Positions 1 through 61,056 of a stretch of DNA of 61,056 bases are shown piece by piece. Both the position numbers and the translations under genes were made by a program. This DNA comes from a virus. The stretch lies in the IMG/VR virus record IMGVR_UViG_3300027498_000004, positions 1 through 61,056 of that record; one strand, written 5' to 3'. How positions within the stretch are numbered: the first letter of the stretch is position 1; the number at the start of each line of letters is the position of its first letter. The notes under the pieces were generated by a model. That model had not been told where the DNA came from, did not search any database, and was given only the letters and a program-made list of their open reading frames with translations.

Positions 1-310
1 CGATTGCAGCTATTGCAGCTATTGCAGCTATTGCCGCTCTTGCAGCTATTGCAGCTCTTGCAGCTATTGCAGCGATTGCAGCTATTGCAGCGATTGCAGC
101 GATTGCAGCGATTGCAGCGATTGCAGCTATTGCAGCTATTGCAGCTATTGCCGCTCTTGCAGCTATTGCAGCTCTTGCAGCTATTGCAGCGATTGCAGCT
201 ATTGCAGCGATTGCAGCGATTGCAGCGATTGCAGCTATTGCAGCTATTGCAGCTATTGCAGCTATTGCCGCTCTTGCAGCGATTGCAGCGATTGCAGCTA
301 TTGCAGCGAA
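1..310 (+). repeat. 9-bp tandem repeat array (TGC-AGC/CGC/CGG-KAT/TCT/AAT units), 3' part; continues from 60819-61056
   Basis: Read directly: 34 consecutive 9-nt units in frame 2. Higher-order repeat 5-121 vs 122-229 (108 bp identical). The 89-mer 1-89 recurs at 118-206 and 60968-61056. Confidence 0.95.
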
Positions 311-670
311 AAAAATGGTAAAGAAAAAAATTCTGATTCTAAAGTTCTACCATTCGGTATAATTCCTAAAATAGAAAACTTGCATCAAAAAGTTCTTGAA
401 GAAGTCTCTAAAGAAGGTCAAGAATTAAATATGAATAATTGGCATACCTGTTCCACAACTCATTGCAGAGCTGGTTGGATAGTTCACATTGCAGGTCAAG
501 AAGGTTATGACTTAGAAAGAAAAACAGATAGTTCTTTTGCTGCTCAATTAATTTTAAGAGAATCAACAGATATACCAATTGGTTTACATAAATTCTTTTG
601 GGATAAAAAAAGCTCAATGTCTGACATAATTAGATGTGCGGAATTAGAAAAGTCTAATAATAAATTGTAA
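2..670 (+). CDS. Cys-x-x triplet-repeat protein, 3' portion (same gene as 60687-61056 across the circular junction)
   Basis: Frame 2 is open from base 2 to TAA 668-670 with no start codon. It is in phase with the ORF starting at ATG 60687 once the 89-bp overlap is removed. The TTG start at 380 in the ORF track is an artefact. Confidence 0.8.
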   Translation, partial: DCSYCSYCSYCRSCSYCSSCSYCSDCSYCSDCSDCSDCSDCSYCSYCSYCRSCSYCSSCSYCSDCSYCSDCSDCSDCSYCSYCSYCSYCRSCSDCSDCSYCSEKNGKEKNSDSKVLPFGIIPKIENLHQKVLEEVSKEGQELNMNNWHTCSTTHCRAGWIVHIAGQEGYDLERKTDSSFAAQLILRESTDIPIGLHKFFWDKKSSMSDIIRCAELEKSNNKL

Positions 671-679
671 ATCAATAAT

Positions 680-880
680 ATGGGTTACCTAATACCACTT
701 ACAAAGCAGGACAAGCAAACAGCTGTCCACATCACTGACGGCATATATTTCAAAGGCTATGAGTCTGGAATATGCGAGCTGTTTGTTTCCAACGGAGAGA
801 CCAAGAGTCACCCGATCACCATCGATCATAGTTCAGTTGGCGCAGTAGTCAATAAGCTACAAAGCCACTTCAATCGATAG
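680..880 (+). CDS. hypothetical protein (66 aa)
   Basis: ATG ORF 9 nt after the previous stop. No motif recognised. Confidence 0.6.
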   Translation: MGYLIPLTKQDKQTAVHITDGIYFKGYESGICELFVSNGETKSHPITIDHSSVGAVVNKLQSHFNR

Positions 881-936
881 AATGATAAACTCTCCCACAG
901 AACTCGCACGTCCTCCTCCAGCAACCAGTGCTTGCG

Positions 937-1020
937 GTGCCCTGGTCAATACTTTATTATCCACATAATAGTAGTTTTGAGAATATGTTTGTTAAACCGA
1001 CCAGGGCACTGTTTTTATTT
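937..1020 (+). promoter_or_regulatory. Long-loop hairpin upstream of terL: 11-bp perfect inverted repeat with promoter-like boxes in the loop, then a T-tract
   Basis: GTGCCCTGGTC (937-947) pairs with GACCAGGGCAC (999-1009). The loop contains TAGTTTTG (972-979) and TATGTTTG (984-991), both matching TAnnTTTG. TGTTTTTATTT follows the stem. Confidence 0.4.
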
Positions 1021-1054
1021 ATTCATATATTTACGATACGATTACTCGTAGTAT

Positions 1055-2302
1055 ATGACAGCTCGCCTCGCATTCTCTGCCACAAACGTATTCCAACGGA
1101 ACTATCACAGTAAGAAGAAGATAGTAATCAACCGAGGAGGGACTCGGTCCTCCAAGACTCACTCTATATCACAAATACTTGCTAACTGGCTGGCGACAGG
1201 ATGGGTACGAGAGCACCAGCACATACCAGTAGGAAAAGCAACCGTTGTAAGAAAGTCTGGATCCTCGCTAAAGGGAACAGCAATGTACACCTTCAAGAAG
1301 GCCATCTCCACTATGATGGTAAACGGTCAACCTCTCACCAACTATATCAAAGAGCATAAGACGGATAGAACCTTCACCTATATGGGCAGGTCGATAGTAT
1401 TCATTGGTGCCGACCAGGAGCAGAAGCTTAGAGGAAACGAATGTGATATCCTATACTGCAATGAGGCAAATGAGCTTTCCTATCTAAAAGAGTTCTTCCA
1501 GCTAAACGTCCGTTGTAAGTATGTCAGCTTCATAGATTTCAATCCTTCAGACCCATATACCTGGATCAACGAGGACTTAGAGCAGAAGAGAATGGTTACC
1601 AAGGGCGATGTGGAAGTAATACACAGTACCTATATCGATAACCTGGAGCACCTCACCGAGGAGCAGATAAGCGAGATCGAATATCTGGAGGAGAGCGCAC
1701 CCGATCTATGGGCGGTGTACGGATTAGGCGAGTATGGGCTTGTTGAAGGGCTTATCTTCCCAACAATACACATCATAGACGAAATGCCAACAGAGCTGCG
1801 CAGGAGAGGCTATGGGCAGGATTTAGGGTACTCAATAGATCCGACCACTATACTCAACTGTGGTACCATTGGAAACAACCTGTATGTCGATGAGATATTC
1901 TACCAGCGTGGATTGCTTAAAGACGATATCCTGGATAAGTACAGGGATCACTATATTTCAAAGACCAGACGTATCAATTCGGATTATGGTAACAGGATGA
2001 TCGATGAGATAGGTAACGAGGGATACAACATACACCAGGCAATCAAGATGCCGATCATCGAGGGTATAAGCATCCTCAAGCAATACAAGATTCATGTGAC
2101 GGCAAGGTCGGCAGGCTTGATCAAGGAGCAGAAGCTTTACAAATACAAGGTCAACAAGTCTGGCGATATAGTAACCAATGCCAAGGGACATCCTGTGCCA
2201 ATAGACAAATGGAACCATGGATGGGATGCCCTGCGATACTATGGCGAGTATCACCTCAAGTCTATTGTTAAAAGGAGGGGAGCACGTGCTGGAAGCGTAT
2301 AA
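1055..2302 (+). CDS. terL: terminase large subunit (PBSX/Terminase_3-like)
   Basis: Walker A-like GGTRSSKTHS, Walker B-like ILYCNEANE, nuclease-domain motifs GQDLGYSIDPT and HGWDALRY. Confidence 0.85.
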   Translation: MTARLAFSATNVFQRNYHSKKKIVINRGGTRSSKTHSISQILANWLATGWVREHQHIPVGKATVVRKSGSSLKGTAMYTFKKAISTMMVNGQPLTNYIKEHKTDRTFTYMGRSIVFIGADQEQKLRGNECDILYCNEANELSYLKEFFQLNVRCKYVSFIDFNPSDPYTWINEDLEQKRMVTKGDVEVIHSTYIDNLEHLTEEQISEIEYLEESAPDLWAVYGLGEYGLVEGLIFPTIHIIDEMPTELRRRGYGQDLGYSIDPTTILNCGTIGNNLYVDEIFYQRGLLKDDILDKYRDHYISKTRRINSDYGNRMIDEIGNEGYNIHQAIKMPIIEGISILKQYKIHVTARSAGLIKEQKLYKYKVNKSGDIVTNAKGHPVPIDKWNHGWDALRYYGEYHLKSIVKRRGARAGSV

Positions 2303-2350
2303 TTATATTTTATATTATATTTACAGAAACTTAGAATTAAAAATCTCAAT

Positions 2351-2866
2351 ATGTCGATTATCAAGAACTTAGAAAAGGTCAATTTTAGAACTGAAGCTTG
2401 CAAAGATCTAATTGGTGCACTCATAAGGCACGAGAAGGAGTTTGAAGTACGAAACAAAGGTCACTATGCGCGATCAATCATCATTGGACTAACAGATGTA
2501 TTTCCAGAAGATGCCAAAGCGATCCAAGTAGTATTCGAAGCAGAGCGTAAAGCCAATATGCCAACCATCAACAAGGTAGAGATGGAGGTCGTCAATGTAG
2601 GAATAGATGAGAGCGAATACGGAAAGAACGATGATGACTGCGCTGGCTGTGAAGAGAAGAAGGTAATCGATAGCACTGGAAAGGAAAGAACGCTCAACCT
2701 ATCAGACTGCAAGAACCACGAAGACCTGAAGCTGTACTTTGATAATGACATCGAAAGAGCAAAGGTGGCCTGTAAGGAAATCGGCATCAACCTGGGTAAC
2801 ACTAAGGCAGAGGATAAAATCTATGACAAGATTCTTGCTTACCTAGAAGAAGATGCTGAGGACTAA
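2351..2866 (+). CDS. hypothetical protein (171 aa, acidic C-terminus)
   Basis: ORF track; tight spacing with neighbours. No family recognised. Confidence 0.7.
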   Translation: MSIIKNLEKVNFRTEACKDLIGALIRHEKEFEVRNKGHYARSIIIGLTDVFPEDAKAIQVVFEAERKANMPTINKVEMEVVNVGIDESEYGKNDDDCAGCEEKKVIDSTGKERTLNLSDCKNHEDLKLYFDNDIERAKVACKEIGINLGNTKAEDKIYDKILAYLEEDAED

Positions 2867-2869
2867 TCT

Positions 2870-3742
2870 ATGAGATTAAAATACAAATTAGATAACGGAA
2901 AGGAAGGATCAATTGATATCCCATTATTTGTAAAGGATATCAACTATGACCAGTTCGAGGACTTCAAAGCCAAGGAGCGTCTGTATCGCGATACTCTAAG
3001 CAAAGAAGAGACCGATGAGAACATGGAGCAGACGCAGTGGCACATGCGAGAAGCTATTGGACAGATAATAGATGGCGACCTCTCCCCCTTCCCTCACCTA
3101 CTGCTGGAGGACGATCCCAAGGCAATGCTGCATGAGTATTCCTACCAGTTCTCACCAATGCACGATGAGTTATCCGTCACACGAATATATATCCACCTGG
3201 CAAACCTAATGGACTCCTACAGGTCCGCAATCAATCCATACAACTATCAGATAGAATGGTACGACATAGATGCGGAGGGTAATCGATATCCCTGTACATA
3301 CTATTTAAACCCCGATAGAGGGGCACAGCTGCTACTTGGAGACACTGCCTCGCATAGTAATGCCATTACAGGCAAAAAGTACACCAGTGGCGAAGTATTG
3401 GAGATATTAGAGTTCCAGCGCACCTTTAGTAAGAAGATAGAACAGACTGGTGATCATAACGGTAATACTTCATTCAACTTGGGATTGAGTGAGATGGCTA
3501 TCCTACTGCGAAAGGAGGACTATAAGCTGCCGAGGACCAGGGCAGAGTTCAGAGCCCACGTGGAGCATTACAAGAAGATATTTGCCAAGCTTCCTCTGGA
3601 CATCGTGTTTGATGTTCGGTTTTTTTTTCTAGCTATCTTAAAGAAATACGGAGCATTCCTGAATACGAACTATTCTTTGAGGGCAAAGAACCTCTTATCA
3701 CAGGTACGCATGAGCAGCAAAAAAACAAAAGAAAATCGTTAA
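2870..3742 (+). CDS. hypothetical protein, reading frame probably disrupted at the T9 run 3620-3628
   Basis: 290-aa ORF. The residues after the T run (FFFLAILKKYGAFLNTNYSLRAKN...) look non-protein-like, whereas the -1 frame continues as a good coding sequence. Confidence 0.7.
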   Translation: MRLKYKLDNGKEGSIDIPLFVKDINYDQFEDFKAKERLYRDTLSKEETDENMEQTQWHMREAIGQIIDGDLSPFPHLLLEDDPKAMLHEYSYQFSPMHDELSVTRIYIHLANLMDSYRSAINPYNYQIEWYDIDAEGNRYPCTYYLNPDRGAQLLLGDTASHSNAITGKKYTSGEVLEILEFQRTFSKKIEQTGDHNGNTSFNLGLSEMAILLRKEDYKLPRTRAEFRAHVEHYKKIFAKLPLDIVFDVRFFFLAILKKYGAFLNTNYSLRAKNLLSQVRMSSKKTKENR

Positions 3743-3921
3743 AGGATGCCAAAGCACAGGCACAGTACACGTTTAATCTAATAGGATGGAGGATCTACTA
3801 CAATGTCGCAATGGCGCATGGGTGGTTTACGAAGCCAGGAGAGAGTCCAATTGACTCTGTTTACTATTCGGACTTTGAAGAGCTGGTGAGTCTTTGTTCT
3901 TTGCTCAATGGTGCAAAGTAA
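3613..3921 (+). other. Frame-1 coding continuation of the 2870 gene (reached by a -1 shift or one extra T at 3620-3628)
   Basis: 102 sense codons with no usable start: SSYLKEIRSIPEYELFFEGKEPLITG...DFEELVSLCSLLNGAK, stop TAA 3919-3921. Confidence 0.7.
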
Positions 3922-3924
3922 AAA

Positions 3925-3950
3925 AGCCCAGCTTTGCAGCTAGGCTTTTA
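3925..3950. terminator. bidirectional intrinsic terminator
   Basis: AGCCCAGCT-TTGC-AGCTAGGCT hairpin (8 of 9 pairs) flanked by A5 and T4. It lies between convergent + strand genes and the - strand tRNA. Confidence 0.6.
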
Positions 3951-3985
3951 TCAAAGAGACTCACGAAAAGTAAGAACTAAATTAG

Positions 3986-4058
<73 letters not shown>

Positions 4059-4065
4059 ATATGTA

Positions 4066-4097
4066 CAAATGTAAAAAAAGGCTCTGATATATTCAAA
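4066..4097 (-). promoter_or_regulatory. Bacteroidota-type promoter driving the tRNA-Met
   Basis: On the minus strand: TTTG, 20-nt spacer, TACATTTG (perfect TAnnTTTG), ending 7 nt before the tRNA 5' end. Confidence 0.6.
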
Positions 4098-4166
4098 GCC
4101 TTCTAACATTCAAATTAAAGTTCTCCCATGAACTATTTAAACAAATGTAATAAATAATAGATAATT

Positions 4167-4397
4167 ATGGCAGCTATCATCACCAAAAATCAGCGTCAAG
4201 AGAACCTTGACAAGATAACCGTCCTCGAAAGAAGGATGAGCGCACTGGATCCCTGTTGCTTGGGATACCGAAGGCTCCAACGTGAATATGACGACCTTAT
4301 GCAGATAGAGCTTTTCTATCAGAGCCATGATCCAACGGAGCCGATCAATACAGCAGCAACTACTTGTGACCCTTTTAGAACTTGCCTTGTAACATGA
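4167..4397 (+). CDS. hypothetical protein (76 aa)
   Basis: ATG ORF; overlaps the next gene by 4 nt (ATGA-type junction). Confidence 0.5.
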   Translation: MAAIITKNQRQENLDKITVLERRMSALDPCCLGYRRLQREYDDLMQIELFYQSHDPTEPINTAATTCDPFRTCLVT

Positions 4398-4777
4398 AAG
4401 AGAGAGAATTCAAACAGCTAGTCAACTCAATAACACCTGATATCAGCAAAGCAAAGCTGCAGGCATTGATCGCTTCCCTCCCCAATAGTGTGCGAATAGT
4501 AAAGCACGTCTACAGAGGTAACCAGATGTTAAAGATGGGATTCGAGACGGATGAGAAGGGCAGAGCCATACGCAAGGGCGGTGTATATCACTATGATGAG
4601 TTTACAGACGTCAATACCAGAAAGGAAGTGATGCGAGCCTGGAAGCGTAACAGAGACGTTGCAGTGAAGAAGTACCTGACCCTCTGGTTAAAGAACCATT
4701 TGGAAATGATGCCCAAGGCACATCTATTCGATGATCGATATAAATTCAAAAAGCTAAGTGTTACCAGGATAAAATAA
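4394..4777 (+). CDS. hypothetical protein (127 aa; ATG 4394 preferred over TTG 4382)
   Basis: ORF track frame; the first ATG is at 4394. Confidence 0.65.
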   Translation: MKEREFKQLVNSITPDISKAKLQALIASLPNSVRIVKHVYRGNQMLKMGFETDEKGRAIRKGGVYHYDEFTDVNTRKEVMRAWKRNRDVAVKKYLTLWLKNHLEMMPKAHLFDDRYKFKKLSVTRIK

Positions 4778-4783
4778 ACCAGT

Positions 4784-5266
4784 TTGATAACCGATGATGA
4801 TTTCAGAAAGCTGCTTACCAGCGAGATACTTAGTTTCATTGACAATTGTGTCAAGAAGGTAATTGGTAGGTACGATGAAGACATCAAGCAGGACGCACTG
4901 GTTAAGATTTGGAGCAATAGAAAGAACTTTGATGGTCGTTACTTCCGAGCCTGGGTATATAGGATCACTTACAACGTCACCATCGATGTAGTTCGTAAGA
5001 GGAAGGTACGCAGGACCGAGGACGTGGAAGCGTATTACACCATCGGGGAGGACTCCAAGGAGCAGGAAGCATACGAGGCAATAAACGAACTGGAGTACTA
5101 TCAGTCCAACCTCAAAAAGGAGGACTATAAAATAGTGGAGCTGAGTATTATAGGTTACTCACTAAAGGAGGTCAGCAAGATCATGAATATCAGCGAGAGC
5201 CTTTGTAAGTATAAGAAGTACAGTGCGATTGATAAAATCAAAAAATTAAAGCAAAGTAATGGCTAA
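4784..5266 (+). CDS. ECF-type sigma-70 family RNA polymerase sigma factor
   Basis: Region 2-like DALVKIWSNRKNFDGRYFRAWVYRITYNVTIDVVRKRK and region 4 HTH-like IIGYSLKEVSKIMNISESLCKYKKYSAIDKIKKL. Confidence 0.75.
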   Translation: MITDDDFRKLLTSEILSFIDNCVKKVIGRYDEDIKQDALVKIWSNRKNFDGRYFRAWVYRITYNVTIDVVRKRKVRRTEDVEAYYTIGEDSKEQEAYEAINELEYYQSNLKKEDYKIVELSIIGYSLKEVSKIMNISESLCKYKKYSAIDKIKKLKQSNG

Positions 5267-6017
5267 GAAATTTCCACCAATCACTAACAAGCAGATAGAG
5301 TACTGTATACTGCAGGCAGTTAAGAACTTTCCCAATAACAAGAACTTCTCTGTTAATACATTTGCCTTTGTCGACTCTGGCAAGGCTATGCAGTCCGAGA
5401 ACTTGGGCCATACCTGGAACAGTTACAAGAACGGGGAGTTCTGGTCACGTGCTTGGGTAATGGGAGGAGCCAAGCGAGACGAAATCAAGAAGCAGTATCC
5501 AATACTAGCAATCGAACAGAAAGGTTCATATAGACCTGAGCTATGTGGCCCCACCAAGTGCTTTGCCTATGACCTGGCACTCATGGATATAATAGAGTGC
5601 AGCAATTGCCAGAAGTGGAAAAAGGATCGCACCGTTCGACAGATAGACTGCGACCTGGACGATGTACTCGATGCGCTATTAGAGGAGATCCTTTCCTGCA
5701 AGCAATACAAAATATTTATCAAGGACGAGGAGAATCCAGGGGAGTACATAGAGGTGATCATGATGTTGAGCGAGGGAGAGTATCTGCAGTATGTACAGGA
5801 CAATCCAGGCAAGCCAATCCAGGAAGGGGACTCTCTGGAGATGATGGTGAAGAATACTAAGATAGAGATTTCCAGTTGGGGGAGAGGATATGAACACATA
5901 CGAGGGAAGTCTCTGCGTCTAGAGTTCTGTGGATGCGTGGTGAAAAAAGAGAAGTTCAACTATGGAAATCACGAGCCTAATAAGTACATTGGAACTGATA
6001 TTTGTTCAACCTGTTAA
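5259..6017 (+). CDS. hypothetical protein, translationally coupled to the sigma factor gene
   Basis: The ATG overlaps the sigma stop by 8 nt. 252 aa with scattered Cys (C-terminus ...DICSTC). No family recognised. Confidence 0.75.
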   Translation: MAKKFPPITNKQIEYCILQAVKNFPNNKNFSVNTFAFVDSGKAMQSENLGHTWNSYKNGEFWSRAWVMGGAKRDEIKKQYPILAIEQKGSYRPELCGPTKCFAYDLALMDIIECSNCQKWKKDRTVRQIDCDLDDVLDALLEEILSCKQYKIFIKDEENPGEYIEVIMMLSEGEYLQYVQDNPGKPIQEGDSLEMMVKNTKIEISSWGRGYEHIRGKSLRLEFCGCVVKKEKFNYGNHEPNKYIGTDICSTC

Positions 6018-6027
6018 ATACACGATT

Positions 6028-6288
6028 ATGATAATGAAGATTGCACATGGATTAATGTTACTCGGAACGCTTGGACTCGCCTTTTTTGGTGTCAAGTATT
6101 TATTCACTATTGGCCACATGCCAGTCGCTATCTGTATAATTCTGATAGTACTATCCTTGGTTCTTTCTGGTATCAACTCTGTAATGAGTAAGGAACCAAC
6201 GGAGCCATTGTATAACACTAGGAGTGGACCAATGCCTGCAGCACGTCCACAAGGTGGAAGGAAGCAAAAAAGAAGCAGAGCGAGATAA
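6028..6288 (+). CDS. small membrane protein (2-3 TM helices, basic tail)
   Basis: MIMKIAHGLMLLGTLGLAFFGVKYLF...ICIILIVLSLVLSGI then an RKQKRSRAR tail. The ATG at 6028 is in the ORF-track frame. Confidence 0.6.
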   Translation: MIMKIAHGLMLLGTLGLAFFGVKYLFTIGHMPVAICIILIVLSLVLSGINSVMSKEPTEPLYNTRSGPMPAARPQGGRKQKRSRAR

Positions 6289-6806
6289 TGGATTTTGTCG
6301 AAATACTAAAGAAAAACCTGCGTACAGCACTAGAAGCTAGAATCAAAGTGGGTAAGGGCATCCTTAGATCCCAGGGGCATTACAGTAGTGGTGCCCTTGA
6401 GGATAGCCTGGAGGCAGTGATACAAACAGTCGGCAATAAGATCATTGGAACTATACAGGGGCTTGACTATGGCCAGGCATTAGATACTGGAGTTCCTGCA
6501 AGAAATGTAAGATACAATCCAGAGGTGCTTCGTGATTGGGCAGAGCGTTTATTTCCAAGTAAGACCTTTCGAGAAATCACCAGTTTCATATACGCAACCA
6601 GGAGAAAGCATGGACAGGATGGTATCCCCACAAAGAGCTGGCTGGCAAGAGGGAAGCGTCTCGGATGGATCAAAGAGATGGTTACAACATCAGAAGCGAA
6701 GTTCCAGGAACTGTTAGATATAAGGACTGTATTGGAAAATGCAATCCTCCAATCCGTTAGAGAGTTTGAAAGAGGCGGTGTCCTCAACTCTTCGAGTGCT
6801 GCATAA
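6288..6806 (+). CDS. hypothetical structural protein immediately upstream of the tape measure gene
   Basis: 172-aa ORF with an ATGA-type overlap with the previous gene. Position only. Confidence 0.7.
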   Translation: MDFVEILKKNLRTALEARIKVGKGILRSQGHYSSGALEDSLEAVIQTVGNKIIGTIQGLDYGQALDTGVPARNVRYNPEVLRDWAERLFPSKTFREITSFIYATRRKHGQDGIPTKSWLARGKRLGWIKEMVTTSEAKFQELLDIRTVLENAILQSVREFERGGVLNSSSAA

Positions 6807-6815
6807 AACTGAATA

Positions 6816-9800
6816 ATGAAGGTATTTTTTGAGATTGAAATAGATGGTGCGGACCTTGCCGTTAATAATCTGCAGGAATTGCGGACGGTGATCAAGCGTC
6901 TAAACAAAGACTTCGAGAATGCAGAGAAGGGTACTCCAGAATTCACACGACTACAGAACAGCCTCGCTGAGGTAAAGCAAATCCAGTCAGGTGTCCGAGC
7001 AGAGACACGAAGGCTATCAAAGGAATTTGAGCGCACAAAGTTTCCAACAGGCTCCCTTCGAGAGCTGGAGCTGCGATATCAGAAGATCAGAAACGAAATA
7101 AAGAACTTATCCGCAGAGCAGAGGAACAGTAAGTTTGGGAGAGACCTAGTAAGGCAAGCCAAGACAGCAAGAAATGAGCTTAATACCATCAACCAATCGA
7201 TGGGAGATTTCCGTACAAATGTTGGTAACTACCAAAGCGCATGGAAGGGAGTTGGTAATCTACTTGCTGGAGGTCTGATCATTGGAGCATTGACTAAGGT
7301 AGGAGGAGCACTCAAGGATTTAGGAGTGGAGATGTTCAACCAGGCAGTACAGGCAGACACGCTATCTAGAAAGTCACTCATAGTATTAGGAGAATCATAC
7401 GATCAAGTTGCAGAAGCTGCTGCCGAGAATGCAACGGCACTTGGTATTACCAATCAGCAATATATCAACCAGGCTGCAAACATAGCAGATGTTCTTATAC
7501 CAATGGGCTTCCAAAGGCAGGCAGCAGCAGAGCTTTCTACTGACCTTGTGGATCTATCTGGCGCACTTGCGGAGTGGTCGGGTGGTACCAAGTCTGCCGA
7601 GGATGCACAGAATGCCTTAAAAGCTGCCCTCACAGGAGAAAGGGAGCAGTTGAAGCAGTATGGTATTGTCCTCAAAGAAGCCGATATAAGTGCACGTTTA
7701 TTAGAAAAGGGACTATCAGGCTTAACAGGACAGGCTCTTGAACAGGCGAAGGCACAGGCTACTCTGGAGCTAATAACAGAGAGGAGTGCAGATGCGCAGA
7801 CATCTTTCAATGAAAACTCTGATTCACTTATACGAACACAGGCAAGGCTTACAGCTTCATTCAATACCATCAAGGAGAGTATAGCAACAGCTTTGATTCC
7901 AGTATTCGGAGAGGCATTGAAGGTCGCAGAGCCATTTGCACAGTTTATATCTGATCAGTTACCAAGTGCGCTCAACTTCCTCAAGGATACCTTCGCTCCA
8001 GTAGGAGATGCAATATTCAATCTAATCGATGTTGTAAGGGGAGCAAATGAAGAGAGCAGCCTATACAGCGACACACTCGGAGCATTTGCCAGGGGAAGTC
8101 TCACGTTATTGGCTAATGTATTGTCCAGCGTGATCAATGGCGTGGCCCAATTTATAAGCTTCGTCAACGGAGCCACAGATGAGACTGGTAAATTCAGCGA
8201 TGAGGCTGGCTTCCTACAGAAGGCACTGGCGTCAGTATTTATAGGGATAAGCAACCTTCCTGCAGTATTCAATGGACTGGTTGAGGTGATAAAGAATAGT
8301 GGTACCATCGTCAGCAACTTTGCCAGGGGAGCATTACTCGAAACGCAGATACTTGTCAACAGTATAAAGGGATTAGTATCTCAAGAAGCCAAGGACCGAG
8401 CCGAAACCTTACGAGGACAGCTCCGAGATCTAAGGAGCAGTGGTCTATCTGCAGGGGCAGCATTTGCAAAGGGATTTGCTGAAGCTAAGGTCCAGGCAGA
8501 GAATACAGTTGCCGATGTACCTACTGCAACAGCAACCAGAACTAAGAAGACATACAACGATCTCGGTAAAGAGGCAGGCGAGTCATTCTCGGAGGGAGTA
8601 GAAACCACCACCAAGGAGAGCACCTCTGCATTCGATGTACTTAAAGAAGAAGCCAAAGGTCTCAAGGATGAGATCAAGGAGCTGGCAGCAACAGGCGGTG
8701 AGTATGGCGATGAACTGACCAGGCTAAACGAAATCACCGAGAAGCTCAACTCAATCAATGCTATATTCAAGAAGGATGCTAAGGATACCGAGGAGCAACT
8801 CAAACGAACGGTGGACCAGGTGCAGCGTCTTGACAGCTTGCCGATCACAGTAGATGCCAATGCACAGGCTTCGCCAGAGATACGAACCAACAGAAGGTCA
8901 CAGAATGCCTTAGATACCTTTAATCAGAATGTAGCTGCGGATCCAGACAACAGGGCACAGCTAGAGCAAGATCTACAAAGCGAGCTGACGAGAATAGCGA
9001 CAGAGGGACAGATTGAACGTCTGGAGCTGGACCTTCAAAGCTCTGGTCTTAGTATCGATGGGAGGATAGAGAAGGAATTGGAGCTCGCTAACCTAAGAAA
9101 GGATCTATCTGATCAGGAAGTTGCCAATGAACAGGTAAAGGCAGACAGGATTGCAGAGATAGACAAGAAGCGTATTACTCAGTTCCAGGAAGGATTAGAG
9201 CTGGCGAGTAGCTTTGCCGATAGCCTTGGACAGATACAGGAGGCAATATCGCAGAGAAGGATCAACCAGGTCAATGAGCAGTACGATGCAGAGCTCGCAG
9301 CAGCAGAAGGAAACGAGGAGGAGATTGCCAGGATTACTGAGGAGCGTGACGCCAGGATAGAGGAAATTGAAAGAGAAGCTTTCGAGAGAAACAAACGTCT
9401 GGCCATTGCGCAGGCATTGATCAACGGGGCACTTGCTGTGACTAACATTATCGCGACAGTTCCAAAGTTTGACTTCGGTATAGCCACTGCCATACAAGTA
9501 GCAGCAGCGGTCGCCTCCACAGCAGCACAGATAGCCACTATTGGTGCGACTAGCTTCAGTGAGCGTGGTAACCTTATTCCAGTAGATTCTATCACAGCAG
9601 AGAGGGGAGCCAGCGTCAAGGCAGGCACCTTCCTACAGGGTAAGAACCACAACCAGGGCAGGCGAGGGAATACAGGGATACGATTTATGTTTGGTGGTCG
9701 CTTAGTAGAGGCACAGAACGGAGAGTTTATGGACTTCGATGAATTCGGCAATCTTGGAATAGTAAACGCAACCAGCAGCCGAGTGCATAGAGCAAAGCTG

Positions 9801-10124
9801 CAGGGAGTAGCTGGCACATCGTTTCCTGGAAAGGGAAAGTTTATGAGCGATGTGAATAGTTGGGGTGGGCATGGTAAGGTCTTTGCTATGCAAGGGGCAC
9901 TGGTACCCAACTTGTCAGGAATAAGCCAACCAGGAGGGGGAGGTGGTACACAGAATATAACCATCAGACAGGAGTTTAGCGAGGAGCAATTCGTACAACT
10001 GGAGTCTACTATTGAGAGAGCAGTAGAGCGTGGTGCAATGGTAGGTACTGAGCGTGGCAATATAACTTCCAATAGAGAGATCGAACGGGATAATCAAGTT
10101 AACAATGTAATCAACGGGATATGA
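6816..10124 (+). CDS. tail tape measure protein
   Basis: 1102 aa, long Ala/Glu/Leu-rich coiled-coil-like sequence with a central hydrophobic/Gly-rich stretch. Followed by large tail genes. Confidence 0.8.
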   Translation: MKVFFEIEIDGADLAVNNLQELRTVIKRLNKDFENAEKGTPEFTRLQNSLAEVKQIQSGVRAETRRLSKEFERTKFPTGSLRELELRYQKIRNEIKNLSAEQRNSKFGRDLVRQAKTARNELNTINQSMGDFRTNVGNYQSAWKGVGNLLAGGLIIGALTKVGGALKDLGVEMFNQAVQADTLSRKSLIVLGESYDQVAEAAAENATALGITNQQYINQAANIADVLIPMGFQRQAAAELSTDLVDLSGALAEWSGGTKSAEDAQNALKAALTGEREQLKQYGIVLKEADISARLLEKGLSGLTGQALEQAKAQATLELITERSADAQTSFNENSDSLIRTQARLTASFNTIKESIATALIPVFGEALKVAEPFAQFISDQLPSALNFLKDTFAPVGDAIFNLIDVVRGANEESSLYSDTLGAFARGSLTLLANVLSSVINGVAQFISFVNGATDETGKFSDEAGFLQKALASVFIGISNLPAVFNGLVEVIKNSGTIVSNFARGALLETQILVNSIKGLVSQEAKDRAETLRGQLRDLRSSGLSAGAAFAKGFAEAKVQAENTVADVPTATATRTKKTYNDLGKEAGESFSEGVETTTKESTSAFDVLKEEAKGLKDEIKELAATGGEYGDELTRLNEITEKLNSINAIFKKDAKDTEEQLKRTVDQVQRLDSLPITVDANAQASPEIRTNRRSQNALDTFNQNVAADPDNRAQLEQDLQSELTRIATEGQIERLELDLQSSGLSIDGRIEKELELANLRKDLSDQEVANEQVKADRIAEIDKKRITQFQEGLELASSFADSLGQIQEAISQRRINQVNEQYDAELAAAEGNEEEIARITEERDARIEEIEREAFERNKRLAIAQALINGALAVTNIIATVPKFDFGIATAIQVAAAVASTAAQIATIGATSFSERGNLIPVDSITAERGASVKAGTFLQGKNHNQGRRGNTGIRFMFGGRLVEAQNGEFMDFDEFGNLGIVNATSSRVHRAKLQGVAGTSFPGKGKFMSDVNSWGGHGKVFAMQGALVPNLSGISQPGGGGGTQNITIRQEFSEEQFVQLESTIERAVERGAMVGTERGNITSNREIERDNQVNNVINGI

Positions 10125-10387
10125 CTTATACAGAAATAATGGATACAATTAAAAAAGCTATGGCAGACAAAGATGTTGATAAAATCGTGGGACTGATCAA
10201 CCATACCAACAGGAGTACCATTGATCGCCACAGGCTTGCGGAGTCCAATAGAAACAGGAGATACATTGACCTCCAGAAGAAGTTCAAGTTCCTGGACGGC
10301 AAAGACTTTGAAGAGATGGATAAGATATTCAACTCGGGTTTATCTAAGGATGAAATTGAGAGAGAACTTGGCAAGATTAAAAAGTAA
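10121..10387 (+). CDS. hypothetical protein (88 aa)
   Basis: ATGA overlap with the tape measure stop. Confidence 0.7.
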   Translation: MTYTEIMDTIKKAMADKDVDKIVGLINHTNRSTIDRHRLAESNRNRRYIDLQKKFKFLDGKDFEEMDKIFNSGLSKDEIERELGKIKK

Positions 10388-11988
10388 TGATAGCACAGAC
10401 AGAACAATTACAAACGATACCATATCCAGTCAACGGATGTATACAGATGAAGTTCCAAGCGGATGATTTTCTAATATATCCAGGGGATGCTGCTTCGGTA
10501 TGCTTTCTATTTGAAAACAACCAGCCGAATCCTCCAGGGCTTATATTCGAGATGCTAGAGATACAGTATTCGACCGATGTCGCTACGACAAACAATACTG
10601 TAGACTTATCCTCCAATAGTAGCTTAGTAAATGCGGTGGAGTTTCTTAATATGTTAGAGTCTAATTTCCTATGGAAGGATTACGATATCGAGCTGATGCC
10701 TGCAGGTAATGGCTGGATGGTATGCCTTACAAACTGTGAGGTGGGTATCATTAACAACTGGTTCTTTGATTTTACAGAGTTTGAAAACCCACCAACGCTT
10801 TCTGGTACCACAGGAAACGACCTCAATAGCATATCAGGATATAATGTCTGGTACCAGCTTTATTGTATCGATGAAGATGGAAAGAAAGTGCCTGTTTGTA
10901 ATACTCCAGATTGCATTGCTCCCTTCGTTAAGGATGGTGAAGTACTACCAATATGTGTCGACTTCTCGGAGGATATAAAGAGCTTGATGGGTATAGAGTG
11001 CCCGTTCTTGGGATGCGGACCAATACTACAGGATGCCTTCAAGAAGGAGTTTTGTGTGAAGTACGGAAACTTCCAGGATGATATAAATACCGAATGCGGA
11101 CGACAGGCTGGCCCTGTATTTGAAACCTCGAACTTTACCGTTCAGAATTCAGTAATACGCATCGATGACACAAAGGATCTATCAGCCTATGGATTTGAGC
11201 CAGGAGTACCATTGGAGTTCCTAACAATTGCACCAGATACAATTCTATACTGCAAGAACACATGCCAGTTCTTAACAATATGCTTAGATGTACAGGCATT
11301 CTATCAGTTCCCATTTGGAGCTGAGGTCACATACTTTGCTAATACAAACTACTATGGACCAGATGGAAATGTAATATCTTTTTGTACACACTCCTTCCAG
11401 GGGGACGGAGTGTATACCCTGCCAGTCAACCAGCAGATAGATTGTCCAGCCGATGCCTGTGAGATATGCTATCAGATAGTCGCAAGGGTGGACTTTGGGC
11501 CATTCCTCGGTGGAGCTTTTGAATTAGAAGTAACAGAGGAGTTCTGCATTAAGATAGCACCGAACTGCTGCTGTGATTCGGAGATATTATTCCTGGACGA
11601 CCTTGGTTCATTCCCATCGATACCTTTCTGCATAAAGACAGAGGACATCGATGTACAGCAGACGGAGATTTGTGTTGACATCCCTTGCGGATCTATTGGG
11701 GAGCGATTAACAAAGGGTGGGAAGTCCCTTACTAATACAAAAGCGATCGAGAGGATATCATTGGAATCGGATTGGTTTCCAAGAAGGAAAGAAGAGAAGA
11801 TATTTTTAAAGTCCTTCAAGAAGAGTGAGGTCAAGTTGATCAAGCACTGCGATGTGGACGGCAATGTAGTCCTTAAGAAGTTCTTAGTTGAGCCAGGAGG
11901 ATGCCGAGTATATCAAAAGTCTGGAAAGATCAAAGTGGAAGTGAACGGATACTTACATCATGAATTACCTGCGCAGTCAATTATATGA
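10387..11988 (+). CDS. Cys-rich tail structural protein (distal tail/baseplate position)
   Basis: 533 aa directly after the tape measure module; many Cys. Function inferred from position only. Confidence 0.7.
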   Translation: MIAQTEQLQTIPYPVNGCIQMKFQADDFLIYPGDAASVCFLFENNQPNPPGLIFEMLEIQYSTDVATTNNTVDLSSNSSLVNAVEFLNMLESNFLWKDYDIELMPAGNGWMVCLTNCEVGIINNWFFDFTEFENPPTLSGTTGNDLNSISGYNVWYQLYCIDEDGKKVPVCNTPDCIAPFVKDGEVLPICVDFSEDIKSLMGIECPFLGCGPILQDAFKKEFCVKYGNFQDDINTECGRQAGPVFETSNFTVQNSVIRIDDTKDLSAYGFEPGVPLEFLTIAPDTILYCKNTCQFLTICLDVQAFYQFPFGAEVTYFANTNYYGPDGNVISFCTHSFQGDGVYTLPVNQQIDCPADACEICYQIVARVDFGPFLGGAFELEVTEEFCIKIAPNCCCDSEILFLDDLGSFPSIPFCIKTEDIDVQQTEICVDIPCGSIGERLTKGGKSLTNTKAIERISLESDWFPRRKEEKIFLKSFKKSEVKLIKHCDVDGNVVLKKFLVEPGGCRVYQKSGKIKVEVNGYLHHELPAQSII

Positions 11989-14621
11989 GTTTTTGCATCA
12001 AAATATATGCGAGGCAATGTCCTCCTTGTTTACCATCTACTGCATACGATGCTGAAGGCAGAGTATGCCTGGACACCTTTCCAACAGAGCGATACAGTAA
12101 GTCTAAAACTGTAACCGAGCTGAGTGAATTCGGAAAGCTAAAGTCCTCAACGGTAAGGCAGTTCTCTTTGCCAGCGACAGCCAGAAACAAAGCGATACTA
12201 AAAAGCTATGGAAGCGTGACGGCACTAAACTTCGATAACTTCACCCTGGTACCAGTAACAGTATTTGAGGGATCAAGTGTGGCGCAGGAGATCTATCTAT
12301 CTATCAATAAAAAGCAGAACACCTTTGATCGATGGACTGTAAGCCTTACCAGTGGCGGTGAGGAGTGGATCGATGGGATTGGTAACTGCTATCTGTGTGA
12401 TATACCGAACCTTGGTTTATTCGAACTTACCAAGGAGAATATTAGAGATACTTGGCTGGCTGATAGTGATAACTCTAATCCTGTGAGTGGAGCCCTATAT
12501 CAAGATGGGGATGATGGGATAGTATGGCCATTGATACACTATGGAGGATGGACAGTCCCCGCAGTATATGATGAGGATACAGGCGAGATTATCAGTCCAA
12601 CTTATACAACGGCACCCGACTTTAGACCATGGATCTACTTACTCAAGATTTTACAGGAAGGATTCTGCAAGCTGGGATATAAGCTAAAGGCACCAATATT
12701 TGAGACTGAATGGGGGAGGAGATTGATAATCTATGCTCTTGATGATGTTACATCATTACAGAATGAAAAGGAAATATTAAATGTAGGGTTTACGCCGCCA
12801 ACCGCGGTAACCGTTACAGATCAAAATTTTATTGCCTTTAATAATAACTTTCAAACTGTATTTGCTTGGCTTATACCCTTTGCAAATGAAAGCGCACCAT
12901 TTTTTGATGCCGCCGCATCGATTGGGGAAGGCTATTATAATACAACCAATAATTGTGTTGAGAATATTGCTGGAATATATTGCTTTGAAGTTTGTATGGA
13001 TATAGTCAGTACTAATCCAGGAGGCGAGGACATTGTTATTTGGTTAACGGTTGACGATCCATCCGTAGGAGGCACGGAGGCAATACCAAGCACCTTTATT
13101 AAAATCAATGAGGGCTTAAATGAAAACGTTTGTTTTACATTTGAAAACGTTAAGATAAACATGGGCGATATCGTAAAATTATCGGTACAATTCCCGTCTC
13201 TTGAAACAACGTTTAACTTTCCTGTTGTAAATGGCGGTAGCCTAAGTGTTGTACAAAAATCAATTACTTATCAGGAGGGCATAATACTTGATATTGCAAG
13301 TTTATTAGATTGCACCTGTACCCTTGAGGATATACTAGCTGGAGCTTTGCACCTAATTGGAAAAGGGAAGATACAAACGGATCACCTTAGTAGAACAGTA
13401 TGCATCTATCCTCCAGAAACTATAAAGACTCCAAGGAGCCGAGGTGGAAGCGAGATTACAGAAGGCTACTTCCTACCAAAGACGCAGGCTATTGATATGC
13501 GCGATAAGATTATAAAGAATAGTGAATGCGTAACTATATCCAAGGAGGGAAGGAATAGATTCCTGCGCTTATGCTTTAATGATAATGACGACTACTTAGA
13601 GTCACAAGGTTTCGGTGATGGGAATAAACCATACAGCTCAACCAATGACCTGGGGGATGATAATGGATTCGTAAACGATACGGATGATGATTGCAATCCT
13701 ACCTTTGATGCAACGGGGACGATCATTGCTGATGATATAAACCTCACCAATGACGAATCAAACAGCATCGAGATACCAGCTCTATGGGATAACACTGACA
13801 ATGAGATATCCTGGGACTTAGGAAAGAGAATATTGGTATATCAGGGATACACCTCTCAGCGAGGGCTTCCAGATCCGCAAGATGATAATGTAGGATTTAA
13901 CTTCTGGTCCTGCGAGAGTACTCCTGGAGGACTTATATCAACACAGACAGAGGCTCCGATCGCATACCATGAAAGTGAGTATGAGTACTGGTTCGGCAAT
14001 ACAAATGATCTATCAGTTACATACGCAGATAACGATTCCTTTTCACAGCTAAACTTTTATGAACGGGAGCTCTTGAACTTACTAAGAGGATTGATGAGCG
14101 AGTATCTATTCCTTTTAAATAACTGTGATTACAGAGACATTGATTTCAGAAAGGCATTCTATTTTGAATATGCAGGAAAGCCGTTGTATTTCTGGCCATC
14201 CCAGATAAAGGACTTTAGATCTTGTGAAAATATACCCACTCCAGTTATTGGATATCCTGAGAATAAACAGCTGGTTATCTGTCCAAAGATCAATCTACCA
14301 CCTTACTGCAGTAGATCAGCATTTGCAGTTGAAGGAGATGCTTGCGAATACTTAACATTTAGTAATGGAGCATTTGTAAGCCAAATATTTACTTCAAATG
14401 GAGTTATACAGGGTAGCCAAGTTGATTTAATATTTCCAGACTTATGCGTAAGGTTGAATAATATGTTAGGAGGATTATGGACAAATCAATCGGAAGGATT
14501 CTTTAATTATCTGCATTATCAAGGTCCAGTAGTAGTTCAGCAAATAGTACTTGCAATACCACTTATAAACGGCGAAGTATTTGAAATTATAATACCAATG
14601 GAGCAAGCAGAGTGCCCGTAA
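11985..14621 (+). CDS. large tail tip/host-interaction structural protein
   Basis: 878 aa, 4-nt overlap with the previous tail gene. Function inferred from position only. Confidence 0.7.
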   Translation: MSFCIKIYARQCPPCLPSTAYDAEGRVCLDTFPTERYSKSKTVTELSEFGKLKSSTVRQFSLPATARNKAILKSYGSVTALNFDNFTLVPVTVFEGSSVAQEIYLSINKKQNTFDRWTVSLTSGGEEWIDGIGNCYLCDIPNLGLFELTKENIRDTWLADSDNSNPVSGALYQDGDDGIVWPLIHYGGWTVPAVYDEDTGEIISPTYTTAPDFRPWIYLLKILQEGFCKLGYKLKAPIFETEWGRRLIIYALDDVTSLQNEKEILNVGFTPPTAVTVTDQNFIAFNNNFQTVFAWLIPFANESAPFFDAAASIGEGYYNTTNNCVENIAGIYCFEVCMDIVSTNPGGEDIVIWLTVDDPSVGGTEAIPSTFIKINEGLNENVCFTFENVKINMGDIVKLSVQFPSLETTFNFPVVNGGSLSVVQKSITYQEGIILDIASLLDCTCTLEDILAGALHLIGKGKIQTDHLSRTVCIYPPETIKTPRSRGGSEITEGYFLPKTQAIDMRDKIIKNSECVTISKEGRNRFLRLCFNDNDDYLESQGFGDGNKPYSSTNDLGDDNGFVNDTDDDCNPTFDATGTIIADDINLTNDESNSIEIPALWDNTDNEISWDLGKRILVYQGYTSQRGLPDPQDDNVGFNFWSCESTPGGLISTQTEAPIAYHESEYEYWFGNTNDLSVTYADNDSFSQLNFYERELLNLLRGLMSEYLFLLNNCDYRDIDFRKAFYFEYAGKPLYFWPSQIKDFRSCENIPTPVIGYPENKQLVICPKINLPPYCSRSAFAVEGDACEYLTFSNGAFVSQIFTSNGVIQGSQVDLIFPDLCVRLNNMLGGLWTNQSEGFFNYLHYQGPVVVQQIVLAIPLINGEVFEIIIPMEQAECP

Positions 14622-14631
14622 ATAAAAAGAT

Positions 14632-14835
14632 ATGTATCTATTTGAAAGAATACCCAAGGCAAAATACAACGAGGTTCTATTTGCAGTCAAGAACAGGAAC
14701 TACACCTGGCTTAAGAATATCTGTGAGAAGCACGATGTTATTCCAGAGAGCTGCGGTGGCTGTGGCTCCAATAGAGTGGACTTCTGGAACTGGTTTGATT
14801 GGGCAGTAAGTGAAAAGATATTCAATGAGAGGTGA
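14632..14835 (+). CDS. hypothetical protein (67 aa, CGGCG motif)
   Basis: ATG ORF 10 nt after the previous stop. Confidence 0.6.
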   Translation: MYLFERIPKAKYNEVLFAVKNRNYTWLKNICEKHDVIPESCGGCGSNRVDFWNWFDWAVSEKIFNER

Positions 14836-15097
14836 AATTAACCTGATTACAAGAAAGCATAAATGGATCGTTCGAGTGTTCAATTTGAATACTGGACTGG
14901 AAGTAGACTGCGTCAGTAAGATTCCTGCCAAGGCTCTCGAGTACTGGATGAACATGCCTTTCGAGTCAATAGTCACACCGTTTGTAAAGCTTCGAATCGG
15001 GCAGGGGGATTCAATAGAACAGATATCAGACAACTATGATTTAGAGTTCCACAAGGTCCGCAGGATCCGCAAAAACCTCCTTTCTGGAAAAAAGTAA
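14825..15097 (+). CDS. hypothetical protein (possible small HTH protein; alternative GTG start at 14810)
   Basis: ORF-track frame. The C-terminal DSIEQISDNYDLEFHKVRRIRKNL segment is HTH-like. Confidence 0.55.
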   Translation: MRGEINLITRKHKWIVRVFNLNTGLEVDCVSKIPAKALEYWMNMPFESIVTPFVKLRIGQGDSIEQISDNYDLEFHKVRRIRKNLLSGKK

Positions 15098-15188
15098 TAT
15101 GTCAATTCTAACATATCATATCAATTCCAATTAGAATATTTTATTACGAGTCCGTTATTATTGTCGTAGATAAATGACAAAGTAGTTT

Positions 15189-16307
15189 ATGCTTAAGAAA
15201 GTTGGAACGTTCAAAATCACTGATGAATCACTAGATAGACACTCTGAAAGAGTACTTGTTAGTGGGATTGACTTAGAGAACTTCAAAGCAAATCCGATAC
15301 TACTCTACAATCATCACCGAGCAAGAAGCTGGGATGATGGGGAAAGTAAAAAGATACTTCCAATAGGACGATGGGACAATATAGTCAAGACAGGAGAGGC
15401 AGTTTACGCAGATGCTTATATCGATACTGAGGATGAACTCGGTGCAGAAGTAGCAAGAAAGGTGGAACTGGGAATACTCCAAGCAGCGTCAATAGGATTT
15501 AGAGCCTATGCCTGGTCAGATGAAGATGCAGACAAAGTTGTCGGTCAAAAAGGTTACACCATAACCAGTTCAGAGATTAGAGAGGTTTCGATTGTAGATA
15601 TACCAAGCAATCCAAACGCTTTAATTAGTGCAAAAATGGCAATCAAGTCCTTGGATGAGGACACGACTAAAGAAAAGAACAATTTTGATCTCTACAGGAG
15701 AGGTTCTCTAGTCACAAAACAAGCACCAAAGCCTAAAGAAGAAGAGGCTATCAATAAAAATTCAAAATCAAAAATCACTGATATGTTTAAGGATTCAGTT
15801 ATCAAATTTCTAAACGAAAACTTCGGAACAAGCTTCAAAACTACTGACTCAGACGAGGATTTAGCAAAAGGAGTAAATGACCTGCCAACAGTTGAGTCTA
15901 TTACCAACAAAGCAATTGAAGAGAAGGAAGCACAGATGAAGAAGGATATCACCGAGTCTATCAATGGCGACCAGGAGAAGAAGATCAACGACTTGCAGAA
16001 GTCATTCGAGGATAAGCTGACAGCAATGCAGAAGTCACTTGATACTTTGAAAGGTTCTCAAGAAACAGACGAAGAGAAAGCAGCAAGAATAGAAAAGGAG
16101 AAGACAGCAGAGGCAGCAAAAGAAACTGCTATTGAAAAGCAAATCAAGGACTTACAGAAGCAATTGGCAGAGCACAAGGGCGATTCTACTGAGCCAGACA
16201 CCAATGGTAAAACTGCAGGTGGAGATTCAATCAAAGGAGTGATCAATGGTATCGCTGACATGGAGGTTGAGTTTGCTTTTGAAACATACGAGGAGGACGG
16301 CAAGTAA
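15189..16307 (+). CDS. HK97-family prohead serine protease fused to a scaffold-like coiled-coil C-terminal half
   Basis: NPILLYNHH...LPIGRW...ASIGF...REVSIVDIPSNPNAL (S78-like), then a ~200-aa K/E-rich coiled-coil region. Confidence 0.8.
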   Translation: MLKKVGTFKITDESLDRHSERVLVSGIDLENFKANPILLYNHHRARSWDDGESKKILPIGRWDNIVKTGEAVYADAYIDTEDELGAEVARKVELGILQAASIGFRAYAWSDEDADKVVGQKGYTITSSEIREVSIVDIPSNPNALISAKMAIKSLDEDTTKEKNNFDLYRRGSLVTKQAPKPKEEEAINKNSKSKITDMFKDSVIKFLNENFGTSFKTTDSDEDLAKGVNDLPTVESITNKAIEEKEAQMKKDITESINGDQEKKINDLQKSFEDKLTAMQKSLDTLKGSQETDEEKAARIEKEKTAEAAKETAIEKQIKDLQKQLAEHKGDSTEPDTNGKTAGGDSIKGVINGIADMEVEFAFETYEEDGK

Positions 16308-16374
16308 GATCCTTTACACTAGACAAGAAACATTATTTTTTAAATACATCTAAGAACTTCTAATATACACCAAT

Positions 16375-17589
16375 ATGAGTTTATTGAAACTTAAGCCGAA
16401 TTTTAATCGAATCAATCGATCTTTGGCATTTCCAGCAAAACAGCTTAACTATATCTTAGAGGAAAGCGTAGTTGATAAATTTTCATTTTATCAAGCATTC
16501 TTCATGGTCTACTCTTTCATGAAGTTGACCGAAGATCTAAAGCATAAAATCTTTAGTGTAAGTTCAAATCCATTTGTATGGCAGGCGCACGATTCTTGCA
16601 ACTGGTCTCCAATGGGTAACGCTCAAATTGGTGAGCAAGAGATATCACCTTGTAAGGCTAAGGTCAACGATGAGTGGTGTTATGACGAACTATTCAAATC
16701 ATGCTTCTCACACTTCCTTAAGTGGGGAACTGGTAATACGGTTTCACTTGGACCAGAAGGTAGACGCTTAGTCAACATCATGGTTCGACAGATGATCCAG
16801 AACATGGTTGTCGGTGCAAGACTTACTTTGACAGTAGGTAAGCTGTATGACTATGATAAATTGAAGGGATACTTCAAGACTGGTGTAACTGGTGATATGA
16901 AAGCAGCATTTGCAAAGACAATGGGTACTTGTCGCGGATGGGTGGAACTTGCGAAGGAGCAAGCACTTAAGCCAGGATATGAGCACTTGAATTGCAAGGA
17001 GATTCTTACTAAGGATATGTTCAATGGTAAGAAGTTCATGGGCAAAGTTGTTGAAGATGTATTCGATAAATTGAGAGGCAAGTGTCTTCCAGAGCTTCAG
17101 TGCTTACTTGACGAAGGTGGTGTGCCAGACGTGCAAGGATTGACAATGTCGCCTTTGTTATTAGTATCACAAAGTATCTATTCTGCAGTTGCAGAGGAAT
17201 ATAGAAAGATGTGTGTTTCTGTTACTTGTATCAATCCTCGTATTGAGAGAAAGGCAGTGAGCTGGAACGGACGTCAATACAATGTATACTATATCGATGG
17301 TGTACCTGTAATTCCAATTTCAGACATTAACTGCTATGATTCATACTTGACTGGATCTACTCACTTAGCTGTTCTTACAGTAAGCGGTAACATCAACATG
17401 GGAGCATCGTTTGCGAATCTTCCAACGATTGATCGTCCAGGTATGGGTGTGAGAATCCAGCAGCACACAGACAATGATAAGTATGGTAAGTATTCATTCT
17501 TATCACACGCATTGTTTAGTACTGCAATCGCGAATCACAAGCTTTTCGCTGGTACGCAGATATTCTGTGCACCGAAGAAGGCAGCATAA
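16375..17589 (+). CDS. major capsid protein (by position and size)
   Basis: 404-aa ORF immediately downstream of the protease-scaffold gene. Confidence 0.6.
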   Translation: MSLLKLKPNFNRINRSLAFPAKQLNYILEESVVDKFSFYQAFFMVYSFMKLTEDLKHKIFSVSSNPFVWQAHDSCNWSPMGNAQIGEQEISPCKAKVNDEWCYDELFKSCFSHFLKWGTGNTVSLGPEGRRLVNIMVRQMIQNMVVGARLTLTVGKLYDYDKLKGYFKTGVTGDMKAAFAKTMGTCRGWVELAKEQALKPGYEHLNCKEILTKDMFNGKKFMGKVVEDVFDKLRGKCLPELQCLLDEGGVPDVQGLTMSPLLLVSQSIYSAVAEEYRKMCVSVTCINPRIERKAVSWNGRQYNVYYIDGVPVIPISDINCYDSYLTGSTHLAVLTVSGNINMGASFANLPTIDRPGMGVRIQQHTDNDKYGKYSFLSHALFSTAIANHKLFAGTQIFCAPKKAA

Positions 17590-17617
17590 ATATTAAGGAT
17601 TACTAAATAAAATCACA

Positions 17618-17809
17618 ATGAAAGTTACAAAGATCAACAAGGACTACAAGATGGTGAAATATACATCTCCTGCGAAGGGTGGCAAATGTATTGCTGTGGT
17701 CCCAACGGATAACAAAGGTATTGCTGGTGCGATCTTCAATGAGGTCATTGGTAATGGCAAATCCGAAAAAGAAATTGTAGACGCTGCGAAAGAAGCTGCG
17801 AAAGCATAA
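17618..17809 (+). CDS. hypothetical small head-module protein (63 aa)
   Basis: ORF track; follows the capsid gene. Confidence 0.6.
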   Translation: MKVTKINKDYKMVKYTSPAKGGKCIAVVPTDNKGIAGAIFNEVIGNGKSEKEIVDAAKEAAKA

Positions 17810-17839
17810 ATTAAATTACTCACTGCAAATCTGTAAAAT

Positions 17840-18424
17840 ATGCCTTGTGTTGAAGAGAATGTATTATTGGACTTAAAGACATCTAAGAATTGTAATCTTA
17901 GAGGTGGAGTTCAGTGTGCTTTTTATAATAAGTACGATAATATCGACTGGGATGCCATGAAGGACGATCCTGCTTTATTTGATCAAGCAAATCAATGCAT
18001 CTTAGGCTATGCGCTTAATGCTGATGCACAACCTTTCGCATGCTTAGAGTTCGAACGTAAGACTTCGACCTACTCAGCAACATATACAAAGGATGCTGGT
18101 GTTTATGAGTCTATCTTTACACTTAACTTCAAGGGTAAGGGTAAGGAGCTGAGAAATGCTCTGTGCGACGCTATCCAGTGCTGCAGATTGATCATTCATA
18201 TCTTTGACAACAACTGCGAGGAGAGAGTATTTGGTGTAGAGTGGACTAAGACGGACTTCGTAGAAGATATCGAACCATTCGAAATCATAAGACACTTGGA
18301 TCAGGGTGGACTCTTAGGGTCTACAGAGCCAGGGGATGAGATAGACTTCGGTGGAGAGAGCCTTTGCCCACCATTGTACGGACAAGTTGGTTCAAAGGAT
18401 ACATTCACAGCACTTTACACATAA
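17840..18424 (+). CDS. hypothetical structural protein (194 aa)
   Basis: ORF track; lies in the head/tail-joining module. Confidence 0.65.
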   Translation: MPCVEENVLLDLKTSKNCNLRGGVQCAFYNKYDNIDWDAMKDDPALFDQANQCILGYALNADAQPFACLEFERKTSTYSATYTKDAGVYESIFTLNFKGKGKELRNALCDAIQCCRLIIHIFDNNCEERVFGVEWTKTDFVEDIEPFEIIRHLDQGGLLGSTEPGDEIDFGGESLCPPLYGQVGSKDTFTALYT

Positions 18425-18433
18425 TAGACTATC

Positions 18434-18694
18434 ATGGCATTTGAATTTACGGATACAGCAAACAAGCAACCAGTCCTTATCGCAATAGGTAACAAAGCAG
18501 ATGGTTATAAGAAGTTTGTCTTTGGTGGTACCAAGGCAGTGACAAAAACTCCTCAAGGGAAACCTCCGAGAGAGTATAAGCTGGCTGGACAAACAGAGAT
18601 GAAGGATCTACATGAAAGAACTGAAGGTAAAACCAAGTTAGTTCAAAAGAAAGAGACTGCATCTGGTGGAAGCAATAAGCCTGCAAATACATAA
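18434..18694 (+). CDS. hypothetical protein (86 aa)
   Basis: ORF track. Confidence 0.6.
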   Translation: MAFEFTDTANKQPVLIAIGNKADGYKKFVFGGTKAVTKTPQGKPPREYKLAGQTEMKDLHERTEGKTKLVQKKETASGGSNKPANT

Positions 18695-18724
18695 AATATC
18701 ATACCTTAGATATAAATTTAATGA

Positions 18725-20050
18725 ATGTTTCAAGTAAAGACACCCGTTCTAAGACCAGTCGCGGATCCAGAGGATATCGGGGGTTTTTTCAATACGGATA
18801 AACGCATCCTAGTTCCTCACTATGGGAACGAAAAATATTCATCACAAAATTTTCTAACAGTATTATTCGACCTGACTAGCTTATCAAGTAGCTTCAATAC
18901 TGTGCGTGATAAGATCCAGGAGTTTGCCTTTTCATCAAGCGTATCTATCCAGAGACAAACAGAGCCTTGCTTGATTGTAGAGGGACAGGATACTTCAGTC
19001 AATGCGGAGCAATCATCTGCTTTCGTAAACTTCATGAAGGATAGAAACTTCAAGCTTCCAATGATCAAGGATCTATGCAAGCAGATGGACTTTAGTTATA
19101 AGTGGTCTGGTAACATCTTCTTGAAGATAAAGCGAGTGACCGTTGGATCCACTATTCTCTACTTCTACAAGGTGCTTTCGCCTTTAGAGTCATTCTATAT
19201 TTATACTAAGCCAGGTAAGCAGAGATTCCTCTTAAATACTCCAGAGCTTGATGAGGAAACTATTAAGAAGAAGGGCAGAGTTTATCCTGTATCGTATATG
19301 AACAAAGACCTTGTATTCAATAAAGGGAAGCAAGGAGTGGAAGAGACCGTCCTGCATATCGCCAACCATAAGAATGGATCAGTGTGGTATGGCCAACCGA
19401 ATATCTCCAGTATAATGGAGGAGCTCTTCATCGAGTATAAAGAGACCGAGAAGTGCTGCAAGAATGCCTGCACCGATATTATAGCGAAGGGTGCCTGGTT
19501 GTTTCCTGGTCTTCCTTATGATGAAGATAAAGGTGGCAATAATAACAAAGACGACAACTTCCGAGTCTATATGCGAGAGCTAAAGACTATGACTACCAAT
19601 GAAGGGGATATCTCCGAGGTGAGTAGTATGGTCGGGCTGGAATATCCACAGGGGACCGATAGACCTGAGTGGGTGCCTATGGACTACAAGATCAATGTAG
19701 AATCGACAAAGTTCTCTCTAGAATCAGCCAGAAACGAAATCTATGCCAACCAAGGCTGGTTTCCTGAGCTTACAGGCAAGGTACAGGCTAAGAGTGGCAT
19801 TGGTGACAGTAGAATGATCAATCTATACATAGTGGCCAATCAATCGACTGTTAAGCCATTACAGGAAGATTACCAGAACTATATGGGATATCTATTCTCA
19901 CAGATAGCAAAGCATGAGAATGTTACCGAGTACCAGGGCATGACGATCAAGTTTACCGATAAGGTGGAGGAGCTTGTCACAGCATTGCGTGGAACAGAAA
20001 ATGAAAGCACTCCTGCAGCAGAAACAAACCCTGATCCAGATGGCACATAA
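18725..20050 (+). CDS. portal-like protein
   Basis: 441 aa. Size and a central pattern (...VLHIANHKNGSVWYGQPNISSIMEELFIEYKETEK...) resemble portal proteins. It is not adjacent to terL. Confidence 0.5.
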   Translation: MFQVKTPVLRPVADPEDIGGFFNTDKRILVPHYGNEKYSSQNFLTVLFDLTSLSSSFNTVRDKIQEFAFSSSVSIQRQTEPCLIVEGQDTSVNAEQSSAFVNFMKDRNFKLPMIKDLCKQMDFSYKWSGNIFLKIKRVTVGSTILYFYKVLSPLESFYIYTKPGKQRFLLNTPELDEETIKKKGRVYPVSYMNKDLVFNKGKQGVEETVLHIANHKNGSVWYGQPNISSIMEELFIEYKETEKCCKNACTDIIAKGAWLFPGLPYDEDKGGNNNKDDNFRVYMRELKTMTTNEGDISEVSSMVGLEYPQGTDRPEWVPMDYKINVESTKFSLESARNEIYANQGWFPELTGKVQAKSGIGDSRMINLYIVANQSTVKPLQEDYQNYMGYLFSQIAKHENVTEYQGMTIKFTDKVEELVTALRGTENESTPAAETNPDPDGT

Positions 20051-20744
20051 TACACTACTCCAACCACAAGATATCAAAGAGCATATTGGTATAATGAGCT
20101 CTATGGCTGCGTGTGAGCTGAGGCACATCCGAAAGGTCGAGCTATTGCAATTTAGAGAGTGCCTGGGTAAGGCTTTCTATGACTACCTGAAGGATCACTT
20201 AACCGATGTGAGCAAATGTACGAACTGGTGCGAGTATGACGACCAGGGAGAGCCGAAGTACTACCAGGAGGGAGATATCGTAGTATATGACGGCATTCTA
20301 TATGTAGCATGTAAAACAACCAAGGCGATTCCAGTAGTAGAGGGTGAATGGAAGCTGGTCCAGAAGTTTACAAAGGACTGCCTCAATGAGCTCTGGTGCG
20401 ATTATCTATGCGAATACTTAGCATGGGAGGTATTTAAGAACAGAGCTCCATACTTGGGCATAAGAATCGGTCCAGATGGATATATCAAATCAACAGGTCG
20501 GGACTTTGTACCAGCCGACTATAAGGATAAAGAATTCCTCTCCAGGACCATTGATCGCGATGTTTGCATTGCCTGGGATAACCTGGAGGACTTCTTAAAA
20601 GAAAATGAGAGTGGCTGCTTTGATCTATTCAAAGGAAATGCGAAGGGATCCTGTGGATCGTGTGGATGCTTAGATAAAAAGTGTACGTGTCAAAAAGACT
20701 GCGGAGACGCTAAGAGAACAAAATATAAGAGACGGATTGGTTGA
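20040..20744 (+). CDS. hypothetical Cys-rich protein with a CBM5/12-like segment
   Basis: ATG 20040 is in the ORF-track frame (the track start at 19974 overlaps the portal-like gene). YYQEGDIVVYDGILYVACKTTKAIPVVEGEWKLV resembles carbohydrate-binding W/Y motifs. Confidence 0.6.
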   Translation: MAHNTLLQPQDIKEHIGIMSSMAACELRHIRKVELLQFRECLGKAFYDYLKDHLTDVSKCTNWCEYDDQGEPKYYQEGDIVVYDGILYVACKTTKAIPVVEGEWKLVQKFTKDCLNELWCDYLCEYLAWEVFKNRAPYLGIRIGPDGYIKSTGRDFVPADYKDKEFLSRTIDRDVCIAWDNLEDFLKENESGCFDLFKGNAKGSCGSCGCLDKKCTCQKDCGDAKRTKYKRRIG

Positions 20745-21096
20745 TCTAATAAAAAAGAGGCTCAGGGAGCACACTGTAAATTATATCGGTAATATAGTTA
20801 CTGCAGGTCAAGAGCTTGTTTCTCCAGAGCATGAGAAAGCGAGACGGGACATCTGTAAAGGGTGCGATTTGCTTGAAATGGTTACTCTTCCACCTGTCCC
20901 TTGGATCGGTCCAATACAGGTTCCAGGGTGCGGAGGATGCAAGTGCCCAATAAAAACTAAACCCAAAGCTGTCAAGTATCGGAATTTTAAAGATGGTAAA
21001 CCGTTAGAGATAAAGACGAACATCTGTCCTCATCCAGATGGAAACAAATGGGAGGACGTAGACAATAAATATTTTTCAAGTAAAAATCCAAAGTAA
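20737..21096 (+). CDS. hypothetical Cys-rich protein (119 aa)
   Basis: ORF track; TTG start overlapping the previous stop. CKGC...CGGCKC motifs. Confidence 0.55.
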   Translation: MVDLIKKRLREHTVNYIGNIVTAGQELVSPEHEKARRDICKGCDLLEMVTLPPVPWIGPIQVPGCGGCKCPIKTKPKAVKYRNFKDGKPLEIKTNICPHPDGNKWEDVDNKYFSSKNPK

Positions 21097-21097
21097 A

Positions 21098-21847
21098 ATG
21101 AGAGTTCCAATTTTAAATATGTTCCTTTTAGCAGCAAATATGCTCGGACGCCTTAGAGCGAATCCTGCAGCATGCCCAACAAACAGCATGAAGCTTCCAG
21201 CTTGCAATGACTGTACTGATGATCCAGTATGCGAAGACGTAATCACCCTTACAAAGGATGAAGGAAACGTTCTTGTATCTATTGACATACAAGGTGAGAC
21301 TTGTCCTGTCAACTTACCGTTGAATGATCCGAATATCGAAACTAAGCTTCATGAAATCGTAGCTAAGTATGAGATCGATACTCATGTTTCAGTTGCTGTT
21401 GAAGATGGCAAGTGTACAATCCGACACATCGGTGCTGGTACTCTTGACAACGCAGTAGTTGGAAACAAGACTTATAATACAGAGCGATGCTGCAACTTCG
21501 TTACTGTTACCACTTACAAGACTTATGCGACAGGTACTTTGCCAGACCTTAAGTATGTAAATGCTGATGGTGTTGAAACGAGTGAGGCATTTCCAAATAG
21601 TCCTTATGACTATGCAGGAACGGCAGCAGTGGATGCTGCAACAGCTGCTCAATTAGAGACAGACCTTATCGCTGGACTTGATGCGATTGCATATCCATAC
21701 ACTTCAGCCACTGTGACTGTAAGTGATGATGATGAAGGATTTTTCCTTTGTGTTGAATCAGATGGTTCTATTCCAGTTATGATTGGAAGCCTGCCATTTG
21801 CAAACTGCGGAAGTGAAGGAGCTTTCGTTTGTGGTGAGGATAAGTAA
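21098..21847 (+). CDS. hypothetical Cys-rich protein (249 aa)
   Basis: ORF track; tight spacing. Confidence 0.7.
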   Translation: MRVPILNMFLLAANMLGRLRANPAACPTNSMKLPACNDCTDDPVCEDVITLTKDEGNVLVSIDIQGETCPVNLPLNDPNIETKLHEIVAKYEIDTHVSVAVEDGKCTIRHIGAGTLDNAVVGNKTYNTERCCNFVTVTTYKTYATGTLPDLKYVNADGVETSEAFPNSPYDYAGTAAVDAATAAQLETDLIAGLDAIAYPYTSATVTVSDDDEGFFLCVESDGSIPVMIGSLPFANCGSEGAFVCGEDK

Positions 21848-21874
21848 TTAGTAATCGCATAATAAACCAATATA

Positions 21875-23053
21875 ATGCCTGGTAAAACTTGCAATATCAT
21901 ACTTGTGACGATAGCACACTGTTTCATACGCATCAAGAATACGTGCGATGGATCAGTATGCTATGCCACTGGTATAAGCAAATGTGTCGGTAATAACATT
22001 GTCTTTTCAATACAAGGTGGAGGTTCACTAAATGTCAATTATACAGATATAGCGAATCATGGTTTTGATAACATCGAAGATTTTAAAGAAGATCTACTTG
22101 CCGAATTAGAAGCTTGCTCAAACAATGTTACTCTGGAAGGCGATGTCATGTTGCCTGACGATATAGAGGTCCAGCTTGAGAAGTTTGGTACCACTTCATT
22201 TCCAATGTGCAGAAAGTCTGACGGTGAAAATTGCCAGATCATATATTGCGTTGAGGAAGGCGTGGAAACTTATCAGGAGGCTGGAACTACTATTAAGTTG
22301 ACGCCAGCTCAATTTTTAACTGCATACGAGAAGTGCAAGCCAGCAAAGACGTTCATTGATCGGGGTTGCTACTATTTGACATCAGAGGAAGATCTACCAG
22401 CTCAAAAAAGGAACTATGTTCTGTTTGATCAATATACTGATGGCACTCAAGTGTGCACAGTTCCTGCAGGGGAAGCACCTGCAGCGGATGGAAGTAATTT
22501 CGTAACCAATATAAATGAATATACTATGGCTTCAGATAAGCTTGGGTCACTGCCCGTATTGAACAGTGAGATTAAAACAAAGAAAGGGCGAGCACTTGAC
22601 GTATGTGGTGGTGCAGCTGGATTTGAATTGACAGTAGCGATACTTTTAGCAGCAGCATCTGTTGTTGATGACTTGGCATCGTTGGCTGCAAAGATCATTC
22701 CTGAGCCTGGATACAAGTGGGACTTGTTAGGATTCGAAGTGAACCAACACCCTGCTAAGAAATTAGTGCATTGTGATATTGCTGATGCAGAAGGTACTGT
22801 AAGTTCAAACGAACAGGCATTCTATGCTTTAGGAGGCGACACAAAGCAATTCATTACCGTTGGAGATTCCAAGGATACTATCATGAAGCTATTACCAGAT
22901 GCGGATGCATGTGGATGCCTTGGTGATCCTACATGTCTGCTTACAGATGCGGATCTAACAACACCGTTGACTTTGGCTGCTAATACAGCTGTTGAAGTAT
23001 GTCCAATCTTCGTCTGCGTTATCGATCCAGATGCGAAGAGAGAAGAAGCATAA
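21875..23053 (+). CDS. hypothetical Cys-rich protein (392 aa)
   Basis: ORF track. Confidence 0.7.
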   Translation: MPGKTCNIILVTIAHCFIRIKNTCDGSVCYATGISKCVGNNIVFSIQGGGSLNVNYTDIANHGFDNIEDFKEDLLAELEACSNNVTLEGDVMLPDDIEVQLEKFGTTSFPMCRKSDGENCQIIYCVEEGVETYQEAGTTIKLTPAQFLTAYEKCKPAKTFIDRGCYYLTSEEDLPAQKRNYVLFDQYTDGTQVCTVPAGEAPAADGSNFVTNINEYTMASDKLGSLPVLNSEIKTKKGRALDVCGGAAGFELTVAILLAAASVVDDLASLAAKIIPEPGYKWDLLGFEVNQHPAKKLVHCDIADAEGTVSSNEQAFYALGGDTKQFITVGDSKDTIMKLLPDADACGCLGDPTCLLTDADLTTPLTLAANTAVEVCPIFVCVIDPDAKREEA

Positions 23054-23070
23054 TAATTATTGAATAAATA

Positions 23071-26000
23071 ATGATACAACTGATGAAACATAAAGCCTTA
23101 CTCATAACAGCCATACTATTGTGGGTAAGGCTTTTGTCTTTTGCACAACTCGGAGGAGTTGAGAACTGGTTTCCTGCATGTGATACCTTAACAGGAGAAG
23201 TGATCTATATCCAGCAATCGGAGCTGATCGATGACTGCTGCTGGGAGTGGAATGGAGATAACTGGGAGAAAAGAGAAAACTGCGATAATGTAGATTCAAA
23301 CTGCATTGAAACTTCTATCTATACCGAGGAGCTTTGCTATCATGGCATCTTTCACTGGTATGACAACACAACTCCCTCAAACGGAGCCTGTGGCCTTGTA
23401 TCGGCAAACTATGGTCTCAATCCAAATGAAACGACCTGGATAGGGTTTGAAAACAAATGCGATATATATGATCCATTTATCGGGCACACCAATACTGCTC
23501 CGAATCTAAATGGATACTTCGATGATATGAATGATTACTTGACGGCTAATACCGACTCCGAGTGGGTATGGGGTTTAAATACTCCCGATAAGTGCTGGAG
23601 ATACTTCTCCACTATATCAAAGGATGAATGTTACGGAACGTGGACTTTGGACTATAAAGGAAATGAAGTGACAGTAGTTCCAAGAAGGGAATATAAAAAA
23701 TGCGAAATAACAAAGAAGGTCTGCGAATATAAGATGGACGGTCAAATCATCACTGATGAGTTCTTTTACGGAACAGATGTCGATGGTAATGATTCTCTAT
23801 TGCTAGACCTTCCCCAATATATAATTGATTGCACTGGATGGGATCCAGTAGTAGTCAATAAGATTTATCAGGATAATGGCGATGTGATTAATTGTTTAAC
23901 TACAGATTGCACCGAGAGAACTCTTACTGAAATAGAGAATCCATGTCCAATACAATCTTATGGTCCTTTTTGCGATTATGATTACAATGTAGAGACTGAT
24001 GAGTGTGTAATAAATGCAACGGAAATATACCTTGATATCGATTGTAATGGTGTGAACTGGTTTTATACTATCTCCGAAGATGGTGTTACGCCATACGAGG
24101 AGCCTGTTGGCGAGATAGGGAACTGCGATTGTACACAGATCGTAACAGAGCCTCAAGGATGCCCTGAAGGACTGAACTGGCAGTGTGTAACTACAGGCGA
24201 GAGCAGCTATGGTATACTTGACAACTCATTGTATACTAATCTTCCAACTAATCACCTGCAGAACGGTAACAACTATGAATTCACTCTTTTGCACGAGGAT
24301 GGTACCACTACTGTGATCCAGCAATCAGCAAATACATATTTTGGGAACTTTAGAACGATATTAGAGGCAGCATTGCCAGAATGTAAGGTCGTCTATGTGT
24401 GTGCAAATCATACAAGCCCGAACGGATGCAATGCTGGCTTTGTGAGTAACTTGGCACAATATCCTGCATACGATGCGCCAACGGCTCCTGGAGATGTACA
24501 GAACAATCTCAACAATCCAGCACAGTCCGAGTTATGGGCCACAGGTTGGTTGATAGACTGCCAGTCGTGCGTGAGTCCTATTACCAGGGTGACAATTACA
24601 AATGCAAATGACGCTTCTCATATAGGAGCCTTTAAGGATATCATCAATTATAAAACACCAGGAGAGCAAATCTTCCAAGCAGTTGATTGTGGGAAGATCT
24701 ACTATCAAAGCTGCGATAATCCTCCAGTTGCCCTTGAAGCACCAGACTGTAAGCCAACTCTTTGTCCAGCAGGAATATCAGATGATGAAATAGAAGACCA
24801 ATGCACAACATCTTCTATTATAGGATGTGTCGATGATAAGACTTTGCTTTTAGTTATTGAGACCTGTAAGGTGGATACAACTGGATTAGATTGTAATCCT
24901 GATGAGTTGACAGTATTGTATGCTTCAGATGAATTTGAGGGTACTCCTGGAATAACACAAACTGCAAATGGATGGGATCAACTCACATTTGGAGATAATA
25001 AAACTGGAGCAACATCTCAAACACAAGCAACATCGGATGTTGCTAATGCAACGGGGCCAAGTGCAGCTGGAATATTGGGTGTTTCAAATTGTGGAGATAC
25101 TCACATGCAATCCTTAATTGGAGGTACTGGAGCGACTGTATTTGGTGAAGGTTTAAAAAAGACATTTACAGGATTGACTATTGGAGCTCAATTGTGCATT
25201 GACTTTTCTCAAGCAGTATCTAATCAAACAAATGGATGTTTTGATAGAGGAGGCTGGACAGTATGCCTTGATGATAACTTAGCTTCCGCACAAAATTCGG
25301 CTGAGACAATTGATCCAGCACAGGAGACCAATCCAACAAATCCAAATTTGAATTGGGAGAATAGAAATGCATGCTTCAACATAACAGCAACTACGCATAC
25401 TTTATCCTTGACTCCTTATTCAACTGATCAAGACTATACTTGTGGGAATTGGCTTGGAAGGATGGCTATTGATTGTGTTGAGGTAACTGAATCAAGCGCA
25501 GGAGGTTCAAATGATCCGCTTTGTTCTTGTGCTGAAATAACATGCGTAACTGATCCAGTAACAGGAGACAATTATGATATTGAAGATATCTCTTTGGTAC
25601 CATGTGGAACTAATGATGTGTGTTTCGATATAGAGCAAAGTTCAGAACTTGTTTGTATTAATGATGGATTAGAAAATATACTTGCTTTTGCGGTTAATGA
25701 AATATTAGCGGACTGTATAACTGGTGAACAAGTAGGACAAAATAACTATTTCACAGATTTAGAAGGGAATACATATAATTCTACAGATGTTACATTTAGT
25801 GAAGATTGTGAAGGAGTAGTCATTGAAGGTCAAGTTTGTACAAATGGTGAAACATTAAACACCCTTACAATAGATGGAGTTACAACATATTATGACTTAG
25901 GAGGAAATCAAGTGATCAAGATTGGTACAATTGATTATGTTGGGGCATGTATTGAGCCGACAAGTATATTTAAATGTTGTGCTGTTAATTTTGGTAATCA

Positions 26001-26787
26001 AATCGAAGGATTTATAAATGTTGGAGAAGGAGGATATTACATCACTGATTTTCAAGGCAACATTCTCCCTGAAGCTGAGCCTTTCGATTGTGAAAGTTGT
26101 ATTCAAGTATTTGGATGCAGAGATGGAAGACTTGCATGGCCAGCAGGAAGCGTAGTAACGATGTCTAATGGTGATCAATTAGATATATCGGGACTTAGAT
26201 ATACACAAGTTGCTCAATTAATAGTTGATACTTATGGAGGGAGCTATGAAGCTCCAAGTCTAGGTGGACCAATGGGTGCAAACTTTTCACAATGTCAAGG
26301 TAGCTCTCAACATGAACTTCAGTTCTACAATTTGCCAGTTGCAATCGTATCCATTGATGAGATGGATAACTATGGAAAATTTGGACAATGTGGAGCTAAT
26401 GAAATAGCAGATGTTAATTGGGATTATTGTGTGAATGGTAAAAAGGTCAAACTGATTACTTATTTAGATGGATCTACAAGCATAATTGATCCTTCGAATA
26501 ACTCAAGTATTAATGGAGTTCTTGGATGCTGTGATTGTGAAGCTGTTGATTGTGGTCAAGGCTGTGAAGTGACTGAAGGAGGAGGTATACCAGGAGAATC
26601 GTTTATTGTTAGTTGCGAGCTCTCTTGTCAAGTTGGCGATAATATAATCATATACAATGAAGACTGCTCTGTGAAGTGCACAGGGACTATTTCTGGATTT
26701 GGTCTAGATGGCCAAGGTGGAACTAAAATACAACTATCGAGTAGAGATTGCTTTCCAATTATAGGACAAACTGTAAGCTGTGAATAG
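23071..26787 (+). CDS. very large Cys-rich protein with an N-terminal signal peptide
   Basis: 1238 aa. N-terminus MKHKALLITAILLWVRLLSFAQ (alternative ATG at 23086). Dozens of Cys throughout. Confidence 0.8.
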   Translation: MIQLMKHKALLITAILLWVRLLSFAQLGGVENWFPACDTLTGEVIYIQQSELIDDCCWEWNGDNWEKRENCDNVDSNCIETSIYTEELCYHGIFHWYDNTTPSNGACGLVSANYGLNPNETTWIGFENKCDIYDPFIGHTNTAPNLNGYFDDMNDYLTANTDSEWVWGLNTPDKCWRYFSTISKDECYGTWTLDYKGNEVTVVPRREYKKCEITKKVCEYKMDGQIITDEFFYGTDVDGNDSLLLDLPQYIIDCTGWDPVVVNKIYQDNGDVINCLTTDCTERTLTEIENPCPIQSYGPFCDYDYNVETDECVINATEIYLDIDCNGVNWFYTISEDGVTPYEEPVGEIGNCDCTQIVTEPQGCPEGLNWQCVTTGESSYGILDNSLYTNLPTNHLQNGNNYEFTLLHEDGTTTVIQQSANTYFGNFRTILEAALPECKVVYVCANHTSPNGCNAGFVSNLAQYPAYDAPTAPGDVQNNLNNPAQSELWATGWLIDCQSCVSPITRVTITNANDASHIGAFKDIINYKTPGEQIFQAVDCGKIYYQSCDNPPVALEAPDCKPTLCPAGISDDEIEDQCTTSSIIGCVDDKTLLLVIETCKVDTTGLDCNPDELTVLYASDEFEGTPGITQTANGWDQLTFGDNKTGATSQTQATSDVANATGPSAAGILGVSNCGDTHMQSLIGGTGATVFGEGLKKTFTGLTIGAQLCIDFSQAVSNQTNGCFDRGGWTVCLDDNLASAQNSAETIDPAQETNPTNPNLNWENRNACFNITATTHTLSLTPYSTDQDYTCGNWLGRMAIDCVEVTESSAGGSNDPLCSCAEITCVTDPVTGDNYDIEDISLVPCGTNDVCFDIEQSSELVCINDGLENILAFAVNEILADCITGEQVGQNNYFTDLEGNTYNSTDVTFSEDCEGVVIEGQVCTNGETLNTLTIDGVTTYYDLGGNQVIKIGTIDYVGACIEPTSIFKCCAVNFGNQIEGFINVGEGGYYITDFQGNILPEAEPFDCESCIQVFGCRDGRLAWPAGSVVTMSNGDQLDISGLRYTQVAQLIVDTYGGSYEAPSLGGPMGANFSQCQGSSQHELQFYNLPVAIVSIDEMDNYGKFGQCGANEIADVNWDYCVNGKKVKLITYLDGSTSIIDPSNNSSINGVLGCCDCEAVDCGQGCEVTEGGGIPGESFIVSCELSCQVGDNIIIYNEDCSVKCTGTISGFGLDGQGGTKIQLSSRDCFPIIGQTVSCE

Positions 26788-27607
26788 AATTATTATAGGC
26801 ATATTATTATTGTTTCCTCTTTTTGCTTTTAGCCAAGAGTTTGACTTGTCAGATTGTTGTGATAGATCATCTGAATCACAAGTGCTTGATCTTGAGTTTA
26901 AAACTATATACCAAGAAGAGTTTGCTGGTGGAGCCAATGGCAAACTAGGTTCTAATATATGGACTAGAAATAGTACTGTAGTTCAAACAGCAGAAGGACA
27001 ATTCACAGTCACCTTCGATACGCCACATCCTGATGGAGTTTTTTATCATATTAGCTATGAAGGCATTGAGGATAATTTAAGAGACAATCCAAAAGTGACT
27101 ACAATAGAAGGAACTAAGTCAGCAAATGGATTTCAAGTTATGATAACTGTAGATGATAATGGTGCTGGTGCAGATATCTATGAAGATAACGGATGGTCAT
27201 TTTCTGTTGCTGCTCCTTGTGAGGTTTTAAGCAACGCAAGTTTATCGCAAGGAGGGGATGCTGGATCAGATAATGAAGGCTCTCCTTCCTTACCAGCAGC
27301 TAATGGAAAAGTTGTCTCTGATAATTTTCAAGATCAGCAGTTTGTTCCTTTCAATCTTCAAGTAAGAAATACAACAAATGCTCCAGTGCAATGGGAGGCA
27401 TACTTACAGAGTGTTCCATATTGCACAATACCAAATATTACTTATCCACAAGGTTTTACAGCTGTGCTTGTTACCACAAATAATATAGATGGAACTTGCA
27501 ATCACTTATTTAGTGGATCTTTGCCAGCATTTGAAAATATTGAAATTAAGGCAGATGTAGTTTTGCCATTTGGTAATCAATCAGGATTAACTCTATACTG
27601 TCAATGA
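26780..27607 (+). CDS. exported protein (signal peptide MNRIIIGILLLFPLFAFSQ)
   Basis: GTG start overlapping the previous stop. Typical n-h-c signal region. Confidence 0.7.
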   Translation: MNRIIIGILLLFPLFAFSQEFDLSDCCDRSSESQVLDLEFKTIYQEEFAGGANGKLGSNIWTRNSTVVQTAEGQFTVTFDTPHPDGVFYHISYEGIEDNLRDNPKVTTIEGTKSANGFQVMITVDDNGAGADIYEDNGWSFSVAAPCEVLSNASLSQGGDAGSDNEGSPSLPAANGKVVSDNFQDQQFVPFNLQVRNTTNAPVQWEAYLQSVPYCTIPNITYPQGFTAVLVTTNNIDGTCNHLFSGSLPAFENIEIKADVVLPFGNQSGLTLYCQ

Positions 27608-28071
27608 GAAAGATAATAATAATCACAGCAATTATATTTGCATCAATTACTGCCCAAGGGCAAAACTACTTTGAGTGGGTGATGCCAACTGAAAAAGGAG
27701 ATGTTTCATATTTACTTTTAACAGATCAGGGATATGAAACCTTATTAAAGCCTTTGCAAATACAAGATAGTGGAGATTTAGCTGAGGAGCTACTGACTAT
27801 GAGGGCTGAGATCACCAATAATAGAGAGTTGATCGATAAGCTATATTCTATAATTAAAGATTTACAAAATCAAGAATCTAGTTTAAGTGAGACTTCACAA
27901 AAAATTCTTGATTGTCTTAGAGATGATACTGAGAATCAAATTAAGGCTAGGGGATTCACAATTGCACAATATAAGCAATTTGCTTTTGAATTAGAGTTTG
28001 ATATTAAGGAACGGAAAGAAGATGCAATAATCAATGAGTTGAAAGACTGGTACAAATCAAATAATCAATGA
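27604..28071 (+). CDS. exported protein (signal peptide MRKIIIITAIIFASITAQGQ)
   Basis: ATGA overlap. The N-terminus is paralogous to the next ORF. Confidence 0.75.
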   Translation: MRKIIIITAIIFASITAQGQNYFEWVMPTEKGDVSYLLLTDQGYETLLKPLQIQDSGDLAEELLTMRAEITNNRELIDKLYSIIKDLQNQESSLSETSQKILDCLRDDTENQIKARGFTIAQYKQFAFELEFDIKERKEDAIINELKDWYKSNNQ

Positions 28072-28478
28072 GAGTAATTATAATAATAGCAATACTAGCA
28101 TTCTCTTTCAATGCGCAGGCACAGCGGTACTTTGTATCTGAAAAAGAAAATTCGACTCAATATTGGGTTCTTGATAGCCTTAGTGCTTCAAACTTTAATC
28201 TTGGGAAGGAAATTGCAGAGTCTACTTATAAAAGTATGCAAGTATCAGAAGAGACTAAGATTAATGAGCAGATATCTGTAATTGATACTCCAATAGCTAA
28301 GGAGATAAATCTTCTTAAATCAATTGCTCCTAATGCGACATTTATATTTAAAAGGTACAATTTGTCAAACTCAAATAAAAATGGATTCTCGCTGAGGGAA
28401 ATAGCGACAGAATTAAAGATTGATCATTTAAATAAAAGAAAAAAGGACTTGTCCTATGAGATATATAATACTTTTTAG
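28068..28478 (+). CDS. exported protein (signal peptide MRVIIIIAILAFSFNAQAQ)
   Basis: ATGA overlap; signal peptide. Confidence 0.75.
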   Translation: MRVIIIIAILAFSFNAQAQRYFVSEKENSTQYWVLDSLSASNFNLGKEIAESTYKSMQVSEETKINEQISVIDTPIAKEINLLKSIAPNATFIFKRYNLSNSNKNGFSLREIATELKIDHLNKRKKDLSYEIYNTF

Positions 28479-29184
28479 TTTTTTACTTTCATTCATATCA
28501 GTAAGCGCACAACAAGTAAGTGATGAGTGTGCAAACTGCTTCACATGTACACAGCTAATGCAGTGCTTCGGTGATGTAGTATGTGCCGACTGTGATGTAG
28601 AAAATGAAATACAAACTTTTTCTAGTCCTGGAGGCACAATTGTATTTAGCCAATCAGATCCATTAAATATAAAGATGGATGTTAATCTAGAATGCTGCGA
28701 AGTATTGTGTGCATCTACACCTGCGCTTGGAACGCAAGCAAGTATAAGTGGTGTAAATGTAGGTTCTCCATTTATAAGCGATCCCTTCAGCATAATTACA
28801 TTAGCAAATGCCAATTCTTGTGAAGCTGTTGCAGATATAGATATCGCCTTTCCAGATGTAGACATTATTTTAATTGATGCGTATGTAGAAGTTAGAGGTC
28901 AATATCAAATTTTAGTGAACGGAGCAGCAGTTGAGGGATGGGTAGATTCAAGAAGAATAAGATTCGATAGAAGAAGTGTTACAGGTGGGCCACACCCTAG
29001 ACAAACGCTTGGCAGTAATTTCAATATAGGAAAAATATATGTTGCTCCAGGAGATGTTATTCAAGTTCAACAAAGAGTTGTTGTGGTCAAATTAAATGAT
29101 AATAATGCCTTTGATGATATTATAAATATAGTCAATGGTCAATCAAAAATAAGTTTATATCCAAGGTTCATTTACGCAAAATAA
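28456..29184 (+). CDS. exported Cys-rich protein (signal peptide MRYIILFSFLLSFISVSAQQ)
   Basis: ORF track; signal peptide. Confidence 0.75.
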   Translation: MRYIILFSFLLSFISVSAQQVSDECANCFTCTQLMQCFGDVVCADCDVENEIQTFSSPGGTIVFSQSDPLNIKMDVNLECCEVLCASTPALGTQASISGVNVGSPFISDPFSIITLANANSCEAVADIDIAFPDVDIILIDAYVEVRGQYQILVNGAAVEGWVDSRRIRFDRRSVTGGPHPRQTLGSNFNIGKIYVAPGDVIQVQQRVVVVKLNDNNAFDDIINIVNGQSKISLYPRFIYAK

Positions 29185-29196
29185 AAATTACTTAAG

Positions 29197-31488
29197 ATGA
29201 AAAATAGAATATTTACAATAGTGCTTTTACTCTTTGCCTGCAGCTTAAGTGCTCAGAAGTTTGGAGTATCAGGTTTTGAATGCCATGTAAAAAAGAAAGT
29301 TACAAACTTTCAATGCTCAAGCTGTCCTACTGGTACTACAACTATGTGGTTAAACGGATTAGAGATTAAGAGACCTGGTCAAGGAAATGACTTCTTGCAA
29401 GCTCCAATATTTCTTTCTAAAGCAAAGGGAGGTAATGTTGTCTTAACTGGAAACGATGGTACATATACTGAGTTTAAGAAGCCTCAAGGCATGAGCTTCA
29501 ATGATATCAATGATGAAATTTGTGATTGCAATAAGGCTGTATTAGCTGGATTTGATCCAGATGAAGATCCAATGAATGAAATTCAAGCAGTCACATCTGA
29601 TGATGGGAGCATAACTGTCATACCTAACGGTATAGATTTTGATTTAAGTGTGAACTTTCCCGAATGTTTAGACTGTGATCCTACAAATGAAAATGTTATT
29701 GAAGTATCAATCACAGATGAAGATGGCGATGGTGTTTATGATGTTGTTATAACAAATGCAGATGGCACTACCGTAGATACTACTTTTGAAATTCCACCTA
29801 GTGTATTTGTTCCAGCATTTACTGAAGGAGTTTCAATAGGTGTGCATACTAATGGGCTTGGTGATGATGTAGAAGTATTTATTCCTGAGTGTTTAGATTG
29901 TGATCTTACTAACGAAATACAAAATATTTCATCTCCTGATGCAAGTATAATAGTAACTCCAAATGGGAATGATTTTGAAATAACAGTTCCAAGTGGAGGA
30001 GGTAACACTTCAAGTGTAAGTACACAAGTTGATGGAGATGGAAATACAATATACACACATGATGATGGTGATCCCGCTACACCTTCTGTCGATTGGTGTT
30101 TAGGAGGAAAACTTGTAGATCACTCTGGAGCAACTTTAGATTTAAATTGTAATGATATATTATTTAATGAAGATATTTCTTTAACAGATGATACAAATCT
30201 AAACACTCCAAATGGAATTGGTGTATCGGGTGCGGAATTTTCAGATAGTCCTATTAATGGGCATACAACCGAAACACGAATTGCAAACATAGTTTCAAGT
30301 AACGGTGATAATTCTGCTTTATGGTCCATCCTATCTGGTATAGCCAATGTTAATGCAGTAGGTGGAACAGGATCATTTGTAACTGGTACTGCCAACACAG
30401 TAGACGGTGCTTTTTCAATTACAGGCGGTCTATTAAATAATATGGCTGTTGGTAATGGTACTGCTCGAAGAGGCATATTATTAATGGGTAGAGCTAATAC
30501 AGTAAGTGGAACAGCTGGATATTCTCTAATTGGTGGAATTGCAAATATAGCAGCAGGCAATAGTAGAGGATCTATGATGGTGGGTAACACTAATATAAAC
30601 GAAGGTACATTTTCATCTATTCATGGTACTACGAATCAAAACAGGCCTGGTGGTGGTAACTCCTTAGTTGGCGGTTCTAGTAATATTAATGATGGTTTGC
30701 AGAATATAGTACATGGTACATTAAACGAGAACTATCAAAGGCAGTCTTTTGTAACAGGTGGATTTAATATTGTCAGTAGTAATAACGTGGCTGCTTTCCC
30801 AAATGGAGGTAATACATCAATTACTGCAGGACAGAGGAATATGCAATACTCGCAAGCTACTCTGATGGTTGGCGAAGATAACATTGCATGGGATGAATCA
30901 CCAAGATCAATAATTAGTGGTGCTTTAAATACTATCAAGTGTCAGGATTGTATTGTAACTGGTCAGAATAACGACTTGCCTTTTGATATGAGAAGAAGTG
31001 CAATCATAGGAGGTAATGATATTGAACCTCAAATTATTGAGGTTGATCAAGTTTACGTTCCACACTTACATATATGGGGAGGAAATGCTGCTCCTGGTAA
31101 TTCTACAGGCACAGCAGGTATGACAGGACCAAATGCTTATCCTGGAAATCCAACAGATTTATTAGCAGCTGATCCCAATGATGAATATGAAGTTAAAAAG
31201 GTAGCAACAGCAACATTGGGTATTGGATCAATGCGCAATACAAAAGAAAATATAAACCCCACTGGTGATGAACTTTTAGAATGGTTAAAATCAAGTGAAG
31301 TTGCATATTGGAATTATCTCGATGATGATATTAATCATGTTGGAGTGATGGCTGATGACTTCGGTAAGCTTGGATTGGGTACATCTGAAGAGACTATTTC
31401 TTTTGCAGATCAAATGGGAGTATTAATGGGTATAGTTAAGGCTCAACAAAAAGAAATCGAATTACTAAAACTTAAAATTAACGAATAA
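29197..31488 (+). CDS. tail-fibre-like protein with N-terminal signal/lipoprotein peptide and C-terminal S74 intramolecular chaperone domain
   Basis: N-terminus MKNRIFTIVLLLFACSLSAQ. Duplicated ECLDCD(P/L)TNE / NEIQ modules. C-terminus SMRNTKENINP...INHVGVMADDF...GIVKAQQKEIELLKLKI matches the endosialidase-chaperone pattern. Confidence 0.7.
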   Translation: MKNRIFTIVLLLFACSLSAQKFGVSGFECHVKKKVTNFQCSSCPTGTTTMWLNGLEIKRPGQGNDFLQAPIFLSKAKGGNVVLTGNDGTYTEFKKPQGMSFNDINDEICDCNKAVLAGFDPDEDPMNEIQAVTSDDGSITVIPNGIDFDLSVNFPECLDCDPTNENVIEVSITDEDGDGVYDVVITNADGTTVDTTFEIPPSVFVPAFTEGVSIGVHTNGLGDDVEVFIPECLDCDLTNEIQNISSPDASIIVTPNGNDFEITVPSGGGNTSSVSTQVDGDGNTIYTHDDGDPATPSVDWCLGGKLVDHSGATLDLNCNDILFNEDISLTDDTNLNTPNGIGVSGAEFSDSPINGHTTETRIANIVSSNGDNSALWSILSGIANVNAVGGTGSFVTGTANTVDGAFSITGGLLNNMAVGNGTARRGILLMGRANTVSGTAGYSLIGGIANIAAGNSRGSMMVGNTNINEGTFSSIHGTTNQNRPGGGNSLVGGSSNINDGLQNIVHGTLNENYQRQSFVTGGFNIVSSNNVAAFPNGGNTSITAGQRNMQYSQATLMVGEDNIAWDESPRSIISGALNTIKCQDCIVTGQNNDLPFDMRRSAIIGGNDIEPQIIEVDQVYVPHLHIWGGNAAPGNSTGTAGMTGPNAYPGNPTDLLAADPNDEYEVKKVATATLGIGSMRNTKENINPTGDELLEWLKSSEVAYWNYLDDDINHVGVMADDFGKLGLGTSEETISFADQMGVLMGIVKAQQKEIELLKLKINE

Positions 31489-31769
31489 TGAAATATTTAG
31501 CTGTTATAATTTTACTCGCAATTTCAACTATTGCATATTCTCAAACTGTGCAAGAGGTATGGGTACATAGTATTGACAATGAAGGATTTGAAGAAAAACA
31601 ATATCATGTATTTGATGAATCTAGAAAGTTGGTAGGTAAATTTTTTCCTTCTCAGGATAATGATGAGCAAACAAGAAAAAGAGCTGAAGACTTTGCGAAA
31701 AAATTTAAGCCTGTAATCATTAATGAAACAAAGCCTATTTTAAGAAAAAAGGAAACAAAAAATAAATAG
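31488..31769 (+). CDS. small exported protein (signal peptide MKYLAVIILLAISTIAYSQ)
   Basis: TAATG junction; signal peptide. Confidence 0.7.
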   Translation: MKYLAVIILLAISTIAYSQTVQEVWVHSIDNEGFEEKQYHVFDESRKLVGKFFPSQDNDEQTRKRAEDFAKKFKPVIINETKPILRKKETKNK

Positions 31770-31771
31770 TG

Positions 31772-32683
31772 ATGAGGTATCTAACTATAATATTTGTACT
31801 GCTGTCATTTAATCTTCACTCACAAGAGTTTTGGTATGAAGATTCAAACATAGGAGTAGCAGCAGGATTCCCCAACGACTTTGCAGAAATGTGGAGGCAA
31901 CCTTGTATGTGGCAAGATATTAGATCTAAGACTGATGTATACATGATAAGAGGTATTTCACTATCTAACTTTGTAAATCAATATGGTGAAAAGTTCTTAA
32001 CTGATACACTTGCAAAAGTATTGGTTGATAACGGGTTAAGTTTAGCAATTGATAATCCCCCATCCAACTTTGAGCACTTATATAACTTGCTGACTGGAGC
32101 TGGAGTTAATATCACACACATAGCAATACAGAGTGCCTTATCGAGACCGAGAGAGTTTTCTCCTAGATATAATCCTGAATTAGAACTTAGGATAGGAGAA
32201 GTTAAAAGTCAAATATTGCAGTTTGAGAAGTTTGCTCCTAATGCTCAATATGGAATTATAGATGCTCGTCCAACTAAAGGTTGGGATTATGAATATGCAT
32301 ACAGGAGACTCAAAAAAGTATTAAGAAATGGTGGAAGCAATCTAGATTTTATAATTTTAGATTGCCCTTACGGATTCCCTAAATATGGAAATAATTTGAC
32401 ATTTCAAACGCTCAAGAATATTGAGAGTTATGTTAAAGATAATTTGAATCTAAACTATGGATTCATTATTACTGACAACTTTGGTGGTAAACATTCAGAG
32501 CAAAGTTTTCATGATGGTGTACTAGATTATGGAAGAGATTGTATAGCTAACGGATTAAATCCCGACTATTACATTTTAATGTCTTGGTATGCTTATCCAA
32601 AAAATGCTCTACCAGAGAAACCTCTTAGAGGAGGATATTCAATGACAAAAACTGGCTTAGCCTTATTTGATATCCTTGATTAG
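31772..32683 (+). CDS. exported protein (signal peptide MRYLTIIFVLLSFNLHSQ)
   Basis: ATG at 31772 (the track uses GTG 31769). 303 aa; no catalytic motif recognised. Confidence 0.75.
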   Translation: MRYLTIIFVLLSFNLHSQEFWYEDSNIGVAAGFPNDFAEMWRQPCMWQDIRSKTDVYMIRGISLSNFVNQYGEKFLTDTLAKVLVDNGLSLAIDNPPSNFEHLYNLLTGAGVNITHIAIQSALSRPREFSPRYNPELELRIGEVKSQILQFEKFAPNAQYGIIDARPTKGWDYEYAYRRLKKVLRNGGSNLDFIILDCPYGFPKYGNNLTFQTLKNIESYVKDNLNLNYGFIITDNFGGKHSEQSFHDGVLDYGRDCIANGLNPDYYILMSWYAYPKNALPEKPLRGGYSMTKTGLALFDILD

Positions 32684-32885
32684 ATTAATCTACATACTGC
32701 CCTTTTTACTATATCCGAGTGATAACACAGTTTACTCACTTGATATAGTAAAAAAAGAGGGAGAACTTGTTTTGAGGTATGATAGTTATGGAATGTCGGA
32801 TGAGCAAGCAATGAAAATATATAGAGCTATGATTTGTGAAGAAATTGAATTAAAAAGAGTTCAACTAGAAAAATACGATAAGTGA
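32667..32885 (+). CDS. hypothetical protein with a hydrophobic N-terminus (TTG start, uncertain)
   Basis: ORF track only. Confidence 0.4.
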   Translation: MISLIRLIYILPFLLYPSDNTVYSLDIVKKEGELVLRYDSYGMSDEQAMKIYRAMICEEIELKRVQLEKYDK

Positions 32886-32899
32886 AAACGTTAAATACT

Positions 32900-32998
32900 A
32901 TGAACAGTTGTAAATCTCATGCTTGTAAGAGCAACAGGCTATTTTTTGTCAGCTGTGCATTGATAGTTTTTTCACTTATTATATTAGTATGTTTCTAA
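32900..32998 (+). CDS. candidate 32-aa single-TM peptide at the head of the lysis cassette
   Basis: ATG ORF MNSCKSHACKSNRLFFVSCALIVFSLIILVCF, too short for the ORF track. Confidence 0.3.
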   Translation: MNSCKSHACKSNRLFFVSCALIVFSLIILVCF

Positions 32999-33363
32999 CA
33001 ATTCATTTCACTTCAAATATGGTTGCAGTAATATTTGCTGGGATCGCTGGACTACTTGCTGCCTGGGCAAAGATAGAGAGTGCTAAAGCCGTAAAGGATA
33101 CCAGACAACTCACTGCATTAAAAGAAAGCAATGAAACGCTCATCAAGGTTAACGAGGATCTACGAAATACCTGTCATGATCTCATGGAGGACAATGCATC
33201 GCTGAGGGTGGCAATCAATAAGATGAAAGAATCCTTCGAGACGACAGAAAAGACACTGTTAGCAGAAATTGACCGTAAGGAAAACGTTATACAAGAGACG
33301 ATGAAAAAATATGAGACTTTAAAGCTTCGTTTCGATGCTCTCGAGAAGAAGTTGAACCAGTAA
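32989..33363 (+). CDS. membrane-anchored coiled-coil protein (lysis-associated, spanin/holin-accessory-like)
   Basis: N-terminal TM VAVIFAGIAGLLAAWA followed by a coiled coil. Alternative ATG at 33019. Confidence 0.6.
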   Translation: MFLTIHFTSNMVAVIFAGIAGLLAAWAKIESAKAVKDTRQLTALKESNETLIKVNEDLRNTCHDLMEDNASLRVAINKMKESFETTEKTLLAEIDRKENVIQETMKKYETLKLRFDALEKKLNQ

Positions 33364-33373
33364 ATTTTGAATC

Positions 33374-33637
33374 ATGAATGATTTTTTAGCTCCAATTATT
33401 GACAACCTAAAGGCAAGAAGCCCAAGGCTATTTTTATTCATACAGTTGATCCTGATGGGATTGTTGTATATCATTAATCAAGGTGCGGACCTCGGAGTAA
33501 TCGAGCTCACGCCAGTGATTAAACAAATAGGCACCTGGGTAAACTATGTGATCATCCTATTGATAGGTGGAACAGGATCGAGGACTACTCGATATGTCCA
33601 GATATCTCCTCCAGGAGAATCCAAACAAGCTGCATGA
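33374..33637 (+). CDS. holin-like membrane protein (2 TM)
   Basis: LFLFIQLILMGLLYII and WVNYVIILLIGGTG hydrophobic helices. Located just upstream of the endolysin gene. Confidence 0.55.
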   Translation: MNDFLAPIIDNLKARSPRLFLFIQLILMGLLYIINQGADLGVIELTPVIKQIGTWVNYVIILLIGGTGSRTTRYVQISPPGESKQAA

Positions 33638-33669
33638 TAATCTTTGTAACATAATTGTGAAATCTAAAA

Positions 33670-33701
33670 GGGGAATGACTGAGAGGCCATTTCCCTTTTT
33701 T
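33670..33701 (+). terminator. intrinsic terminator between the holin-like gene and the endolysin gene
   Basis: GGGGAATG (33670-33677) pairs with CATTTCCC (33688-33695; 8 bp including one G-U), followed by T6. An A4 tract lies upstream. Confidence 0.55.
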
Positions 33702-33714
33702 CAATAGAAGACCG

Positions 33715-34311
33715 ATGGGAAAGACTGTAATACTAGACAATGGCCACGCTGGAATGATTAATGGGAAGTATTCCACTCCTGGCAAGAGATCACCGAACTG
33801 GAGCAAAGGAGTGCTGTATGAGGGCGCATTCAATAGATGGATCGTCAACGGCATAATGCGGATCCTGGACAGGAATAAAGTGCCATACTACCATGTTAGT
33901 CCAGAGCTGCGAGATATTCAGCTACAGACCAGGGTAAGACGTGCAAATAAGATTTATAGCAATAACAGAGATACTTACCTATTGAGCATCCATGCCAATG
34001 CTGGAGGAGACACAGGAATAGAAGGATTCACTTCTCCTGGAGAAACCAGAGCCGACCATATAGCAGATACCTTCTTAAAGAACTTTGAAGCCAAGTTCCC
34101 ATCGATAAAGACCCGATTTGACTATTCGGATGGAGATCGCGATAAAGAGGCTGCATTCTACGTATTGCGAGAGACTTCTTGTCCAGCCTTCCTCTTCGAG
34201 TGTGGCTTTATGGATAACCAGGAGGATTACATGCTACTCACCGATCCAGAGTTCCAAGATATGACATCTGCAAACCTCGCAGGATCAATCATGGAGTTAT
34301 ATAATGGATAA
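33715..34311 (+). CDS. N-acetylmuramoyl-L-alanine amidase (Amidase_3) endolysin
   Basis: VILDNGHAG...LLSIHANAGG...AAFYVLRETSCPAFLFECGFMDN, the typical Amidase_3 pattern. Confidence 0.85.
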   Translation: MGKTVILDNGHAGMINGKYSTPGKRSPNWSKGVLYEGAFNRWIVNGIMRILDRNKVPYYHVSPELRDIQLQTRVRRANKIYSNNRDTYLLSIHANAGGDTGIEGFTSPGETRADHIADTFLKNFEAKFPSIKTRFDYSDGDRDKEAAFYVLRETSCPAFLFECGFMDNQEDYMLLTDPEFQDMTSANLAGSIMELYNG

Positions 34312-34395
34312 CCAGTTACATAAGGAAGGCGCAGTACTAAAGGATTCTATGCAAATATTGAAGGCTGAGTTACATAACCGTCACATAGCAATTAA

Positions 34396-34429
34396 CTATT
34401 GCATATATAAAATAGTTTTTGTACTTTAG
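34396..34429 (+). promoter_or_regulatory. early promoter, site A (TTG-N20-TACTTTAG) with a palindromic spacer
   Basis: CTATTGCATATATAAAATAG (34396-34415); -7-like box at 34422-34429. Upstream of recT. Confidence 0.55.
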
Positions 34430-34455
34430 ACCCATAATCAAAAAGGTAGAATATT

Positions 34456-35484
34456 ATGGCTAAAAGCAAAAGGAGAAGGAAAACTCCACCGAAACCGAGA
34501 CCCAATCCAAAGAATGGGCAAAAATCAACACAAGCGGTGGCAAAGGTCGCTCAAACGGTACAAACGGCTCCAGTCGCGTATAATTGGAACCTGACGCCAG
34601 AGAAGATCGAAACGTTGGTCACTGCGAATATCATCCCGAACGGCACACCAGAGGCGCAAATACACGTTTTCAGGCAAATTTGTGCAGCACGAGAGCTGGA
34701 TCCTTTCTCAAGAGAGATATATCTAGTGAAATATGGCAATAAGTACGAACCTATTGTTGGAATCATGGGATATCGTAACCTTGCCTTCAAGACTGGCGAG
34801 CACATGGGTACCAGCGATGCGGTCTACAATAAAAAGGGAGATGGTACTGGAATGACGGCATTTGAGATATCGGAGTCTGGAAAGCCTCCAAAATCAGCCA
34901 CTGTTACTGTAAATAAGCTCATTCATGGCAATATTGTTGAATTCACGCATACTTGCCTCCTCCAGGAGTTTGCGAAGTTCTACAATGGTCAATTGGCTGA
35001 TAAGTGGAAAACTATGACTTGCCAGATGCTCGCCAAGTGTGCGGAGGCTTTCGCCTTACGTAAAGCATGGCCTTCGATCTATGCTGGCACGATGATACCA
35101 GAGGAGCAGGGAGCCTATGAGAATGACAAAATCACCAAGCGTGTGAAGCTCAATGATAAGATCAATAAACCTGCAGAAGGGATAGAGGATGCAGTAGTGA
35201 TCGACTATGAGCCAGTTTTCAAAGCGATCAAGGATATAGATCCGCATGACGGGAGTGCAATGGAGCTGCTGGCGAAAACCTACAAAAAGGAATATCTGGA
35301 CAATGCCGACCTGGTGCGGTCCTTTGCAGCTAAGAAAAGGGAGATTATAACGCATATTGGAGAAACCCTGGAGGGGATAACTCGTAAATCAGACGTGGAG
35401 GAGTACTGGAAGGCGAATGAATACTGGCACACCGTAAAGGAAATCAAATCAGCATTCGAAGCGAAGCTGAATTCTTATAATTAA
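34456..35484 (+). CDS. recT: RecT/Bet-family single-strand annealing recombinase
   Basis: TPEAQIHVFRQICAARELDPFSREIYLVKYG...IVGIMGYRNLA and MLAKCAEAFALRKAWPSIYAGTMIPEE match RecT family hallmarks. Confidence 0.8.
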   Translation: MAKSKRRRKTPPKPRPNPKNGQKSTQAVAKVAQTVQTAPVAYNWNLTPEKIETLVTANIIPNGTPEAQIHVFRQICAARELDPFSREIYLVKYGNKYEPIVGIMGYRNLAFKTGEHMGTSDAVYNKKGDGTGMTAFEISESGKPPKSATVTVNKLIHGNIVEFTHTCLLQEFAKFYNGQLADKWKTMTCQMLAKCAEAFALRKAWPSIYAGTMIPEEQGAYENDKITKRVKLNDKINKPAEGIEDAVVIDYEPVFKAIKDIDPHDGSAMELLAKTYKKEYLDNADLVRSFAAKKREIITHIGETLEGITRKSDVEEYWKANEYWHTVKEIKSAFEAKLNSYN

Positions 35485-35507
35485 ATCAACAATTTAAAAC
35501 GTAAACG

Positions 35508-36476
35508 ATGGAAGTGGTACACACTAAAAAAGGTTATCAAGATACTAGTCTTGATTTGAAGCACAGAAAGGAGCTATTGATCAAAGATATCGAAGCTGGA
35601 AATATAACTCTTTCCTACAGTGCTATTGCAAGCTTCATGAATAGTCCTAAGTCATTTATTGACTACAAACTGAAGGAGCGAAAGGTGACCGATGCGATGA
35701 TATTCGGTAACCTGGTTCACTGTCTCATTCTAGAGCCCGACAACTTTGAAAAGTACTTTGCAGTAAAGAACTTCAGAGTACCGTCCAGTGAAAATCAAAA
35801 GATGTTTTCAGAGATGATGAGTCATGGTATGAGCCGAGAGGAAGCGTACATGAACAACTACAAGATCAGCAAGAAGCAAATGGAGGTCGGAGTAGCAAAG
35901 GAAGCTGCCGATCTGGAACAGAAGCTCGCCAATTATATCGAATACCTTTCCAAGCAAAACAATCCAGACTTTAGTATTGACTTTGTTACTCCAGAGAATA
36001 TCGAGGATGCGAAGAAGTACCAGGAGCTCGCCTTTACAAACAGGGCTTCGAAGTATGTATTGGACCAGGTAGATGATACAGAGATCAAGATCAAGTGGGT
36101 GTTCGATGGATATACCTGGAGAGGAGTTATCGATGGACATGGCGATTGCTATGCCGATTTGAAAATGATGGCCAACAATGCAAAGCCAAAGAAGGCACGA
36201 TACAAGATCCACGATATGGGATACCATCTGCAGGCTCCGCTGTATATCGATGGCTCTGGCTTCGGAGATAAGCCATACTATGTGATTGGTATGGATACAA
36301 CTTTCAATATTTCAGTGATAGAGCTTCATCAAAGCGTCCTGGATAAAGGAAGAGAAACGATCGACCACATAATGACAAACTTCAAGATGTGCACACTGGA
36401 CAATAGATGGGATGAGTCGTATGATTTCTGGGAAATGGACGACCGAGGTATTCACTTAATGCAGTACAACGACTAA
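35508..36476 (+). CDS. PD-(D/E)XK exonuclease (recombination partner of RecT)
   Basis: GNLVHCLILEP and DGHGDCYADLKMM (D...DxK). Adjacent to recT. Confidence 0.6.
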   Translation: MEVVHTKKGYQDTSLDLKHRKELLIKDIEAGNITLSYSAIASFMNSPKSFIDYKLKERKVTDAMIFGNLVHCLILEPDNFEKYFAVKNFRVPSSENQKMFSEMMSHGMSREEAYMNNYKISKKQMEVGVAKEAADLEQKLANYIEYLSKQNNPDFSIDFVTPENIEDAKKYQELAFTNRASKYVLDQVDDTEIKIKWVFDGYTWRGVIDGHGDCYADLKMMANNAKPKKARYKIHDMGYHLQAPLYIDGSGFGDKPYYVIGMDTTFNISVIELHQSVLDKGRETIDHIMTNFKMCTLDNRWDESYDFWEMDDRGIHLMQYND

Positions 36477-36478
36477 GG

Positions 36479-37168
36479 ATGGAACTATATAATATCATCA
36501 AGGATAAAAATTTGCTGTTAGATTTTATTGACTGGCTTCCAGACTTAAAGGAAAATGAAAAATACTATCTGTCTCTCTTTGCTAGAAGGAAGTACAATAA
36601 AGATCTAATCAAATCCAATGATAAAACCCAACTCAAGAGGTTTGTTAGTGATAAGCAGAGAATGTATGACAAGATTAGACAGCTTGAAATACCAAAAGGT
36701 CGTTGGCTTCTAAAGCTCACACCAGCTCCGCAGGATAGTTTAGTTTTATACATCTTACCAAATCCAAGATGTATGAAAAAAGCAACTTCCATGCTGGGTA
36801 AGAAATGTTGGGACTTATCTAGATCACACAATTACAATATTATAGCAGAGGCAACTTCATGTGTTCAGAAAAGCAAATCAAGAGCAGAATTTGTCGACTT
36901 TGATATTGATACAAAAGAAGTGCCAATTGATATTGACTGGCTTAATACAAGAGTGGGAGTTAATAGTTTTGAGGTGCTTGAGACTAAGGGAGGATATCAT
37001 ATTTTAGTGAAGCCTGCACTGGCTAAAGAACATTGTATTAGATATGAGCTGCCTCATAATTGGCATGGTGATATCTATGGAAAGTTTAAAGTTGATCAGT
37101 CTGGCGATCAAATGATTCCTGTTCCTGGATGCACTCAAGGTAATTTTACACCTAAATTTTTAAAATAA
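36479..37168 (+). CDS. putative AEP-type primase-polymerase catalytic domain protein
   Basis: FVDFDID (DxD), ETKGGYHILV (sGxGxH-like), KVDQSGDQMIPVPG (motif III-like). Weak, motif-only call. Confidence 0.4.
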   Translation: MELYNIIKDKNLLLDFIDWLPDLKENEKYYLSLFARRKYNKDLIKSNDKTQLKRFVSDKQRMYDKIRQLEIPKGRWLLKLTPAPQDSLVLYILPNPRCMKKATSMLGKKCWDLSRSHNYNIIAEATSCVQKSKSRAEFVDFDIDTKEVPIDIDWLNTRVGVNSFEVLETKGGYHILVKPALAKEHCIRYELPHNWHGDIYGKFKVDQSGDQMIPVPGCTQGNFTPKFLK

Positions 37169-37175
37169 AATCAAC

Positions 37176-37811
37176 ATGTTACAACGAATAATAATTCATC
37201 AAATTAAAGGCCTCGGCAATATTGTCAATCCTGAGAAAATACGAAAAGCGATCGCACACTTCATTGGTGCCTGCCTCTTCCTTCTCATGTTTTTCATGAT
37301 GGGTAATACGCCAGAGCCGAAACCGATCGAAGCTGAAGTGATACTGCCAGTTCAAAAGAAGAAGGAAACAAAAAAGGATCCTCGCATTCTGGCATACATA
37401 AAACGCTTTGATAAAGTAGCTGAAGCTGAGGAGGAGAAGTTCGGCATTCCGAAGAGTATCAAACTGGCTCAGGGTATACTAGAATCCAACTATGGTACCA
37501 GCTTCTTAGCAGACGCACACAATAACCATTTTGGGTTGAAGTGCTTCTCTAGAAAGTGTCAAAAGACGCACTGTGTCAATTTAACGGATGATAGCCATAA
37601 GGACTTCTTTAGGGCTTACAAATCTGCATGGGAGAGCTGGAGGGATCACTCACAATTCCTCAACGGTCCAAGGTATAAGCATCTTCATAAGATTCCAGCA
37701 TCAGACTACAAAGCCTGGGCAAAGGGATTGAAGAAGGCAGGCTATGCCACAGACAAGAAGTATGCGGATAAACTTATCAAAATAATCGAGCACTATGGTT
37801 TAAATCGGTAA
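37176..37811 (+). CDS. membrane-anchored glucosaminidase-domain peptidoglycan hydrolase
   Basis: N-terminal TM AHFIGACLFLLMFFMMG. IPKSIKLAQGILESNYGTSFLADAHNNHFGLKCF matches the FlgJ/glucosaminidase motif. Confidence 0.8.
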   Translation: MLQRIIIHQIKGLGNIVNPEKIRKAIAHFIGACLFLLMFFMMGNTPEPKPIEAEVILPVQKKKETKKDPRILAYIKRFDKVAEAEEEKFGIPKSIKLAQGILESNYGTSFLADAHNNHFGLKCFSRKCQKTHCVNLTDDSHKDFFRAYKSAWESWRDHSQFLNGPRYKHLHKIPASDYKAWAKGLKKAGYATDKKYADKLIKIIEHYGLNR

Positions 37812-37827
37812 AACCATACTATTCTCA

Positions 37828-37862
37828 CTGGGTGTGCAAGTAGGGTTGTGCATCCAGTTTTT
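37828..37862 (+). terminator. intrinsic terminator after the glucosaminidase gene
   Basis: CTGGGTGTGCA pairs with TGTGCATCCAG (11 bp including 3 G-U), 8-nt loop, then T5. Confidence 0.5.
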
Positions 37863-37873
37863 AAATTCTATAC

Positions 37874-39313
37874 ATGTTATTCAACAGAGAAATTACAGAG
37901 AGTCCCTGGGATCTATATCCTCATCAGGATTCTGATATTGCTAAAATAATCAAGGCACTTAATAACCATCAGTCAATGATGTACCAATTGCCGACTGGAG
38001 GTGGTAAGACAGTTATCTTCAATGAAATTGCTAAGGAGTATGTGATCAACGGATCCAGAGTATTGATACTCGCACACCGAAAGGAATTAGTGCTCCAGGC
38101 ATACAATAAGATTCTGAAATGGTACAACATAAACAGTGGCATCATAATGCCTGGCTTCATTCCTGATTACAGATATCCTGTACAGATAGCCAGCGTCCAG
38201 ACTTTGAATCGAAGGAATAAGCCAAAGGATATCGATTTGATCATTGTCGATGAGGCGCACCACGTTACTGCGAAGACATACTTGAATATCCTTGGACACT
38301 ATCCAGATGCGCAAATACTATGCGTCTCTGCGACTCCTTGGCGTCTCAGTGGAAAAGGATTCACTAATGTGGTAAATAACCTTGTATGTGGCCCATCGAT
38401 CAAGTGGATGGAAGATAACGGCTTCCTGGTACCAGCTAAGGTCTATGTCAATCCCCTCGATCATAGCCAACTGAGCAAGATTAAGATGACAGGAGGAGAT
38501 TACAATGAGCGACAGCTTGCACAGATGCTCGCCAATAGGGAAATTACTGCAGGGCTGGTAAGTTCATGGCTTAGTAAGGCAAAAGGGCACAAAACTATTC
38601 TATTTGCTGTAAATATAGAACACAGCCTCGCTATCAAGCAACAATTCCTTGCAAATGGTATTCCTGCAGCACATGTGGACGGATCTACTGCAAAGGGGGA
38701 GAGGGAATCTATATTTAAGGCTTTCGAAGAAGGAAAGTATATGGTACTGGTCAACGTTGGAATAGCAACTGAAGGATACGATTGCCCTTCCATTACTTGT
38801 GTACAGCTCGCCAGACCTACAAAATCATTATCGCTATACTTGCAGATGATAGGACGTGGATCCAGAAAGTATGAAGGAAAGAAGGAGTATATCCTCCTGG
38901 ACAATGCAAACTGCGTCCTGGAGCATGGTATGCCTAATCGAGATCGCAAGTGGACTATAAAGGATCGTGTCCGAAAGAAGAAGTCTACAGGACAGGTACG
39001 CCAGTTTAAAATGAAGATGCGTGATGGTACAGAGAAGTTGGTCAGTAGTAGAACGATCCCCGAAGGAATGGAAGGAATTGAATTAGTAGAGTTGACGGAG
39101 GATATCCGTATCGATATATTTCAAAAACTGGTTAAGGTTGCCGAGCGTAAGAAGTACAACAAAGCCTGGGCATATTATCAGTTTTTAAAGAAGGTAGACA
39201 ACTCTCCTTCATTAATGGAATTAGAATATATTGGCAATTTTCTTAGATACAAACCTGGTTGGGCACGTTACAAGTATAAGGAAATAAAATCTAAGCATGT
39301 CTACGCACAATAA
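37874..39313 (+). CDS. SF2 DEAD/DEAH-box helicase
   Basis: QLPTGGGKT (Walker A), IVDEAHH (DEAH), SATPWR, QMIGRGSR. Confidence 0.9.
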   Translation: MLFNREITESPWDLYPHQDSDIAKIIKALNNHQSMMYQLPTGGGKTVIFNEIAKEYVINGSRVLILAHRKELVLQAYNKILKWYNINSGIIMPGFIPDYRYPVQIASVQTLNRRNKPKDIDLIIVDEAHHVTAKTYLNILGHYPDAQILCVSATPWRLSGKGFTNVVNNLVCGPSIKWMEDNGFLVPAKVYVNPLDHSQLSKIKMTGGDYNERQLAQMLANREITAGLVSSWLSKAKGHKTILFAVNIEHSLAIKQQFLANGIPAAHVDGSTAKGERESIFKAFEEGKYMVLVNVGIATEGYDCPSITCVQLARPTKSLSLYLQMIGRGSRKYEGKKEYILLDNANCVLEHGMPNRDRKWTIKDRVRKKKSTGQVRQFKMKMRDGTEKLVSSRTIPEGMEGIELVELTEDIRIDIFQKLVKVAERKKYNKAWAYYQFLKKVDNSPSLMELEYIGNFLRYKPGWARYKYKEIKSKHVYAQ

Positions 39314-39785
39314 CACGCTGGAGGCTAAATTCAATACACTATCACACCTCCCAGTTAAAATTAAATATTTACTATCCCAGGGGCACTTCAAGGAGTGCAA
39401 GGCAAAGTTGATTGAGGAGATAGTGATCATGCTGAGGCGTGGCCACTATCATGCTCTTGATGGATTCTCTAAAGACCCGAAGAATGACTTGTATCATATC
39501 CTTTCCCTCTTTGCTTCTACTCAGGTCCAGGAATTAGCAGTAGATGTTCTGAACGGCAAGTATTACGAGGATACACCAATTCTTAATTGGCAATACAACG
39601 TTTATACCTACAGAAAGCTTCCCCAAGTGGAGAAGGTGAAGTGCAGCTATTGTTTGGAGTACATAGATCCAGACCTCGAGGTGATAGATGGGAAAGGATC
39701 CAAGGGATTCACTATCATGCACTCCCATTGCTCCCACGAAGTTAGATTGTTAGATATGTTATACTCCAAGGTTCTTTTGAATTAG
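39297..39785 (+). CDS. hypothetical protein with a C-terminal CxxC...HxHC zinc-ribbon-like motif
   Basis: ORF track; overlaps the helicase gene end by 17 nt. Confidence 0.65.
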   Translation: MSTHNNTLEAKFNTLSHLPVKIKYLLSQGHFKECKAKLIEEIVIMLRRGHYHALDGFSKDPKNDLYHILSLFASTQVQELAVDVLNGKYYEDTPILNWQYNVYTYRKLPQVEKVKCSYCLEYIDPDLEVIDGKGSKGFTIMHSHCSHEVRLLDMLYSKVLLN

Positions 39786-39886
39786 AGAAATTAATTATAT
39801 ATTGCATTGAAACTAAAATCAACGGAATGTTTCAGTCTTCTGAAAAGGTGTCAAACTCGAATTTGTTTATAGATATATAAGGGACG

Positions 39887-39952
39887 TTTTAGCCAGTGCC
39901 CTTTCACACTCCACCTTTTGGTGTGATTATGGCGCGTTGATACTGGCTAAAA
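39887..39952 (+). ncRNA. candidate structured RNA element (nested hairpins)
   Basis: TTTTAGCCAGT (39887-39897) pairs perfectly with ACTGGCTAAAA (39942-39952). Inner stem TCACAC/GTGTGA (39904-39909/39921-39926). No ORF. Confidence 0.3.
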
Positions 39953-39962
39953 TTTAATATAT

Positions 39963-39994
39963 CTTGTATATATGTAATAATTGATATATGTTTG
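39963..39994 (+). promoter_or_regulatory. early promoter, site F (TTG-N20-TATGTTTG)
   Basis: CTTGTATATATGTAATA (39963-39979) resembles sites A-D. Perfect -7 box at 39987-39994. Confidence 0.55.
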
Positions 39995-40143
39995 TTGCAC
40001 AGCGGTTTAACACACGCTGGATCAAATCTTAAATACGTCGGAAAAATGAAAAGATATTATAAAATTATGGGTGTGCCGTCTCCTGCTGCCGACGTTGCAG
40101 GGGCTTTACGGGTGTTAACACACCCTATTTTAAATCTTTTTCT

Positions 40144-40473
40144 GTGAATTATAGAAAATTCTATCAAGAGAATACTGATTATGACCTTTCTGGTTGTGAG
40201 GTTCATCACATTGATCATAATAGAGACAATAATCAGTTATCTAACTTAATACATCTCCCGAAGACTCTGCACACTAGGTATCATGTTGCACACAGTCAGT
40301 ATATAATCGCTAAATCATCGAACCAGCAGATACAAGTTCCAGGGATAAAGCATACTCAACCATTGATGTATGAGTTGATGTATTTAAGAATTTATACTGA
40401 TGTCCTATTAGAAATCAATAAGCACATTGATAAATATCAAATTAATCACCACAGACAACCATTTGGAATATGA
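40144..40473 (+). CDS. HNH endonuclease
   Basis: CEVHHIDHNRDNNQLSNLIHLPKTLHTRYH, an H-N-H motif. GTG start. Confidence 0.7.
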   Translation: MNYRKFYQENTDYDLSGCEVHHIDHNRDNNQLSNLIHLPKTLHTRYHVAHSQYIIAKSSNQQIQVPGIKHTQPLMYELMYLRIYTDVLLEINKHIDKYQINHHRQPFGI

Positions 40474-41402
40474 AATTCAATGTAAATATAAATCAGAAAC
40501 AGCTAAGTAAAGTTGATGGAATAGACCTTAAGGATGCTGCAATATTGGTATACGTTGAGGGTTTTATGAATAGCCGAAAGACTAAGAAGATACTTGTTGG
40601 AAATATTACATACATCTGGATTTCGTACGCTCATTTAATAGATGAAATGCCACTGCTTAAGCTTAAATCAAAGGATGCTATTTATCGCAGATTTCGTAAG
40701 TTAACTAATGCTGGACTGCTTGAGCCACATAAAGATAATAGGAGTATGGGTAAGTCTTATTATGCTTTTGGACCAATATATGAATCTATAATTAGCGACT
40801 CATATAAAGGTAAACCTACGGATGAAAAAACGGAGGGGGTACGGATGAAAAACCAAAGCACCTGCGGTCAAAAAGTCGGAGGGGGTACGGATGAAATTAC
40901 CGAGGAACATAGTATTAGTAAACATTCAACTAATGAATCTAATACTAACAACAAAGAGGCTCCCCTCAAAAATTTAAATGAGCAGGCAATTGAAATTGTA
41001 AACCACCTTGCAGAAGGTATTGGTAAAAATCTAATGACCAAAATTTCTGGACGTGGCTCATCAAACGTAACCAACGCAAAAAAATTACTGCGCAAAAAAT
41101 ATTCTGTAGATGAGATCAAAAATATGATCGCAATGAAAATATTTGAGTGGACGGGCACTGATAATGAAATTAATTTAACTCCAGAGACTTTATTCGGAAG
41201 AGCAAGTAAATCATCGGGGTATGTGGACCGAGCTATTGAGCTGGCAAGTGATCCAGTAGCAAAGCAAAAATTTATAAATCAGGTTAATTTAAGAAAGGAA
41301 CGATACAAAAATCAAATCAATGGAAATTCAAAAGGTAAATCAAAAGGAGGTTTCAGTCAAAAGTTTGCTGCCGAAGTTGCAGAAGGAATTAAGGGAATGT
41401 AG
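40470..41402 (+). CDS. replisome organiser/DnaD-like replication protein with a conserved phage C-terminal domain
   Basis: N-terminal winged-helix-like AIYRRFRKLTNAGLLEP. C-terminal IVNHLAEGIGKNL...AKKLLRKKYSVDEIKNMIAMKIFEWTG...LTPETLFG resembles Phg_2220_C. Confidence 0.55.
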   Translation: MKFNVNINQKQLSKVDGIDLKDAAILVYVEGFMNSRKTKKILVGNITYIWISYAHLIDEMPLLKLKSKDAIYRRFRKLTNAGLLEPHKDNRSMGKSYYAFGPIYESIISDSYKGKPTDEKTEGVRMKNQSTCGQKVGGGTDEITEEHSISKHSTNESNTNNKEAPLKNLNEQAIEIVNHLAEGIGKNLMTKISGRGSSNVTNAKKLLRKKYSVDEIKNMIAMKIFEWTGTDNEINLTPETLFGRASKSSGYVDRAIELASDPVAKQKFINQVNLRKERYKNQINGNSKGKSKGGFSQKFAAEVAEGIKGM

Positions 41403-41415
41403 AGAGCAAGGAGGG

Positions 41416-42249
41416 ATGATGTCCGAAGCCAACTCTGGATATGGTATGCTGGCTTTTAGAAAGCTCGACAAGATGATCATGGATATCTGCTCCTCCAAGG
41501 ACGGTGATCCAATGGATATAGAAAGAGTGAACAAGGCTTTAGAGAAGCGAATATTTAGAATCGATAAATGCTGGTACTCCTTCGATAACGTGATCACGAA
41601 ATACAGACGGGCACCGACTAAGTTCCCAACATCACTTGAAGCTGGAAATTATCCTTCTCCAAGCTTGGTCAACTTGAAGATATACCGAGGTACAGAGAAA
41701 GCGATCGGAGTGATCAAATTTATACTTGCGGAATATGTGAGTCGCTTCCAGGTAGCATATAAAATACCAGAAACACAAATCGACTTTCTGGCGTATGAGA
41801 TATTGACCGACTACTACATGCTGACGCTGGTGGAGATAAAGTGGTTTCTAAAAAAGTCGCTTACTGTAGAGAATATGCACAGGATTGATTTGAATAGTAT
41901 CCTGGTTCTATTTGAAAACTACAGAGAGATCAAAATGCAGCAGGGACAGAATAATTCGCAGCGTATGAGCTACGAACAGAAGAAGCTGGCAGAGAAACCA
42001 ATGAAAGCATCGAGTGAGCAGATAGCGCAGCTGCAGGAAGCATTGGAAGGAAAAGAACTGGATGATGCAATAATGGCTGAGGAGGATGCGCTCACCGAAA
42101 CGCTGCATAAGACTGAATGGTTTATGCGAGAGGATCCAGCAAAGGTGGCAGCAGCATTCAAAGAGGCTGATAAGTTGATGAGTAGAGAGCCAGCTTACAA
42201 AGAGCATAATAGAAAGATCGATGATCAGGAAAAGGAATCAGAACAATAA
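41416..42249 (+). CDS. hypothetical protein (277 aa)
   Basis: ATG 41416 is preceded by AAGGAGG. The track start at 41320 would overlap the upstream gene by 83 nt. Confidence 0.65.
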   Translation: MMSEANSGYGMLAFRKLDKMIMDICSSKDGDPMDIERVNKALEKRIFRIDKCWYSFDNVITKYRRAPTKFPTSLEAGNYPSPSLVNLKIYRGTEKAIGVIKFILAEYVSRFQVAYKIPETQIDFLAYEILTDYYMLTLVEIKWFLKKSLTVENMHRIDLNSILVLFENYREIKMQQGQNNSQRMSYEQKKLAEKPMKASSEQIAQLQEALEGKELDDAIMAEEDALTETLHKTEWFMREDPAKVAAAFKEADKLMSREPAYKEHNRKIDDQEKESEQ

Positions 42250-42275
42250 TTTAATCACGAAAATTTATAAAAATC

Positions 42276-42953
42276 ATGTTAGACTTTAGATCACCCTTCA
42301 TTCTCACTGGCTTGAATATGTCCAGTGAAACAATAGTCATCGATTACTTGATCGATGGAACATCAGGTTACCTGGTGAATTCAAACTCCTTCAATATCTA
42401 CTCCGATAACATCGGTGAGCAATTGCTTAAAGATTTGAACATGGCTCTGCTCTCCCTGGTACCACATGGAATGGTTCTTGGAAATTTAGTCAATGAGCTG
42501 GCTTATGCACGATACTTAGAATCTGCAGAATACGATATCACCGAGGCTGGACCTCGAATCCTTGAGCTGGAGGACAAGAAGACAAAGATTGACAAACTGG
42601 TTGATTTCAACGACTACGAGGGAATGCAGTTTAAGATTGCTTTCCAGAGCCTGTCATTAGATAGCTCGCAATCAGAGGCGAAGCTGAACTTCAAAGTGCC
42701 CTGCAAGAATAAGTTTTACAACCTCTCTCTACCAAAAATAAATATTGTTGATTTATCGCCAACCAACAAAGCTGTTGGTTTTGCATACTACCAGGCTCTG
42801 AGACGTGACCTGGCGATCATAGAAGAGCTGTGCTATAAGTTTGTTCGATCCAATAGTAAAATACAGGAGAAGCAACTTAAGCTTTTTGATAACGGAAATT
42901 ACAGTCCGACTTTCGAGGTTATTTCTGGTGACCAAGAGCAAGAAGCTGCATAG
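42276..42953 (+). CDS. hypothetical protein (225 aa)
   Basis: ORF track. Confidence 0.7.
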   Translation: MLDFRSPFILTGLNMSSETIVIDYLIDGTSGYLVNSNSFNIYSDNIGEQLLKDLNMALLSLVPHGMVLGNLVNELAYARYLESAEYDITEAGPRILELEDKKTKIDKLVDFNDYEGMQFKIAFQSLSLDSSQSEAKLNFKVPCKNKFYNLSLPKINIVDLSPTNKAVGFAYYQALRRDLAIIEELCYKFVRSNSKIQEKQLKLFDNGNYSPTFEVISGDQEQEAA

Positions 42954-42977
42954 TTTCATTTTAAAATCAACAGTAAA

Positions 42978-44051
42978 ATGAAAAAAGAAGGAGAAGTAGT
43001 ATTATCGTTTTTTGATGGATTGAGTTGTGGACAAATTGCTTTAATAGAGCTTGGGATTAAAATCAAAAAGTATTACTCTGCAGAAATCGATAAATTTGCA
43101 ATTACTCAAACTGAGCATAATTTTCCAGATACTATCCATCTCGGAAGTGTTACAGAAGTAAAAGCTAAAGACCTGGACAAGATAGATCTATTTATTGGAG
43201 GTTCACCTTGTCAAGGTTTCAGCTTTGCTGGAAAACAGCTTAATTTCGAAGATCCAAGGTCTAAACTATTCGTTGAGTTTGTTCGAGTATGGAAAGAGAT
43301 ATTAAAAATTAATCCTAATGCTAAGTTTCTTCTGGAAAATGTAAATATGAAGAAGATACACATTAAAGTAATATCCGATTATATGGGAGTGATGCCAGTC
43401 CGCATAAATAGTAATTTAGTTAGCGCACAGAATAGGGATAGATTGTATTGGACTAATATCCAGACTAAGAGTTATGGAATGTTTGAAGAGATAAGAGTAA
43501 GTGACATTCCTCAACCAAAAGATAGAAAAATATTTTTAAGAGATATTTTAGAAAATGAAAGTGAGGTTGACAAGAAATACATATTATCCAACAATATGAT
43601 AAAGGGGTTCCTAAATAAAAAAAATGGTTTTTACAATAGATTTAATCCAGAGGGAATCAATATAAATGGAAAATGTCATACTCTAACAGCAAGATATTTT
43701 AAACAAGCAGTAACCGATCCATATGTAAGAATTTGTGTTGCAATGCGTGGAAGGAATCCAAACAATCCAAATGATAGAAGTTTAGGCGCACCAACTGAAC
43801 AGCGACTAGAACCTAAGACAGACGGCAAAACAAATTGTTTAACGAGTGTTTCAAAAGATAATTTAATATTACAATTTCAAAAAGATTATAAGTTAAGAAG
43901 ATTAACACCTACTGAGTGTGCTAGACTTCAAACTATTCCAGATTGGTATATATGGGAATGCTCAGATACTCAACAATATAAAATGTTAGGGAACGGGTGG
44001 ACAATTGAAGTAATCAAACATATTTTAAGCTTCTATAAATCAAAAAAATGA
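42978..44051 (+). CDS. DNA (cytosine-5)-methyltransferase
   Basis: LSFFDGLSCG (motif I), GGSPCQGFS (motif IV), FLLENV (VI), QNRDRLYW (VIII), LGNGWT (X). Confidence 0.9.
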   Translation: MKKEGEVVLSFFDGLSCGQIALIELGIKIKKYYSAEIDKFAITQTEHNFPDTIHLGSVTEVKAKDLDKIDLFIGGSPCQGFSFAGKQLNFEDPRSKLFVEFVRVWKEILKINPNAKFLLENVNMKKIHIKVISDYMGVMPVRINSNLVSAQNRDRLYWTNIQTKSYGMFEEIRVSDIPQPKDRKIFLRDILENESEVDKKYILSNNMIKGFLNKKNGFYNRFNPEGININGKCHTLTARYFKQAVTDPYVRICVAMRGRNPNNPNDRSLGAPTEQRLEPKTDGKTNCLTSVSKDNLILQFQKDYKLRRLTPTECARLQTIPDWYIWECSDTQQYKMLGNGWTIEVIKHILSFYKSKK

Positions 44052-44617
44052 AATTACTTGGAATAGATCCTGGAACTGCAGATCATAATGGCTGGTCTAT
44101 ATACGAAACGCAGACGCAGATTTTTGATACAGTATCCGCAACCGATGCTTTTGTACTTTTGAAAGACATCCATACCTGGTACGACGATGATGCGATTGAA
44201 GGTGTCGTACTGGAGGATCCTAATCTGGACAGCTCTGTATTCAATGGACAGAAGTACTACAAGGTTATGCTTGCAAAGACGAACCATCACGCTGCTCTTG
44301 CTGCAGTATTAAAGATGGGACAGGGAGTTGGCATGAATAAAGGACTCGCCAGGCTATTCCATAACAAAATTATTGATTGGAAGATTCCCTTCATTAGAAT
44401 TGCACCTTCTAAGCGAAGGCGAATCACCAACAAGAGTATAAACGGCAAAGCACTGAGAACGGTATTGATGCCGACTAAGATTACATCTAAGCAATTTAAA
44501 GAGATGACTGGATATACAGGAATGACAAATGAGCATGGGCGCGACTCTGCTTGTATGCTGTACCAGATGACAGAGAACAAGTTTAATATTTTATCACAAT
44601 TAGAAGTAAAGGAGTAA
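44048..44617 (+). CDS. RuvC-like Holliday junction resolvase (tentative)
   Basis: N-terminal KLLGIDPGT and the later VVLEDPN acidic motif. ATGA overlap with the MTase gene. Confidence 0.45.
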   Translation: MKLLGIDPGTADHNGWSIYETQTQIFDTVSATDAFVLLKDIHTWYDDDAIEGVVLEDPNLDSSVFNGQKYYKVMLAKTNHHAALAAVLKMGQGVGMNKGLARLFHNKIIDWKIPFIRIAPSKRRRITNKSINGKALRTVLMPTKITSKQFKEMTGYTGMTNEHGRDSACMLYQMTENKFNILSQLEVKE

Positions 44618-44635
44618 TGCAGGCAGAGGAAACTA

Positions 44636-44800
44636 TTGTTTTTATTGGTAATCAACGACATCAAGAGTAAAGAATTGAATATAAAAAAACTGCCAAAGGA
44701 TTATCCATTATCTTCAGGGACTATTTACAGGTTACGAGGTGGATATGCTTCACGAAAAACCCTCAAAAAGATTGATCAACTAATAGAATATAAATTATGA
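44636..44800 (+). CDS. candidate small HTH protein (TTG start), or an in-frame extension of the preceding gene past TAA 44615-44617
   Basis: 61 sense codons in the same frame as 44048-44617, with no ATG. ...LSSGTIYRLRGGYASRKTLKKIDQLIEYKL. The stop overlaps the next ATG (ATGA). Confidence 0.35.
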   Translation: MFLLVINDIKSKELNIKKLPKDYPLSSGTIYRLRGGYASRKTLKKIDQLIEYKL

Positions 44801-45138
44801 GAACGTCAGACCTTAGAGTAGCAAAACATGAGATATTTAACTTCCAGAGTTTCCTCAATGAGACAAATAGCATCAGCAGTTCATTGGTCACTAATAGTAA
44901 GTTTGGATTGTATCTGTACCCTTTCGCCAATCAAGTCTTCCATGAGAAAGGACCTAACAAGCTCAAGGAGGTTTTAGATGTAATATTCGAAGCATTGGAC
45001 TTCCTGGAGAAGAAGGTATTTCCTGGATCAACAGCTTTGCTTTTGAAGTTGCCTGTGCTGAAATGGATAATTATTGGTAAATTCACATATAAATTTATTA
45101 TTGACATCCATAAATTGCTATCAAATGAAGAAGCTTAA
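44797..45138 (+). CDS. hypothetical protein (113 aa)
   Basis: ORF track; ATGA junction upstream. Confidence 0.5.
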   Translation: MRTSDLRVAKHEIFNFQSFLNETNSISSSLVTNSKFGLYLYPFANQVFHEKGPNKLKEVLDVIFEALDFLEKKVFPGSTALLLKLPVLKWIIIGKFTYKFIIDIHKLLSNEEA

Positions 45139-46249
45139 CATTCTATTTTCGTTTTTATTCCTCATTACATTATCCTTTGCTCAGGAGAGGATAATCGTAT
45201 ACGATACACCACCTCCAGAGTCTGAGATAGACTGCTCACTACCAACTCCAATCATCCAAAATAAGGCAAGAGCCCTTTCCCAAATAGACCCTTACCCAAG
45301 GGAGATGCATGGGATACAGTTTGCACACTCTAAAGGTTGGACTGGAAAAGGTATTAAAATTGCTATCCTGGACACAGGAGTAAAGGCACACGATGACCTT
45401 CCTAGCGTTAAAGAAATAAGAGACTATACTGGCGACTCTAATTGCTGCGACAACCATGCGACACATGTATTTGGTACCAATGCAGCACTAGATAATACTT
45501 TTGGAGTAGTAGGATCTTGTGAACCAGATTTATATGACTTCCGAGTATTAGATAATAATGGATCAGGTAGCTCGATCCGAATCGGTGAAGCCATTGTAGA
45601 CGCTGCGGACGCTGGTATGGATATTATTTCCATGAGCCTTGGAGGAGACCCAAACCAAGCATTAAAGGATGCCTGCGACTATGCAATACTACAGGGATGC
45701 CTTGTCGTTGCTGCTGCAGGAAACTCTGGATCAGACGGTATGATATATCCCGCCAAGTGGTCAAATATCATAAGTGTATTTGCAGTTGATCAACAGAAGC
45801 AATCGCCAGACTTTAGCTCACATGGAATTGGTATTGTATCGAGTGGAGGAGTAAATATTTTGTCAACGATCAACAATGACGAGTATGCTCCTTTTTCTGG
45901 TACTTCTATGGCGACACCAACTATTTCTGGAGTGCTGGCCATAATGCAAGAGTACGCAATAGCACAGGGCAAAAGAATGACCCAGGTCGATGCTATTAAT
46001 GAGCTTATCCGAATTAGTGAGGATATTGGAGATCCAGGAAGAGATGTCAGGACTGGCTATGGAATCCCCGACTTAACTAAATACATTCTAAAGGAAAGAG
46101 GCGAGGTTGAAATAGAGCCCGATGATGATCCTATTGTTGATGAACCGATAAATGATGATCCACAAAACAATCCCCTTGCACTTGTGATAGTTCTTGGAAT
46201 ACTGATTGGAGTTGTTGGATTGATTGTATTAACTCAAAATAAAAAGTAG
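45125..46249 (+). CDS. subtilisin-like S8 serine protease with a signal peptide and a C-terminal TM anchor
   Basis: MKKLNILFSFLFLITLSFAQ. Catalytic triad: D in AILDTGV, H in NHATHVFGT, S in GTSMATP. Oxyanion region AAAGNSG. C-terminus LALVIVLGILIGVVGLIVL. Confidence 0.85.
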   Translation: MKKLNILFSFLFLITLSFAQERIIVYDTPPPESEIDCSLPTPIIQNKARALSQIDPYPREMHGIQFAHSKGWTGKGIKIAILDTGVKAHDDLPSVKEIRDYTGDSNCCDNHATHVFGTNAALDNTFGVVGSCEPDLYDFRVLDNNGSGSSIRIGEAIVDAADAGMDIISMSLGGDPNQALKDACDYAILQGCLVVAAAGNSGSDGMIYPAKWSNIISVFAVDQQKQSPDFSSHGIGIVSSGGVNILSTINNDEYAPFSGTSMATPTISGVLAIMQEYAIAQGKRMTQVDAINELIRISEDIGDPGRDVRTGYGIPDLTKYILKERGEVEIEPDDDPIVDEPINDDPQNNPLALVIVLGILIGVVGLIVLTQNKK

Positions 46250-46250
46250 C

Positions 46251-47084
46251 ATGAGAAACACTACCAAAGGGTGGAGACCAAATAAACCTGTATTTCCGAT
46301 TACACAAGAACAGATCGACAAGATCGAGAACTGCGATATCGTAAACCCTATGGTTGGCGATAACCATGGTTTAAAGATTCCAGAGGACTTTGACTTAGAG
46401 GAGGCAGCAGCCGAAGTATTGACAACCAGGTTGCGAGTTCAGAAGGGAATCTTTCCTTGGGATGTAGCAGAGAAGTATTGGCCATATAAATTCGATATGC
46501 CGAGATATCTTCCTAAATGCTTAGAGATAGAAGGACTCAGCTTCGATGATCCAGAGGGCATGGCTGATATAGTACACATGGATGATCCTTTAGACTTCGC
46601 CTTAGCATTAAAGAAGGCTCTCACTAATCCAAAGTATGGTGGTACTGCCAACATCAAAGGGCATCACAATAAGTGGAAGCAATTTATAGAAACGGTGATC
46701 GATGTAAATGAAACGATTACTGATTACCAGAAGCGATATATCAGGAAAGTATTTGAGACTAAGTATTACTTCGGCTTGATCCGTCCAGAAGAAGCTGCGC
46801 CAATAGGACCAATATTAACTGCATACGAAGAAGGCTGTCCAACGCACCCTGCAATCGGACAGGGACATATTGCACTATCACAAGCATCAGTTAGAGCCTT
46901 AGATAAGGAGCTGGAGCTAAAAGAGGAACAGGTGCACGATGCTTTGTATGCATCTTACTTGTGGGGATTCTTTAGAGTGATGGCTGGCGTTCACTATGGT
47001 ATCGATGCAATTATATCTATCCTAGCAGTTGGAGGATATGAGAAGCACATCAAAAAAGAAGTCCTTAACGCATATAAAATATAG
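46251..47084 (+). CDS. PAP2-superfamily protein, vanadium-dependent haloperoxidase-like
   Basis: All three PAP2 motifs: K-x6-RP (KYYFGLIRPEE), PxHPxxGxGH (PTHPAIGQGH) and R-x5-H-x3-D (RVMAGVHYGID). Confidence 0.6.
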   Translation: MRNTTKGWRPNKPVFPITQEQIDKIENCDIVNPMVGDNHGLKIPEDFDLEEAAAEVLTTRLRVQKGIFPWDVAEKYWPYKFDMPRYLPKCLEIEGLSFDDPEGMADIVHMDDPLDFALALKKALTNPKYGGTANIKGHHNKWKQFIETVIDVNETITDYQKRYIRKVFETKYYFGLIRPEEAAPIGPILTAYEEGCPTHPAIGQGHIALSQASVRALDKELELKEEQVHDALYASYLWGFFRVMAGVHYGIDAIISILAVGGYEKHIKKEVLNAYKI

Positions 47085-47090
47085 TACATA

Positions 47091-47660
47091 ATGGCAAAGA
47101 TTAAATTATCACAACTTAAGCCCAACAAAAAGAATCCTCGTAAGATCAGTGAAGCAAAACTGGCGAAGCTGCAGGAATCGATAGAGGGCTTTAAAAAGAT
47201 GATGACTATTCGAAAGATTGTCATTGATGAGAAAGGTATCATCCTTGCTGGTAATCAACGTTACCAGGCATTGAAGGCACTCGGATACAAAGAGATCCCA
47301 AGCACATGGGTGCATAAGGTTTCAAACCTATCTGAGGAGGAGAAGAAGGAATTCATGTTGAAGGACAATGATCATGGTGGAGATTGGGATGCACAGATGT
47401 TCGATAATAAATTCTGGAAGGATGAAGAGGTGAATGATTGGATGGGTGAAGAATTCCTGCAGGGACTGCCAATTGTGCCACAGGAAAAGAAAGGAGGCAA
47501 GACACAGAAGAAGGTGGCCTTCAGTGCATCGACTACTACTGTCAAGCTAAAGTACAGCGAGGCGAAATATAAGAAGGTAGTCGCTGCGCTTGCAACTATA
47601 TCCGAGGACCAGGGAGATGCCCTCTGGCAATTACTAAAAGATAAAAAACTGGTCAGATAA
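47091..47660 (+). CDS. ParB-like nuclease domain protein (stand-alone paralogue)
   Basis: KKNPRKISEAKLAKLQESI...ILAGNQRYQALKALGYKEIP. The N-terminal ~120 aa are collinear with the next ORF. Confidence 0.8.
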   Translation: MAKIKLSQLKPNKKNPRKISEAKLAKLQESIEGFKKMMTIRKIVIDEKGIILAGNQRYQALKALGYKEIPSTWVHKVSNLSEEEKKEFMLKDNDHGGDWDAQMFDNKFWKDEEVNDWMGEEFLQGLPIVPQEKKGGKTQKKVAFSASTTTVKLKYSEAKYKKVVAALATISEDQGDALWQLLKDKKLVR

Positions 47661-47661
47661 G

Positions 47662-48666
47662 ATGATAAAGCTTTCGACACTAAAAACGCACAAAAAGAAT
47701 CCTCGCATAATCAGCAATTCGGAATTGGAAAGGCTAAAGAAGTCTATCACCGATTTTGAAAAGATGATGTCCATCCGACCGATCATTGTTGATGAGAAGA
47801 ATGTAATACTAAGTGGAAATATGCGTTTTCTGGCACTCAAGAAATTAGGCTTCAAAGAAGTTGATGATACTTGGGTTAAGAAAGTAAAGAATCTGTCTGC
47901 AGATGAAAAGCGTGAATTTATCCTCAAGGATAATGATCATGCAGGCAACTGGAATTTCAATGTGTTGAGCGAGGATACATTTTGGAAATCTAGTGATGTC
48001 CAGGGCTGGATGGGTGATAGCTTCTTTGATGCCCACGATGCAAAGAATACTAAAACAACAAATGAAGATTCAAATTTCACTATAAAGCCAAAGAAAAAAC
48101 CGAACGCAAAGACTGGTGATATATTTGAATTCAAAAGTGAAAAGTTAACTCATAGGTTAATTTGTGGTGATAGCACCAAACCCGAAGATGTATCCAAATT
48201 GATGAATGGAAATAAGATCCAGCTCATTGTAACCGATCCTCCCTATGGAGTAGCTTATGTTGGAAAGACCAAGGATGCTCTTACTATCCAGAACGATGCA
48301 ATGAGCGAGGAGCAGACAATAGCTCTCTGGAGGGCTGCTATTGACGCCTTCTTTCCTTTATGGGGAAAGGGAGCATCGATATATGTAACTGTCCCTGCTG
48401 GTCCATTAAATATTGGTTTTGTTCAAGCATTAACTGATATCGGAGCTCTTCGGCAGCAGATGGTATGGAATAAGCACAAACTGGTAATGGGAAGATCAGA
48501 CTATCATTACAAACATGAGCCAATATTGTATGGCTGGAATCCAAACGGCAAGCATTACTTTATAGACGATCGAACCAAGACAATAGTGTTCGACTATAAT
48601 AAGCCAGAGCGAAATGCTGATCATCCTACAATGAAGCCAATTCCATTATGGTCGGAGTTTATATAG
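47662..48666 (+). CDS. ParB-like domain fused to an N6/N4 DNA methyltransferase, truncated by an in-frame TAG
   Basis: KKNPRIISNSELERLKKSI...; IVTDPPYG (motif IV); HPTMKPIPLWSEFI, then TAG 48664-48666. Confidence 0.85.
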   Translation: MIKLSTLKTHKKNPRIISNSELERLKKSITDFEKMMSIRPIIVDEKNVILSGNMRFLALKKLGFKEVDDTWVKKVKNLSADEKREFILKDNDHAGNWNFNVLSEDTFWKSSDVQGWMGDSFFDAHDAKNTKTTNEDSNFTIKPKKKPNAKTGDIFEFKSEKLTHRLICGDSTKPEDVSKLMNGNKIQLIVTDPPYGVAYVGKTKDALTIQNDAMSEEQTIALWRAAIDAFFPLWGKGASIYVTVPAGPLNIGFVQALTDIGALRQQMVWNKHKLVMGRSDYHYKHEPILYGWNPNGKHYFIDDRTKTIVFDYNKPERNADHPTMKPIPLWSEFI

Positions 48667-48891
48667 AACTCTTCCAGAAAGGGTTGGAATGTATATGATC
48701 CGTTCAATGGCTCAGGGACGACCTTGGTATCGTGCCACTTAACTGAAAGGAATGGACATGCAATAGAAATAGATCCAATCTACTGCCAGGTGGCAATTGA
48801 TCGCATGCTTTCCCTGGATCCAGACATCCTCCTCCTCAAAAATGGAAAAGACGCCACAAAGCAGTATAGAAAGGCATTAACTAAGAAATAG
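48667..48891 (+). pseudogene. In-frame continuation of the methyltransferase carrying the AdoMet-binding motif I
   Basis: Same frame directly after the TAG: NSSRKGWNVYDPFNGSGTTLVSCHLTERNGHAIEIDPIYCQVAIDRM...; stop TAG 48889-48891. No start codon near its 5' end. Confidence 0.8.
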
Positions 48892-48893
48892 TC

Positions 48894-48938
48894 TTGCATA
48901 TATACAATAGTTTATCTATTATTGTATATAAATACAAT
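48894..48938 (+). promoter_or_regulatory. early promoter, site B (TTG-N20-TATTATTG) with two palindromic operator-like sites
   Basis: TTGCATATATACAA (48894-48907) and ATTGTATATAAATACAAT (48921-48938). -7-like box at 48917-48924. Confidence 0.55.
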
Positions 48939-48942
48939 ATCT

Positions 48943-49134
48943 ATGCTTTTAACTGCAAATCAAGTTGCTGCTATTTCAAAGGATAAGCTCACAGCGGAGC
49001 GAATAAAGCAATTTTGCCGTTCTGGACGCTTGCCAGCTACAAAGGTAGGCAGGCTCTGGCTTATAAAGGAATCAGACTTCAAAAAATTTGAATCAACACC
49101 GAGGGCGAATGGACGTCCTAAACTTGATGAGTAA
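48943..49134 (+). CDS. excisionase-family (HTH_17-like) DNA-binding protein
   Basis: MLLTANQVAAISKDKLTAERIKQFCRSGRLPATKVGRLWLIKESDFKKF. ATG 48943 is preferred over the track TTG at 48922. Confidence 0.7.
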   Translation: MLLTANQVAAISKDKLTAERIKQFCRSGRLPATKVGRLWLIKESDFKKFESTPRANGRPKLDE

Positions 49135-49158
49135 TCAACAAATCAACAATATATTTTT

Positions 49159-50301
49159 ATGTCACAAAAAGGAAATTACACAAACGAAATTGCCCAGGCA
49201 CCTGTTACAATGATTATAGACCCTCAACCTTACGGCTTAGAGCATAACAAGGCTCTGGCTGTAAGGGAATTTTTCACACCTATGATCGATGTGATGGTAA
49301 AGCTTGAGAATGAAGTAAACGAAGTGCTGGCTCTCAAGGAGCAGCATGGCTATGCAGAGGAGGTTATTACTAAGGCAACCGAAGCATACAAGAAGCTAGT
49401 GAAGGCTCGAACTGCTACTGCAAAAATCCACAAGGAGGTGAAAGCTACAAACCTCAAGGAGGGACGCTTTATCGATTCCCATAAGAACACTCAGGTTATG
49501 ATTGGGGATCCACTGGAAAAGGCAATGAAGGCGATCAAGGATCATGCAGAGAACCTGGAACGGGAGAGAATCAAAAAGGTAAAGGAGGATCGTACTAATA
49601 AACTCCTCGCTTTGGATGTGGTCGAATCTGATATCCCCGATATGATAGGGATAATGACGGACGGCATGTTTGAAAACCTCCTCCTTGGCGCACAGGCTGC
49701 ATTTGATAAGCGACTGGAAGAGGCAAAGGAAGAAGCTCGCCTGGAGCAGCTAAGGATAGACCAGGAGGCAAGAGAAAAGGCAGAGAAGGAAGCCAAACGC
49801 CAGGAAGAGCTCCGAATAGCACAGGAAGCAGCTGCCGAAGCAAAGAAGGCCCAGGAAGCAGCCGAAGCAGCTGCGAAGAAGGTCAAAGATGAGGCTGAGG
49901 CTAAATTACAGGCTGAACGTGATGCGAAAGCCAAAGTTGAAGCCCAGGCCAAGGAGGAGAAGCGTAAGGCAGACCTAGCAGCACAGAAAGCCCGACAAGC
50001 GATGCAGAAGGCAGAGCAATCGCAAAAGAACGCTGAGAAGGCTAAAAAACAGGTTTCGGAGCTAAAAAAGAGAAACGAAACGCTGAGTTTCAATGCTCCT
50101 GCGCCAACTGGCAATAAACCGAAGGAAGAGAAGCTCACCAAGATAGCTCAGGACCGAAACGCCAGCAACTTGATCAAGCTCAAAGCTGACCTAATCAAAA
50201 TAAAGGACGGATACTCATTTCATGGACCCAAGCACGAATCATTCAAGAGGAGATTGGACGCGACTCTAGATAGAATTCTGGTTGGTATAAACCAATTGTA
50301 A
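49159..50301 (+). CDS. hypothetical protein with a long K/E/A-rich coiled-coil segment
   Basis: 380-aa ORF; low-complexity central region. Confidence 0.75.
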   Translation: MSQKGNYTNEIAQAPVTMIIDPQPYGLEHNKALAVREFFTPMIDVMVKLENEVNEVLALKEQHGYAEEVITKATEAYKKLVKARTATAKIHKEVKATNLKEGRFIDSHKNTQVMIGDPLEKAMKAIKDHAENLERERIKKVKEDRTNKLLALDVVESDIPDMIGIMTDGMFENLLLGAQAAFDKRLEEAKEEARLEQLRIDQEAREKAEKEAKRQEELRIAQEAAAEAKKAQEAAEAAAKKVKDEAEAKLQAERDAKAKVEAQAKEEKRKADLAAQKARQAMQKAEQSQKNAEKAKKQVSELKKRNETLSFNAPAPTGNKPKEEKLTKIAQDRNASNLIKLKADLIKIKDGYSFHGPKHESFKRRLDATLDRILVGINQL

Positions 50302-50303
50302 AT

Positions 50304-50717
50304 ATGAGCTCTTTACTTACCAGCAAGGAGTTTGCTCCTATCACCAGGCACGAGGAACATTACTGCAGATATATCTGTGCTATTGTCAGGAAGTTTGCCA
50401 CTGATCGCAGTAAGCGCATGAGCTACATTCAAATCTCCGAATTTGTGGAGAAAGAGGGCAAGGTAAAGGTAGAGCCGATCAGGATAAAAGCTATCCTGGA
50501 CAGAGAGCGAGCTGCAGGAAGATTAGAGAATGTAATCGAAGTAAGCAACGCTATCTGGACAGAGAAGGACGTTAAAGTTCTGGAGCTATTCAAGGAGGCT
50601 CTAATAGTGCGATCTAAGAAGCTGGCTAAGATTGCAAAAGCTTTAAAAACTGATGTGGTGTACGACTCCACAAAAGTGAATAACAGTTATACAAACAGGA
50701 AGGATCTATGGTCTTAA
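50304..50717 (+). CDS. hypothetical protein (137 aa)
   Basis: ORF track. Confidence 0.7.
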   Translation: MSSLLTSKEFAPITRHEEHYCRYICAIVRKFATDRSKRMSYIQISEFVEKEGKVKVEPIRIKAILDRERAAGRLENVIEVSNAIWTEKDVKVLELFKEALIVRSKKLAKIAKALKTDVVYDSTKVNNSYTNRKDLWS

Positions 50718-50986
50718 TTGCTGAAATACCAAAAATGCAAAAGCGCACCCTGGAGAAGCACCAACGCAATCTGCAGATTAGGAAAGCCAATATTGAAAAA
50801 GCTCTCAAGAAGCTAACTGCAAAATATACCAGATACGATTATGTTGGTATAAAAATTGATTGTGTTGGTGTGAAAATGGGTGTGGATCTACATGCGAAAA
50901 ATATCGTCAAGATATTAGAATCACAGAATACCGAATACACCCTCATACTTATTGAAATCTCAAAAGAATTAAACCTTAGAAAATGA
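50708..50986 (+). CDS. hypothetical protein (92 aa)
   Basis: ORF track; overlaps both neighbours. Confidence 0.6.
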   Translation: MVLIAEIPKMQKRTLEKHQRNLQIRKANIEKALKKLTAKYTRYDYVGIKIDCVGVKMGVDLHAKNIVKILESQNTEYTLILIEISKELNLRK

Positions 50987-52140
50987 AAAATGTAAAAAGT
51001 AAATTGTGTATTGGCTGGATCCTGTTTCTCTGGATCGCTTCTGCTTATGTAATAGTTGCTCAGGTAGATACTATCACCATACAGCCTGGACAAAGTGTTG
51101 TAATTGTATCTTCGGAGCAGGCAGTGCAAGAACCAGAGCCCGAACCAGTCGGGACGCAGTTCTATGTGAATACAACCAACAACATCGATCACTATCCAAA
51201 TTTAAGAGGGAAAGGTGCTCGATACTTCTGGAATGTAGAACATGATCTCCCCTTTAATGGTATCCTCCAGAATGGTGGGAAGATGGCAAAGAACCACACC
51301 TTTATTCCTACAAATGAAATGAACGATTGCATTGGAGTAGATTACAATGGATCGATGTGCGACAATGCAATGCGAGTTAAAAAGTTGAGCAATCAATTTG
51401 ATATCGTAATGGTGGTCCCCCAGGCTGTGAAGAATCCGTTTGACTTCTGGCTCAATTGGCCCAACAAATTTATTGCCATGTGGATATGGGGTGATACTGG
51501 TGGATTGCAATACGCAAAAATAAAAGAACACTTCCTGGCATTGCTCTGGTCGACTCATGGAAATATAGACTTTGTTCAGATAGCCAATGAGCCCTGGGGG
51601 ATGAGTCCTGCCCAATATAACATTGTTGAATCTGCAAGAGTAGATGCATGGCTGGAGTACAATACAAGCCAAGGTCTCTCTTTAGATGATTATGAGCAGT
51701 TCACTCCGAAGTTAGTCACAGCAGCAATGCCAATCGGTCAAGGACTGCAGACAGAGCTCTCCTTCCAGAACCTAGCAAACTCAAAGTTTGCAAAGTACTA
51801 TTACAGCGTTGCAGTACATGGATACAATAGAACGCCAATGAGCGAGTGGAGTAGTGATGCAAGTATCACGAATGAAATAATAGATATGGCTTTAGAGTTC
51901 TGCAGGGTTTATATGCCACATTGCAGTTTACAGATCACTGAGACTGGAGCTCCCAATGATATCATCGATCAACATATCCAGTCATTAAAAGCTAAGACCA
52001 GCGAGGAAGAGGGCATCGATATAGTTTGGTTGTATAATTTATTCAGTGATGGATCAGATATATTTAAAAATAGCTTCTTCTTGAGTGATGATGGCGTACC
52101 TACTGAAGCAGCAATTAAATATAATATCATCACGAACTGA
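50983..52140 (+). CDS. secreted clan GH-A-like glycoside hydrolase (tentative)
   Basis: Signal peptide ...WILFLWIASAYVIVAQ. Candidate acid/base IANEPWG and nucleophile LQITETGAP. Confidence 0.45.
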   Translation: MKNVKSKLCIGWILFLWIASAYVIVAQVDTITIQPGQSVVIVSSEQAVQEPEPEPVGTQFYVNTTNNIDHYPNLRGKGARYFWNVEHDLPFNGILQNGGKMAKNHTFIPTNEMNDCIGVDYNGSMCDNAMRVKKLSNQFDIVMVVPQAVKNPFDFWLNWPNKFIAMWIWGDTGGLQYAKIKEHFLALLWSTHGNIDFVQIANEPWGMSPAQYNIVESARVDAWLEYNTSQGLSLDDYEQFTPKLVTAAMPIGQGLQTELSFQNLANSKFAKYYYSVAVHGYNRTPMSEWSSDASITNEIIDMALEFCRVYMPHCSLQITETGAPNDIIDQHIQSLKAKTSEEEGIDIVWLYNLFSDGSDIFKNSFFLSDDGVPTEAAIKYNIITN

Positions 52141-52241
52141 TGAGTCCATACAAAGCTAAGAACCGATTACAAACTTTTCTAATATACATGCTAATGTTTA
52201 TTGTAATAATTGCCATTGGTGTATTGATAGAAAACTCTTAA
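52140..52241 (+). CDS. candidate 33-aa single-TM peptide
   Basis: MSPYKAKNRLQTFLIYMLMFIVIIAIGVLIENS. The ATG overlaps the previous TGA. Confidence 0.35.
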   Translation: MSPYKAKNRLQTFLIYMLMFIVIIAIGVLIENS

Positions 52242-52253
52242 CAGGAATATAGG

Positions 52254-52829
52254 ATGAGCACAAAAAAGAAAACCACTCCAGCCAAAAAAGCAACTACTCG
52301 CAAGCGTAAGACTACTAAGCCGAAGAAGCAGCAGGAGGAGAAGTTGACTGTAGAGCACAAAGGAAGATATGATTGGGAGGCAAACAACTTCTTGATCACT
52401 CAGGAGTGGCTTGAGTTTCTAAAAGCTAATAAGCGTCCTCCTACATTCAAACATCTTGCAGAAGCAACTGGTCTAAGCTATATCACTGTATTTCGGCACA
52501 TGAATGATGAACGGACTCTCAAGATACGAGAGCAGATGAAGGAGTACAGTGTTCTGGTACCAGATATGATGGCTGCAATATTCAGAGCAGGAATGTCTGG
52601 AAAGCCACAGAGCCAAAAGCTATTCATGGAGGTGACTGGAGCATACATCCCAAAGATGGCGCAGACGGATCCAGAAGGAGAAGCATTACAGCCAATAGTC
52701 GGCAGCGATATTACTATCATCAATAAGCATACTGGTCCAAGGATTAGTTCAAAGACGAAGACAACGGTCAAGGCTAAATCCAGGAAGACCAATCGCGATA
52801 AATTAAAGGACTTAGAAAAAGGAAAATAG
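52254..52829 (+). CDS. basic HTH protein, terminase-small-subunit-like or a regulator
   Basis: Lys/Thr-rich N-terminus. PPTFKHLAEATGLSYITVFRHMND HTH, then AGMSGKPQSQKLFMEVTGAY, resembling gp3-type small terminases. It is not adjacent to terL except across about 9.8 kb of the circle. Confidence 0.4.
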   Translation: MSTKKKTTPAKKATTRKRKTTKPKKQQEEKLTVEHKGRYDWEANNFLITQEWLEFLKANKRPPTFKHLAEATGLSYITVFRHMNDERTLKIREQMKEYSVLVPDMMAAIFRAGMSGKPQSQKLFMEVTGAYIPKMAQTDPEGEALQPIVGSDITIINKHTGPRISSKTKTTVKAKSRKTNRDKLKDLEKGK

Positions 52830-53103
52830 TCCAAAGGTAAAACAACCAACCGAAGAAGAGTGGCGTTCCTGACGAGGAGCTGCAACGTTGTATTATGTAT
52901 TACAGATGAGATTGATATCATGAGTCAGTCTTATGGGGTTTGAGGGGTAACCTTTGAGTCTTTTAAACCAGCTAATTTGTAACACAGAGGTATAATACAT
53001 CGCCAAGAAGCCACTCAATTTTTGCCTCCTACCATAACATCACAATCCAGTACCACTCTCTAATCTCCGCTTTACTCAAGCGTAATAACCATGCATATTT
53101 GTA

Positions 53104-53135
53104 TTGTACTTATTATCTAACAATATAAATATTTG
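53104..53135 (+). promoter_or_regulatory. candidate promoter for the T9SS-cargo gene (TTG-N21-AATATTTG)
   Basis: TTG at 53104-53106 and a -7-like box at 53128-53135 (one mismatch to TAnnTTTG). Confidence 0.35.
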
Positions 53136-53139
53136 AGTT

Positions 53140-54141
53140 ATGAATTTTTACCCTCCAGAGGATGACGTGCAAGGGCACGAGAGAATTGGCGACACACTAT
53201 ACTTGATCGTCACAGTAATAATGGCTTTGTTTTTTATTCCTACCTTTTGCCAAGCCCAATGCACTCCCTGCAACGACTATTCAATATTCACTGTATACGT
53301 AAGAGGTGACATGGAGATAACCTATGAATCCAACACAAGCCCAAACCATCCAGGGTGGGAAGAGGGAATTGAATGCGATACTACTATAATTGTATTTTCA
53401 ATAGATGGAATCAGAGACACCATTGACCAGGAGCAATGTCACCAGGAAATAATATATCTAGGATGCGGACAGGAGTTTACGCTGATAGAGGATAAGGACA
53501 GCGACAGCGAGGTTCTATTTGTATACTACGACTCTTTAGTAATATCGGATCCAGTAGAGGACACCTTCATTACTTTGCATGAATGCGGAGAGTCTTATTC
53601 TTATACAGAAACTCACTCCAGCTACTTAGGCTGCGACTCTATTGTACACACACAAGTAATTGGATATCCTATTAGCGAATCCACCGACACCCTCCTCCAT
53701 CTAACAGACCACATTACAATCGACACATTGACTAATGAATACGGATGCGATAGTATAGTAACGATCGTCTGGATAGCAACCGACTTTGAAGAGGATCAAG
53801 AATATGAAATAGTGGAGATTGAAACCGAAACCGAAGAGACTCCACCTGCAGAAGAAGTAGAGCTGCAGGTGGATATACCAATAGAGGAGGAGCCAGAGCC
53901 AGTCGCGGATCTATACTTACCAAATGCATTCACACCGAATGGGGACGGCATCAACGATACCTGGCACCCTTTCCCAATAGATAAGAAAATACAATTCACC
54001 ATATATGATCGATGGGGAACAGAACTCTTCCAGGGCACCTCCTGGGACGGCTCCTTCCGCAACTTCAAAGTACAGGGCATAGTAGCATACAGGCTGGAGT
54101 ACGAAGGAGAGGTTCTATCTGGTACCATATCAATTCTATAA
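53140..54141 (+). CDS. secreted protein with a T9SS type-B C-terminal sorting domain (gliding-motility-associated CTD / CHU_C)
   Basis: Signal peptide ...LIVTVIMALFFIPTFCQAQ. Repeated GCDSIV modules and an acidic linker. C-terminus LPNAFTPNGDGINDTWHPF...FTIYDRWGTELFQGTSWDG...GIVAYRLEYEGEVLSGTISIL. Confidence 0.85.
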   Translation: MNFYPPEDDVQGHERIGDTLYLIVTVIMALFFIPTFCQAQCTPCNDYSIFTVYVRGDMEITYESNTSPNHPGWEEGIECDTTIIVFSIDGIRDTIDQEQCHQEIIYLGCGQEFTLIEDKDSDSEVLFVYYDSLVISDPVEDTFITLHECGESYSYTETHSSYLGCDSIVHTQVIGYPISESTDTLLHLTDHITIDTLTNEYGCDSIVTIVWIATDFEEDQEYEIVEIETETEETPPAEEVELQVDIPIEEEPEPVADLYLPNAFTPNGDGINDTWHPFPIDKKIQFTIYDRWGTELFQGTSWDGSFRNFKVQGIVAYRLEYEGEVLSGTISIL

Positions 54142-54170
54142 TTTATTTTTTCACCATAAATATATTACAC

Positions 54171-54878
54171 ATGAAGTATCTAATTTTTACAATCATCACA
54201 TTACTTGGCACAGTCGCATCAGCACAGAACGAAATCGAGACACAAGTAAACCTTGGATTAAAGAAGTCTCAATCAATACTGAGATATGGACTTGGAGACG
54301 TACTCCTGGTCGGGCCATTACTTGGAGGCATATCCGAGGTGGCATACGATGCACAGAATACGGTAAACGATATCCCCCTGGTCAACGTAAACTTTGCCGA
54401 CAAAGTGGTCGGAGTAATAGAGAAGGAGAGAGTTGCAGAGATTCAAAACATATACCTATCTGGAGAGCTGGCCATAAAGACATCTGGAATACGATTGGCA
54501 GCATCGATATCTCTAGGATCCTCCTCAATGTCGCTGGCTTCTTTCGAATCAATCCAGTCTGTACATGTAAGCCCAGGCATTGTCAAACTGATAGGAATTG
54601 ACTTTACTCCCTTAGAAATCAACCGAGACCTCGAGTTTGTATGGTATGACGCCATTGAAATAGGATATATGAACAGGATCAACTGGGAATCGATAATGCT
54701 TGGACAGAATATGAACCAGACCTTCAGTATAAGATTGAACGCTCCTTTCAAGAAGTATTCTACTAAGCACAGGAAGTATAAAGAATACAGACTATTTGTA
54801 GAGCAGTTCCTGGTACCAAGCAAAGGAGTAAAGTCGATCGGAACATACCAGGCTGGACTATCAATACAAATCAAATAA
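54171..54878 (+). CDS. exported protein, possible outer-membrane beta-barrel, directly downstream of the T9SS cargo gene
   Basis: MKYLIFTIITLLGTVASAQ. Alternating hydrophobic strands such as IRLAASISLGSS, TFSIRLNAPF, YQAGLSIQIK. The track start at 54012 overlaps the upstream gene. Confidence 0.7.
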   Translation: MKYLIFTIITLLGTVASAQNEIETQVNLGLKKSQSILRYGLGDVLLVGPLLGGISEVAYDAQNTVNDIPLVNVNFADKVVGVIEKERVAEIQNIYLSGELAIKTSGIRLAASISLGSSSMSLASFESIQSVHVSPGIVKLIGIDFTPLEINRDLEFVWYDAIEIGYMNRINWESIMLGQNMNQTFSIRLNAPFKKYSTKHRKYKEYRLFVEQFLVPSKGVKSIGTYQAGLSIQIK

Positions 54879-54946
54879 TTGTATCAATACAATTACCGAA
54901 ACTCAATGATAGCAAGCATAGTTAAAGAAAAATTGTATCAATACAA
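54877..54946 (+). promoter_or_regulatory. two copies of the palindrome AATTGTATCAATACAA (site E)
   Basis: 54877-54894 (AATTGTATCAATACAATT) and 54931-54946, with starts 54 bp apart. Upstream of the 54981 gene. Confidence 0.5.
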
Positions 54947-54980
54947 GTAAAATAATTTCACAACATAAAATCTAAAAGAG

Positions 54981-55733
54981 ATGAGACATTTAATTCTAAT
55001 TTTTGCAATACTAATCGGCACCCTATTGAACGCTCAAGATGATAATATCTACGATATATCACACATCGCAGTAAAGGACCGAGCGCAGCACTTCAAAGTC
55101 GATGCCGATATCCTCCAGGCAGTGATCGTGGCTTATATGGAGCCCGACTCAGTAGGATACCAGCTCATCACCGAGAAAGGTATGACGCAGAGGGGCAGCG
55201 TTTGGGAAATAGTACATAGGACGGCAAAGTATATGGCTATCCAAATGAAAACCAAGAGGAACTGCACCAATAACATCGCATGCTGGAAGCACACCTTCTT
55301 CAGCTTCATAGATATCATCCCTGAGCATCCAGGAATAGATGTGACAACGGAGCTGCACGATACTGGTAAAGGATACTTCAAAGAGGTGAAGGTCCAGCCA
55401 GAGCCCGAAATAATAATTAATATCGAGGATCCTATCAGCCTGACATGTGATAAGGATGACACGAGCTCTCTATGCCAATGGATGAAGGAACAGAGTGCTA
55501 AAGCCAGCGTTGATCAAATGAGGACTGAGAATTTAGAATGGCAGCAAAGCTTGAATGACCTGGAGTACGACTGGAAGAGGCTTGTAATAGAGATAGGTGA
55601 TATCATATCCAGTCCCCTCCAGGATATTGACCAATATGACCCCAATACGATGGTTGAGGCCTTATATCGGCAGATGGGGCAGCTAGAGAGCCAGACGATC
55701 AAGGTAATGGAGAAAAGAAATCAGTTTAATTAA
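54981..55733 (+). CDS. exported protein (signal peptide MRHLILIFAILIGTLLNAQ)
   Basis: ORF track; signal peptide. Confidence 0.75.
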   Translation: MRHLILIFAILIGTLLNAQDDNIYDISHIAVKDRAQHFKVDADILQAVIVAYMEPDSVGYQLITEKGMTQRGSVWEIVHRTAKYMAIQMKTKRNCTNNIACWKHTFFSFIDIIPEHPGIDVTTELHDTGKGYFKEVKVQPEPEIIINIEDPISLTCDKDDTSSLCQWMKEQSAKASVDQMRTENLEWQQSLNDLEYDWKRLVIEIGDIISSPLQDIDQYDPNTMVEALYRQMGQLESQTIKVMEKRNQFN

Positions 55734-55738
55734 ATAAA

Positions 55739-55772
55739 CTATTGTATATATGGAATAGTTAATGTATATTTG
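55739..55772 (+). promoter_or_regulatory. early promoter, site C (TTG-N20-TATATTTG)
   Basis: CTATTGTATATATGGAATAG (55739-55758). Perfect -7 box at 55765-55772. Confidence 0.6.
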
Positions 55773-55785
55773 AAAAAAGGTAATT

Positions 55786-56019
55786 ATGGCTTCAAAAGCA
55801 GAAATATTCACAGACGGCTTCCATATCACATCAACAAATAGTGGTCTGGTTTGGCTGAAAAAGAAATTCCACGCATCAAACTTTTTTCAAACATCTGAAG
55901 ATCAACTGGCATTTACTGTACCAGGCAAAAAGCTCTTGGATAGTTTTCCAGAGGTGTTCACTAGGATGAATGAACGACTATACTATTTCGAATTACAAAG
56001 GCTGAGAGGCAATTTATAA
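55786..56019 (+). CDS. hypothetical protein (77 aa)
   Basis: ORF track; first gene after promoter C. Confidence 0.65.
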   Translation: MASKAEIFTDGFHITSTNSGLVWLKKKFHASNFFQTSEDQLAFTVPGKKLLDSFPEVFTRMNERLYYFELQRLRGNL

Positions 56020-56031
56020 TTTAAGATCATA

Positions 56032-56102
56032 GGTACCATGTCCGAGTGGCTAGGAGTTGGTTTGCAAAACCAATCACATCGGTTCGAATCCGATTGGTAT
56101 CT
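56032..56102 (+). tRNA. tRNA-Cys (anticodon GCA)
   Basis: Folded by hand: acceptor GGUACCA/UGGUAUC, D arm UCC-GAGUGGCUA-GGA, anticodon arm UUGGU-UUGCAAA-ACCAA, variable loop UCAC, T arm AUCGG-UUCGAAU-CCGAU, discriminator U73. Confidence 0.85.
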
Positions 56103-56127
56103 CGGTTAGACTCTAGTTTTTTGTTGG

Positions 56128-56173
56128 CAGGATCGCCATACCTTCTCAAGGTCATTGGTGGTCCTGTTTTTTT
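56128..56173 (+). terminator. strong intrinsic terminator after tRNA-Cys
   Basis: CAGGATCGCCA pairs with TGGTGGTCCTG (11 bp including 2 G-U). Inner ACCTT/AAGGT stem, then T7. Confidence 0.75.
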
Positions 56174-56187
56174 AAAAGTAAACAATT

Positions 56188-56364
56188 ATGAAACGATACA
56201 TTTACAGGCGAAGAGATAAGTGGCTGTCAGAGGAAGGCATAGTAAAGTACTCGAACAAGATGGGACGTAAAGGCTGGAGAGTAGTTGGTATCCTCGCCAG
56301 TGGTGGTTATGTAAAGGGCAAGAGGCTCACTACACTGTACTTTGAAAAAAGAATCAAATCATGA
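56188..56364 (+). CDS. hypothetical basic protein (58 aa)
   Basis: ATG ORF below the track size cut-off. ATGA overlap with the next ORF. Confidence 0.5.
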   Translation: MKRYIYRRRDKWLSEEGIVKYSNKMGRKGWRVVGILASGGYVKGKRLTTLYFEKRIKS

Positions 56365-56525
56365 GTGATGCTAGAAAAATAATAACTATCCATGAAAAAC
56401 CATCAATACCAACAAAGGAGTATGATTGGTCGGCTTCAAGAGAAGATTATGAATTGGGTGATCATACTGGATTTGGTAGAACAGAGCAAGATGCAATTGA
56501 CCATTTAAAAGAATTAGAATCATGA
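56361..56525 (+). CDS. hypothetical protein (54 aa)
   Basis: ATGA overlaps on both sides. Confidence 0.5.
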   Translation: MSDARKIITIHEKPSIPTKEYDWSASREDYELGDHTGFGRTEQDAIDHLKELES

Positions 56526-57088
56526 GCAAGACTAAACCAATACTATTCAAGACGGACATGGTGGAAGCTATCCTCAACGGGACCAAGACTCAAACTAGAA
56601 GGCTTGTAAAAGATAAGAGTACAAAAGCAAAGTTTGCTCCAGGCGACTTTATGTGGGTAAGAGAGACCTGGCAATAAGTAGATTCATATAAGACTGGAAA
56701 GAAGGAGTATATTTTTAAAACTGATTATCCAGACCCCACAGGATACATTGAGGACTGGCAGGGCTGGAAGCCATCTATCTTCATGCCCAAGGATGCCTGC
56801 AGGTTATTTTTAAAGGTCACCAACGTATACAAGCAGGAGCTTGGCGAAATGACTCAAGAGCAGGCAATAGCTGAAGGCATAGAGGTGTTTTCTGATGGAA
56901 GATATAAGGATTACTTAATGGATAAGAACTATCCAACTCATGGGCACAACTTCCCACTACATTCTTTCAAGAGCCTATGGATGATGATCAACTATGACTG
57001 GAGCGACCTGGACGAGGTTTGGGTATATGAATTTGAAATAGCAGAGCGTCCAGATAACTTCTTAAATACAACCAATGGCAAAGGATAG
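56522..57088 (+). pseudogene. ASCH-like conserved phage protein (KTQTRR / VRETW / PSIFMP family) interrupted by an in-frame TAA at 56675-56677
   Basis: MSKTKPILFKTDMVEAILNGTKTQTRRL...PGDFMWVRETWQ, then a stop, then the same frame continues: VDSYKTGKKEY...GWKPSIFMPKDACRLFLKVTNVYKQELGEMTQEQAIAEGI... Confidence 0.75.
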
Positions 57089-57845
57089 CAAAATACAATG
57101 GACTGATCACACTGTAAACCTATGGTGGGGATGCAGCAAAGTACATACTGGTTGCAAGAACTGCTATGCAGAAAGTCTATCTAATAGATTCGGCAACGAT
57201 ATTTGGGGTGAGAAAAAAGGTCGCAAGCGTATCAAATCGGCATTCAACGACCTCGCGAAGTATCAGGCTCAAGCCCAAGACGAAGGAAAGAAGTACAAAA
57301 TATTTGTTGGCAGTATGATGGATATAGTGGAAGAGAACAAACCTCTCAACAATCCAATAATTGATTACGCTACAATCAGCGACTTAAGAATTAGACTATT
57401 TACTGAAATAGAGCTTGGATACTATCCAGACTTAATATTTCTATTCCTTACCAAGAGACCAGAACGCATTGAAGTATCAGTTCCAAAGATACTGCATTAC
57501 TTCCCCAACGTATGGTTTGGCACTTCTATCAGCAATGCCGAGACTGTATCGTATGGACGTATCCTCCAGCAAGCAAAAGTTCGAAACAAGTTCCTATCAA
57601 TAGAGCCCCATGTAGGAAGGATCAAGCACGATGACATTGGTGGCCTTCTGCATGGCATAGACTGGGTAATACAAGGAGGAGAGAGTGGACCAGGAAAGCG
57701 TCCCTTCGATATTGCCTGGGCACATGAGATGAGGGAGATATGCAGGCTATATAAAACGCCATACTTCTTCAAGCAGATAGACAAGGTCCAAGACAAGGAT
57801 CCTAAACACGAAGCATTATTTAAAAGAGAATTCCCAATATTTTAA
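57075..57845 (+). CDS. phage Gp37/Gp68 family protein (DUF5131)
   Basis: IQWTDHTVNLWWGCSKVHTGCKNCYAE N-terminal three-Cys motif. ...DWVIQGGESGPG... Confidence 0.8.
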   Translation: MAKDSKIQWTDHTVNLWWGCSKVHTGCKNCYAESLSNRFGNDIWGEKKGRKRIKSAFNDLAKYQAQAQDEGKKYKIFVGSMMDIVEENKPLNNPIIDYATISDLRIRLFTEIELGYYPDLIFLFLTKRPERIEVSVPKILHYFPNVWFGTSISNAETVSYGRILQQAKVRNKFLSIEPHVGRIKHDDIGGLLHGIDWVIQGGESGPGKRPFDIAWAHEMREICRLYKTPYFFKQIDKVQDKDPKHEALFKREFPIF

Positions 57846-57847
57846 CT

Positions 57848-58183
57848 ATGGACAAACCAAACCCAAAGCGACAATTCGAAAAAGGGCAGAGAGTAGTTGC
57901 CCTCCAGGATATGCCAGAAATAAAAAAAGGCGAGATCTATCCAGTCATCGATACTTTCATGTGCTGTGAGCAATCTATTGATGTCGGACTAATACTACCT
58001 GAAGGAGTAGTCAAGATATACTGCACCGAATGCAGGGACACGCTCCCACTATCCTCTTACTGGAGAAAGTCGCAGTACTTCGCTCCAGTCACCGAAGTAG
58101 ACGAATTTATACTGGAAGCAATGGATATCGTTCCTGAGCATATTTATATCAAGCCTAAAGAGCGCAAACCAGAGCTAGTATGA
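57848..58183 (+). CDS. hypothetical protein (111 aa)
   Basis: ORF track. Confidence 0.7.
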   Translation: MDKPNPKRQFEKGQRVVALQDMPEIKKGEIYPVIDTFMCCEQSIDVGLILPEGVVKIYCTECRDTLPLSSYWRKSQYFAPVTEVDEFILEAMDIVPEHIYIKPKERKPELV

Positions 58184-58338
58184 TCAAGACAGCATACATG
58201 ATCCCCATAAGAGATATTGCAACCTGGGAAGAGAAGGATGGCGAAATTATATCAATAGTTTACTGGGACGATATCCTTCCTGACTGGCTTCTTGATGAAC
58301 CAGACAATAGAATGACCATTGAAAAGATTAAATTATAA
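58180..58338 (+). CDS. hypothetical protein (52 aa)
   Basis: ATGA overlap with the previous stop; below the track cut-off. Confidence 0.45.
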   Translation: MIKTAYMIPIRDIATWEEKDGEIISIVYWDDILPDWLLDEPDNRMTIEKIKL

Positions 58339-58350
58339 AAATTAAGTTTT

Positions 58351-58632
58351 ATGGCAGTATACGTTGATAATATGGAAGCAAAATTCGGAAGAATGATTAT
58401 GTGTCACATGGCAGCCGATACATCTGATGAGTTATTTGAAATGGCAGATAAGATCGGAGTTGCAAGGAAATGGGTGCAAGATATAGGTTCTGCAAAGGAG
58501 CATTTTGATATCTCGAAAAGTAAGAAAAAGCTGGCAATCCAACATGGAGCAATTCAAGTAAGCATGAAGGAGCTAGTTGCAAGATCAATCAAGAAAGCCG
58601 ATTCTTATGAGGCATGGCTAAAAGAAAAATAA
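58351..58632 (+). CDS. DUF4031-family protein
   Basis: VYVDNMEAKFGRMIMCHMAADTSDELFEMADKIGVARKWVQ...HFDIS...AIQHGA. Confidence 0.7.
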   Translation: MAVYVDNMEAKFGRMIMCHMAADTSDELFEMADKIGVARKWVQDIGSAKEHFDISKSKKKLAIQHGAIQVSMKELVARSIKKADSYEAWLKEK

Positions 58633-59052
58633 ATGAATCCCAACTTACCACAGCCGATGACACCTCCGCCACCACCACCGAGGAGATTAAAAGATAGCCT
58701 CGAAGATTTACGATCTGCCAGGAGCCACATGATAAGTCTTATGTTTAATGAAATAATCAACTCAGAGAAGCATAATTTGATTGTTCAGCAATTGGTTGTA
58801 ATAGAAAGAGAGATGAAGGCCTTGGAGGATTATATAGCCAGCAAGAAGATCCCAAAGGTAAAGCACGTCAATATCCCTGTAATAGACTCACCAGCATACA
58901 AACGATGGCTCTGGTTCTACAATACCAAGTATGCAATCATCGATACACCTAAAGTAGTCAAGTTTATGGTAGAACTCTCGCTGTATAGCCTGGTTGAGGC
59001 TCTCCAGGAGATAGCCAATCCAGAAGGCACAAGTGATACTGGAGCTAAATAA
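58633..59052 (+). CDS. hypothetical protein with an N-terminal polyproline tract
   Basis: ORF track; the ATG abuts the previous TAA. Confidence 0.7.
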   Translation: MNPNLPQPMTPPPPPPRRLKDSLEDLRSARSHMISLMFNEIINSEKHNLIVQQLVVIEREMKALEDYIASKKIPKVKHVNIPVIDSPAYKRWLWFYNTKYAIIDTPKVVKFMVELSLYSLVEALQEIANPEGTSDTGAK

Positions 59053-59058
59053 TTCAAT

Positions 59059-59235
59059 ATGAGAATCAAATTTTTAATATCAGGTCAAGAAGAAGTCTTC
59101 CAGGAAAGAGAGAATTGTTTATTTGTACCAAGAATGGAAGATCTTGTATATATCGAACACGATACGTACAAAATAATCAGAATCGTGCACTTTATGGAAG
59201 AGCAGTATTGTACAATAACTATTGAAAAAGTATGA
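59059..59235 (+). CDS. hypothetical protein (58 aa)
   Basis: ATG ORF below the track cut-off; ATGA overlap with the next gene. Confidence 0.5.
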   Translation: MRIKFLISGQEEVFQERENCLFVPRMEDLVYIEHDTYKIIRIVHFMEEQYCTITIEKV

Positions 59236-59477
59236 ATAACTGGATATACGTAAGTTCTGGCAACCTCCCCTTAGATGAAGATATAGTCCAGATACTATAC
59301 AGTGACAATACTGTATCTGGAGGGGAATGGGGACCATGTGGAGAATTGGGAATTGTAATGTGGTATGATTGCTTTGAGGAATGTGATGCCAGGAATGATG
59401 ATGAGAAGAGAGTTGTTGCTTGGCAACCTATGGCAAAACCCCCGAAAGTCCTCCTCGGAAACTCTGAAAATAAATGA
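59232..59477 (+). CDS. hypothetical protein (81 aa)
   Basis: ORF track. Confidence 0.65.
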   Translation: MNNWIYVSSGNLPLDEDIVQILYSDNTVSGGEWGPCGELGIVMWYDCFEECDARNDDEKRVVAWQPMAKPPKVLLGNSENK

Positions 59478-59493
59478 TAAAATATAGAAAAAT

Positions 59494-59679
59494 ATGGCAA
59501 GCAGGCGATCAGGCAATTTAGTGATTACAAAGGTAGGCAAGAAGGGGCTGGTATATAACGATGAGTCCCCTATTAATGGGAAACACAGAGTATATGTGGT
59601 AAATTCAGAGATGGTCCAGAGTGGAGAGAAGTTGTTGGTTTCGGCAGATAACTTAAAAGTTATTGGATTTATTGATTAA
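59494..59679 (+). CDS. hypothetical protein (61 aa)
   Basis: ORF track. Confidence 0.6.
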   Translation: MASRRSGNLVITKVGKKGLVYNDESPINGKHRVYVVNSEMVQSGEKLLVSADNLKVIGFID

Positions 59680-59713
59680 CTATTGCATATATACAATACT
59701 TAATGTATTATTG
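59680..59713 (+). promoter_or_regulatory. early promoter, site D (TTG-N20-TATTATTG)
   Basis: CTATTGCATATATACAATAC (59680-59699). -7-like box at 59706-59713. Confidence 0.55.
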
Positions 59714-59735
59714 TATTGAAAGAACAATTTGATAT

Positions 59736-59771
59736 GAGGGCGGTTTCAGGTGTGGGATCGCCTTCTTTTTT
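59736..59771 (+). terminator. terminator/attenuator hairpin in the leader about 20-25 nt downstream of promoter D
   Basis: GAGGGCG (59736-59742) pairs with CGCCTTC (59759-59765), then T6. Located 20 nt before ATG 59792. Confidence 0.5.
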
Positions 59772-59791
59772 CGAACAATTAAAAAGGTAAC

Positions 59792-60055
59792 ATGATATAC
59801 TTCTCAGTCGGTGAGGTGATCACCATCGTAGTAATAGTTACTTGTGTAGTACTTCTCCTGATACTCTATATCGCTGGAAGTATAAAGCACTGGTTCAACA
59901 AACGAATCCTCAAGAAGAAGCTATTTTATTATAACTGGATCCCTGGTCATGGCAATGGTCGCGAAGAGTGGCACTGGTTTGAAACCTTAGAGGAAGCAGA
60001 GGAGTATAATGAAGAGCTCCGAGCCGACATTGTAAGGGAGGAGTTCAATTACTAA
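59792..60055 (+). CDS. small membrane protein (N-terminal TM)
   Basis: MIYFSVGEVITIVVIVTCVVLLLILYIAG... Confidence 0.65.
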   Translation: MIYFSVGEVITIVVIVTCVVLLLILYIAGSIKHWFNKRILKKKLFYYNWIPGHGNGREEWHWFETLEEAEEYNEELRADIVREEFNY

Positions 60056-60057
60056 AT

Positions 60058-60237
60058 ATGGTAAAAATAGGAATAAGAGCGAAAATCAAATCAACAGGTG
60101 AATTCGTAGACGAAACAATTATCTGTGACGACAAAATATACAAGTTAGATAATGATTCTTTATACGGATTTGTGAGCGACTATTTAGATACCCAACATGG
60201 AGATATTTTTAAATGGTTTCGCTTTTGGACATTGTAA
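60058..60237 (+). CDS. hypothetical protein (59 aa)
   Basis: ATG ORF just below the track cut-off, 2 nt after the previous stop. Confidence 0.5.
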   Translation: MVKIGIRAKIKSTGEFVDETIICDDKIYKLDNDSLYGFVSDYLDTQHGDIFKWFRFWTL

Positions 60238-60254
60238 ATCAACAAATAAGTAAT

Positions 60255-60656
60255 ATGCAAAAGGAAGTTTTTATAGTACAGGCTCCAGATGATAGCGTCT
60301 GGTCTGTTCACTACAAAGAAGATGTCGCTAAAAAGGAAAGCGACCGAATGAACAAAGAGTTCTCTGGATACCAGGTCAAGCCATACGATATCGAAGGCAT
60401 AGAACCTCCCAAGCCAATCAATGCCGAGAACCTAAAGGCTGCAGGCATCAATAACAGCCCTGGATATAGACATGGCAGATACGACACAGATGTATACAAG
60501 GTCGGCAACGTAAAGGTAGAACTGGATTACTTGCACGTGGATCCAAAGAATAAGCTTCAGAGCTTTAGTCCCCAGGTCGGGGAGATGAGCTTCGAAGGAG
60601 TAACTACTATGCGAGGACTCATGAATCTAATCGCTTATACTGGCGACATCAAATAA
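60255..60656 (+). CDS. hypothetical protein (133 aa; ATG 60255 preferred over 60213)
   Basis: ORF-track frame. The 60213 start would overlap the 60058 ORF. Confidence 0.65.
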   Translation: MQKEVFIVQAPDDSVWSVHYKEDVAKKESDRMNKEFSGYQVKPYDIEGIEPPKPINAENLKAAGINNSPGYRHGRYDTDVYKVGNVKVELDYLHVDPKNKLQSFSPQVGEMSFEGVTTMRGLMNLIAYTGDIK

Positions 60657-60686
60657 TTATAAATCAACAATTAAAATAATAGAACA

Positions 60687-61056
60687 ATGCAAAAAACATT
60701 GATTTTTAAATCGTATGCTGAATTTCTAAAAAGAGAAGATAAATCTATCAATGGTGTATCAAAATCATTTAGCGAAAAACGTTCAGACTATAAGCAAGAT
60801 AATTCAACAAATAATGGTTGTTGGAATTGCCGGTCTTGCAGCTATTGCAGCGATTGCAGCTATTGCAGCGATTGCAGCGATTGCCGCAATTGCCGGTCTT
60901 GCAGCTATTGCAGCGATTGCAGCTATTGCAGCGATTGCAGCGATTGCAGCGATTGCCGCGATTGCAGCGATTGCAGCTATTGCAGCTATTGCAGCTATTG
61001 CCGCTCTTGCAGCTATTGCAGCTCTTGCAGCTATTGCAGCGATTGCAGCTATTGCA
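60687..61056 (+). CDS. Cys-x-x triplet-repeat protein, 5' portion (runs off the window end; continues at 90-670)
   Basis: ATG 60687, 44 unique codons (MQKTLIFKSYAEFLKREDKS...NSTNNG), then CWN-CRS-CSY-CSD... units to the last base. No stop codon. Confidence 0.8.
   Translation, partial: MQKTLIFKSYAEFLKREDKSINGVSKSFSEKRSDYKQDNSTNNGCWNCRSCSYCSDCSYCSDCSDCRNCRSCSYCSDCSYCSDCSDCSDCRDCSDCSYCSYCSYCRSCSYCSSCSYCSDCSYC
60819..61056 (+). repeat. 9-bp tandem repeat array, 5' part (26 full units plus the start of the next)
   Basis: Read directly: TGT TGG AAT, TGC CGG TCT, then TGC AGC TAT/GAT units. The last 89 bp equal 1-89. Confidence 0.95.

Follow-up and report, generated by a model that had tools for sequence, protein, structure and literature searches.

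A phage gene divided between contig ends encodes an uninterrupted Cys-x-x array flanked by two domains and belongs to a widespread, undescribed protein family

The viral DNA analysed here (61,056 nucleotides; hereafter the window) carries, divided between its two ends, a gene for a protein in which 44 unique residues are followed by 51 C-x-x units without interruption and then by a further 119 residues. The protein belongs to a family whose members occur in hundreds to thousands of phage and prophage genomes, yet the module is undescribed. Comparison of related sequences indicates that the gene is read in the C-x-x frame and that the protein is the object of selection. We tentatively suggest that the gene specifies a cytoplasmic accessory phage protein, in which a rod with a cysteine core, possibly metal-bound and nucleated by the N-terminal cap as a solenoid, carries a conserved C-terminal effector domain; this model is plausible, although we would not be surprised to see it fail.

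The original prediction placed a single gene across the contig ends. Indeed, frame 2 is open from base 2 up to its TAA, an ATG open reading frame starting at 60687 runs past the window end, and the window ends share an exact overlap of 89 nt. Joining 60687..61056 to 90..670 gives an open reading frame of 951 nt (316 codons) that links the N- and C-terminal domains. All figures given for this gene were reproduced (44 + 51 + 119 residues, 50 TGC and one TGT among the Cys codons of the array), with 51 units being a minimum. The units are CSY (21), CSD (19), CRS (5), CSS (2) and one each of CWN, CRN, CRD and CSE. The 9-bp tandem array occupies 310 bases at the start and 238 at the end of the window (TRF: 3-307, score 477; 60836-61056, score 309). 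The individual features are listed in the table. The CXX gene carries about one-fifth of all TGC codons in the phage, and the phage tRNA-Cys (GCA) may support it.

Features of the CXX gene and of the window that bear on it
Feature	Coordinates	Strand	Basis or remark
N-terminal cap domain, codons 1-44 (MQKTLIFKSYAEFLKREDKSINGVS...NNG), type A N-terminal domain of the family	60687..60818	+	ATG open reading frame, conserved residues, AF2
5' part of the C-x-x array, 26.4 units, first unit TGT TGG AAT (CWN), running off the window end	60819..61056	+	TRF, translation
3' part of the C-x-x array, 34.4 units, frame 2, last unit TGC AGC GAA (CSE) at 302-310	1..310	+	TRF, translation
89-nt terminal overlap, copy of 1-89, also at 118-206	60968..61056		break of the assembly within the tandem array; a genome terminus is not proven
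Low-complexity linker (KNGKEKNSDSKVLPFG)	311..358	+	AF2 pLDDT ~50-55
Helical His/Cys C-terminal domain (IIPKIENLHQ...WHTCSTTHCRAGW...IIRCAELEK)	359..670, stop TAA 668-670	+	phrog_31265, AF2
Phage tRNA-Cys (GCA), decoder of TGC, possible supporting part	56032..56103	+	ARAGORN

The in-phase junction had been offered as support for the join. The overlap itself was reproduced, but the phase is uninformative: the two ends share one 9-bp register, which makes an in-phase join automatic and of little weight, and an alternative end overlap of 17 nt is likewise in frame. Furthermore, the terminal 89-mer is present three times in the window (starting at 1, 118 and 60968) and falls within a 128-nt stretch that is repeated exactly at an offset of 117 bp. 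As the 89-mer is not unique, 51 units are a lower bound. Overlaying the window end on position 118 leads to a mismatch 10 bases further on; closure at base 1 is the shortest consistent join, and the true number has the form 51 + 13k. The predicted higher-order repeats of 108-117 bp are confirmed by this 128-nt exact run at a shift of 117 bp and by a 59-nt run at a shift of 108.

The phage has been assembled at least five times, and every contig ends within the C-x-x array, which is explained by the 128-nt exact repeat. Besides the window, the assemblies compared were ERZ511480 NODE_599 (60,998 bp), ERZ27241780 k141_46255 (60,987 bp), JGI 3300009421 (two contigs of 20,749 and 40,213 bp) and Logan SRR5754714. 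The higher-order block of 12-13 units is present in one copy in NODE_599 versus two in the window, and this difference of one 13-unit block reflects either genuine variation in length or a collapse. The suggestion that the locus varies in length gains from this difference and from the range of 5-65 units in the family. Of the 120 complete proteins compared, the window protein has the longest array; among the genome loci, prophages go up to 65 units (a Spirosoma contig), followed by 56 (L031) and 48 (L022, L041). An origin of the whole array as an assembly artefact was rejected, since the arrays of relatives are spanned in finished or long contigs (Granulicella CP046444, a 981-kb Spirosoma contig).

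The original prediction found no family for the cysteine ladder. This view is not supported by profile searches of the kind that it proposed for the two unique domains. The window protein matches phrog_31265 (E 6e-15, aa 214-312) and phrog_15341 (E 1.4e-12, aa 44-138, i.e., N-terminal part and array), both of which are catalogued without function or description. A set of 5.8 billion proteins yielded at least 533 relatives at E ≤1e-3, and nearly all of the best 120 of these 533 possess the N-terminal domain (NTD), 5-35 CXX units and the C-terminal domain. A profile of the C-terminal domain retrieves at least 3633 protein clusters, most of them of ~100 aa, and a profile of the NTD only retrieves 382 representatives at 50% identity. 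The family is distributed over Bacteroidota, Proteobacteria, Acidobacteriota, Planctomycetota, Cyanobacteria and Patescibacteria, and includes the cultured Flavobacterium phage FL-1 and Vibrio phage 1.238.A.

Invariant columns were taken from three alignments (A1, A2, A3), all of which include the window protein. F13, R16, N22, G23, F28 and N42 are invariant in the NTD (87 relatives), and a His, a Cys and HCRA(G)W, within the motif WHxCxTTHCRAGW, in the C-terminal domain (below, the HCRAGW domain). The window protein possesses all of these features, namely F, R, NG, F, N and CW in the NTD, the unbroken C-x-x run and H...WHxCxTTHCRAGW. The consensus unit of the family is C-[S 68%]-[D 36%, G 21%, R 13%, Y 11%, N 8%]. 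The N-cap comprises ~45-55 aa and the C-terminal domain ~100 aa, and the linker from the array end to the conserved IH motif of the C-terminal domain is variable (median 20 aa). Scans of Pfam (E up to 1) and NCBIfam assigned no family to the window protein, and PADLOC-DB gave no defence-system match for it or for its relatives P0024, P0008 and P0075. A full-text literature search with the unit strings and motifs of the family found no relevant paper, and a search of the literature on pentapeptide repeats in phages found nothing on the HCRAGW domain.

The evidence for the reading frame comes from 42 arrays compared at the DNA level. The Ser at position 2 of the unit is encoded by AGY in some arrays (the window, Granulicella, L017, L029, L041) and by TCN in most others, and the two classes never occur together in one array. 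Cys is almost always TGC, and the frames other than C-x-x often contain stops. Because the Ser codon class differs among arrays while the C-x-x frame alone is always open, selection acts on the peptide pattern; a change from AGY to TCN requires at least two substitutions, which again implies conservation of the peptide pattern. Moreover, the C-x-x frame is the only one that links the conserved N- and C-terminal domains in the relatives. The unit reads TGCAGCKAT in the window versus TGCTCCGRT in FL-1, with the peptide pattern and both flanking domains kept.

The same comparison bears on a possible role of the repeats at the DNA level, in which the 9-bp units would be iterons or a packaging site beside the terminase genes, translated only incidentally. 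The large terminase gene (1055-2302) does begin ~750 bp downstream of the array, and every assembly breaks within the array. However, the breaks are accounted for by the 128-nt exact repeat, the gene lies elsewhere in relatives (mid-genome in FL-1, early regions in prophages), and it is the peptide pattern with its flanking domains, not the DNA unit, that the window and FL-1 have in common. A DNA-level element was rejected on these grounds and is scarcely credible.

The call at 4-321 (LQLLQ...) in the window had been suspected to be in the wrong frame, and the frames of the relatives, their stops and their Ser codons bear this out. In fact, gene callers usually split the gene of this family or read it in the wrong frame. 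We checked three apparently standalone C-domain proteins of ~100 aa called on long contigs (L005, L006, L007), and all three are truncated calls; the reading of many such proteins as real was rejected. In L005 and L006 the NTD, ~40 CXX units and the C-terminal domain are intact in a single frame, where the callers gave a wrong-frame array ORF and a shortened C-terminal domain; in L007 the contig begins within the array. Similarly, the GenBank CDSs of FL-1 are in the wrong frame, and this record also contains a one-base frameshift in the C-terminal domain. Of the 65 loci obtained by scanning GTDB species genomes, 14 start inside the repeat. These errors are systematic: assemblers break in the array, and callers emit wrong-frame peptides (VAPIAP..., LQLLQ...) together with a C-domain stub of ~100 aa. 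As a consequence of the wrong-frame and truncated calls, protein catalogues misrepresent the family.

The two modules of the protein, N-cap plus (CXX)n on the one hand and the HCRAGW domain on the other, move independently, as their domain arrangements show. Among the 65 genome loci, the HCRAGW domain follows CXX arrays in ~31 and pentapeptide repeats in ~28; it is also found after a 12-aa repeat (L043, L064) and after LRR-like repeats (L026). In Ralstonia phages, the HCRAGW domain is borne by genuine pentapeptide-repeat proteins (PF00805, E 4e-41), and PF00805 matches in homologues sharing this domain have E values of 4e-41 and 5e-24; the A(D/N)LXX repeats of PF00805 gave no Pfam match in the window protein. 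Conversely, among relatives found with the NTD profile, the NTD nearly always precedes a C-x-x run and the tail varies: a hydrophobic C-terminal (TM) helix, a Fis-type HTH, DUF3310 or a ligase Ia-like domain can be found at this place. Vibrio phage 1.238.A gp68 consists of the NTD and 22 units with no tail, and P0251 has a second NTD+CXX module in tandem. The exchange of CXX and pentapeptide repeats before one conserved domain hints at a shared activity in early infection.

This modularity is relevant for the possibility that the protein is a metallothionein-like sink for Zn, Cu, Cd or Fe that alters host metal homeostasis, with a capacity that scales with the number of units and with no need for a rod. 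The array is 33% Cys and Ser-rich, its copy number is variable, the protein is probably cytoplasmic, and consecutive CxxCxxC coordinates a single Zn in CXXC zinc fingers, which are the top PDB matches, weak as they are (4hp1, 3qmb, 5w9s; E 0.15-10). Nevertheless, no metallothionein family was matched in Pfam or NCBIfam, aromatic residues (~0.29 per unit) are unusually frequent for metallothioneins, and the CXX module is nearly always fused (HTH, TM, HCRAGW) and can be replaced by a Cys-free pentapeptide helix. Its fusion and replaceability argue for a scaffold role over a pure sink, and we consider a mere metal sponge unlikely.

The large ORFs of the window all lie on the + strand. Besides the large terminase, they encode a sigma-like factor, RecT, a helicase, methylases and lysis enzymes, and a gene with a CHU_C domain suggests a Bacteroidota host; the phage is a tailed one, probably infecting a member of this phylum. 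The CXX gene is the last in a run of ~16 small ORFs; two further small ORFs, of 66 aa (680-880) and 61 aa (928-1113), separate it from the terminase gene. In the prophages of Granulicella sp. 5B5 and Hymenobacter coalescens, the gene is located just downstream of cI/cro-like and antirepressor genes, amid small ORFs. In L005 and L006 it is near an integrase gene, in T7-like Ralstonia phages it precedes the primase gene, and in FL-1 it is found mid-genome. Its position suggests that the gene may be expressed early. No conserved neighbour gene was found, as at most 5 of 73 loci share one. The largest neighbour cluster is an artefact of reverse-strand ORFs across the repeats.

The neighbourhood also bears on another interpretation, i.e., that the protein is a RiPP precursor with an N-terminal leader and a Cys-x-x core to be converted to thiazoles or thioethers. 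Heterocycloanthracin precursors, with their strain-variable Cys-Xaa-Xaa repeats, have been overlooked by gene callers, too (PMC2674419). However, no gene for a YcaO protein, cyclodehydratase, dehydrogenase, docking protein or radical-SAM enzyme was present in the Pfam lists for the called genes of the 61-kb phage, and no neighbour is conserved across the 73 loci. NCBIfam gave no match to the heterocycloanthracin leader (TIGR03601) and only a sub-threshold hit to HxsA4 (19.7 bits versus a cutoff of 55). Furthermore, the array is followed by a folded domain of 100 aa and is 4-5 times longer than known cores. A RiPP precursor was rejected for want of maturases and is highly improbable. With neither a conserved neighbour nor a RiPP maturase in the phage, the protein appears to act alone, as the product of an accessory gene.

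Structure prediction for the unique domains, as originally proposed, was successful in that both could be modelled, but Foldseek revealed no relative of known function. AF2 predicted the NTD of the window protein with pLDDT 90-96 and the C-terminal domain, which is all-alpha, with 90-97. Foldseek searches with both AF2 models found nothing in the PDB and only the FL-1 fragment in BFVD, and neither sequence nor profile searches of the PDB (profiles of the C-terminal domain, the full-length protein and the NTD) yielded a significant match; for the C-terminal domain, no relative whose function is known emerged from sequence or structure. In the bulk of the array, pLDDT was below 50 for both the 51-unit window protein and the 12-unit relative P0008. 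Just after the cap, AF2 placed isolated bridges 12 residues apart (41/53, 44/56 and 47/59 in P0008; 43/55 in the window protein).

The low confidence in the array could mean that it is a low-complexity tether, an unstructured slippage product between folded domains with drifting length and with no specific role of Cys. Its free variation between 5 and 65 units and its near-identical units, which indicate recent expansion, are in line with this explanation. Array length is unconstrained: unit counts are uniform modulo 2 to 6, including no preference modulo 4, and a flexible linker would remove such a constraint. On the other hand, the Cys at position 1 is unbroken over hundreds of independent arrays despite differing Ser codon families, invariance extends to the first four to five Cys, which are modelled confidently together with the cap, and a neutral linker would not be expected to keep a costly, reactive residue at a strict period of three. 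We therefore regard a simple tether as doubtful.

One lead towards a beta-solenoid comes from the interchangeability of the array with the pentapeptide beta-helix, a second from the resemblance to beetle antifreeze proteins, and a third from the spacing of 12 residues between the isolated AF2 bridges, which would suit the 12-residue coil of those proteins. Vibrio phage 1.238.A gp68 is annotated as "insect antifreeze protein", and with phmmer it aligns to TmAFP (1EZG) in register over 64 aa at an E value that is not significant (0.23); in this alignment the Cys and the alternating Ser/Ala of TmAFP fall on successive Cys of the array. The Pfam antifreeze repeat PF02420 did not match the window protein (E up to 1) or the Vibrio phage homologue (E up to 10). 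The x positions had no 4-unit periodicity, with a weak depletion at lags 2, 5 and 8. A secretion signal and a Thr-x-Thr ice-binding face are absent from the window protein: its N-terminus (MQKTLIFKSYAEFLKREDK) is hydrophilic, and Cys is flanked by Y/D/S and S/R/W rather than by Thr. As there is no hydrophobic N-terminus, the protein is probably cytoplasmic, and as there is no signal peptide, a disulfide ladder is unlikely. Among the guesses made originally, such a ladder nevertheless comes closest to what seems the best structural analogue, the beetle antifreeze beta-helix.

In the scaffold model that we favour, the cap would nucleate a slender beta-solenoid with the Cys, as every third residue, directed into the core and the two x residues exposed at the surface. 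Beetle antifreeze protein has this "in-out-out" geometry in its 12-residue coil; in the phage protein, Cys would occupy all four inward positions. In the reducing cytoplasm, the column of thiols would more likely be metal-bound (Zn or Fe) than disulfide-bonded, a free-thiol core being an alternative. The rod would have ~13 coils and a length of ~60 Å in the window protein, and would act as a scaffold bearing the C-terminal domain, the conserved working end, which probably binds a host component. The length of the array may shift fast, through slippage or unequal recombination of the 9-bp units and the 117-bp blocks.

A more far-reaching version, which is quite unlikely, assumes a solenoid core that is a continuous column of Cys thiolates with a metal stack of about one site per coil (~13 sites), attachable to different effectors. 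We know of no protein for which an all-Cys-thiolate metal-rod fold with such a cofactor arrangement has been described. If it were true, the phage would make a protein-sheathed metal-thiolate rod adjustable in 9-bp steps, and an all-Cys solenoid or metal rod would represent a new protein architecture of tunable length. For work on the family, cultured systems are available in Flavobacterium phage FL-1, in Vibrio phage 1.238.A and, for the pentapeptide version, in Ralstonia phage RsoP1IDN.

Several known systems resemble parts of the protein. Metallothioneins and CXXC zinc fingers share with the array ~30% Cys, Ser-rich spacers and a CxxCxxC that can wrap one Zn, but they are small single domains with no strict period, and aromatic residues are frequent in the family of the window protein; judged by sequence, the likeness is compositional only (E at least 0.15). 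Among published sequence patterns, the Cys-Xaa-Xaa core of heterocycloanthracin comes closest (PMC2674419). The precursors of heterocycloanthracin and sonorensin (TOMM, TIGR03601) have Cys-Xaa-Xaa repeats whose number varies among strains and which are often miscalled; they comprise ~90 aa with ~13 Cys and a leader, and depend on cyclodehydratase, dehydrogenase and docking genes (Haft 2009, PMC2674419).

The quadrilateral beta-helix of pentapeptide-repeat proteins (PF00805) is exemplified by MfpA and Qnr. Like the CXX array, pentapeptide repeats stand between a small N-cap and the HCRAGW domain, as seen in Ralstonia phages and ~28 prophage loci, and they form a rod of variable length, as the CXX array may do. 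Unlike it, they have a period of five, a Leu/Phe/Ala core with no Cys and 20 residues per coil, and there is no sequence relationship. To our knowledge, beetle antifreeze protein is the only described fold with inward residues at a strict period of three. It is a right-handed beta-helix, with C2, S5, C8 and A11 pointing inward (PMC8038014). The beetle proteins (TmAFP/DhbAFP, 1EZG; 12-residue TCTxSxNCxxAx) resemble the window array in being Cys-rich tandem repeats with isoforms that differ in repeat number. In contrast to the window protein, only half of their inward positions are Cys, they are eukaryotic, secreted and disulfide-bonded, with a Thr-x-Thr ice-binding face, and they possess neither a flanking NTD nor the C-terminal domain.

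True homology is a different matter, and membership is established only for phrog_15341 and phrog_31265. What deserves attention is the family as a whole rather than the window protein as a unique instance; of this family, only the catalogued PHROG entries were known. The locus 26455-27271 of Flavobacterium phage FL-1 is a true homologue, encoding MKTQIFESYIAFCSREDKSLNGVS... with ~36 CXX units and the same NTD and C-terminal domain; the array of the window is longer, and its Ser is encoded by AGC instead of the TCC of FL-1.

A repeat module followed by the HCRAGW domain (the conserved helical His/Cys C-terminal domain, phrog_31265) is a general pattern that extends beyond the Cys-x-x (CXX) arrays, because the same domain is also preceded by a 12-aa tandem repeat (AATVDRVLSIAS) at two loci (L064 and L043) and by an LRR-like repeat at a third (L026). 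Xanthomonas sp. NCPPB 1128 (NZ_LFME01000002.1) carries two copies of a pentapeptide-type gene, in which a pentapeptide-repeat module stands in place of the CXX array (L072 and L073); these copies are identical and lie ~37 kb apart on the same contig. The other half of the CXX protein, i.e., the N-terminal cap (NTD) with its CXX units, is found in further arrangements as well. One relative (P0251) consists of two NTD+CXX modules in tandem, and among P0316, P0345 and P0350 the fusion partners of the module comprise a ligase Ia-like domain, a Fis-type HTH and DUF3310. A link to nucleic acids is shared by several of these partners.

Features in the window and in cultured phages.
Feature	Location	Strand
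tRNA-Met (CAT)	window 3985-4058	-
Cys-rich protein gene, 72 Cys in ~1238 aa (5.8%)	window 23071-26787	+
Cys-rich protein gene, 28 Cys in 533 aa (5.2%)	window 10387-11988	+
23-bp tandem repeat, 3.5 copies, 63% matches, TACGGATGAAAAAACGGAGGGGG	window 40817-40896	
tRNA-Cys (GCA), reads TGC	window 56032-56103	+
Flavobacterium phage FL-1 CXX gene	L001 2527-3343 = KY421186.2 ~26455-27271	
Vibrio phage 1.238.A gp68, YP_010093418.1	L082 2995-3369	

The phage makes heavy use of Cys (1.9% of codons phage-wide), and ~13% of all its Cys codons sit in the CXX gene. This gene also holds ~51 of the phage's ~231 TGC codons (~22%), and translation of the array may be aided by the phage tRNA-Cys (GCA). Two further proteins with an unusually high Cys content are encoded in the window, neither of which had a match in Pfam. 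The C-x-x array has a GC content of 52%, compared with 40.7% for the genome, whereas its non-repetitive flanks in the same gene are far richer in AT than the genome (26.5% GC at 60687-60818 and 30% at 311-670). This difference could indicate horizontal acquisition. The tRNA-Met gene is encoded on the minus strand, whereas all large ORFs of the window are on the plus strand; the sole megablast matches of the window to known phages are located at this tRNA gene. The 23-bp tandem repeat is flanked by replication-region ORFs.

Relatives of the CXX gene are present in cultured phages. The deposited FL-1 sequence contains a one-base frameshift within the C-domain (...CETTQLSCWLG instead of ...CETTHCRAGW), and its annotation splits the gene into two 'hypothetical proteins', of which one is read in an incorrect frame (VAPIAP...). 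The family member gp68 of Vibrio phage 1.238.A has no C-domain: its NTD and 22 CXX units are followed by a short acidic tail. It is labelled 'insect antifreeze protein' through InterPro IPR016133. As a cultured phage, Vibrio phage 1.238.A is usable for experiments on the CXX family.

Follow-up and report, generated by a model that had tools for sequence, protein, structure and literature searches.

Predicted Sec-type export signals on eight consecutive late genes of an uncultured phage, probably from a marine Bacteroidota host

Gene content and export signals

The window analyzed here (the whole stretch of DNA, 61,056 nucleotides) derives from an uncultured phage whose host is probably a marine member of the Bacteroidota, likely of the Flavobacteriaceae. 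The same 9-bp repeat array occurs at both ends, suggesting that the genome is complete and either circular or terminally redundant. A rule-based scan of the N-termini of its 71 genes found predicted Sec-type export signals in eight back-to-back late genes (23083-32683; P1 to P8, Table 1) and in five genes elsewhere; within this one genome, 13 of 71 genes qualify as "Q-rule" signal-peptide genes, the eight consecutive ones adjoining the lysis genes. The fraction of phage proteins that leave the cytoplasm rather than join virions there would thus probably be unusually large.

Table 1. Features of the window discussed in the text; a slash marks the predicted cleavage site.
Feature	Coordinates	Strand	Description	Signal peptide
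Upstream module	18725..23053	+	signal-less, Cys-rich, conserved; 441, 256, 119, 249, 392 aa
P1	23083..26787	+	1234-aa mosaic protein, Cys-rich (5.8%)	MKHKALLITAILLWVRLLSFA/QLGG (site SFA/QLG)
P2	26780..27607	+	275 aa; 8-nt overlap with P1	…LFAFS/QEF
P3	27604..28071	+	155 aa; overlaps P2 by ATGA	…SITA/QGQ
P4	28068..28478	+	136 aa; overlaps P3 by ATGA	…FNA/QAQ or AQA/QRY
P5	28456..29184	+	242 aa; N-terminal part Cys-rich (4.1% Cys overall)	…SVSA/QQV
P6	29197..31488	+	763-aa fiber-like protein	…SLSA/QKF
P7	31488..31769	+	93 aa	…IAYS/QTV
P8	31772..32683	+	303 aa, (beta/alpha)8 glycoside-hydrolase-like	…NLHS/QEF
P9	32667..32885	+	72-aa ORF, TTG start, hydrophobic N-terminus
Terminator-like site	32921..32939	+	hairpin and T-run between cassette and lysis genes
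Lysis region	32989..34311	+	124-aa protein, 87-aa holin-like protein, Amidase_3 endolysin
Subtilase	45125..46249	+	Peptidase_S8 (E 8e-38)	…LSFA/QER
385-aa protein	50983..52140	+		…VIVA/QVD
333-aa protein	53140..54141	+	hydrophobic N-terminal signal; T9SS type-B C-terminal sorting domain	…FCQA/QCT
235-aa protein	54171..54878	+	start corrected from ORF 54012	…TVASA/QNE
250-aa protein	54981..55733	+		…LLNA/QDD

Signal-peptide calls rest on a heuristic rule and not on a trained predictor: K/R in the n-region; a stretch of eight or more uncharged residues that begins no later than residue 14 and averages at least 2.0 on the Kyte-Doolittle scale; and small residues at the -3/-1 site. The heuristic flagged 14 of the 71 genes, with Gln at +1 in 12 of these (the proteome background of Gln is 4.0%). 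As a negative control, 19 structural proteins annotated by proteomics in Cellulophaga phage phi17:2 were scanned, and none was flagged. The block signal peptides are 16-21 residues long and of the n-h-c type; their hydrophobic cores comprise 11-15 uncharged residues (mean hydropathy 2.4-3.2) preceded by one or two K/R, and n-region charge together with a core of about 7-15 residues is found in 8/8 members. A small -1 residue, a permissive -3 residue, and Gln at +1 likewise occur in every one of the eight, a pattern (the Q-rule) that has been described for signal-peptidase-I substrates as specific to the Bacteroidetes (PMC5837995). Start positions in the ENA gene calls on the same contig match ours except at 23083, which is Met5 of the ORF beginning at 23071, and at 31772. 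Judged by these sequence features, the block N-termini look like real Sec/signal-peptidase-I export signals of the Bacteroidota type.

A sequence-only reading of this DNA had described nine consecutive ORFs with such N-termini. The ORFs and their N-termini are as it described them, and the run is borne out for eight (permutation p = 4e-6 for a run of eight signal-peptide genes among 71); conservation of the signal peptides, which it had proposed to check in related phages, is seen in homologs of P1, P6, and P8. The ninth, P9, lacks both a cleavage motif and the Gln; its N-terminus is unconvincing as a signal peptide, and it is possibly a small membrane protein. The same reading had listed further exported or anchored proteins elsewhere, and this holds for the genes at 45125, 50983, 53140, 54171, and 54981. 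The candidate at 37176 was discarded, its segment being an internal transmembrane or signal-anchor segment ahead of a glucosaminidase.

Uncleaved N-terminal anchors, by which the block proteins would be tethered to the inner membrane and might hold tail parts or lysis regulators, had also been proposed and seem improbable. Other proteins of this genome do have transmembrane segments, N-terminal or internal (32989, 33374, 37176, and 59792), and the hydrophobic N-terminus of P9 would suit an anchor; the cores of 11-15 residues, however, are not long enough to form a stable transmembrane helix, which points to export signals. The small -3/-1 residues and Gln at +1 are common to all eight proteins and recur in homologs, and such a pattern would be kept by selection only if cleavage exposes the Gln, which also argues against anchoring.

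Protein families in the block

P1, for which 23 homologs were recovered, combines an N-terminal domain 59-62% identical to other homologs bearing signal peptides with a central domain (about aa 300-560; motifs YGILDNS, VCANHTSPxGC, and ELWAxGW) 44-58% identical to signal-less proteins of other phage contigs, which may themselves be virion components. Every AT-rich full-length homolog carries a signal peptide or lipobox once a mis-called start in P0019 is corrected, and none of the GC-richer homologs carries either; the lipoboxes, found in P0021 and P0041, imply membrane tethering. P1 shares 54-59% identity with its counterparts on two related contigs (L021 and L023), as compared with only 22-32% for neighboring structural genes, which points to exchange, or to constraint imposed from beyond the virion. 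An AF2 model (pLDDT 74) matched nothing in PDB or BFVD. The predicted architecture, conserved at the N-terminus and variable beyond it, is fiber-like; the protein looks like a large Cys-rich module, specific to phages, with a binding or enzymatic role.

In P6 the signal peptide is followed by repeat modules of the type D-x-x-NEIQ, then by repeats rich in Gly and Asn, and at the C-terminus by an S74-type region that resembles a chaperone. The Peptidase_S74 match (aa 680-722; E 0.023) scores 15.4 bits, below the Pfam cutoff of 22; P0002, the only close relative, is annotated PF13884 and has its own signal peptide and Gln. The C-terminal region is putatively endosialidase-chaperone (S74)-like. 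A representative library gave 223 matches at E <= 1e-3, most of those listed falling on aa 670-763, and the best of them are Flavobacteriaceae proteins with a signal peptide and Gln. The N-terminal repeats match chromosomal Flagellimonas and Ulvibacterium proteins that also carry a signal peptide and Gln; the Ulvibacterium protein lies in a non-phage chromosomal locus adjoining CHU_C proteins. No PTL_trimer match was found in P6, which has no cultured relative; a tblastn search against 50,697 phage records returned nothing. P6 is the sole block member with even a candidate lipobox, the alternative site LFA/C.

P8 has 14 homologs, and its identity to the cellular ones is 40-56%. Its AF2 model (pLDDT 86) has a TIM-barrel fold resembling GH10, GH53, or GH30, the best Foldseek matches (E 8e-6 to 5e-5, TM-scores about 0.5); sugar-epimerase and aldolase barrels match as well. 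Invariant residues across the family, which is assigned in neither Pfam nor CAZy, include E23, D24, D94, D164, and D192. On the strength of the model, P8 is a predicted enzyme, a glycosidase-like TIM barrel of a clan GH-A-like type. In 11 of 12 full-length cellular homologs the predicted site reads [GSA]/Q; P0016 has Lys there, and P0005 has a lipoprotein-like look. Homologs of roughly 400-440 aa have a C-terminal extension in common, annotated as T9SS PF18962 in two, and neighbors of the cellular genes include sulfatases, GH127, and GH106.

The remaining members are small, and five block members are orphan proteins. P2 has only weak matches, to the tail fiber family phrog_3484 (E 1.5e-4) and to a Ca-tandemer adhesin repeat (E 5e-3, below cutoff), and no relative in IMG/VR; P3 shows a weak, sub-threshold likeness to the GFO_1090 family. 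Family searches gave no assignment for P4 or P7, and P5 has neither a family match nor an IMG/VR relative.

No T9SS C-terminal domain, either type A (PF18962/TIGR04183) or type B (PF13585/TIGR04131), was detected in P1-P9. In this genome such a domain was found only in the ORF at 53140-54141, outside the block (PF13585 CHU_C, 38.1 bits, cutoff 27; TIGR04131, 39.8 bits, cutoff 35), and it appears also in the cellular homologs of P8. At the N-terminus of this phage ORF, a long n-region of acidic character leads into a hydrophobic core and the site CQA/QCT.

The sequence-only reading had also called several block proteins Cys-rich, as expected for oxidizing compartments. This description fits P1 and P5 and not the other six, at 0-2.2% Cys. 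High Cys is not specific to the block: upstream proteins without a signal peptide reach 5.2% (10387), 6.6% (19974), and 4.8% (21875), and Cys content is equally high in signal-less homologs from a phage contig of 61.5% GC. Because signal-less neighbors and homologs match the block in this respect, Cys-richness fails as a sign of an oxidizing compartment.

Genomic context and recurrence

Junctions between cassette genes lie between -23 and +12 nt. Neither a promoter nor a terminator signal was found inside the cassette, the single terminator-like site being at its end; a sigma-70 promoter scan stayed at chance level, with a model that does not cover Bacteroidota promoters. Downstream, the 124-aa lysis-region protein combines a transmembrane segment with a coiled coil, the 87-aa protein has two hydrophobic segments, the endolysin carries no signal peptide, and no spanin was recognized. 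The upstream module is syntenic with L021 and L023, at 25-32% identity to its counterparts versus the higher values for P1, and resembles that of L026 in gene size and order.

This layout, a signal-less Cys-rich module followed by signal-peptide genes and then lysis genes, recurs in four other low-GC phage contigs (L019, L021, L023, and L026); in L021 the P1 counterpart comes after the same upstream module. In the crAss-like contig L024, proteins with a signal peptide and Gln occupy the slot in which phi17:2 has proteomics-annotated fibers.

Host DNA misassembled onto a phage, or mis-called ORF starts, could in principle produce such a block, and the lower GC of 26780-32885 (34.9% versus 40.7% for the genome) and the host-like domains of P6 and P8 would be in keeping with this. 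We regard it as exceedingly improbable, however: a block protein and its neighbors occur together on four contigs from ENA, JGI, and Logan; all genes lie on one strand, with junctions overlapping into phage genes on both sides; the 9-bp repeat array at both ends suggests a complete genome; L021, L023, and L026 share the layout; and starts agree with the ENA gene calls.

Possible roles of the exported proteins

In the best reading, to which we assign a probability of roughly 0.55, the block is a variable cassette expressed late, its genes coupled in an operon, and its products are exported accessory proteins. The signal-peptide features and their conservation, the domains, the operon arrangement, and the recurrence in related contigs are observed; export, cleavage, periplasmic location, and function are inferred. 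The host Sec system would carry the proteins across the inner membrane, signal peptidase I would cleave before the Gln, and host glutaminyl cyclase would convert the exposed Gln to pyroglutamate. With no T9SS C-terminal domain in any of the eight and a candidate lipobox only in P6, most should collect in the periplasm; they would build up there late in infection and be released with virions at lysis. The cell surface or medium would be reached by separate gene products, the T9SS type-B cargo (53140) and the subtilase (45125). The block cargo looks like accessory, envelope- or glycan-directed material rather than core virion, and would most likely bind, trim, or mask host surface polysaccharide or receptors. 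Such action on the host surface would aid escape of progeny, or block re-adsorption and superinfection.

Of the three explanations offered in the sequence-only reading, a phage-encoded secretome is best supported, by the Q-rule in 8/8, by conserved signals, and by several cargoes from families that are classically extracytoplasmic. Uncleaved anchors are disfavored as set out above, and an unusual assembly route, with exported fibers, is taken up below. The premise of a fiber region in that reading is partly upheld, by the S74-like C-terminus of P6 and the fiber-like architecture of P1; P8 and the small block ORFs are not fiber-like. The N-terminal repeats of P6, with their matches to Flavobacteriaceae chromosomal surface proteins, also bear on that premise.

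Several observations count against the accessory reading. The cassette sits in the classic fiber slot, between a structural-looking conserved module and lysis, and the chaperone-like end of P6 is typical of phage fibers; the fiber-like logic of P1 and the fiber slot in L024 belong here too.

In an alternative that we consider unlikely, P1, P6, and perhaps others are exported fibers for host recognition, folded and disulfide-bonded in the periplasm; particles built in the cytoplasm would acquire them only once the holin has breached the inner membrane, or following lysis. Such fibers would accord with the cassette's place in the fiber slot by the lysis genes, seen in the window, L023, and L026, with the signal-peptide proteins of L024 at the phi17:2 fiber position, with the P6 C-terminus, and with P1, whose N-terminus is conserved, whose central domain recurs in signal-less phage proteins, and which contains 72 Cys; the failure to recognize a spanin fits as well. 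To our knowledge, however, exported virion fibers have no precedent in tailed phages, and assembly after lysis would, we reason, be kinetically poor. Cys is just as abundant in signal-less neighbors, P1 exists in lipoprotein versions, and the N-terminal modules of P6 belong to chromosomal bacterial surface proteins. Other large signal-less proteins (10387, 11985, 18725, and 21875) could be the receptor-binding proteins, and the phage makes non-virion exported proteins in any case (P8, the subtilase, and the T9SS cargo). It is quite unlikely that a group of Bacteroidota phages has P1-like and P6-like fibers that are Sec-exported, trimmed to pyroglutamate N-termini, oxidatively folded in the periplasm, and attached after holin opening. 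If true, tail completion would be split over two cell compartments, for which we know of no case among tailed phages.

Comparison with known systems

Classical S74 fibers, as far as we know, have no signal peptide and are assembled in the cytoplasm. P6 resembles these fibers (endosialidase K1F type) in its S74-like end and in the PF13884 annotation of P0002; it differs in its sub-cutoff Pfam score and in N-terminal modules that match chromosomal bacterial proteins and not a tail adaptor. P6 can also be compared with chromosomal surface-fiber loci of Flavobacteriaceae ("beta strand repeat-containing" or PTL_trimer proteins beside CHU_C T9SS type-B proteins), with which it shares the signal peptide with Gln and the D-x-x-NEIQ modules, and the phage likewise encodes a CHU_C protein (53140). 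Those proteins, however, are cellular, have non-phage surroundings, and span 1,378-2,586 aa, whereas P6 is smaller and lies in a phage late operon. P8 has the same catalytic-type domain as T9SS-secreted or polysaccharide-locus enzymes of Bacteroidota, in which the +1-Gln signal peptide is common; no T9SS C-terminal domain, in contrast to those enzymes, is present in the phage protein.

Lambda Lom and Bor, T5 Llp, and phi80 Cor are examples of Sec-exported envelope proteins of phages; their genes adjoin those for tail or lysis, and they are not known to be virion components. Moron and superinfection-exclusion genes of this kind are single and small, often encode lipoproteins or outer-membrane barrels, and frequently have their own promoter. 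Here, in contrast, eight genes are translationally coupled, some encode very large proteins, and internal promoter or terminator signals were not found. Deviant base composition, one mark of a classical moron, is seen for 26780-32885; the genes form a coupled operon in which the only terminator-like site stands at the end.

Five Q-rule signal-peptide genes have been described across several "Nixviridae" prophages of Porphyromonas gingivalis, and the authors interpreted them as a way for the phage to change the envelope through host Sec export (Matrishin et al. 2023, PMC10367356). The genes described here are similar in that removal of their signal peptides is predicted to leave Gln at the N-terminus. 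A contiguous late cassette, fiber-like or 1,200-aa cargo, and T9SS sorting domains are not reported there; here, by comparison, 13 of 71 genes fall in a single genome, eight of them consecutive beside lysis genes, in a layout that recurs across several marine phage contigs.

Signal peptides of the late cassette

Eight consecutive ORFs (P1-P8; see table) each begin with a Lys/Arg-containing segment followed by 11-15 uncharged hydrophobic residues, a small residue at -1 and then Gln, giving predicted signal peptides of 16-21 residues. The sequence-only reading had counted a ninth (P9), which lacks a cleavage motif and was set aside. One fixed rule applied over the genome, a heuristic and not a trained predictor, scored 14 of 71 genes as signal-peptide-like, with Gln at +1 in 12 of these 14; Gln makes up 4.0% of the whole proteome. 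The run of eight has a permutation p of 4e-6, and as a negative control the heuristic flagged none of the 19 proteomics-annotated structural proteins of Cellulophaga phage phi17:2. An artefact (misassembly or mis-called ORF starts) is very unlikely.

Gln at +1 constitutes the "Q-rule," described as specific to signal-peptidase-I substrates of Bacteroidetes (PMC5837995); its retention would have no reason if cleavage did not expose that residue. The only close relative of P6 (P0002, 32% identity) begins with MKIKLLIFLFLSAFYLYSNA followed by QD, and the closest relative of P1, for which the annotated start is wrong, has the true N-terminus MMAKRIFLFLVLMVTISFVYS followed by QSK. Among full-length cellular homologs of P8, 11 of 12 have Gly, Ser, or Ala before Gln at the predicted site. 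Judged from these sequences, the N-termini of P1-P8 look like working export signals. Uncleaved N-terminal anchors, another possible reading of the hydrophobic cores, are improbable; the cores are of insufficient length to serve as membrane anchors.

Outside the block, the proposed exported proteins starting at 45125, 50983, 54171, and 54981 share the signal-peptide pattern, as does that at 53140, though with an atypically long n-region; the one at 37176 proved instead to have a transmembrane segment that precedes a glucosaminidase domain. The ORF list had placed the start of 54171 at 54012. Two further genes, 21098 and 21875, were flagged by the heuristic but rejected, as they lack the Gln and their cleavage sites are weak. 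The genes at 53140, 54171, and 54981 form a second, smaller run of three predicted exported proteins outside the late region (53140-55733).

The Cys-richness of the block had also been taken as a sign of an oxidising compartment. This does not hold: signal-less neighbours are equally Cys-rich, and Cys content was therefore rejected as an export marker. Many signal-less late proteins (window 10387-23053; contigs L020, L023, and L026) contain 4-8% Cys, a level also seen in a phage contig of 61.5% GC. A high Cys content of late proteins, which are probably structural, seems to characterise this wider phage group and is not accounted for by export. One such signal-less protein (6.6% Cys), in a conserved module directly upstream of the cassette, matches DUF6712 above the Pfam cutoff and, weakly, the cellulose-binding CBM_5_12_2.

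Coordinates of features in the window
Feature	Position	Strand	Remarks
Large terminase	1055-2302	+
tRNA-Met (cat)	3985-4058	-
ECF sigma factor	4784-5266
Tape-measure-like protein	6816-10124	+
Protease/capsid-type protein	15189-16307	+
DUF6712 protein	19974-20744		signal-less
P1	start 23083	+	signal peptide
P2	start 26780	+	signal peptide
P3	27604-28071	+	signal peptide
P4	start 28068	+	signal peptide
P5	start 28456	+	signal peptide
P6	start 29197	+	signal peptide
P7	start 31488	+	signal peptide
P8	start 31772	+	signal peptide
P9	32667-32885		no cleavage motif
Terminator-like hairpin	32921-32939
Amidase_3 endolysin	33715-34311	+	lysis cassette; no signal
Glucosaminidase	37176-37811		N-terminal transmembrane segment
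Subtilase	start 45125		signal peptide
T9SS type-B domain protein	start 53140		exceeds both curated cutoffs
tRNA-Cys (gca)	56032-56103	+

Cassette organization and recurrence

Neighbouring genes of the cassette overlap by up to 23 nt or are separated by at most 12 nt, and the cassette is followed by a terminator-like hairpin and then by lysis genes. GC content is 34.9% in 26780-32885 as compared with 40.7% overall. Scans for sigma-70 promoters and for the Bacteroidetes TTTG...TAnnTTTG motif gave matches at chance level. P1 shares 54-59% identity with its counterparts in contigs L021 and L023, as compared with 22-32% for the adjoining structural genes; this difference suggests inter-phage exchange, or else a constraint set by the host and not by the virion.

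The arrangement recurs in other low-GC phage-like contigs. In L021, L023, and L026, and more loosely in L019, a signal-less Cys-rich module precedes a signal-peptide protein of the P1 type; additional genes for signal-peptide proteins or lipoproteins are close by, and lysis-type genes, where visible, adjoin them. The contigs sharing this layout are from uncultured, probably marine phages. Within the P1 family (24 members, scored after correction of the start of P0019), all full-length members with AT-rich amino-acid usage carry a signal peptide of the Q-rule type or else a lipobox. The two AT-rich members without a signal, P0029 (no initial Met) and P0020 (aligning only from P1 residue 346), look N-terminally incomplete. 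Neither feature occurs in the GC-richer members (0/15), and in a contig of 61.5% GC that encodes a P1 homolog, none of 17 genes has a signal peptide. Two unrelated contigs, L012 and the crAss-like L024, also encode proteins with a signal peptide plus Gln, one of them metalloprotease-like and another a sulfatase fragment. The metalloprotease-like protein with its signal peptide and the sulfatases lie at 4526-5359 and 13108-13293 in L012 and at 12339-13724 in L024; of the sulfatases, the fragment in L012 bears a signal peptide, and the one in L024 appears to be without it.

Cargo proteins

Searches of P1-P9 against Pfam, PHROG, and NCBIfam returned nothing above threshold, BLASTP among the window proteins found no paralogy inside the block, and P2-P5 and P7 are orphans. 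P8 is confidently modeled as a (beta/alpha)8 barrel (pLDDT 86), with GH10, GH53, and GH30 glycosidases as the top structural matches of the model. Most of its homologs have ~400-440 aa and extend further at the C-terminus, an extension that is annotated in two as a T9SS type-A sorting domain; sulfatase, GH127, and GH106 genes surround two of the cellular homologs. The P8 alignment gave no match when scanned against GTDB genomes, and sequence searches of the PDB with P6 and P8 were uninformative. A spanin or holin role for P1-P8 was rejected from their size and domain content. Secretion of the block proteins by the T9SS was likewise rejected, as C-terminal sorting domains are absent from all of them.

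In P6, D-x-x-NEIQ repeat modules and a Gly/Asn-rich repeat region occur together with a C-terminal region resembling the endosialidase chaperone; this last region falls under the Pfam cutoff in P6 itself and is annotated in P0002. A full HMMER search with the repeat modules recovered large signal-peptide-plus-Gln proteins as the best matches, among them one from Flagellimonas and one from Ulvibacterium. In Ulvibacterium the gene has ordinary chromosomal surroundings and adjoins CHU_C (T9SS type-B) proteins; along this locus (L027, 10001-23847), large PTL_trimer fibre-like signal-peptide-plus-Gln proteins alternate with CHU_C T9SS type-B proteins, and the locus seems to be a cellular equivalent of the phage P6 and CHU_C proteins. 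Cluster look-ups of small S74 proteins gave no names. The P1 family consists of phage-only, Cys-rich mosaic proteins of 740-1840 aa, with a central domain that retains 44-58% identity across contigs of 37-62% GC; the AF2 model of the P1 central domain had no match in the PDB or BFVD.

We favor, at a confidence of 0.55, a variable late cassette whose products are accessory proteins that are truly exported: P1-P8 would be exported by the infected cell, would act on the envelope or surface glycans, and would be freed at lysis. The main rival, export of P1 and P6 as virion fibres, is clearly less likely. The genomic slot of the cassette, the S74-like end of P6, and the fibre-like build of P1 would suit it, as would the crAss-like contig L024, where proteins with signal peptides take the place of the phi17:2 fibres. 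It is opposed by the existence of P1 variants that are lipoproteins, by the bacterial affinities of P6, by a Cys content just as high in signal-less neighbours, and by the want of any precedent. The original observation of a signal-peptide block is confirmed, and its interpretation is supported in part.

The subtilase and the T9SS type-B domain protein indicate that, by sequence, the phage clearly encodes predicted exported proteins other than virion parts. They also indicate that the host is a member of the Bacteroidota with a T9SS, probably a marine flavobacterium.

Comparison with known phages

The principle has already been published: in P. gingivalis phages, five genes without a known function were reported to encode Q-rule signal peptides (Matrishin et al., PMC10367356). 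One or two signal peptides have been reported in rumen Bacteroides phages (PMC5723332). As compared with the five genes in P. gingivalis phages, the signal-bearing load here is 13 of 71 genes (~18%), including the eight-gene late cassette, T9SS cargo, a subtilase, and a glycosidase-like enzyme. New here are this load, the grouping of the late genes in one contiguous cassette, a cargo that is very large and fibre-like, the T9SS sorting domain on a phage, and the reappearance of the layout in several probably marine phage contigs; we found no description of such a phage cassette in the literature. If the proteins are exported, these phages would remodel the envelope or glycan surroundings of infected Flavobacteriia-type cells, with a bearing on marine polysaccharide turnover and phage host range.

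Genomic setting

Megablast of the block against 50,697 phage records found no DNA-level similarity to cultured phages, and tblastn of P1, P6, and a further protein (P0056) against the same number of records gave zero matches; these searches therefore supplied no cultured relative or proteomics link. P6, P2, and P5 had no match in IMG/VR scans, and a scan with TerL recovered distant fragments only. The same order of genes as in the window stands on four contigs from ENA, JGI, and Logan.

The window looks like a complete genome of an uncultured tailed phage, with all credible genes on the + strand and with RecT, a helicase, and an ECF-type sigma factor also encoded. The sigma factor resembles the GFO_1088/PG0214 sigma family, under the curated cutoff, and P3 shows a weak likeness, well under cutoff and possibly due to chance, to the GFO_1090 family; judging by locus tags, the GFO_1088 and GFO_1090 families would be near neighbours in the reference genome. 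Two peptidoglycan hydrolases are present, the glucosaminidase lying ~3 kb downstream of the Amidase_3 endolysin; no spanin was recognised among the window proteins. The tRNA-Cys agrees with the unusual Cys content (4-7%) of the late proteins.

A 9-bp tandem repeat (ATTGCAGCT) occurs at both ends of the window, in ~34 copies at 3-307 and ~25 copies at 60836-61056, which suggests a single ~500-bp array bridging the ends of a genome that is circular or terminally redundant. The apparent ORF at 4-321 (QLLQLL…) is this repeat array.

Follow-up and report, generated by a model that had tools for sequence, protein, structure and literature searches.

A compact PAP2-superfamily gene of phages, related to vanadium haloperoxidases and recurrently coupled to proteases

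Introduction

What use might a phage have for an enzyme whose active site resembles that of a vanadium haloperoxidase? The question is raised by one gene within a stretch of 61,056 nucleotides of viral DNA, referred to here as the window. The PAP2 superfamily to which the gene is assigned below is well known, and nothing about it is overturned on present evidence. What is new is a compact, mostly phage-borne family within it, and the coupling of that family to proteases.

The gene and its genome

The gene occupies positions 46251 to 47084 of the plus strand, from ATG to TAA with the stop counted in the coordinates, and encodes a soluble protein of 277 amino acids. An original prediction, made from the letters of the DNA, had three PAP2 motifs lying in order within this open reading frame, and the frame, its translation and a motif scan bear this out. 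Motif 1 (K-x6-RP) reads KYYFGLIRP (residues 171-179, nt 46761-46787) and forms part of a longer element, F168-x-x-K171-x6-R178-P-E-E (46752-46793), in which the third residue ahead of the lysine is aromatic. Motif 2 (P-x-HP-x4-GH) reads PTHPAIGQGH (residues 197-206, nt 46839-46868). Seen in its wider setting, Y192-E-E-G-C-P-T-H199-P-A-I-G-Q-G205-H206 (46824-46868), it takes the form found in haloperoxidases, with an extra histidine and with glutamine for the usual serine. Motif 3 (R-x5-H-x3-D) is R242-V-M-A-G-V-H248-Y-G-I-D252 (residues 242-252, nt 46974-47006). Upstream of all three, V108-H-M-D111 (46572-46583) aligns with the V-H-[YF]-D of vanadium bromoperoxidases. All of these elements are on the plus strand, and the ordered triple of motifs occurs just once in the six frames of the window and not at all in 200 shuffles.

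The protein had also been said to lack a signal peptide, and this holds: its N-terminus is hydrophilic, and a hydrophobicity scan found nothing there. At a strict Kyte-Doolittle threshold there are no hydrophobic segments anywhere in the protein. At a looser threshold the sole scoring segment is the core helix 243-261, which bears motif 3, and no membrane helix besides this one appeared in the scan to suggest the multi-pass topology of lipid phosphate phosphatases such as PgpB, BcrC and LpxE.

Genes for a terminase large subunit, a major head protein, a tape measure protein, a helicase, RecT and an endolysin are found in the window, the long genes all lie on one strand, and a direct terminal repeat of 89 bp indicates that the genome is complete. 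That the genome belongs to a phage, as had been supposed, is confirmed by the terminase, head, tape measure and endolysin genes. The supposition went further, to a phage of marine Flavobacteriia. A gene with a CHU_C domain points to a host among the Bacteroidota, and the contigs that carry the closest relatives of the protein are labelled marine metagenome, which goes part of the way towards the supposition. The gene was, finally, placed directly behind a gene for an exported S8 protease. That too is correct, given the Peptidase_S8 match, signal-like segment and one-base junction described below.

Membership of the PAP2 superfamily

The 277-aa protein, used by itself in single-sequence searches, matches nothing in Pfam, PHROG, NCBIfam, PADLOC or (by phmmer) the PDB, and Pfam PAP2 (PF01569) gives nothing against it at E ≤ 1. 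Pfam PAP2 is nonetheless matched by eight of its 26 closest homologues, with a best E-value of 3.4e-8. Membership of the window protein in the superfamily is transitive, since the direct match is absent and the homologues provide it.

A family profile built from 148 sequences leads further. In the PDB it finds vanadium bromo- and iodoperoxidases at E-values of 2e-11 to 3e-10, bromoperoxidases coming first (2e-11) and the Zobellia iodoperoxidase at 3e-10. The class A acid phosphatase 1d2t follows at 6.4e-9, residues 151-277 of the query lying on 94-220 of the chain without large insertions. An AlphaFold model of the protein (pLDDT 94.7, pTM 0.92) gives Foldseek matches of probability 1.0 both to bromoperoxidases, with TM-scores of 0.40-0.46 by query and 0.20-0.23 by target, and to acid phosphatases (for 7f17, 0.42 by query and 0.53 by target). 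The assignment to PAP2 is thus supported by homologues, by profile searches and by the predicted fold. The original classification as PAP2/vanadium haloperoxidase stands on the same three legs, with the matches to profile HMMs obtained from the homologues and the family profile, not from the single sequence.

Conservation was counted over 148 diverse relatives, whose identity ranges down to about 20%. Five residues of the catalytic core, K171, R178, H206, R242 and H248, are present in every one of them, and so are D111 and H199. Nearly as constant are G205 (144 of 148), P179 of motif 1 (138) and F168 (136). The aspartate of motif 3, D252, is kept in 108, and position 204, the site of the motif-2 serine, is alanine in 105, glutamine in 26 (the window protein among them) and serine in only five. 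The invariance of the five core residues across 148 sequences argues for an enzyme rather than a scaffold.

A family carried by phages

There are 26 close homologues, and a wider homologue search gave 834 clusters (at 50% identity) with E ≤ 1e-3, of which 110 reach E ≤ 1e-30; most are full-length at 250-290 aa. Repeating the search with the alignment of 148 sequences brought in almost no new members. A metagenome scan with the 26-sequence alignment placed the closest relatives on the marine-labelled contigs mentioned above. The compact family is devoid of signal peptides and membrane helices. It is found almost exclusively on phage-like metagenomic contigs, at varying genomic positions. Some of the contigs are GC-rich with a Mu-like or Proteobacteria-type set of genes, so the family is perhaps not only marine. 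A candidate for an exported, cellular version, at a Gracilibacteria locus (L008), was rejected: a hydrophobic N-terminal extension precedes an internal methionine that matches the usual start in the family, probably an artefact of ORF calling. The long N-terminus of an ORF in GC-rich DNA (L074) looks like the same kind of artefact.

None of the PHROG families matches any of the 26 closest members. Two members of the family, compared by tblastn with 50,697 GenBank phage records, gave no match, and neither did 5 kb around the gene compared by megablast with GenBank phages. A literature search turned up no paper that describes PAP2 or haloperoxidase chemistry as a phage function. All of this is consistent with the earlier remark that no such function has been described in phages, and the 834 clusters, without a PHROG match, define an unannotated phage accessory family. 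I consider it very probable that the product of the window gene is, as predicted, a soluble and active PAP2 enzyme of all-helical build, and that it represents a compact family (about 250-290 aa) which falls on the haloperoxidase side within the superfamily, has no annotation in the libraries searched and is spread as a mobile accessory gene almost confined to phages.

Likeness to vanadium haloperoxidases

The best matches of the family, by profile and by fold, are the bromoperoxidases of Corallina officinalis and C. pilulifera (1QHB, 1UP8), Acaryochloris marina (5LPC) and Ascophyllum nodosum (1QI9), together with the iodoperoxidase of Zobellia galactanivorans (4CIT). With these enzymes the phage family shares V-H-x-D, aromatic-x-x-K...R-P-E, E-G-[CS]-P-x-H-P-x-x-x-x-G-H and R-x-x-A-G-V-H-Y-x-x-D. 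Motif 1 aligns with W-Y-Q-K...R-P-E of the Corallina enzyme, motif 2 with EGSPxHPSYG[AS]GH of bromoperoxidases, and motif 3 with R..AGVHYxxD. The alignment is colinear through V-H-[MYF]-D, F/W-x-x-K...RPE, motifs 2 and 3, and the extra histidine seven residues before the catalytic one. The original prediction, made for motifs 2 and 3, was of a closer likeness to vanadium haloperoxidases than classical acid phosphatases show. With the acid phosphatases aligning at residues 151-277 only, it is both upheld and extended, by V-H-x-D, by F/W-x-x-K...RPE and by the extra histidine.

Seven residues make up the vanadate site of the Curvularia haloperoxidase: K353, R360, S402, G403, H404, R490 and H496 (PMC10278073). 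Six of these have counterparts in the window protein (K171, R178, G205, H206, R242 and H248). The seventh, the serine, is glutamine here, and it is alanine in the A. marina bromoperoxidase (HPSYGAGH). D111, F168 and H199 fall outside the seven ligands. They align with D, W and H of the Corallina bromoperoxidase and correspond to D292, W350 and F397/His of vanadium haloperoxidases, and of these Trp350 and Phe397 (His in the Corallina enzyme) have been proposed as halide-site residues (PMC9144378). K171 follows D111 at a distance of 60 residues, and in the Curvularia enzyme Asp292 and Lys353 are 61 apart. The V-H-x-D segment aligns colinearly by HMM with the Corallina and A. marina enzymes, but weakly when taken alone (i-Evalue 75 to 1,400).

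From this one might suppose that the protein is itself a vanadate-dependent haloperoxidase, smaller than any other known and without precedent among viruses, with bromide or iodide as its substrate and hypohalous acid as the product. H248 would bind vanadate covalently, K171, R178, R242 and the backbone of G205 would hold it, and H206 would serve as acid/base and bind H2O2; the resulting peroxovanadate would then oxidise halide near F168 and H199. It is a real possibility, though on the whole a doubtful one. To the top-ranking profile and Foldseek matches and the likeness of the sites can be added the marine labels on the contigs of the closest relatives and the presence of larger haloperoxidase-like genes on two viral contigs (L078, L079). 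Size is a different matter. The protein has 277 residues, where these haloperoxidases have 458-666 and none known has fewer than about 450, and what it matches is the C-terminal, active-site half only. In place of the full two-bundle architecture, with its VCPO domains, there is a small protein with target TM-scores of 0.20-0.23. The Pfam scans returned no VCPO domain at E ≤ 0.01, and faint precomputed matches to PF22778 occur in four homologues only. In the dimers of bromoperoxidases each monomer contributes one bundle to a two-bundle core (PMC9144378), and the missing second bundle might come from dimerisation, as in the algal enzymes. Location is harder to accommodate: the phage-encoded protein is predicted to be cytoplasmic, where vanadate is scarce and where hypohalous acid would harm the phage's own DNA. 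Homologues of the NapH3 type show that halogenating chemistry can be lost within the lineage (PDB entry 8cxl, title), and in the profile search the E-values of the haloperoxidases lead those of acid phosphatases by only some two orders of magnitude. Were the protein to halogenate, it would be attractive for biocatalysis.

Common ancestry of acid phosphatases and vanadium haloperoxidases has been proposed (PMC9144378), and the phage protein may be an intermediate between the two. For enzymology, a fold of about 270 residues that holds the residues of the vanadate/phosphate pocket and three more of haloperoxidase type, in half the usual length of chain, amounts to a natural minimal scaffold.

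Proteases and lysis genes

Just ahead of the gene, on the same strand, lies an S8 subtilase gene (45125-46249; Pfam Peptidase_S8, E 9.6e-38). In its product a signal-like hydrophobic segment at the N-terminus is accompanied by an acidic linker and, as anchor, a membrane helix at the C-terminus. A single base separates the TAG stop of the subtilase gene from the ATG at 46251, the start used by the gene call, the junction reading AAG TAG C ATG. A frameshift fusion of the two products was considered and rejected, the genes being in different frames with no slippery sequence seen at the junction.

The neighbouring protease is not incidental, for the coupling recurs across the family. Among about 31 loci, seven have the gene beside, overlapping or in fusion with the gene for an endoprotease of the S8, astacin, M43 or M10 family. 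These are the S8 gene of the window, an S8 (L027), an astacin (L026), an astacin-like (L015/L040) and an M43-like protease (L017), and the fusions to M43 (P0056) and M10 (P0084). In P0056 the PAP2-like domain comes behind a membrane helix and is predicted to be tethered at the cytoplasmic face of the membrane. Three loci have the gene inside or beside a lysis cassette: next to an endolysin homologue (L006), immediately ahead of the genes for two holins and a peptidase (L020), and just downstream of a muramidase (L019), from which it is separated by a called gene of 196 aa and an ORF of 94 aa, found by ORF scan, with one membrane helix. Outside the proteases, successive all-against-all comparisons of neighbouring ORFs, over 14, 21 and finally 38 loci, revealed no gene family common to more than four loci. 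A fixed operon is to be rejected in favour of looser associations with proteases and lysis genes. The signature, coupling or fusion to four unrelated families of protease with lysis genes near, is clear and unexpected, and it points to an undescribed activity late in infection.

That four unrelated families can replace one another as partners suggests that proteolysis in general, not any one protease, is what matters. The PAP2 fold might then serve some other end, neither hydrolysis nor halogenation: as an isomerase like NapH3, as a regulator that senses oxyanions, or as a protein that the protease cleaves, that activates it or that joins it as a subunit, so that the PAP2-like domain would need or control proteolysis. 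Relaxation of the motif-3 aspartate and the motif-2 serine fits such a role, as does the fact that H199 is held more strictly in the phage family than the equivalent Phe/His site is in true haloperoxidases (PMC9144378). Against it, all five residues of the oxyanion-binding core persist through 148 sequences at about 20% identity, as would be expected of an enzyme that makes use of the site. There is moreover no protease nearby in about 24 of the 31 loci, and no precedent for a PAP2 domain as a regulator of proteases. I therefore regard a role of this kind as decidedly unlikely.

A bolder view joins the haloperoxidase to the protease. A minimal phage vanadium haloperoxidase of about 270 residues, the smallest and the first viral, standing near the branch point of acid phosphatases and haloperoxidases, would form with the endoprotease a two-part weapon used around lysis. 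Its hypohalous acid would oxidise proteins of the envelope or matrix, or activate the protease, in a manner that recalls neutrophil myeloperoxidase and its companion proteases. The arguments for and against a haloperoxidase apply here as well, and the full scheme seems rather unlikely. If true, it could be a step by which phages of Bacteroidota breach the outer membrane or cell surface. The disruption of the outer membrane by these phages is, to my knowledge, poorly characterised.

A proposed phosphohydrolase

Class A acid phosphatases, such as those of Escherichia blattae (1D2T), Salmonella (PhoN, 2AKC) and Pseudomonas aeruginosa (7F17), are soluble single-domain proteins like the phage protein, with chains of 217-261 aa and the same catalytic K, R, G-H, R and H. 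They are periplasmic, and the signal peptide typical of them is missing from the phage protein. Missing from most of the phage family is their motif-2 serine, and they in turn have no counterpart of its N-terminal 150 residues, which include the invariant D111. The residues of the E. blattae enzyme that correspond to H199 and F168 are presumably not histidine and not aromatic, respectively.

I propose, tentatively and at somewhat less than an even chance, that the gene encodes a histidine phosphohydrolase that works late in infection with an endoprotease as its partner. Judging from alignments to solved enzymes, K171, R178 and R242 would form a positively charged pocket around H248, the predicted oxyanion-binding or nucleophilic histidine, with H206 placed as acid/base. 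H248 would attack a phosphomonoester or pyrophosphate while H206 protonates the leaving group, and the phosphohistidine intermediate would then be hydrolysed. Timing, compartment and substrate I infer from the genes around it. The enzyme would be made in the cytoplasm, lacking a signal peptide, and would act late, alongside the partner protease, which in the window is a membrane-anchored, exported S8 subtilase. Its substrate would probably lie on the cell envelope or among host proteins, reached perhaps through holin lesions, as canonical endolysins reach theirs. A substrate common to both partners is not obvious, since the predictions place the protease in the periplasm and the PAP2-like domain in the cytoplasm, for P0056 as well as for the window. 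Each particular substrate is, as a rough division of the proposal, less probable than the reaction itself: an envelope or lipid-linked phosphate is unlikely taken singly, a nucleotide or signalling molecule more so, and a phosphoprotein or peptide the least likely of the three. Both functions suggested originally, a phosphatase acting on lipid carriers and the generation of reactive halogen species, keep some probability, the first under this proposal and the second under the haloperoxidase reading.

Several observations favour a phosphatase. The length of 277 aa is close to that of class A acid phosphatases, and about half of a haloperoxidase chain is missing, as the low target TM-scores reflect. 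The occurrence of the family on GC-rich contigs of Mu-like or Proteobacteria-type also favours it, and so does P0056, whose domain would be tethered to the membrane on the cytoplasmic side. Against it, D111, F168, H199 and RPEE are of haloperoxidase type, and no role is known for them in acid phosphatases. The motif-3 aspartate, which supports the nucleophilic histidine in PAP2 phosphatases, is kept in no more than 108 of 148 relatives, the motif-2 serine is replaced by alanine or glutamine in 131, and the best matches in sequence and structure are haloperoxidases, if by a small margin.

A special case of the phosphohydrolase would be an enzyme of anti-defence, which destroys a nucleotide immune signal or a pool of nucleotides. 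In one locus (L001) the gene directly adjoins a gene of the Acb2/Tad1-hairpin type, the two forming an island flanked by the tape measure gene and the tail gene that follows it; small genes homologous to this neighbour lie 3 to 6 kb from the gene in two further loci (L005, L017), and the window gene has genes for DNA methyltransferases around it. Against it, the Acb2/Tad1 association is seen in three loci and is adjacent in only one, PADLOC offers no match, and the coupling to proteases and lysis genes is left unexplained. Most known immune signals, besides, are cyclic phosphodiesters, which have no phosphomonoester to remove. I consider this special case very unlikely.

Other PAP2 proteins

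The integral-membrane lipid phosphatases PgpB (8BM3), LpxE (6EBU) and YodM (5JKI) belong to the same superfamily as the phage protein and share its catalytic motifs. Their similarity is much weaker, with profile E-values of 0.005 to 0.01 and a weak fold match, and the transmembrane helices typical of them are absent from the phage protein and from 170 of 172 relatives checked. The membrane-tethered fusion P0056 hints at a role near the membrane, as in these enzymes. Among viral proteins the sole clear structural matches are PAP2 proteins of two giant viruses, Yasminevirus (A0A5K0U6L7) and Hokovirus (A0A1V0SGK0), with Foldseek E-values of 3e-5 and 2e-4 and probability 1.0. These proteins have 485-637 aa, come from viruses of eukaryotes and, at 17-21% identity, lie outside the compact phage family.

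A compact PAP2-like protein

The open reading frame at 46251-47084 (+), 277 aa from ATG to stop, bears three PAP2 motifs in the order that the original prediction gave them: KYYFGLIRP (171-179), PTHPAIGQGH (197-206), and RVMAGVHYGID (242-252). Over all six frames, the window has this ordered set of three just once, and 200 shuffles never produce it. The N-terminus of the protein is hydrophilic, as expected from the claim that it has no signal peptide, and there is no membrane helix, which rules out a membrane lipid phosphatase.

A profile search was expected to find PAP2. It does so for the family but not for the window protein alone, which has no relevant match in Pfam, PHROGs, NCBIfam, PADLOC, or PDB sequences. 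An index of 5.8 billion proteins contains 25 close relatives, and Pfam PAP2 matches 8 of the 26 sequences that these make with the window protein (best E 3.4e-8). When 1.84 billion cluster representatives were searched exhaustively with a profile, 834 clusters matched at E<=1e-3 and 110 of them at E<=1e-30; nearly all matches are full-length, at 250-290 aa. The profile built from 148 of these cluster members, A2, was searched against the PDB. It matches vanadium bromoperoxidases (A. marina 2e-11, Corallina 3e-11 to 3e-10) and the Zobellia iodoperoxidase 4cit (3e-10), then class A acid phosphatases (1d2t, 6e-9), membrane PAP2 phosphatases (0.005-0.01), and the Curvularia chloroperoxidase (0.015).

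The AlphaFold model is all-helical (pLDDT 94.7, pTM 0.92). The best Foldseek matches are bromoperoxidases (E 8.5e-4, probability 1.0), with TM 0.40-0.46 on the query and only 0.20-0.23 on the target; acid phosphatases come next (TM 0.42 on the query and 0.53 on the target). Within a viral structure library, matches are limited to giant-virus PAP2 proteins. The A2, Foldseek, and Pfam results support the proposed PAP2 or haloperoxidase-like classification, and the first two uphold the view that the protein stands closer to haloperoxidases than to acid phosphatases. That these enzymes are the best matches in both sequence and fold argues for haloperoxidase activity.

Active-site residues

Invariant in the 148 sequences of A2 are D111, K171, R178, H199, H206, R242, and H248, and nearly so are G205 (144/148), P179 (138/148), and F168 (136/148). 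HMM alignments to Corallina bromoperoxidase, with 1qhb numbering counted along the printed alignment, pair K171 with K398, R178 with R406, H199 with H478, Q204 with S483, G205 with G484, H206 with H485, R242 with R545, and H248 with H551, while F168 falls on the Trp at Lys minus 3 and D111 on the Asp of W-V-H-F-D. The vanadate ligands of the Curvularia enzyme are K353, R360, S402, H404, R490, and H496 (PMC10278073), and its W350 and F397 are proposed halide-site residues, Corallina having His for F397 (PMC9144378). These correspondences, with the conservation in A2, imply that the family has kept three haloperoxidase-type positions in addition to the catalytic core common to PAP2 enzymes. Two positions are relaxed: that of the motif-2 Ser (Ala in 105 members of A2, Gln in 26, Ser in 5) and the motif-3 Asp, present in 108 of 148.

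Class A acid phosphatases are similar in size, but their alignment is limited to residues 151-277, and the D111 region is without a counterpart in them. Membership in that class is ruled out, since the signal peptide is absent, the N-terminal half is different, and the motif-2 Ser is missing. A vanadium haloperoxidase in the strict sense is also ruled out, by architecture, half of which the window protein does without. What we have is a conserved, folded, soluble member of the PAP2 superfamily, borne by a phage, its predicted oxyanion pocket intact and centred on H248. Judged by its sequence, it would work as the active-site domain of a PAP2 enzyme or vanadium haloperoxidase does. It is best placed in a new subfamily, compact and associated with phages, that lies towards the haloperoxidases within the superfamily.

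Which reaction?

Acid phosphatases and vanadium haloperoxidases are regarded as having a common ancestor and nearly superposable active sites (PMC9144378), and the pocket centred on H248 would support either of two reactions. In a phosphatase it would form a phospho-His intermediate; in a haloperoxidase it would hold a vanadate cofactor, activating H2O2 to oxidise halide. I lean tentatively towards a phosphohydrolase, because the protein has the size of an acid phosphatase and lacks half of the haloperoxidase architecture, because it is predicted to be cytoplasmic, because one fusion within the family is membrane-tethered, and because some members lie on contigs rich in G+C that carry phage genes of Proteobacteria type, so that the family may extend beyond the sea. 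A haloperoxidase is a real possibility: the core aside, the invariant residues are of haloperoxidase type, a second bundle could come from dimerisation, and contigs labelled marine carry the closest relatives. Some other role is unlikely. Canonical endolysins, too, have no signal peptide and reach the periplasm through holin lesions, so the missing signal peptide is compatible with an envelope target for the protein.

Proteases and lysis genes as neighbours

The family is linked to proteases and to lysis genes, whatever the chemistry that I infer for it. In the window, an S8 subtilase gene lies just upstream (45125-46249; Pfam E 9.6e-38), a single base separating its TAG stop from the ATG of the PAP2-like gene, in accord with the claim that the latter directly follows an exported S8 protease. 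The subtilase has a signal-like N-terminus, a catalytic domain, an acidic Pro/Asp-rich linker, and a C-terminal membrane anchor followed by a cytoplasmic tail of four residues (QNKK). It shows no detectable propeptide (I9) domain. A phage-encoded S8 subtilase of such layout is unusual.

Protease coupling is seen in 7 of about 31 distinct loci (L numbers) and involves four protease families. If 1-2% of phage accessory genes were such proteases, then by rough estimate about one adjacency would be expected. L027 has an S8 gene directly downstream, overlapping by 8 nt (Pfam 1.2e-32), and L026 an astacin gene directly upstream, overlapping by 4 nt (1.1e-5, above Pfam's cut-off). The upstream gene in L015/L040 encodes an astacin-like lipoprotein related to the L026 protease at 4e-27, and that in L017 an M43-like lipoprotein (HEIGHHFFLSH; weak phmmer match, 1.8e-3). 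Two family proteins are fusions. P0056 (L023 77-2194) joins in one ORF a lipoprotein signal, an M43 domain, an acidic linker, a membrane helix, and a full PAP2-like domain, the layout of the window's two genes made into one. P0084 (L022 1806-3146) joins an M10 domain to a full PAP2-like domain, with neither signal peptide nor membrane helix. Each fusion is on a single short contig and might conceivably be an artefact of assembly or frameshift. L028 has a weak trypsin-like gene two genes downstream.

As for lysis, the next gene in L006 is a homologue of the window endolysin (33715-34311), and in L020 genes for two holins and a peptidase come after the PAP2-like gene. In L019 it lies just behind a muramidase gene, a 94-aa ORF that has a single membrane helix (from my own ORF scan, not called), and a called gene of 196 aa. 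A reasonable working model would be that the protein acts late, on the envelope, jointly with the protease. Other neighbours are tail-fibre-like or collagen-like proteins and exported hydrolases (nuclease, lipase, GH5 enzyme). An Acb2/Tad1-hairpin gene is adjacent in L001 and 3-6 kb distant in L005 and L017. Proteases apart, no neighbour gene family recurs widely, none being found in more than 4 loci.

Distribution of the family

The suggestion that this is not a described phage function agrees with the searches: none of the 26 closest family members matches a PHROG, tblastn of two members finds nothing in 50,697 GenBank phage records, and no description of the family was found in the searchable literature. 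This analysis adds a definition of the family, the haloperoxidase-type residues that it has beyond the core, the finding that the phage reference resources searched lack it, and its unexpected coupling to proteases and lysis genes.

A motif-pattern scan of 185,579 species-representative genomes found only five loci, all in metagenome-assembled genomes; two pattern scans of IMG/VR found about ten, and a metagenome scan 47, about 15 of them with the compact family. An identical copy of the window protein is on a Ga0114952 contig, and the closest metagenome loci are on contigs labelled marine metagenome or with the adjoining identifiers Ga0114953-57. Loci with hallmark genes are phage-like in context: L001 is a distant relative of the window phage, L003 a Mu-like myovirus with integrase, and L005 an 82-kb phage with PolA and DnaB; further contigs are of this kind. 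One of the five loci from the species-representative genomes (L008 9914-10855, on a 230-kb contig of a Gracilibacteria MAG) has the gene between housekeeping genes, for M17 aminopeptidase and argininosuccinate synthase. This locus looks chromosomal, so phages are not quite the only carriers of the family.

The gene may follow that for the tape measure, end a run of tail-fibre genes, or lie among replication genes. Of all genes compared between L001 and the window phage, it is the best conserved (66% aa, 68% nt), yet its genomic place differs. With the varying position, this means that it behaves as a mobile accessory gene. In L001 (5724-6873) it forms with the Acb2/Tad1-hairpin gene an island of two genes that separates the tape measure gene from the tail gene after it; at that place the window has only a 263-bp gap (10124-10387).

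The superfamily occurs a second, separate time in viral sequence, on GC-rich IMG/VR contigs (L078 4849-6357, L079 4784-6082). Those proteins are larger (432-502 aa), with classic haloperoxidase-like motifs (YAEGCP[LV]HPDYPSGH, WGRNFAGIH).

The phage genome

Positions 1-89 of the window are identical to 60968-61056, and this 89-bp direct terminal repeat makes it probable that the 61 kb are the whole genome of a phage. Genes for terminase large subunit, head protein, tape measure, helicase, RecT, exonuclease, and Holliday-junction resolvase are present, and essentially all long ORFs are on the + strand. The G+C of the window is 40.7%, and the PAP2-like gene agrees with the remaining genome in composition and codon use. 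A gene at 53311-54141 has a CHU_C domain, which we take to be the type IX secretion C-terminal sorting domain of Bacteroidota. This suggests a Bacteroidota host, and it would imply that a host secretion system exports a phage protein.

Downstream of the PAP2-like gene are tandem genes with paralogous N-terminal ParB-N-like domains. The second (47662-48666; MIKLSTLKTHKKNPRIIS...) continues into an N6/N4 DNA methyltransferase (PADLOC MTase_II, 2.4e-53), and the first (47091-47660; MAKIKLSQLKPNKKNPRKIS...) looks like a stand-alone copy of its neighbour's N-terminal domain. The gene at 49159-50301, in the most G+C-rich kilobase locally (0.469, among kilobases sampled), encodes a 380-aa protein with a long Ala/Lys/Glu-rich low-complexity stretch, whose AEAKK-like repeats probably form a coiled coil. 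There are also two tRNA genes, tRNA-Cys (GCA) at 56032-56103 (+) and tRNA-Met (CAT) at 3985-4058 (-), the latter on the strand opposite to essentially all protein genes.
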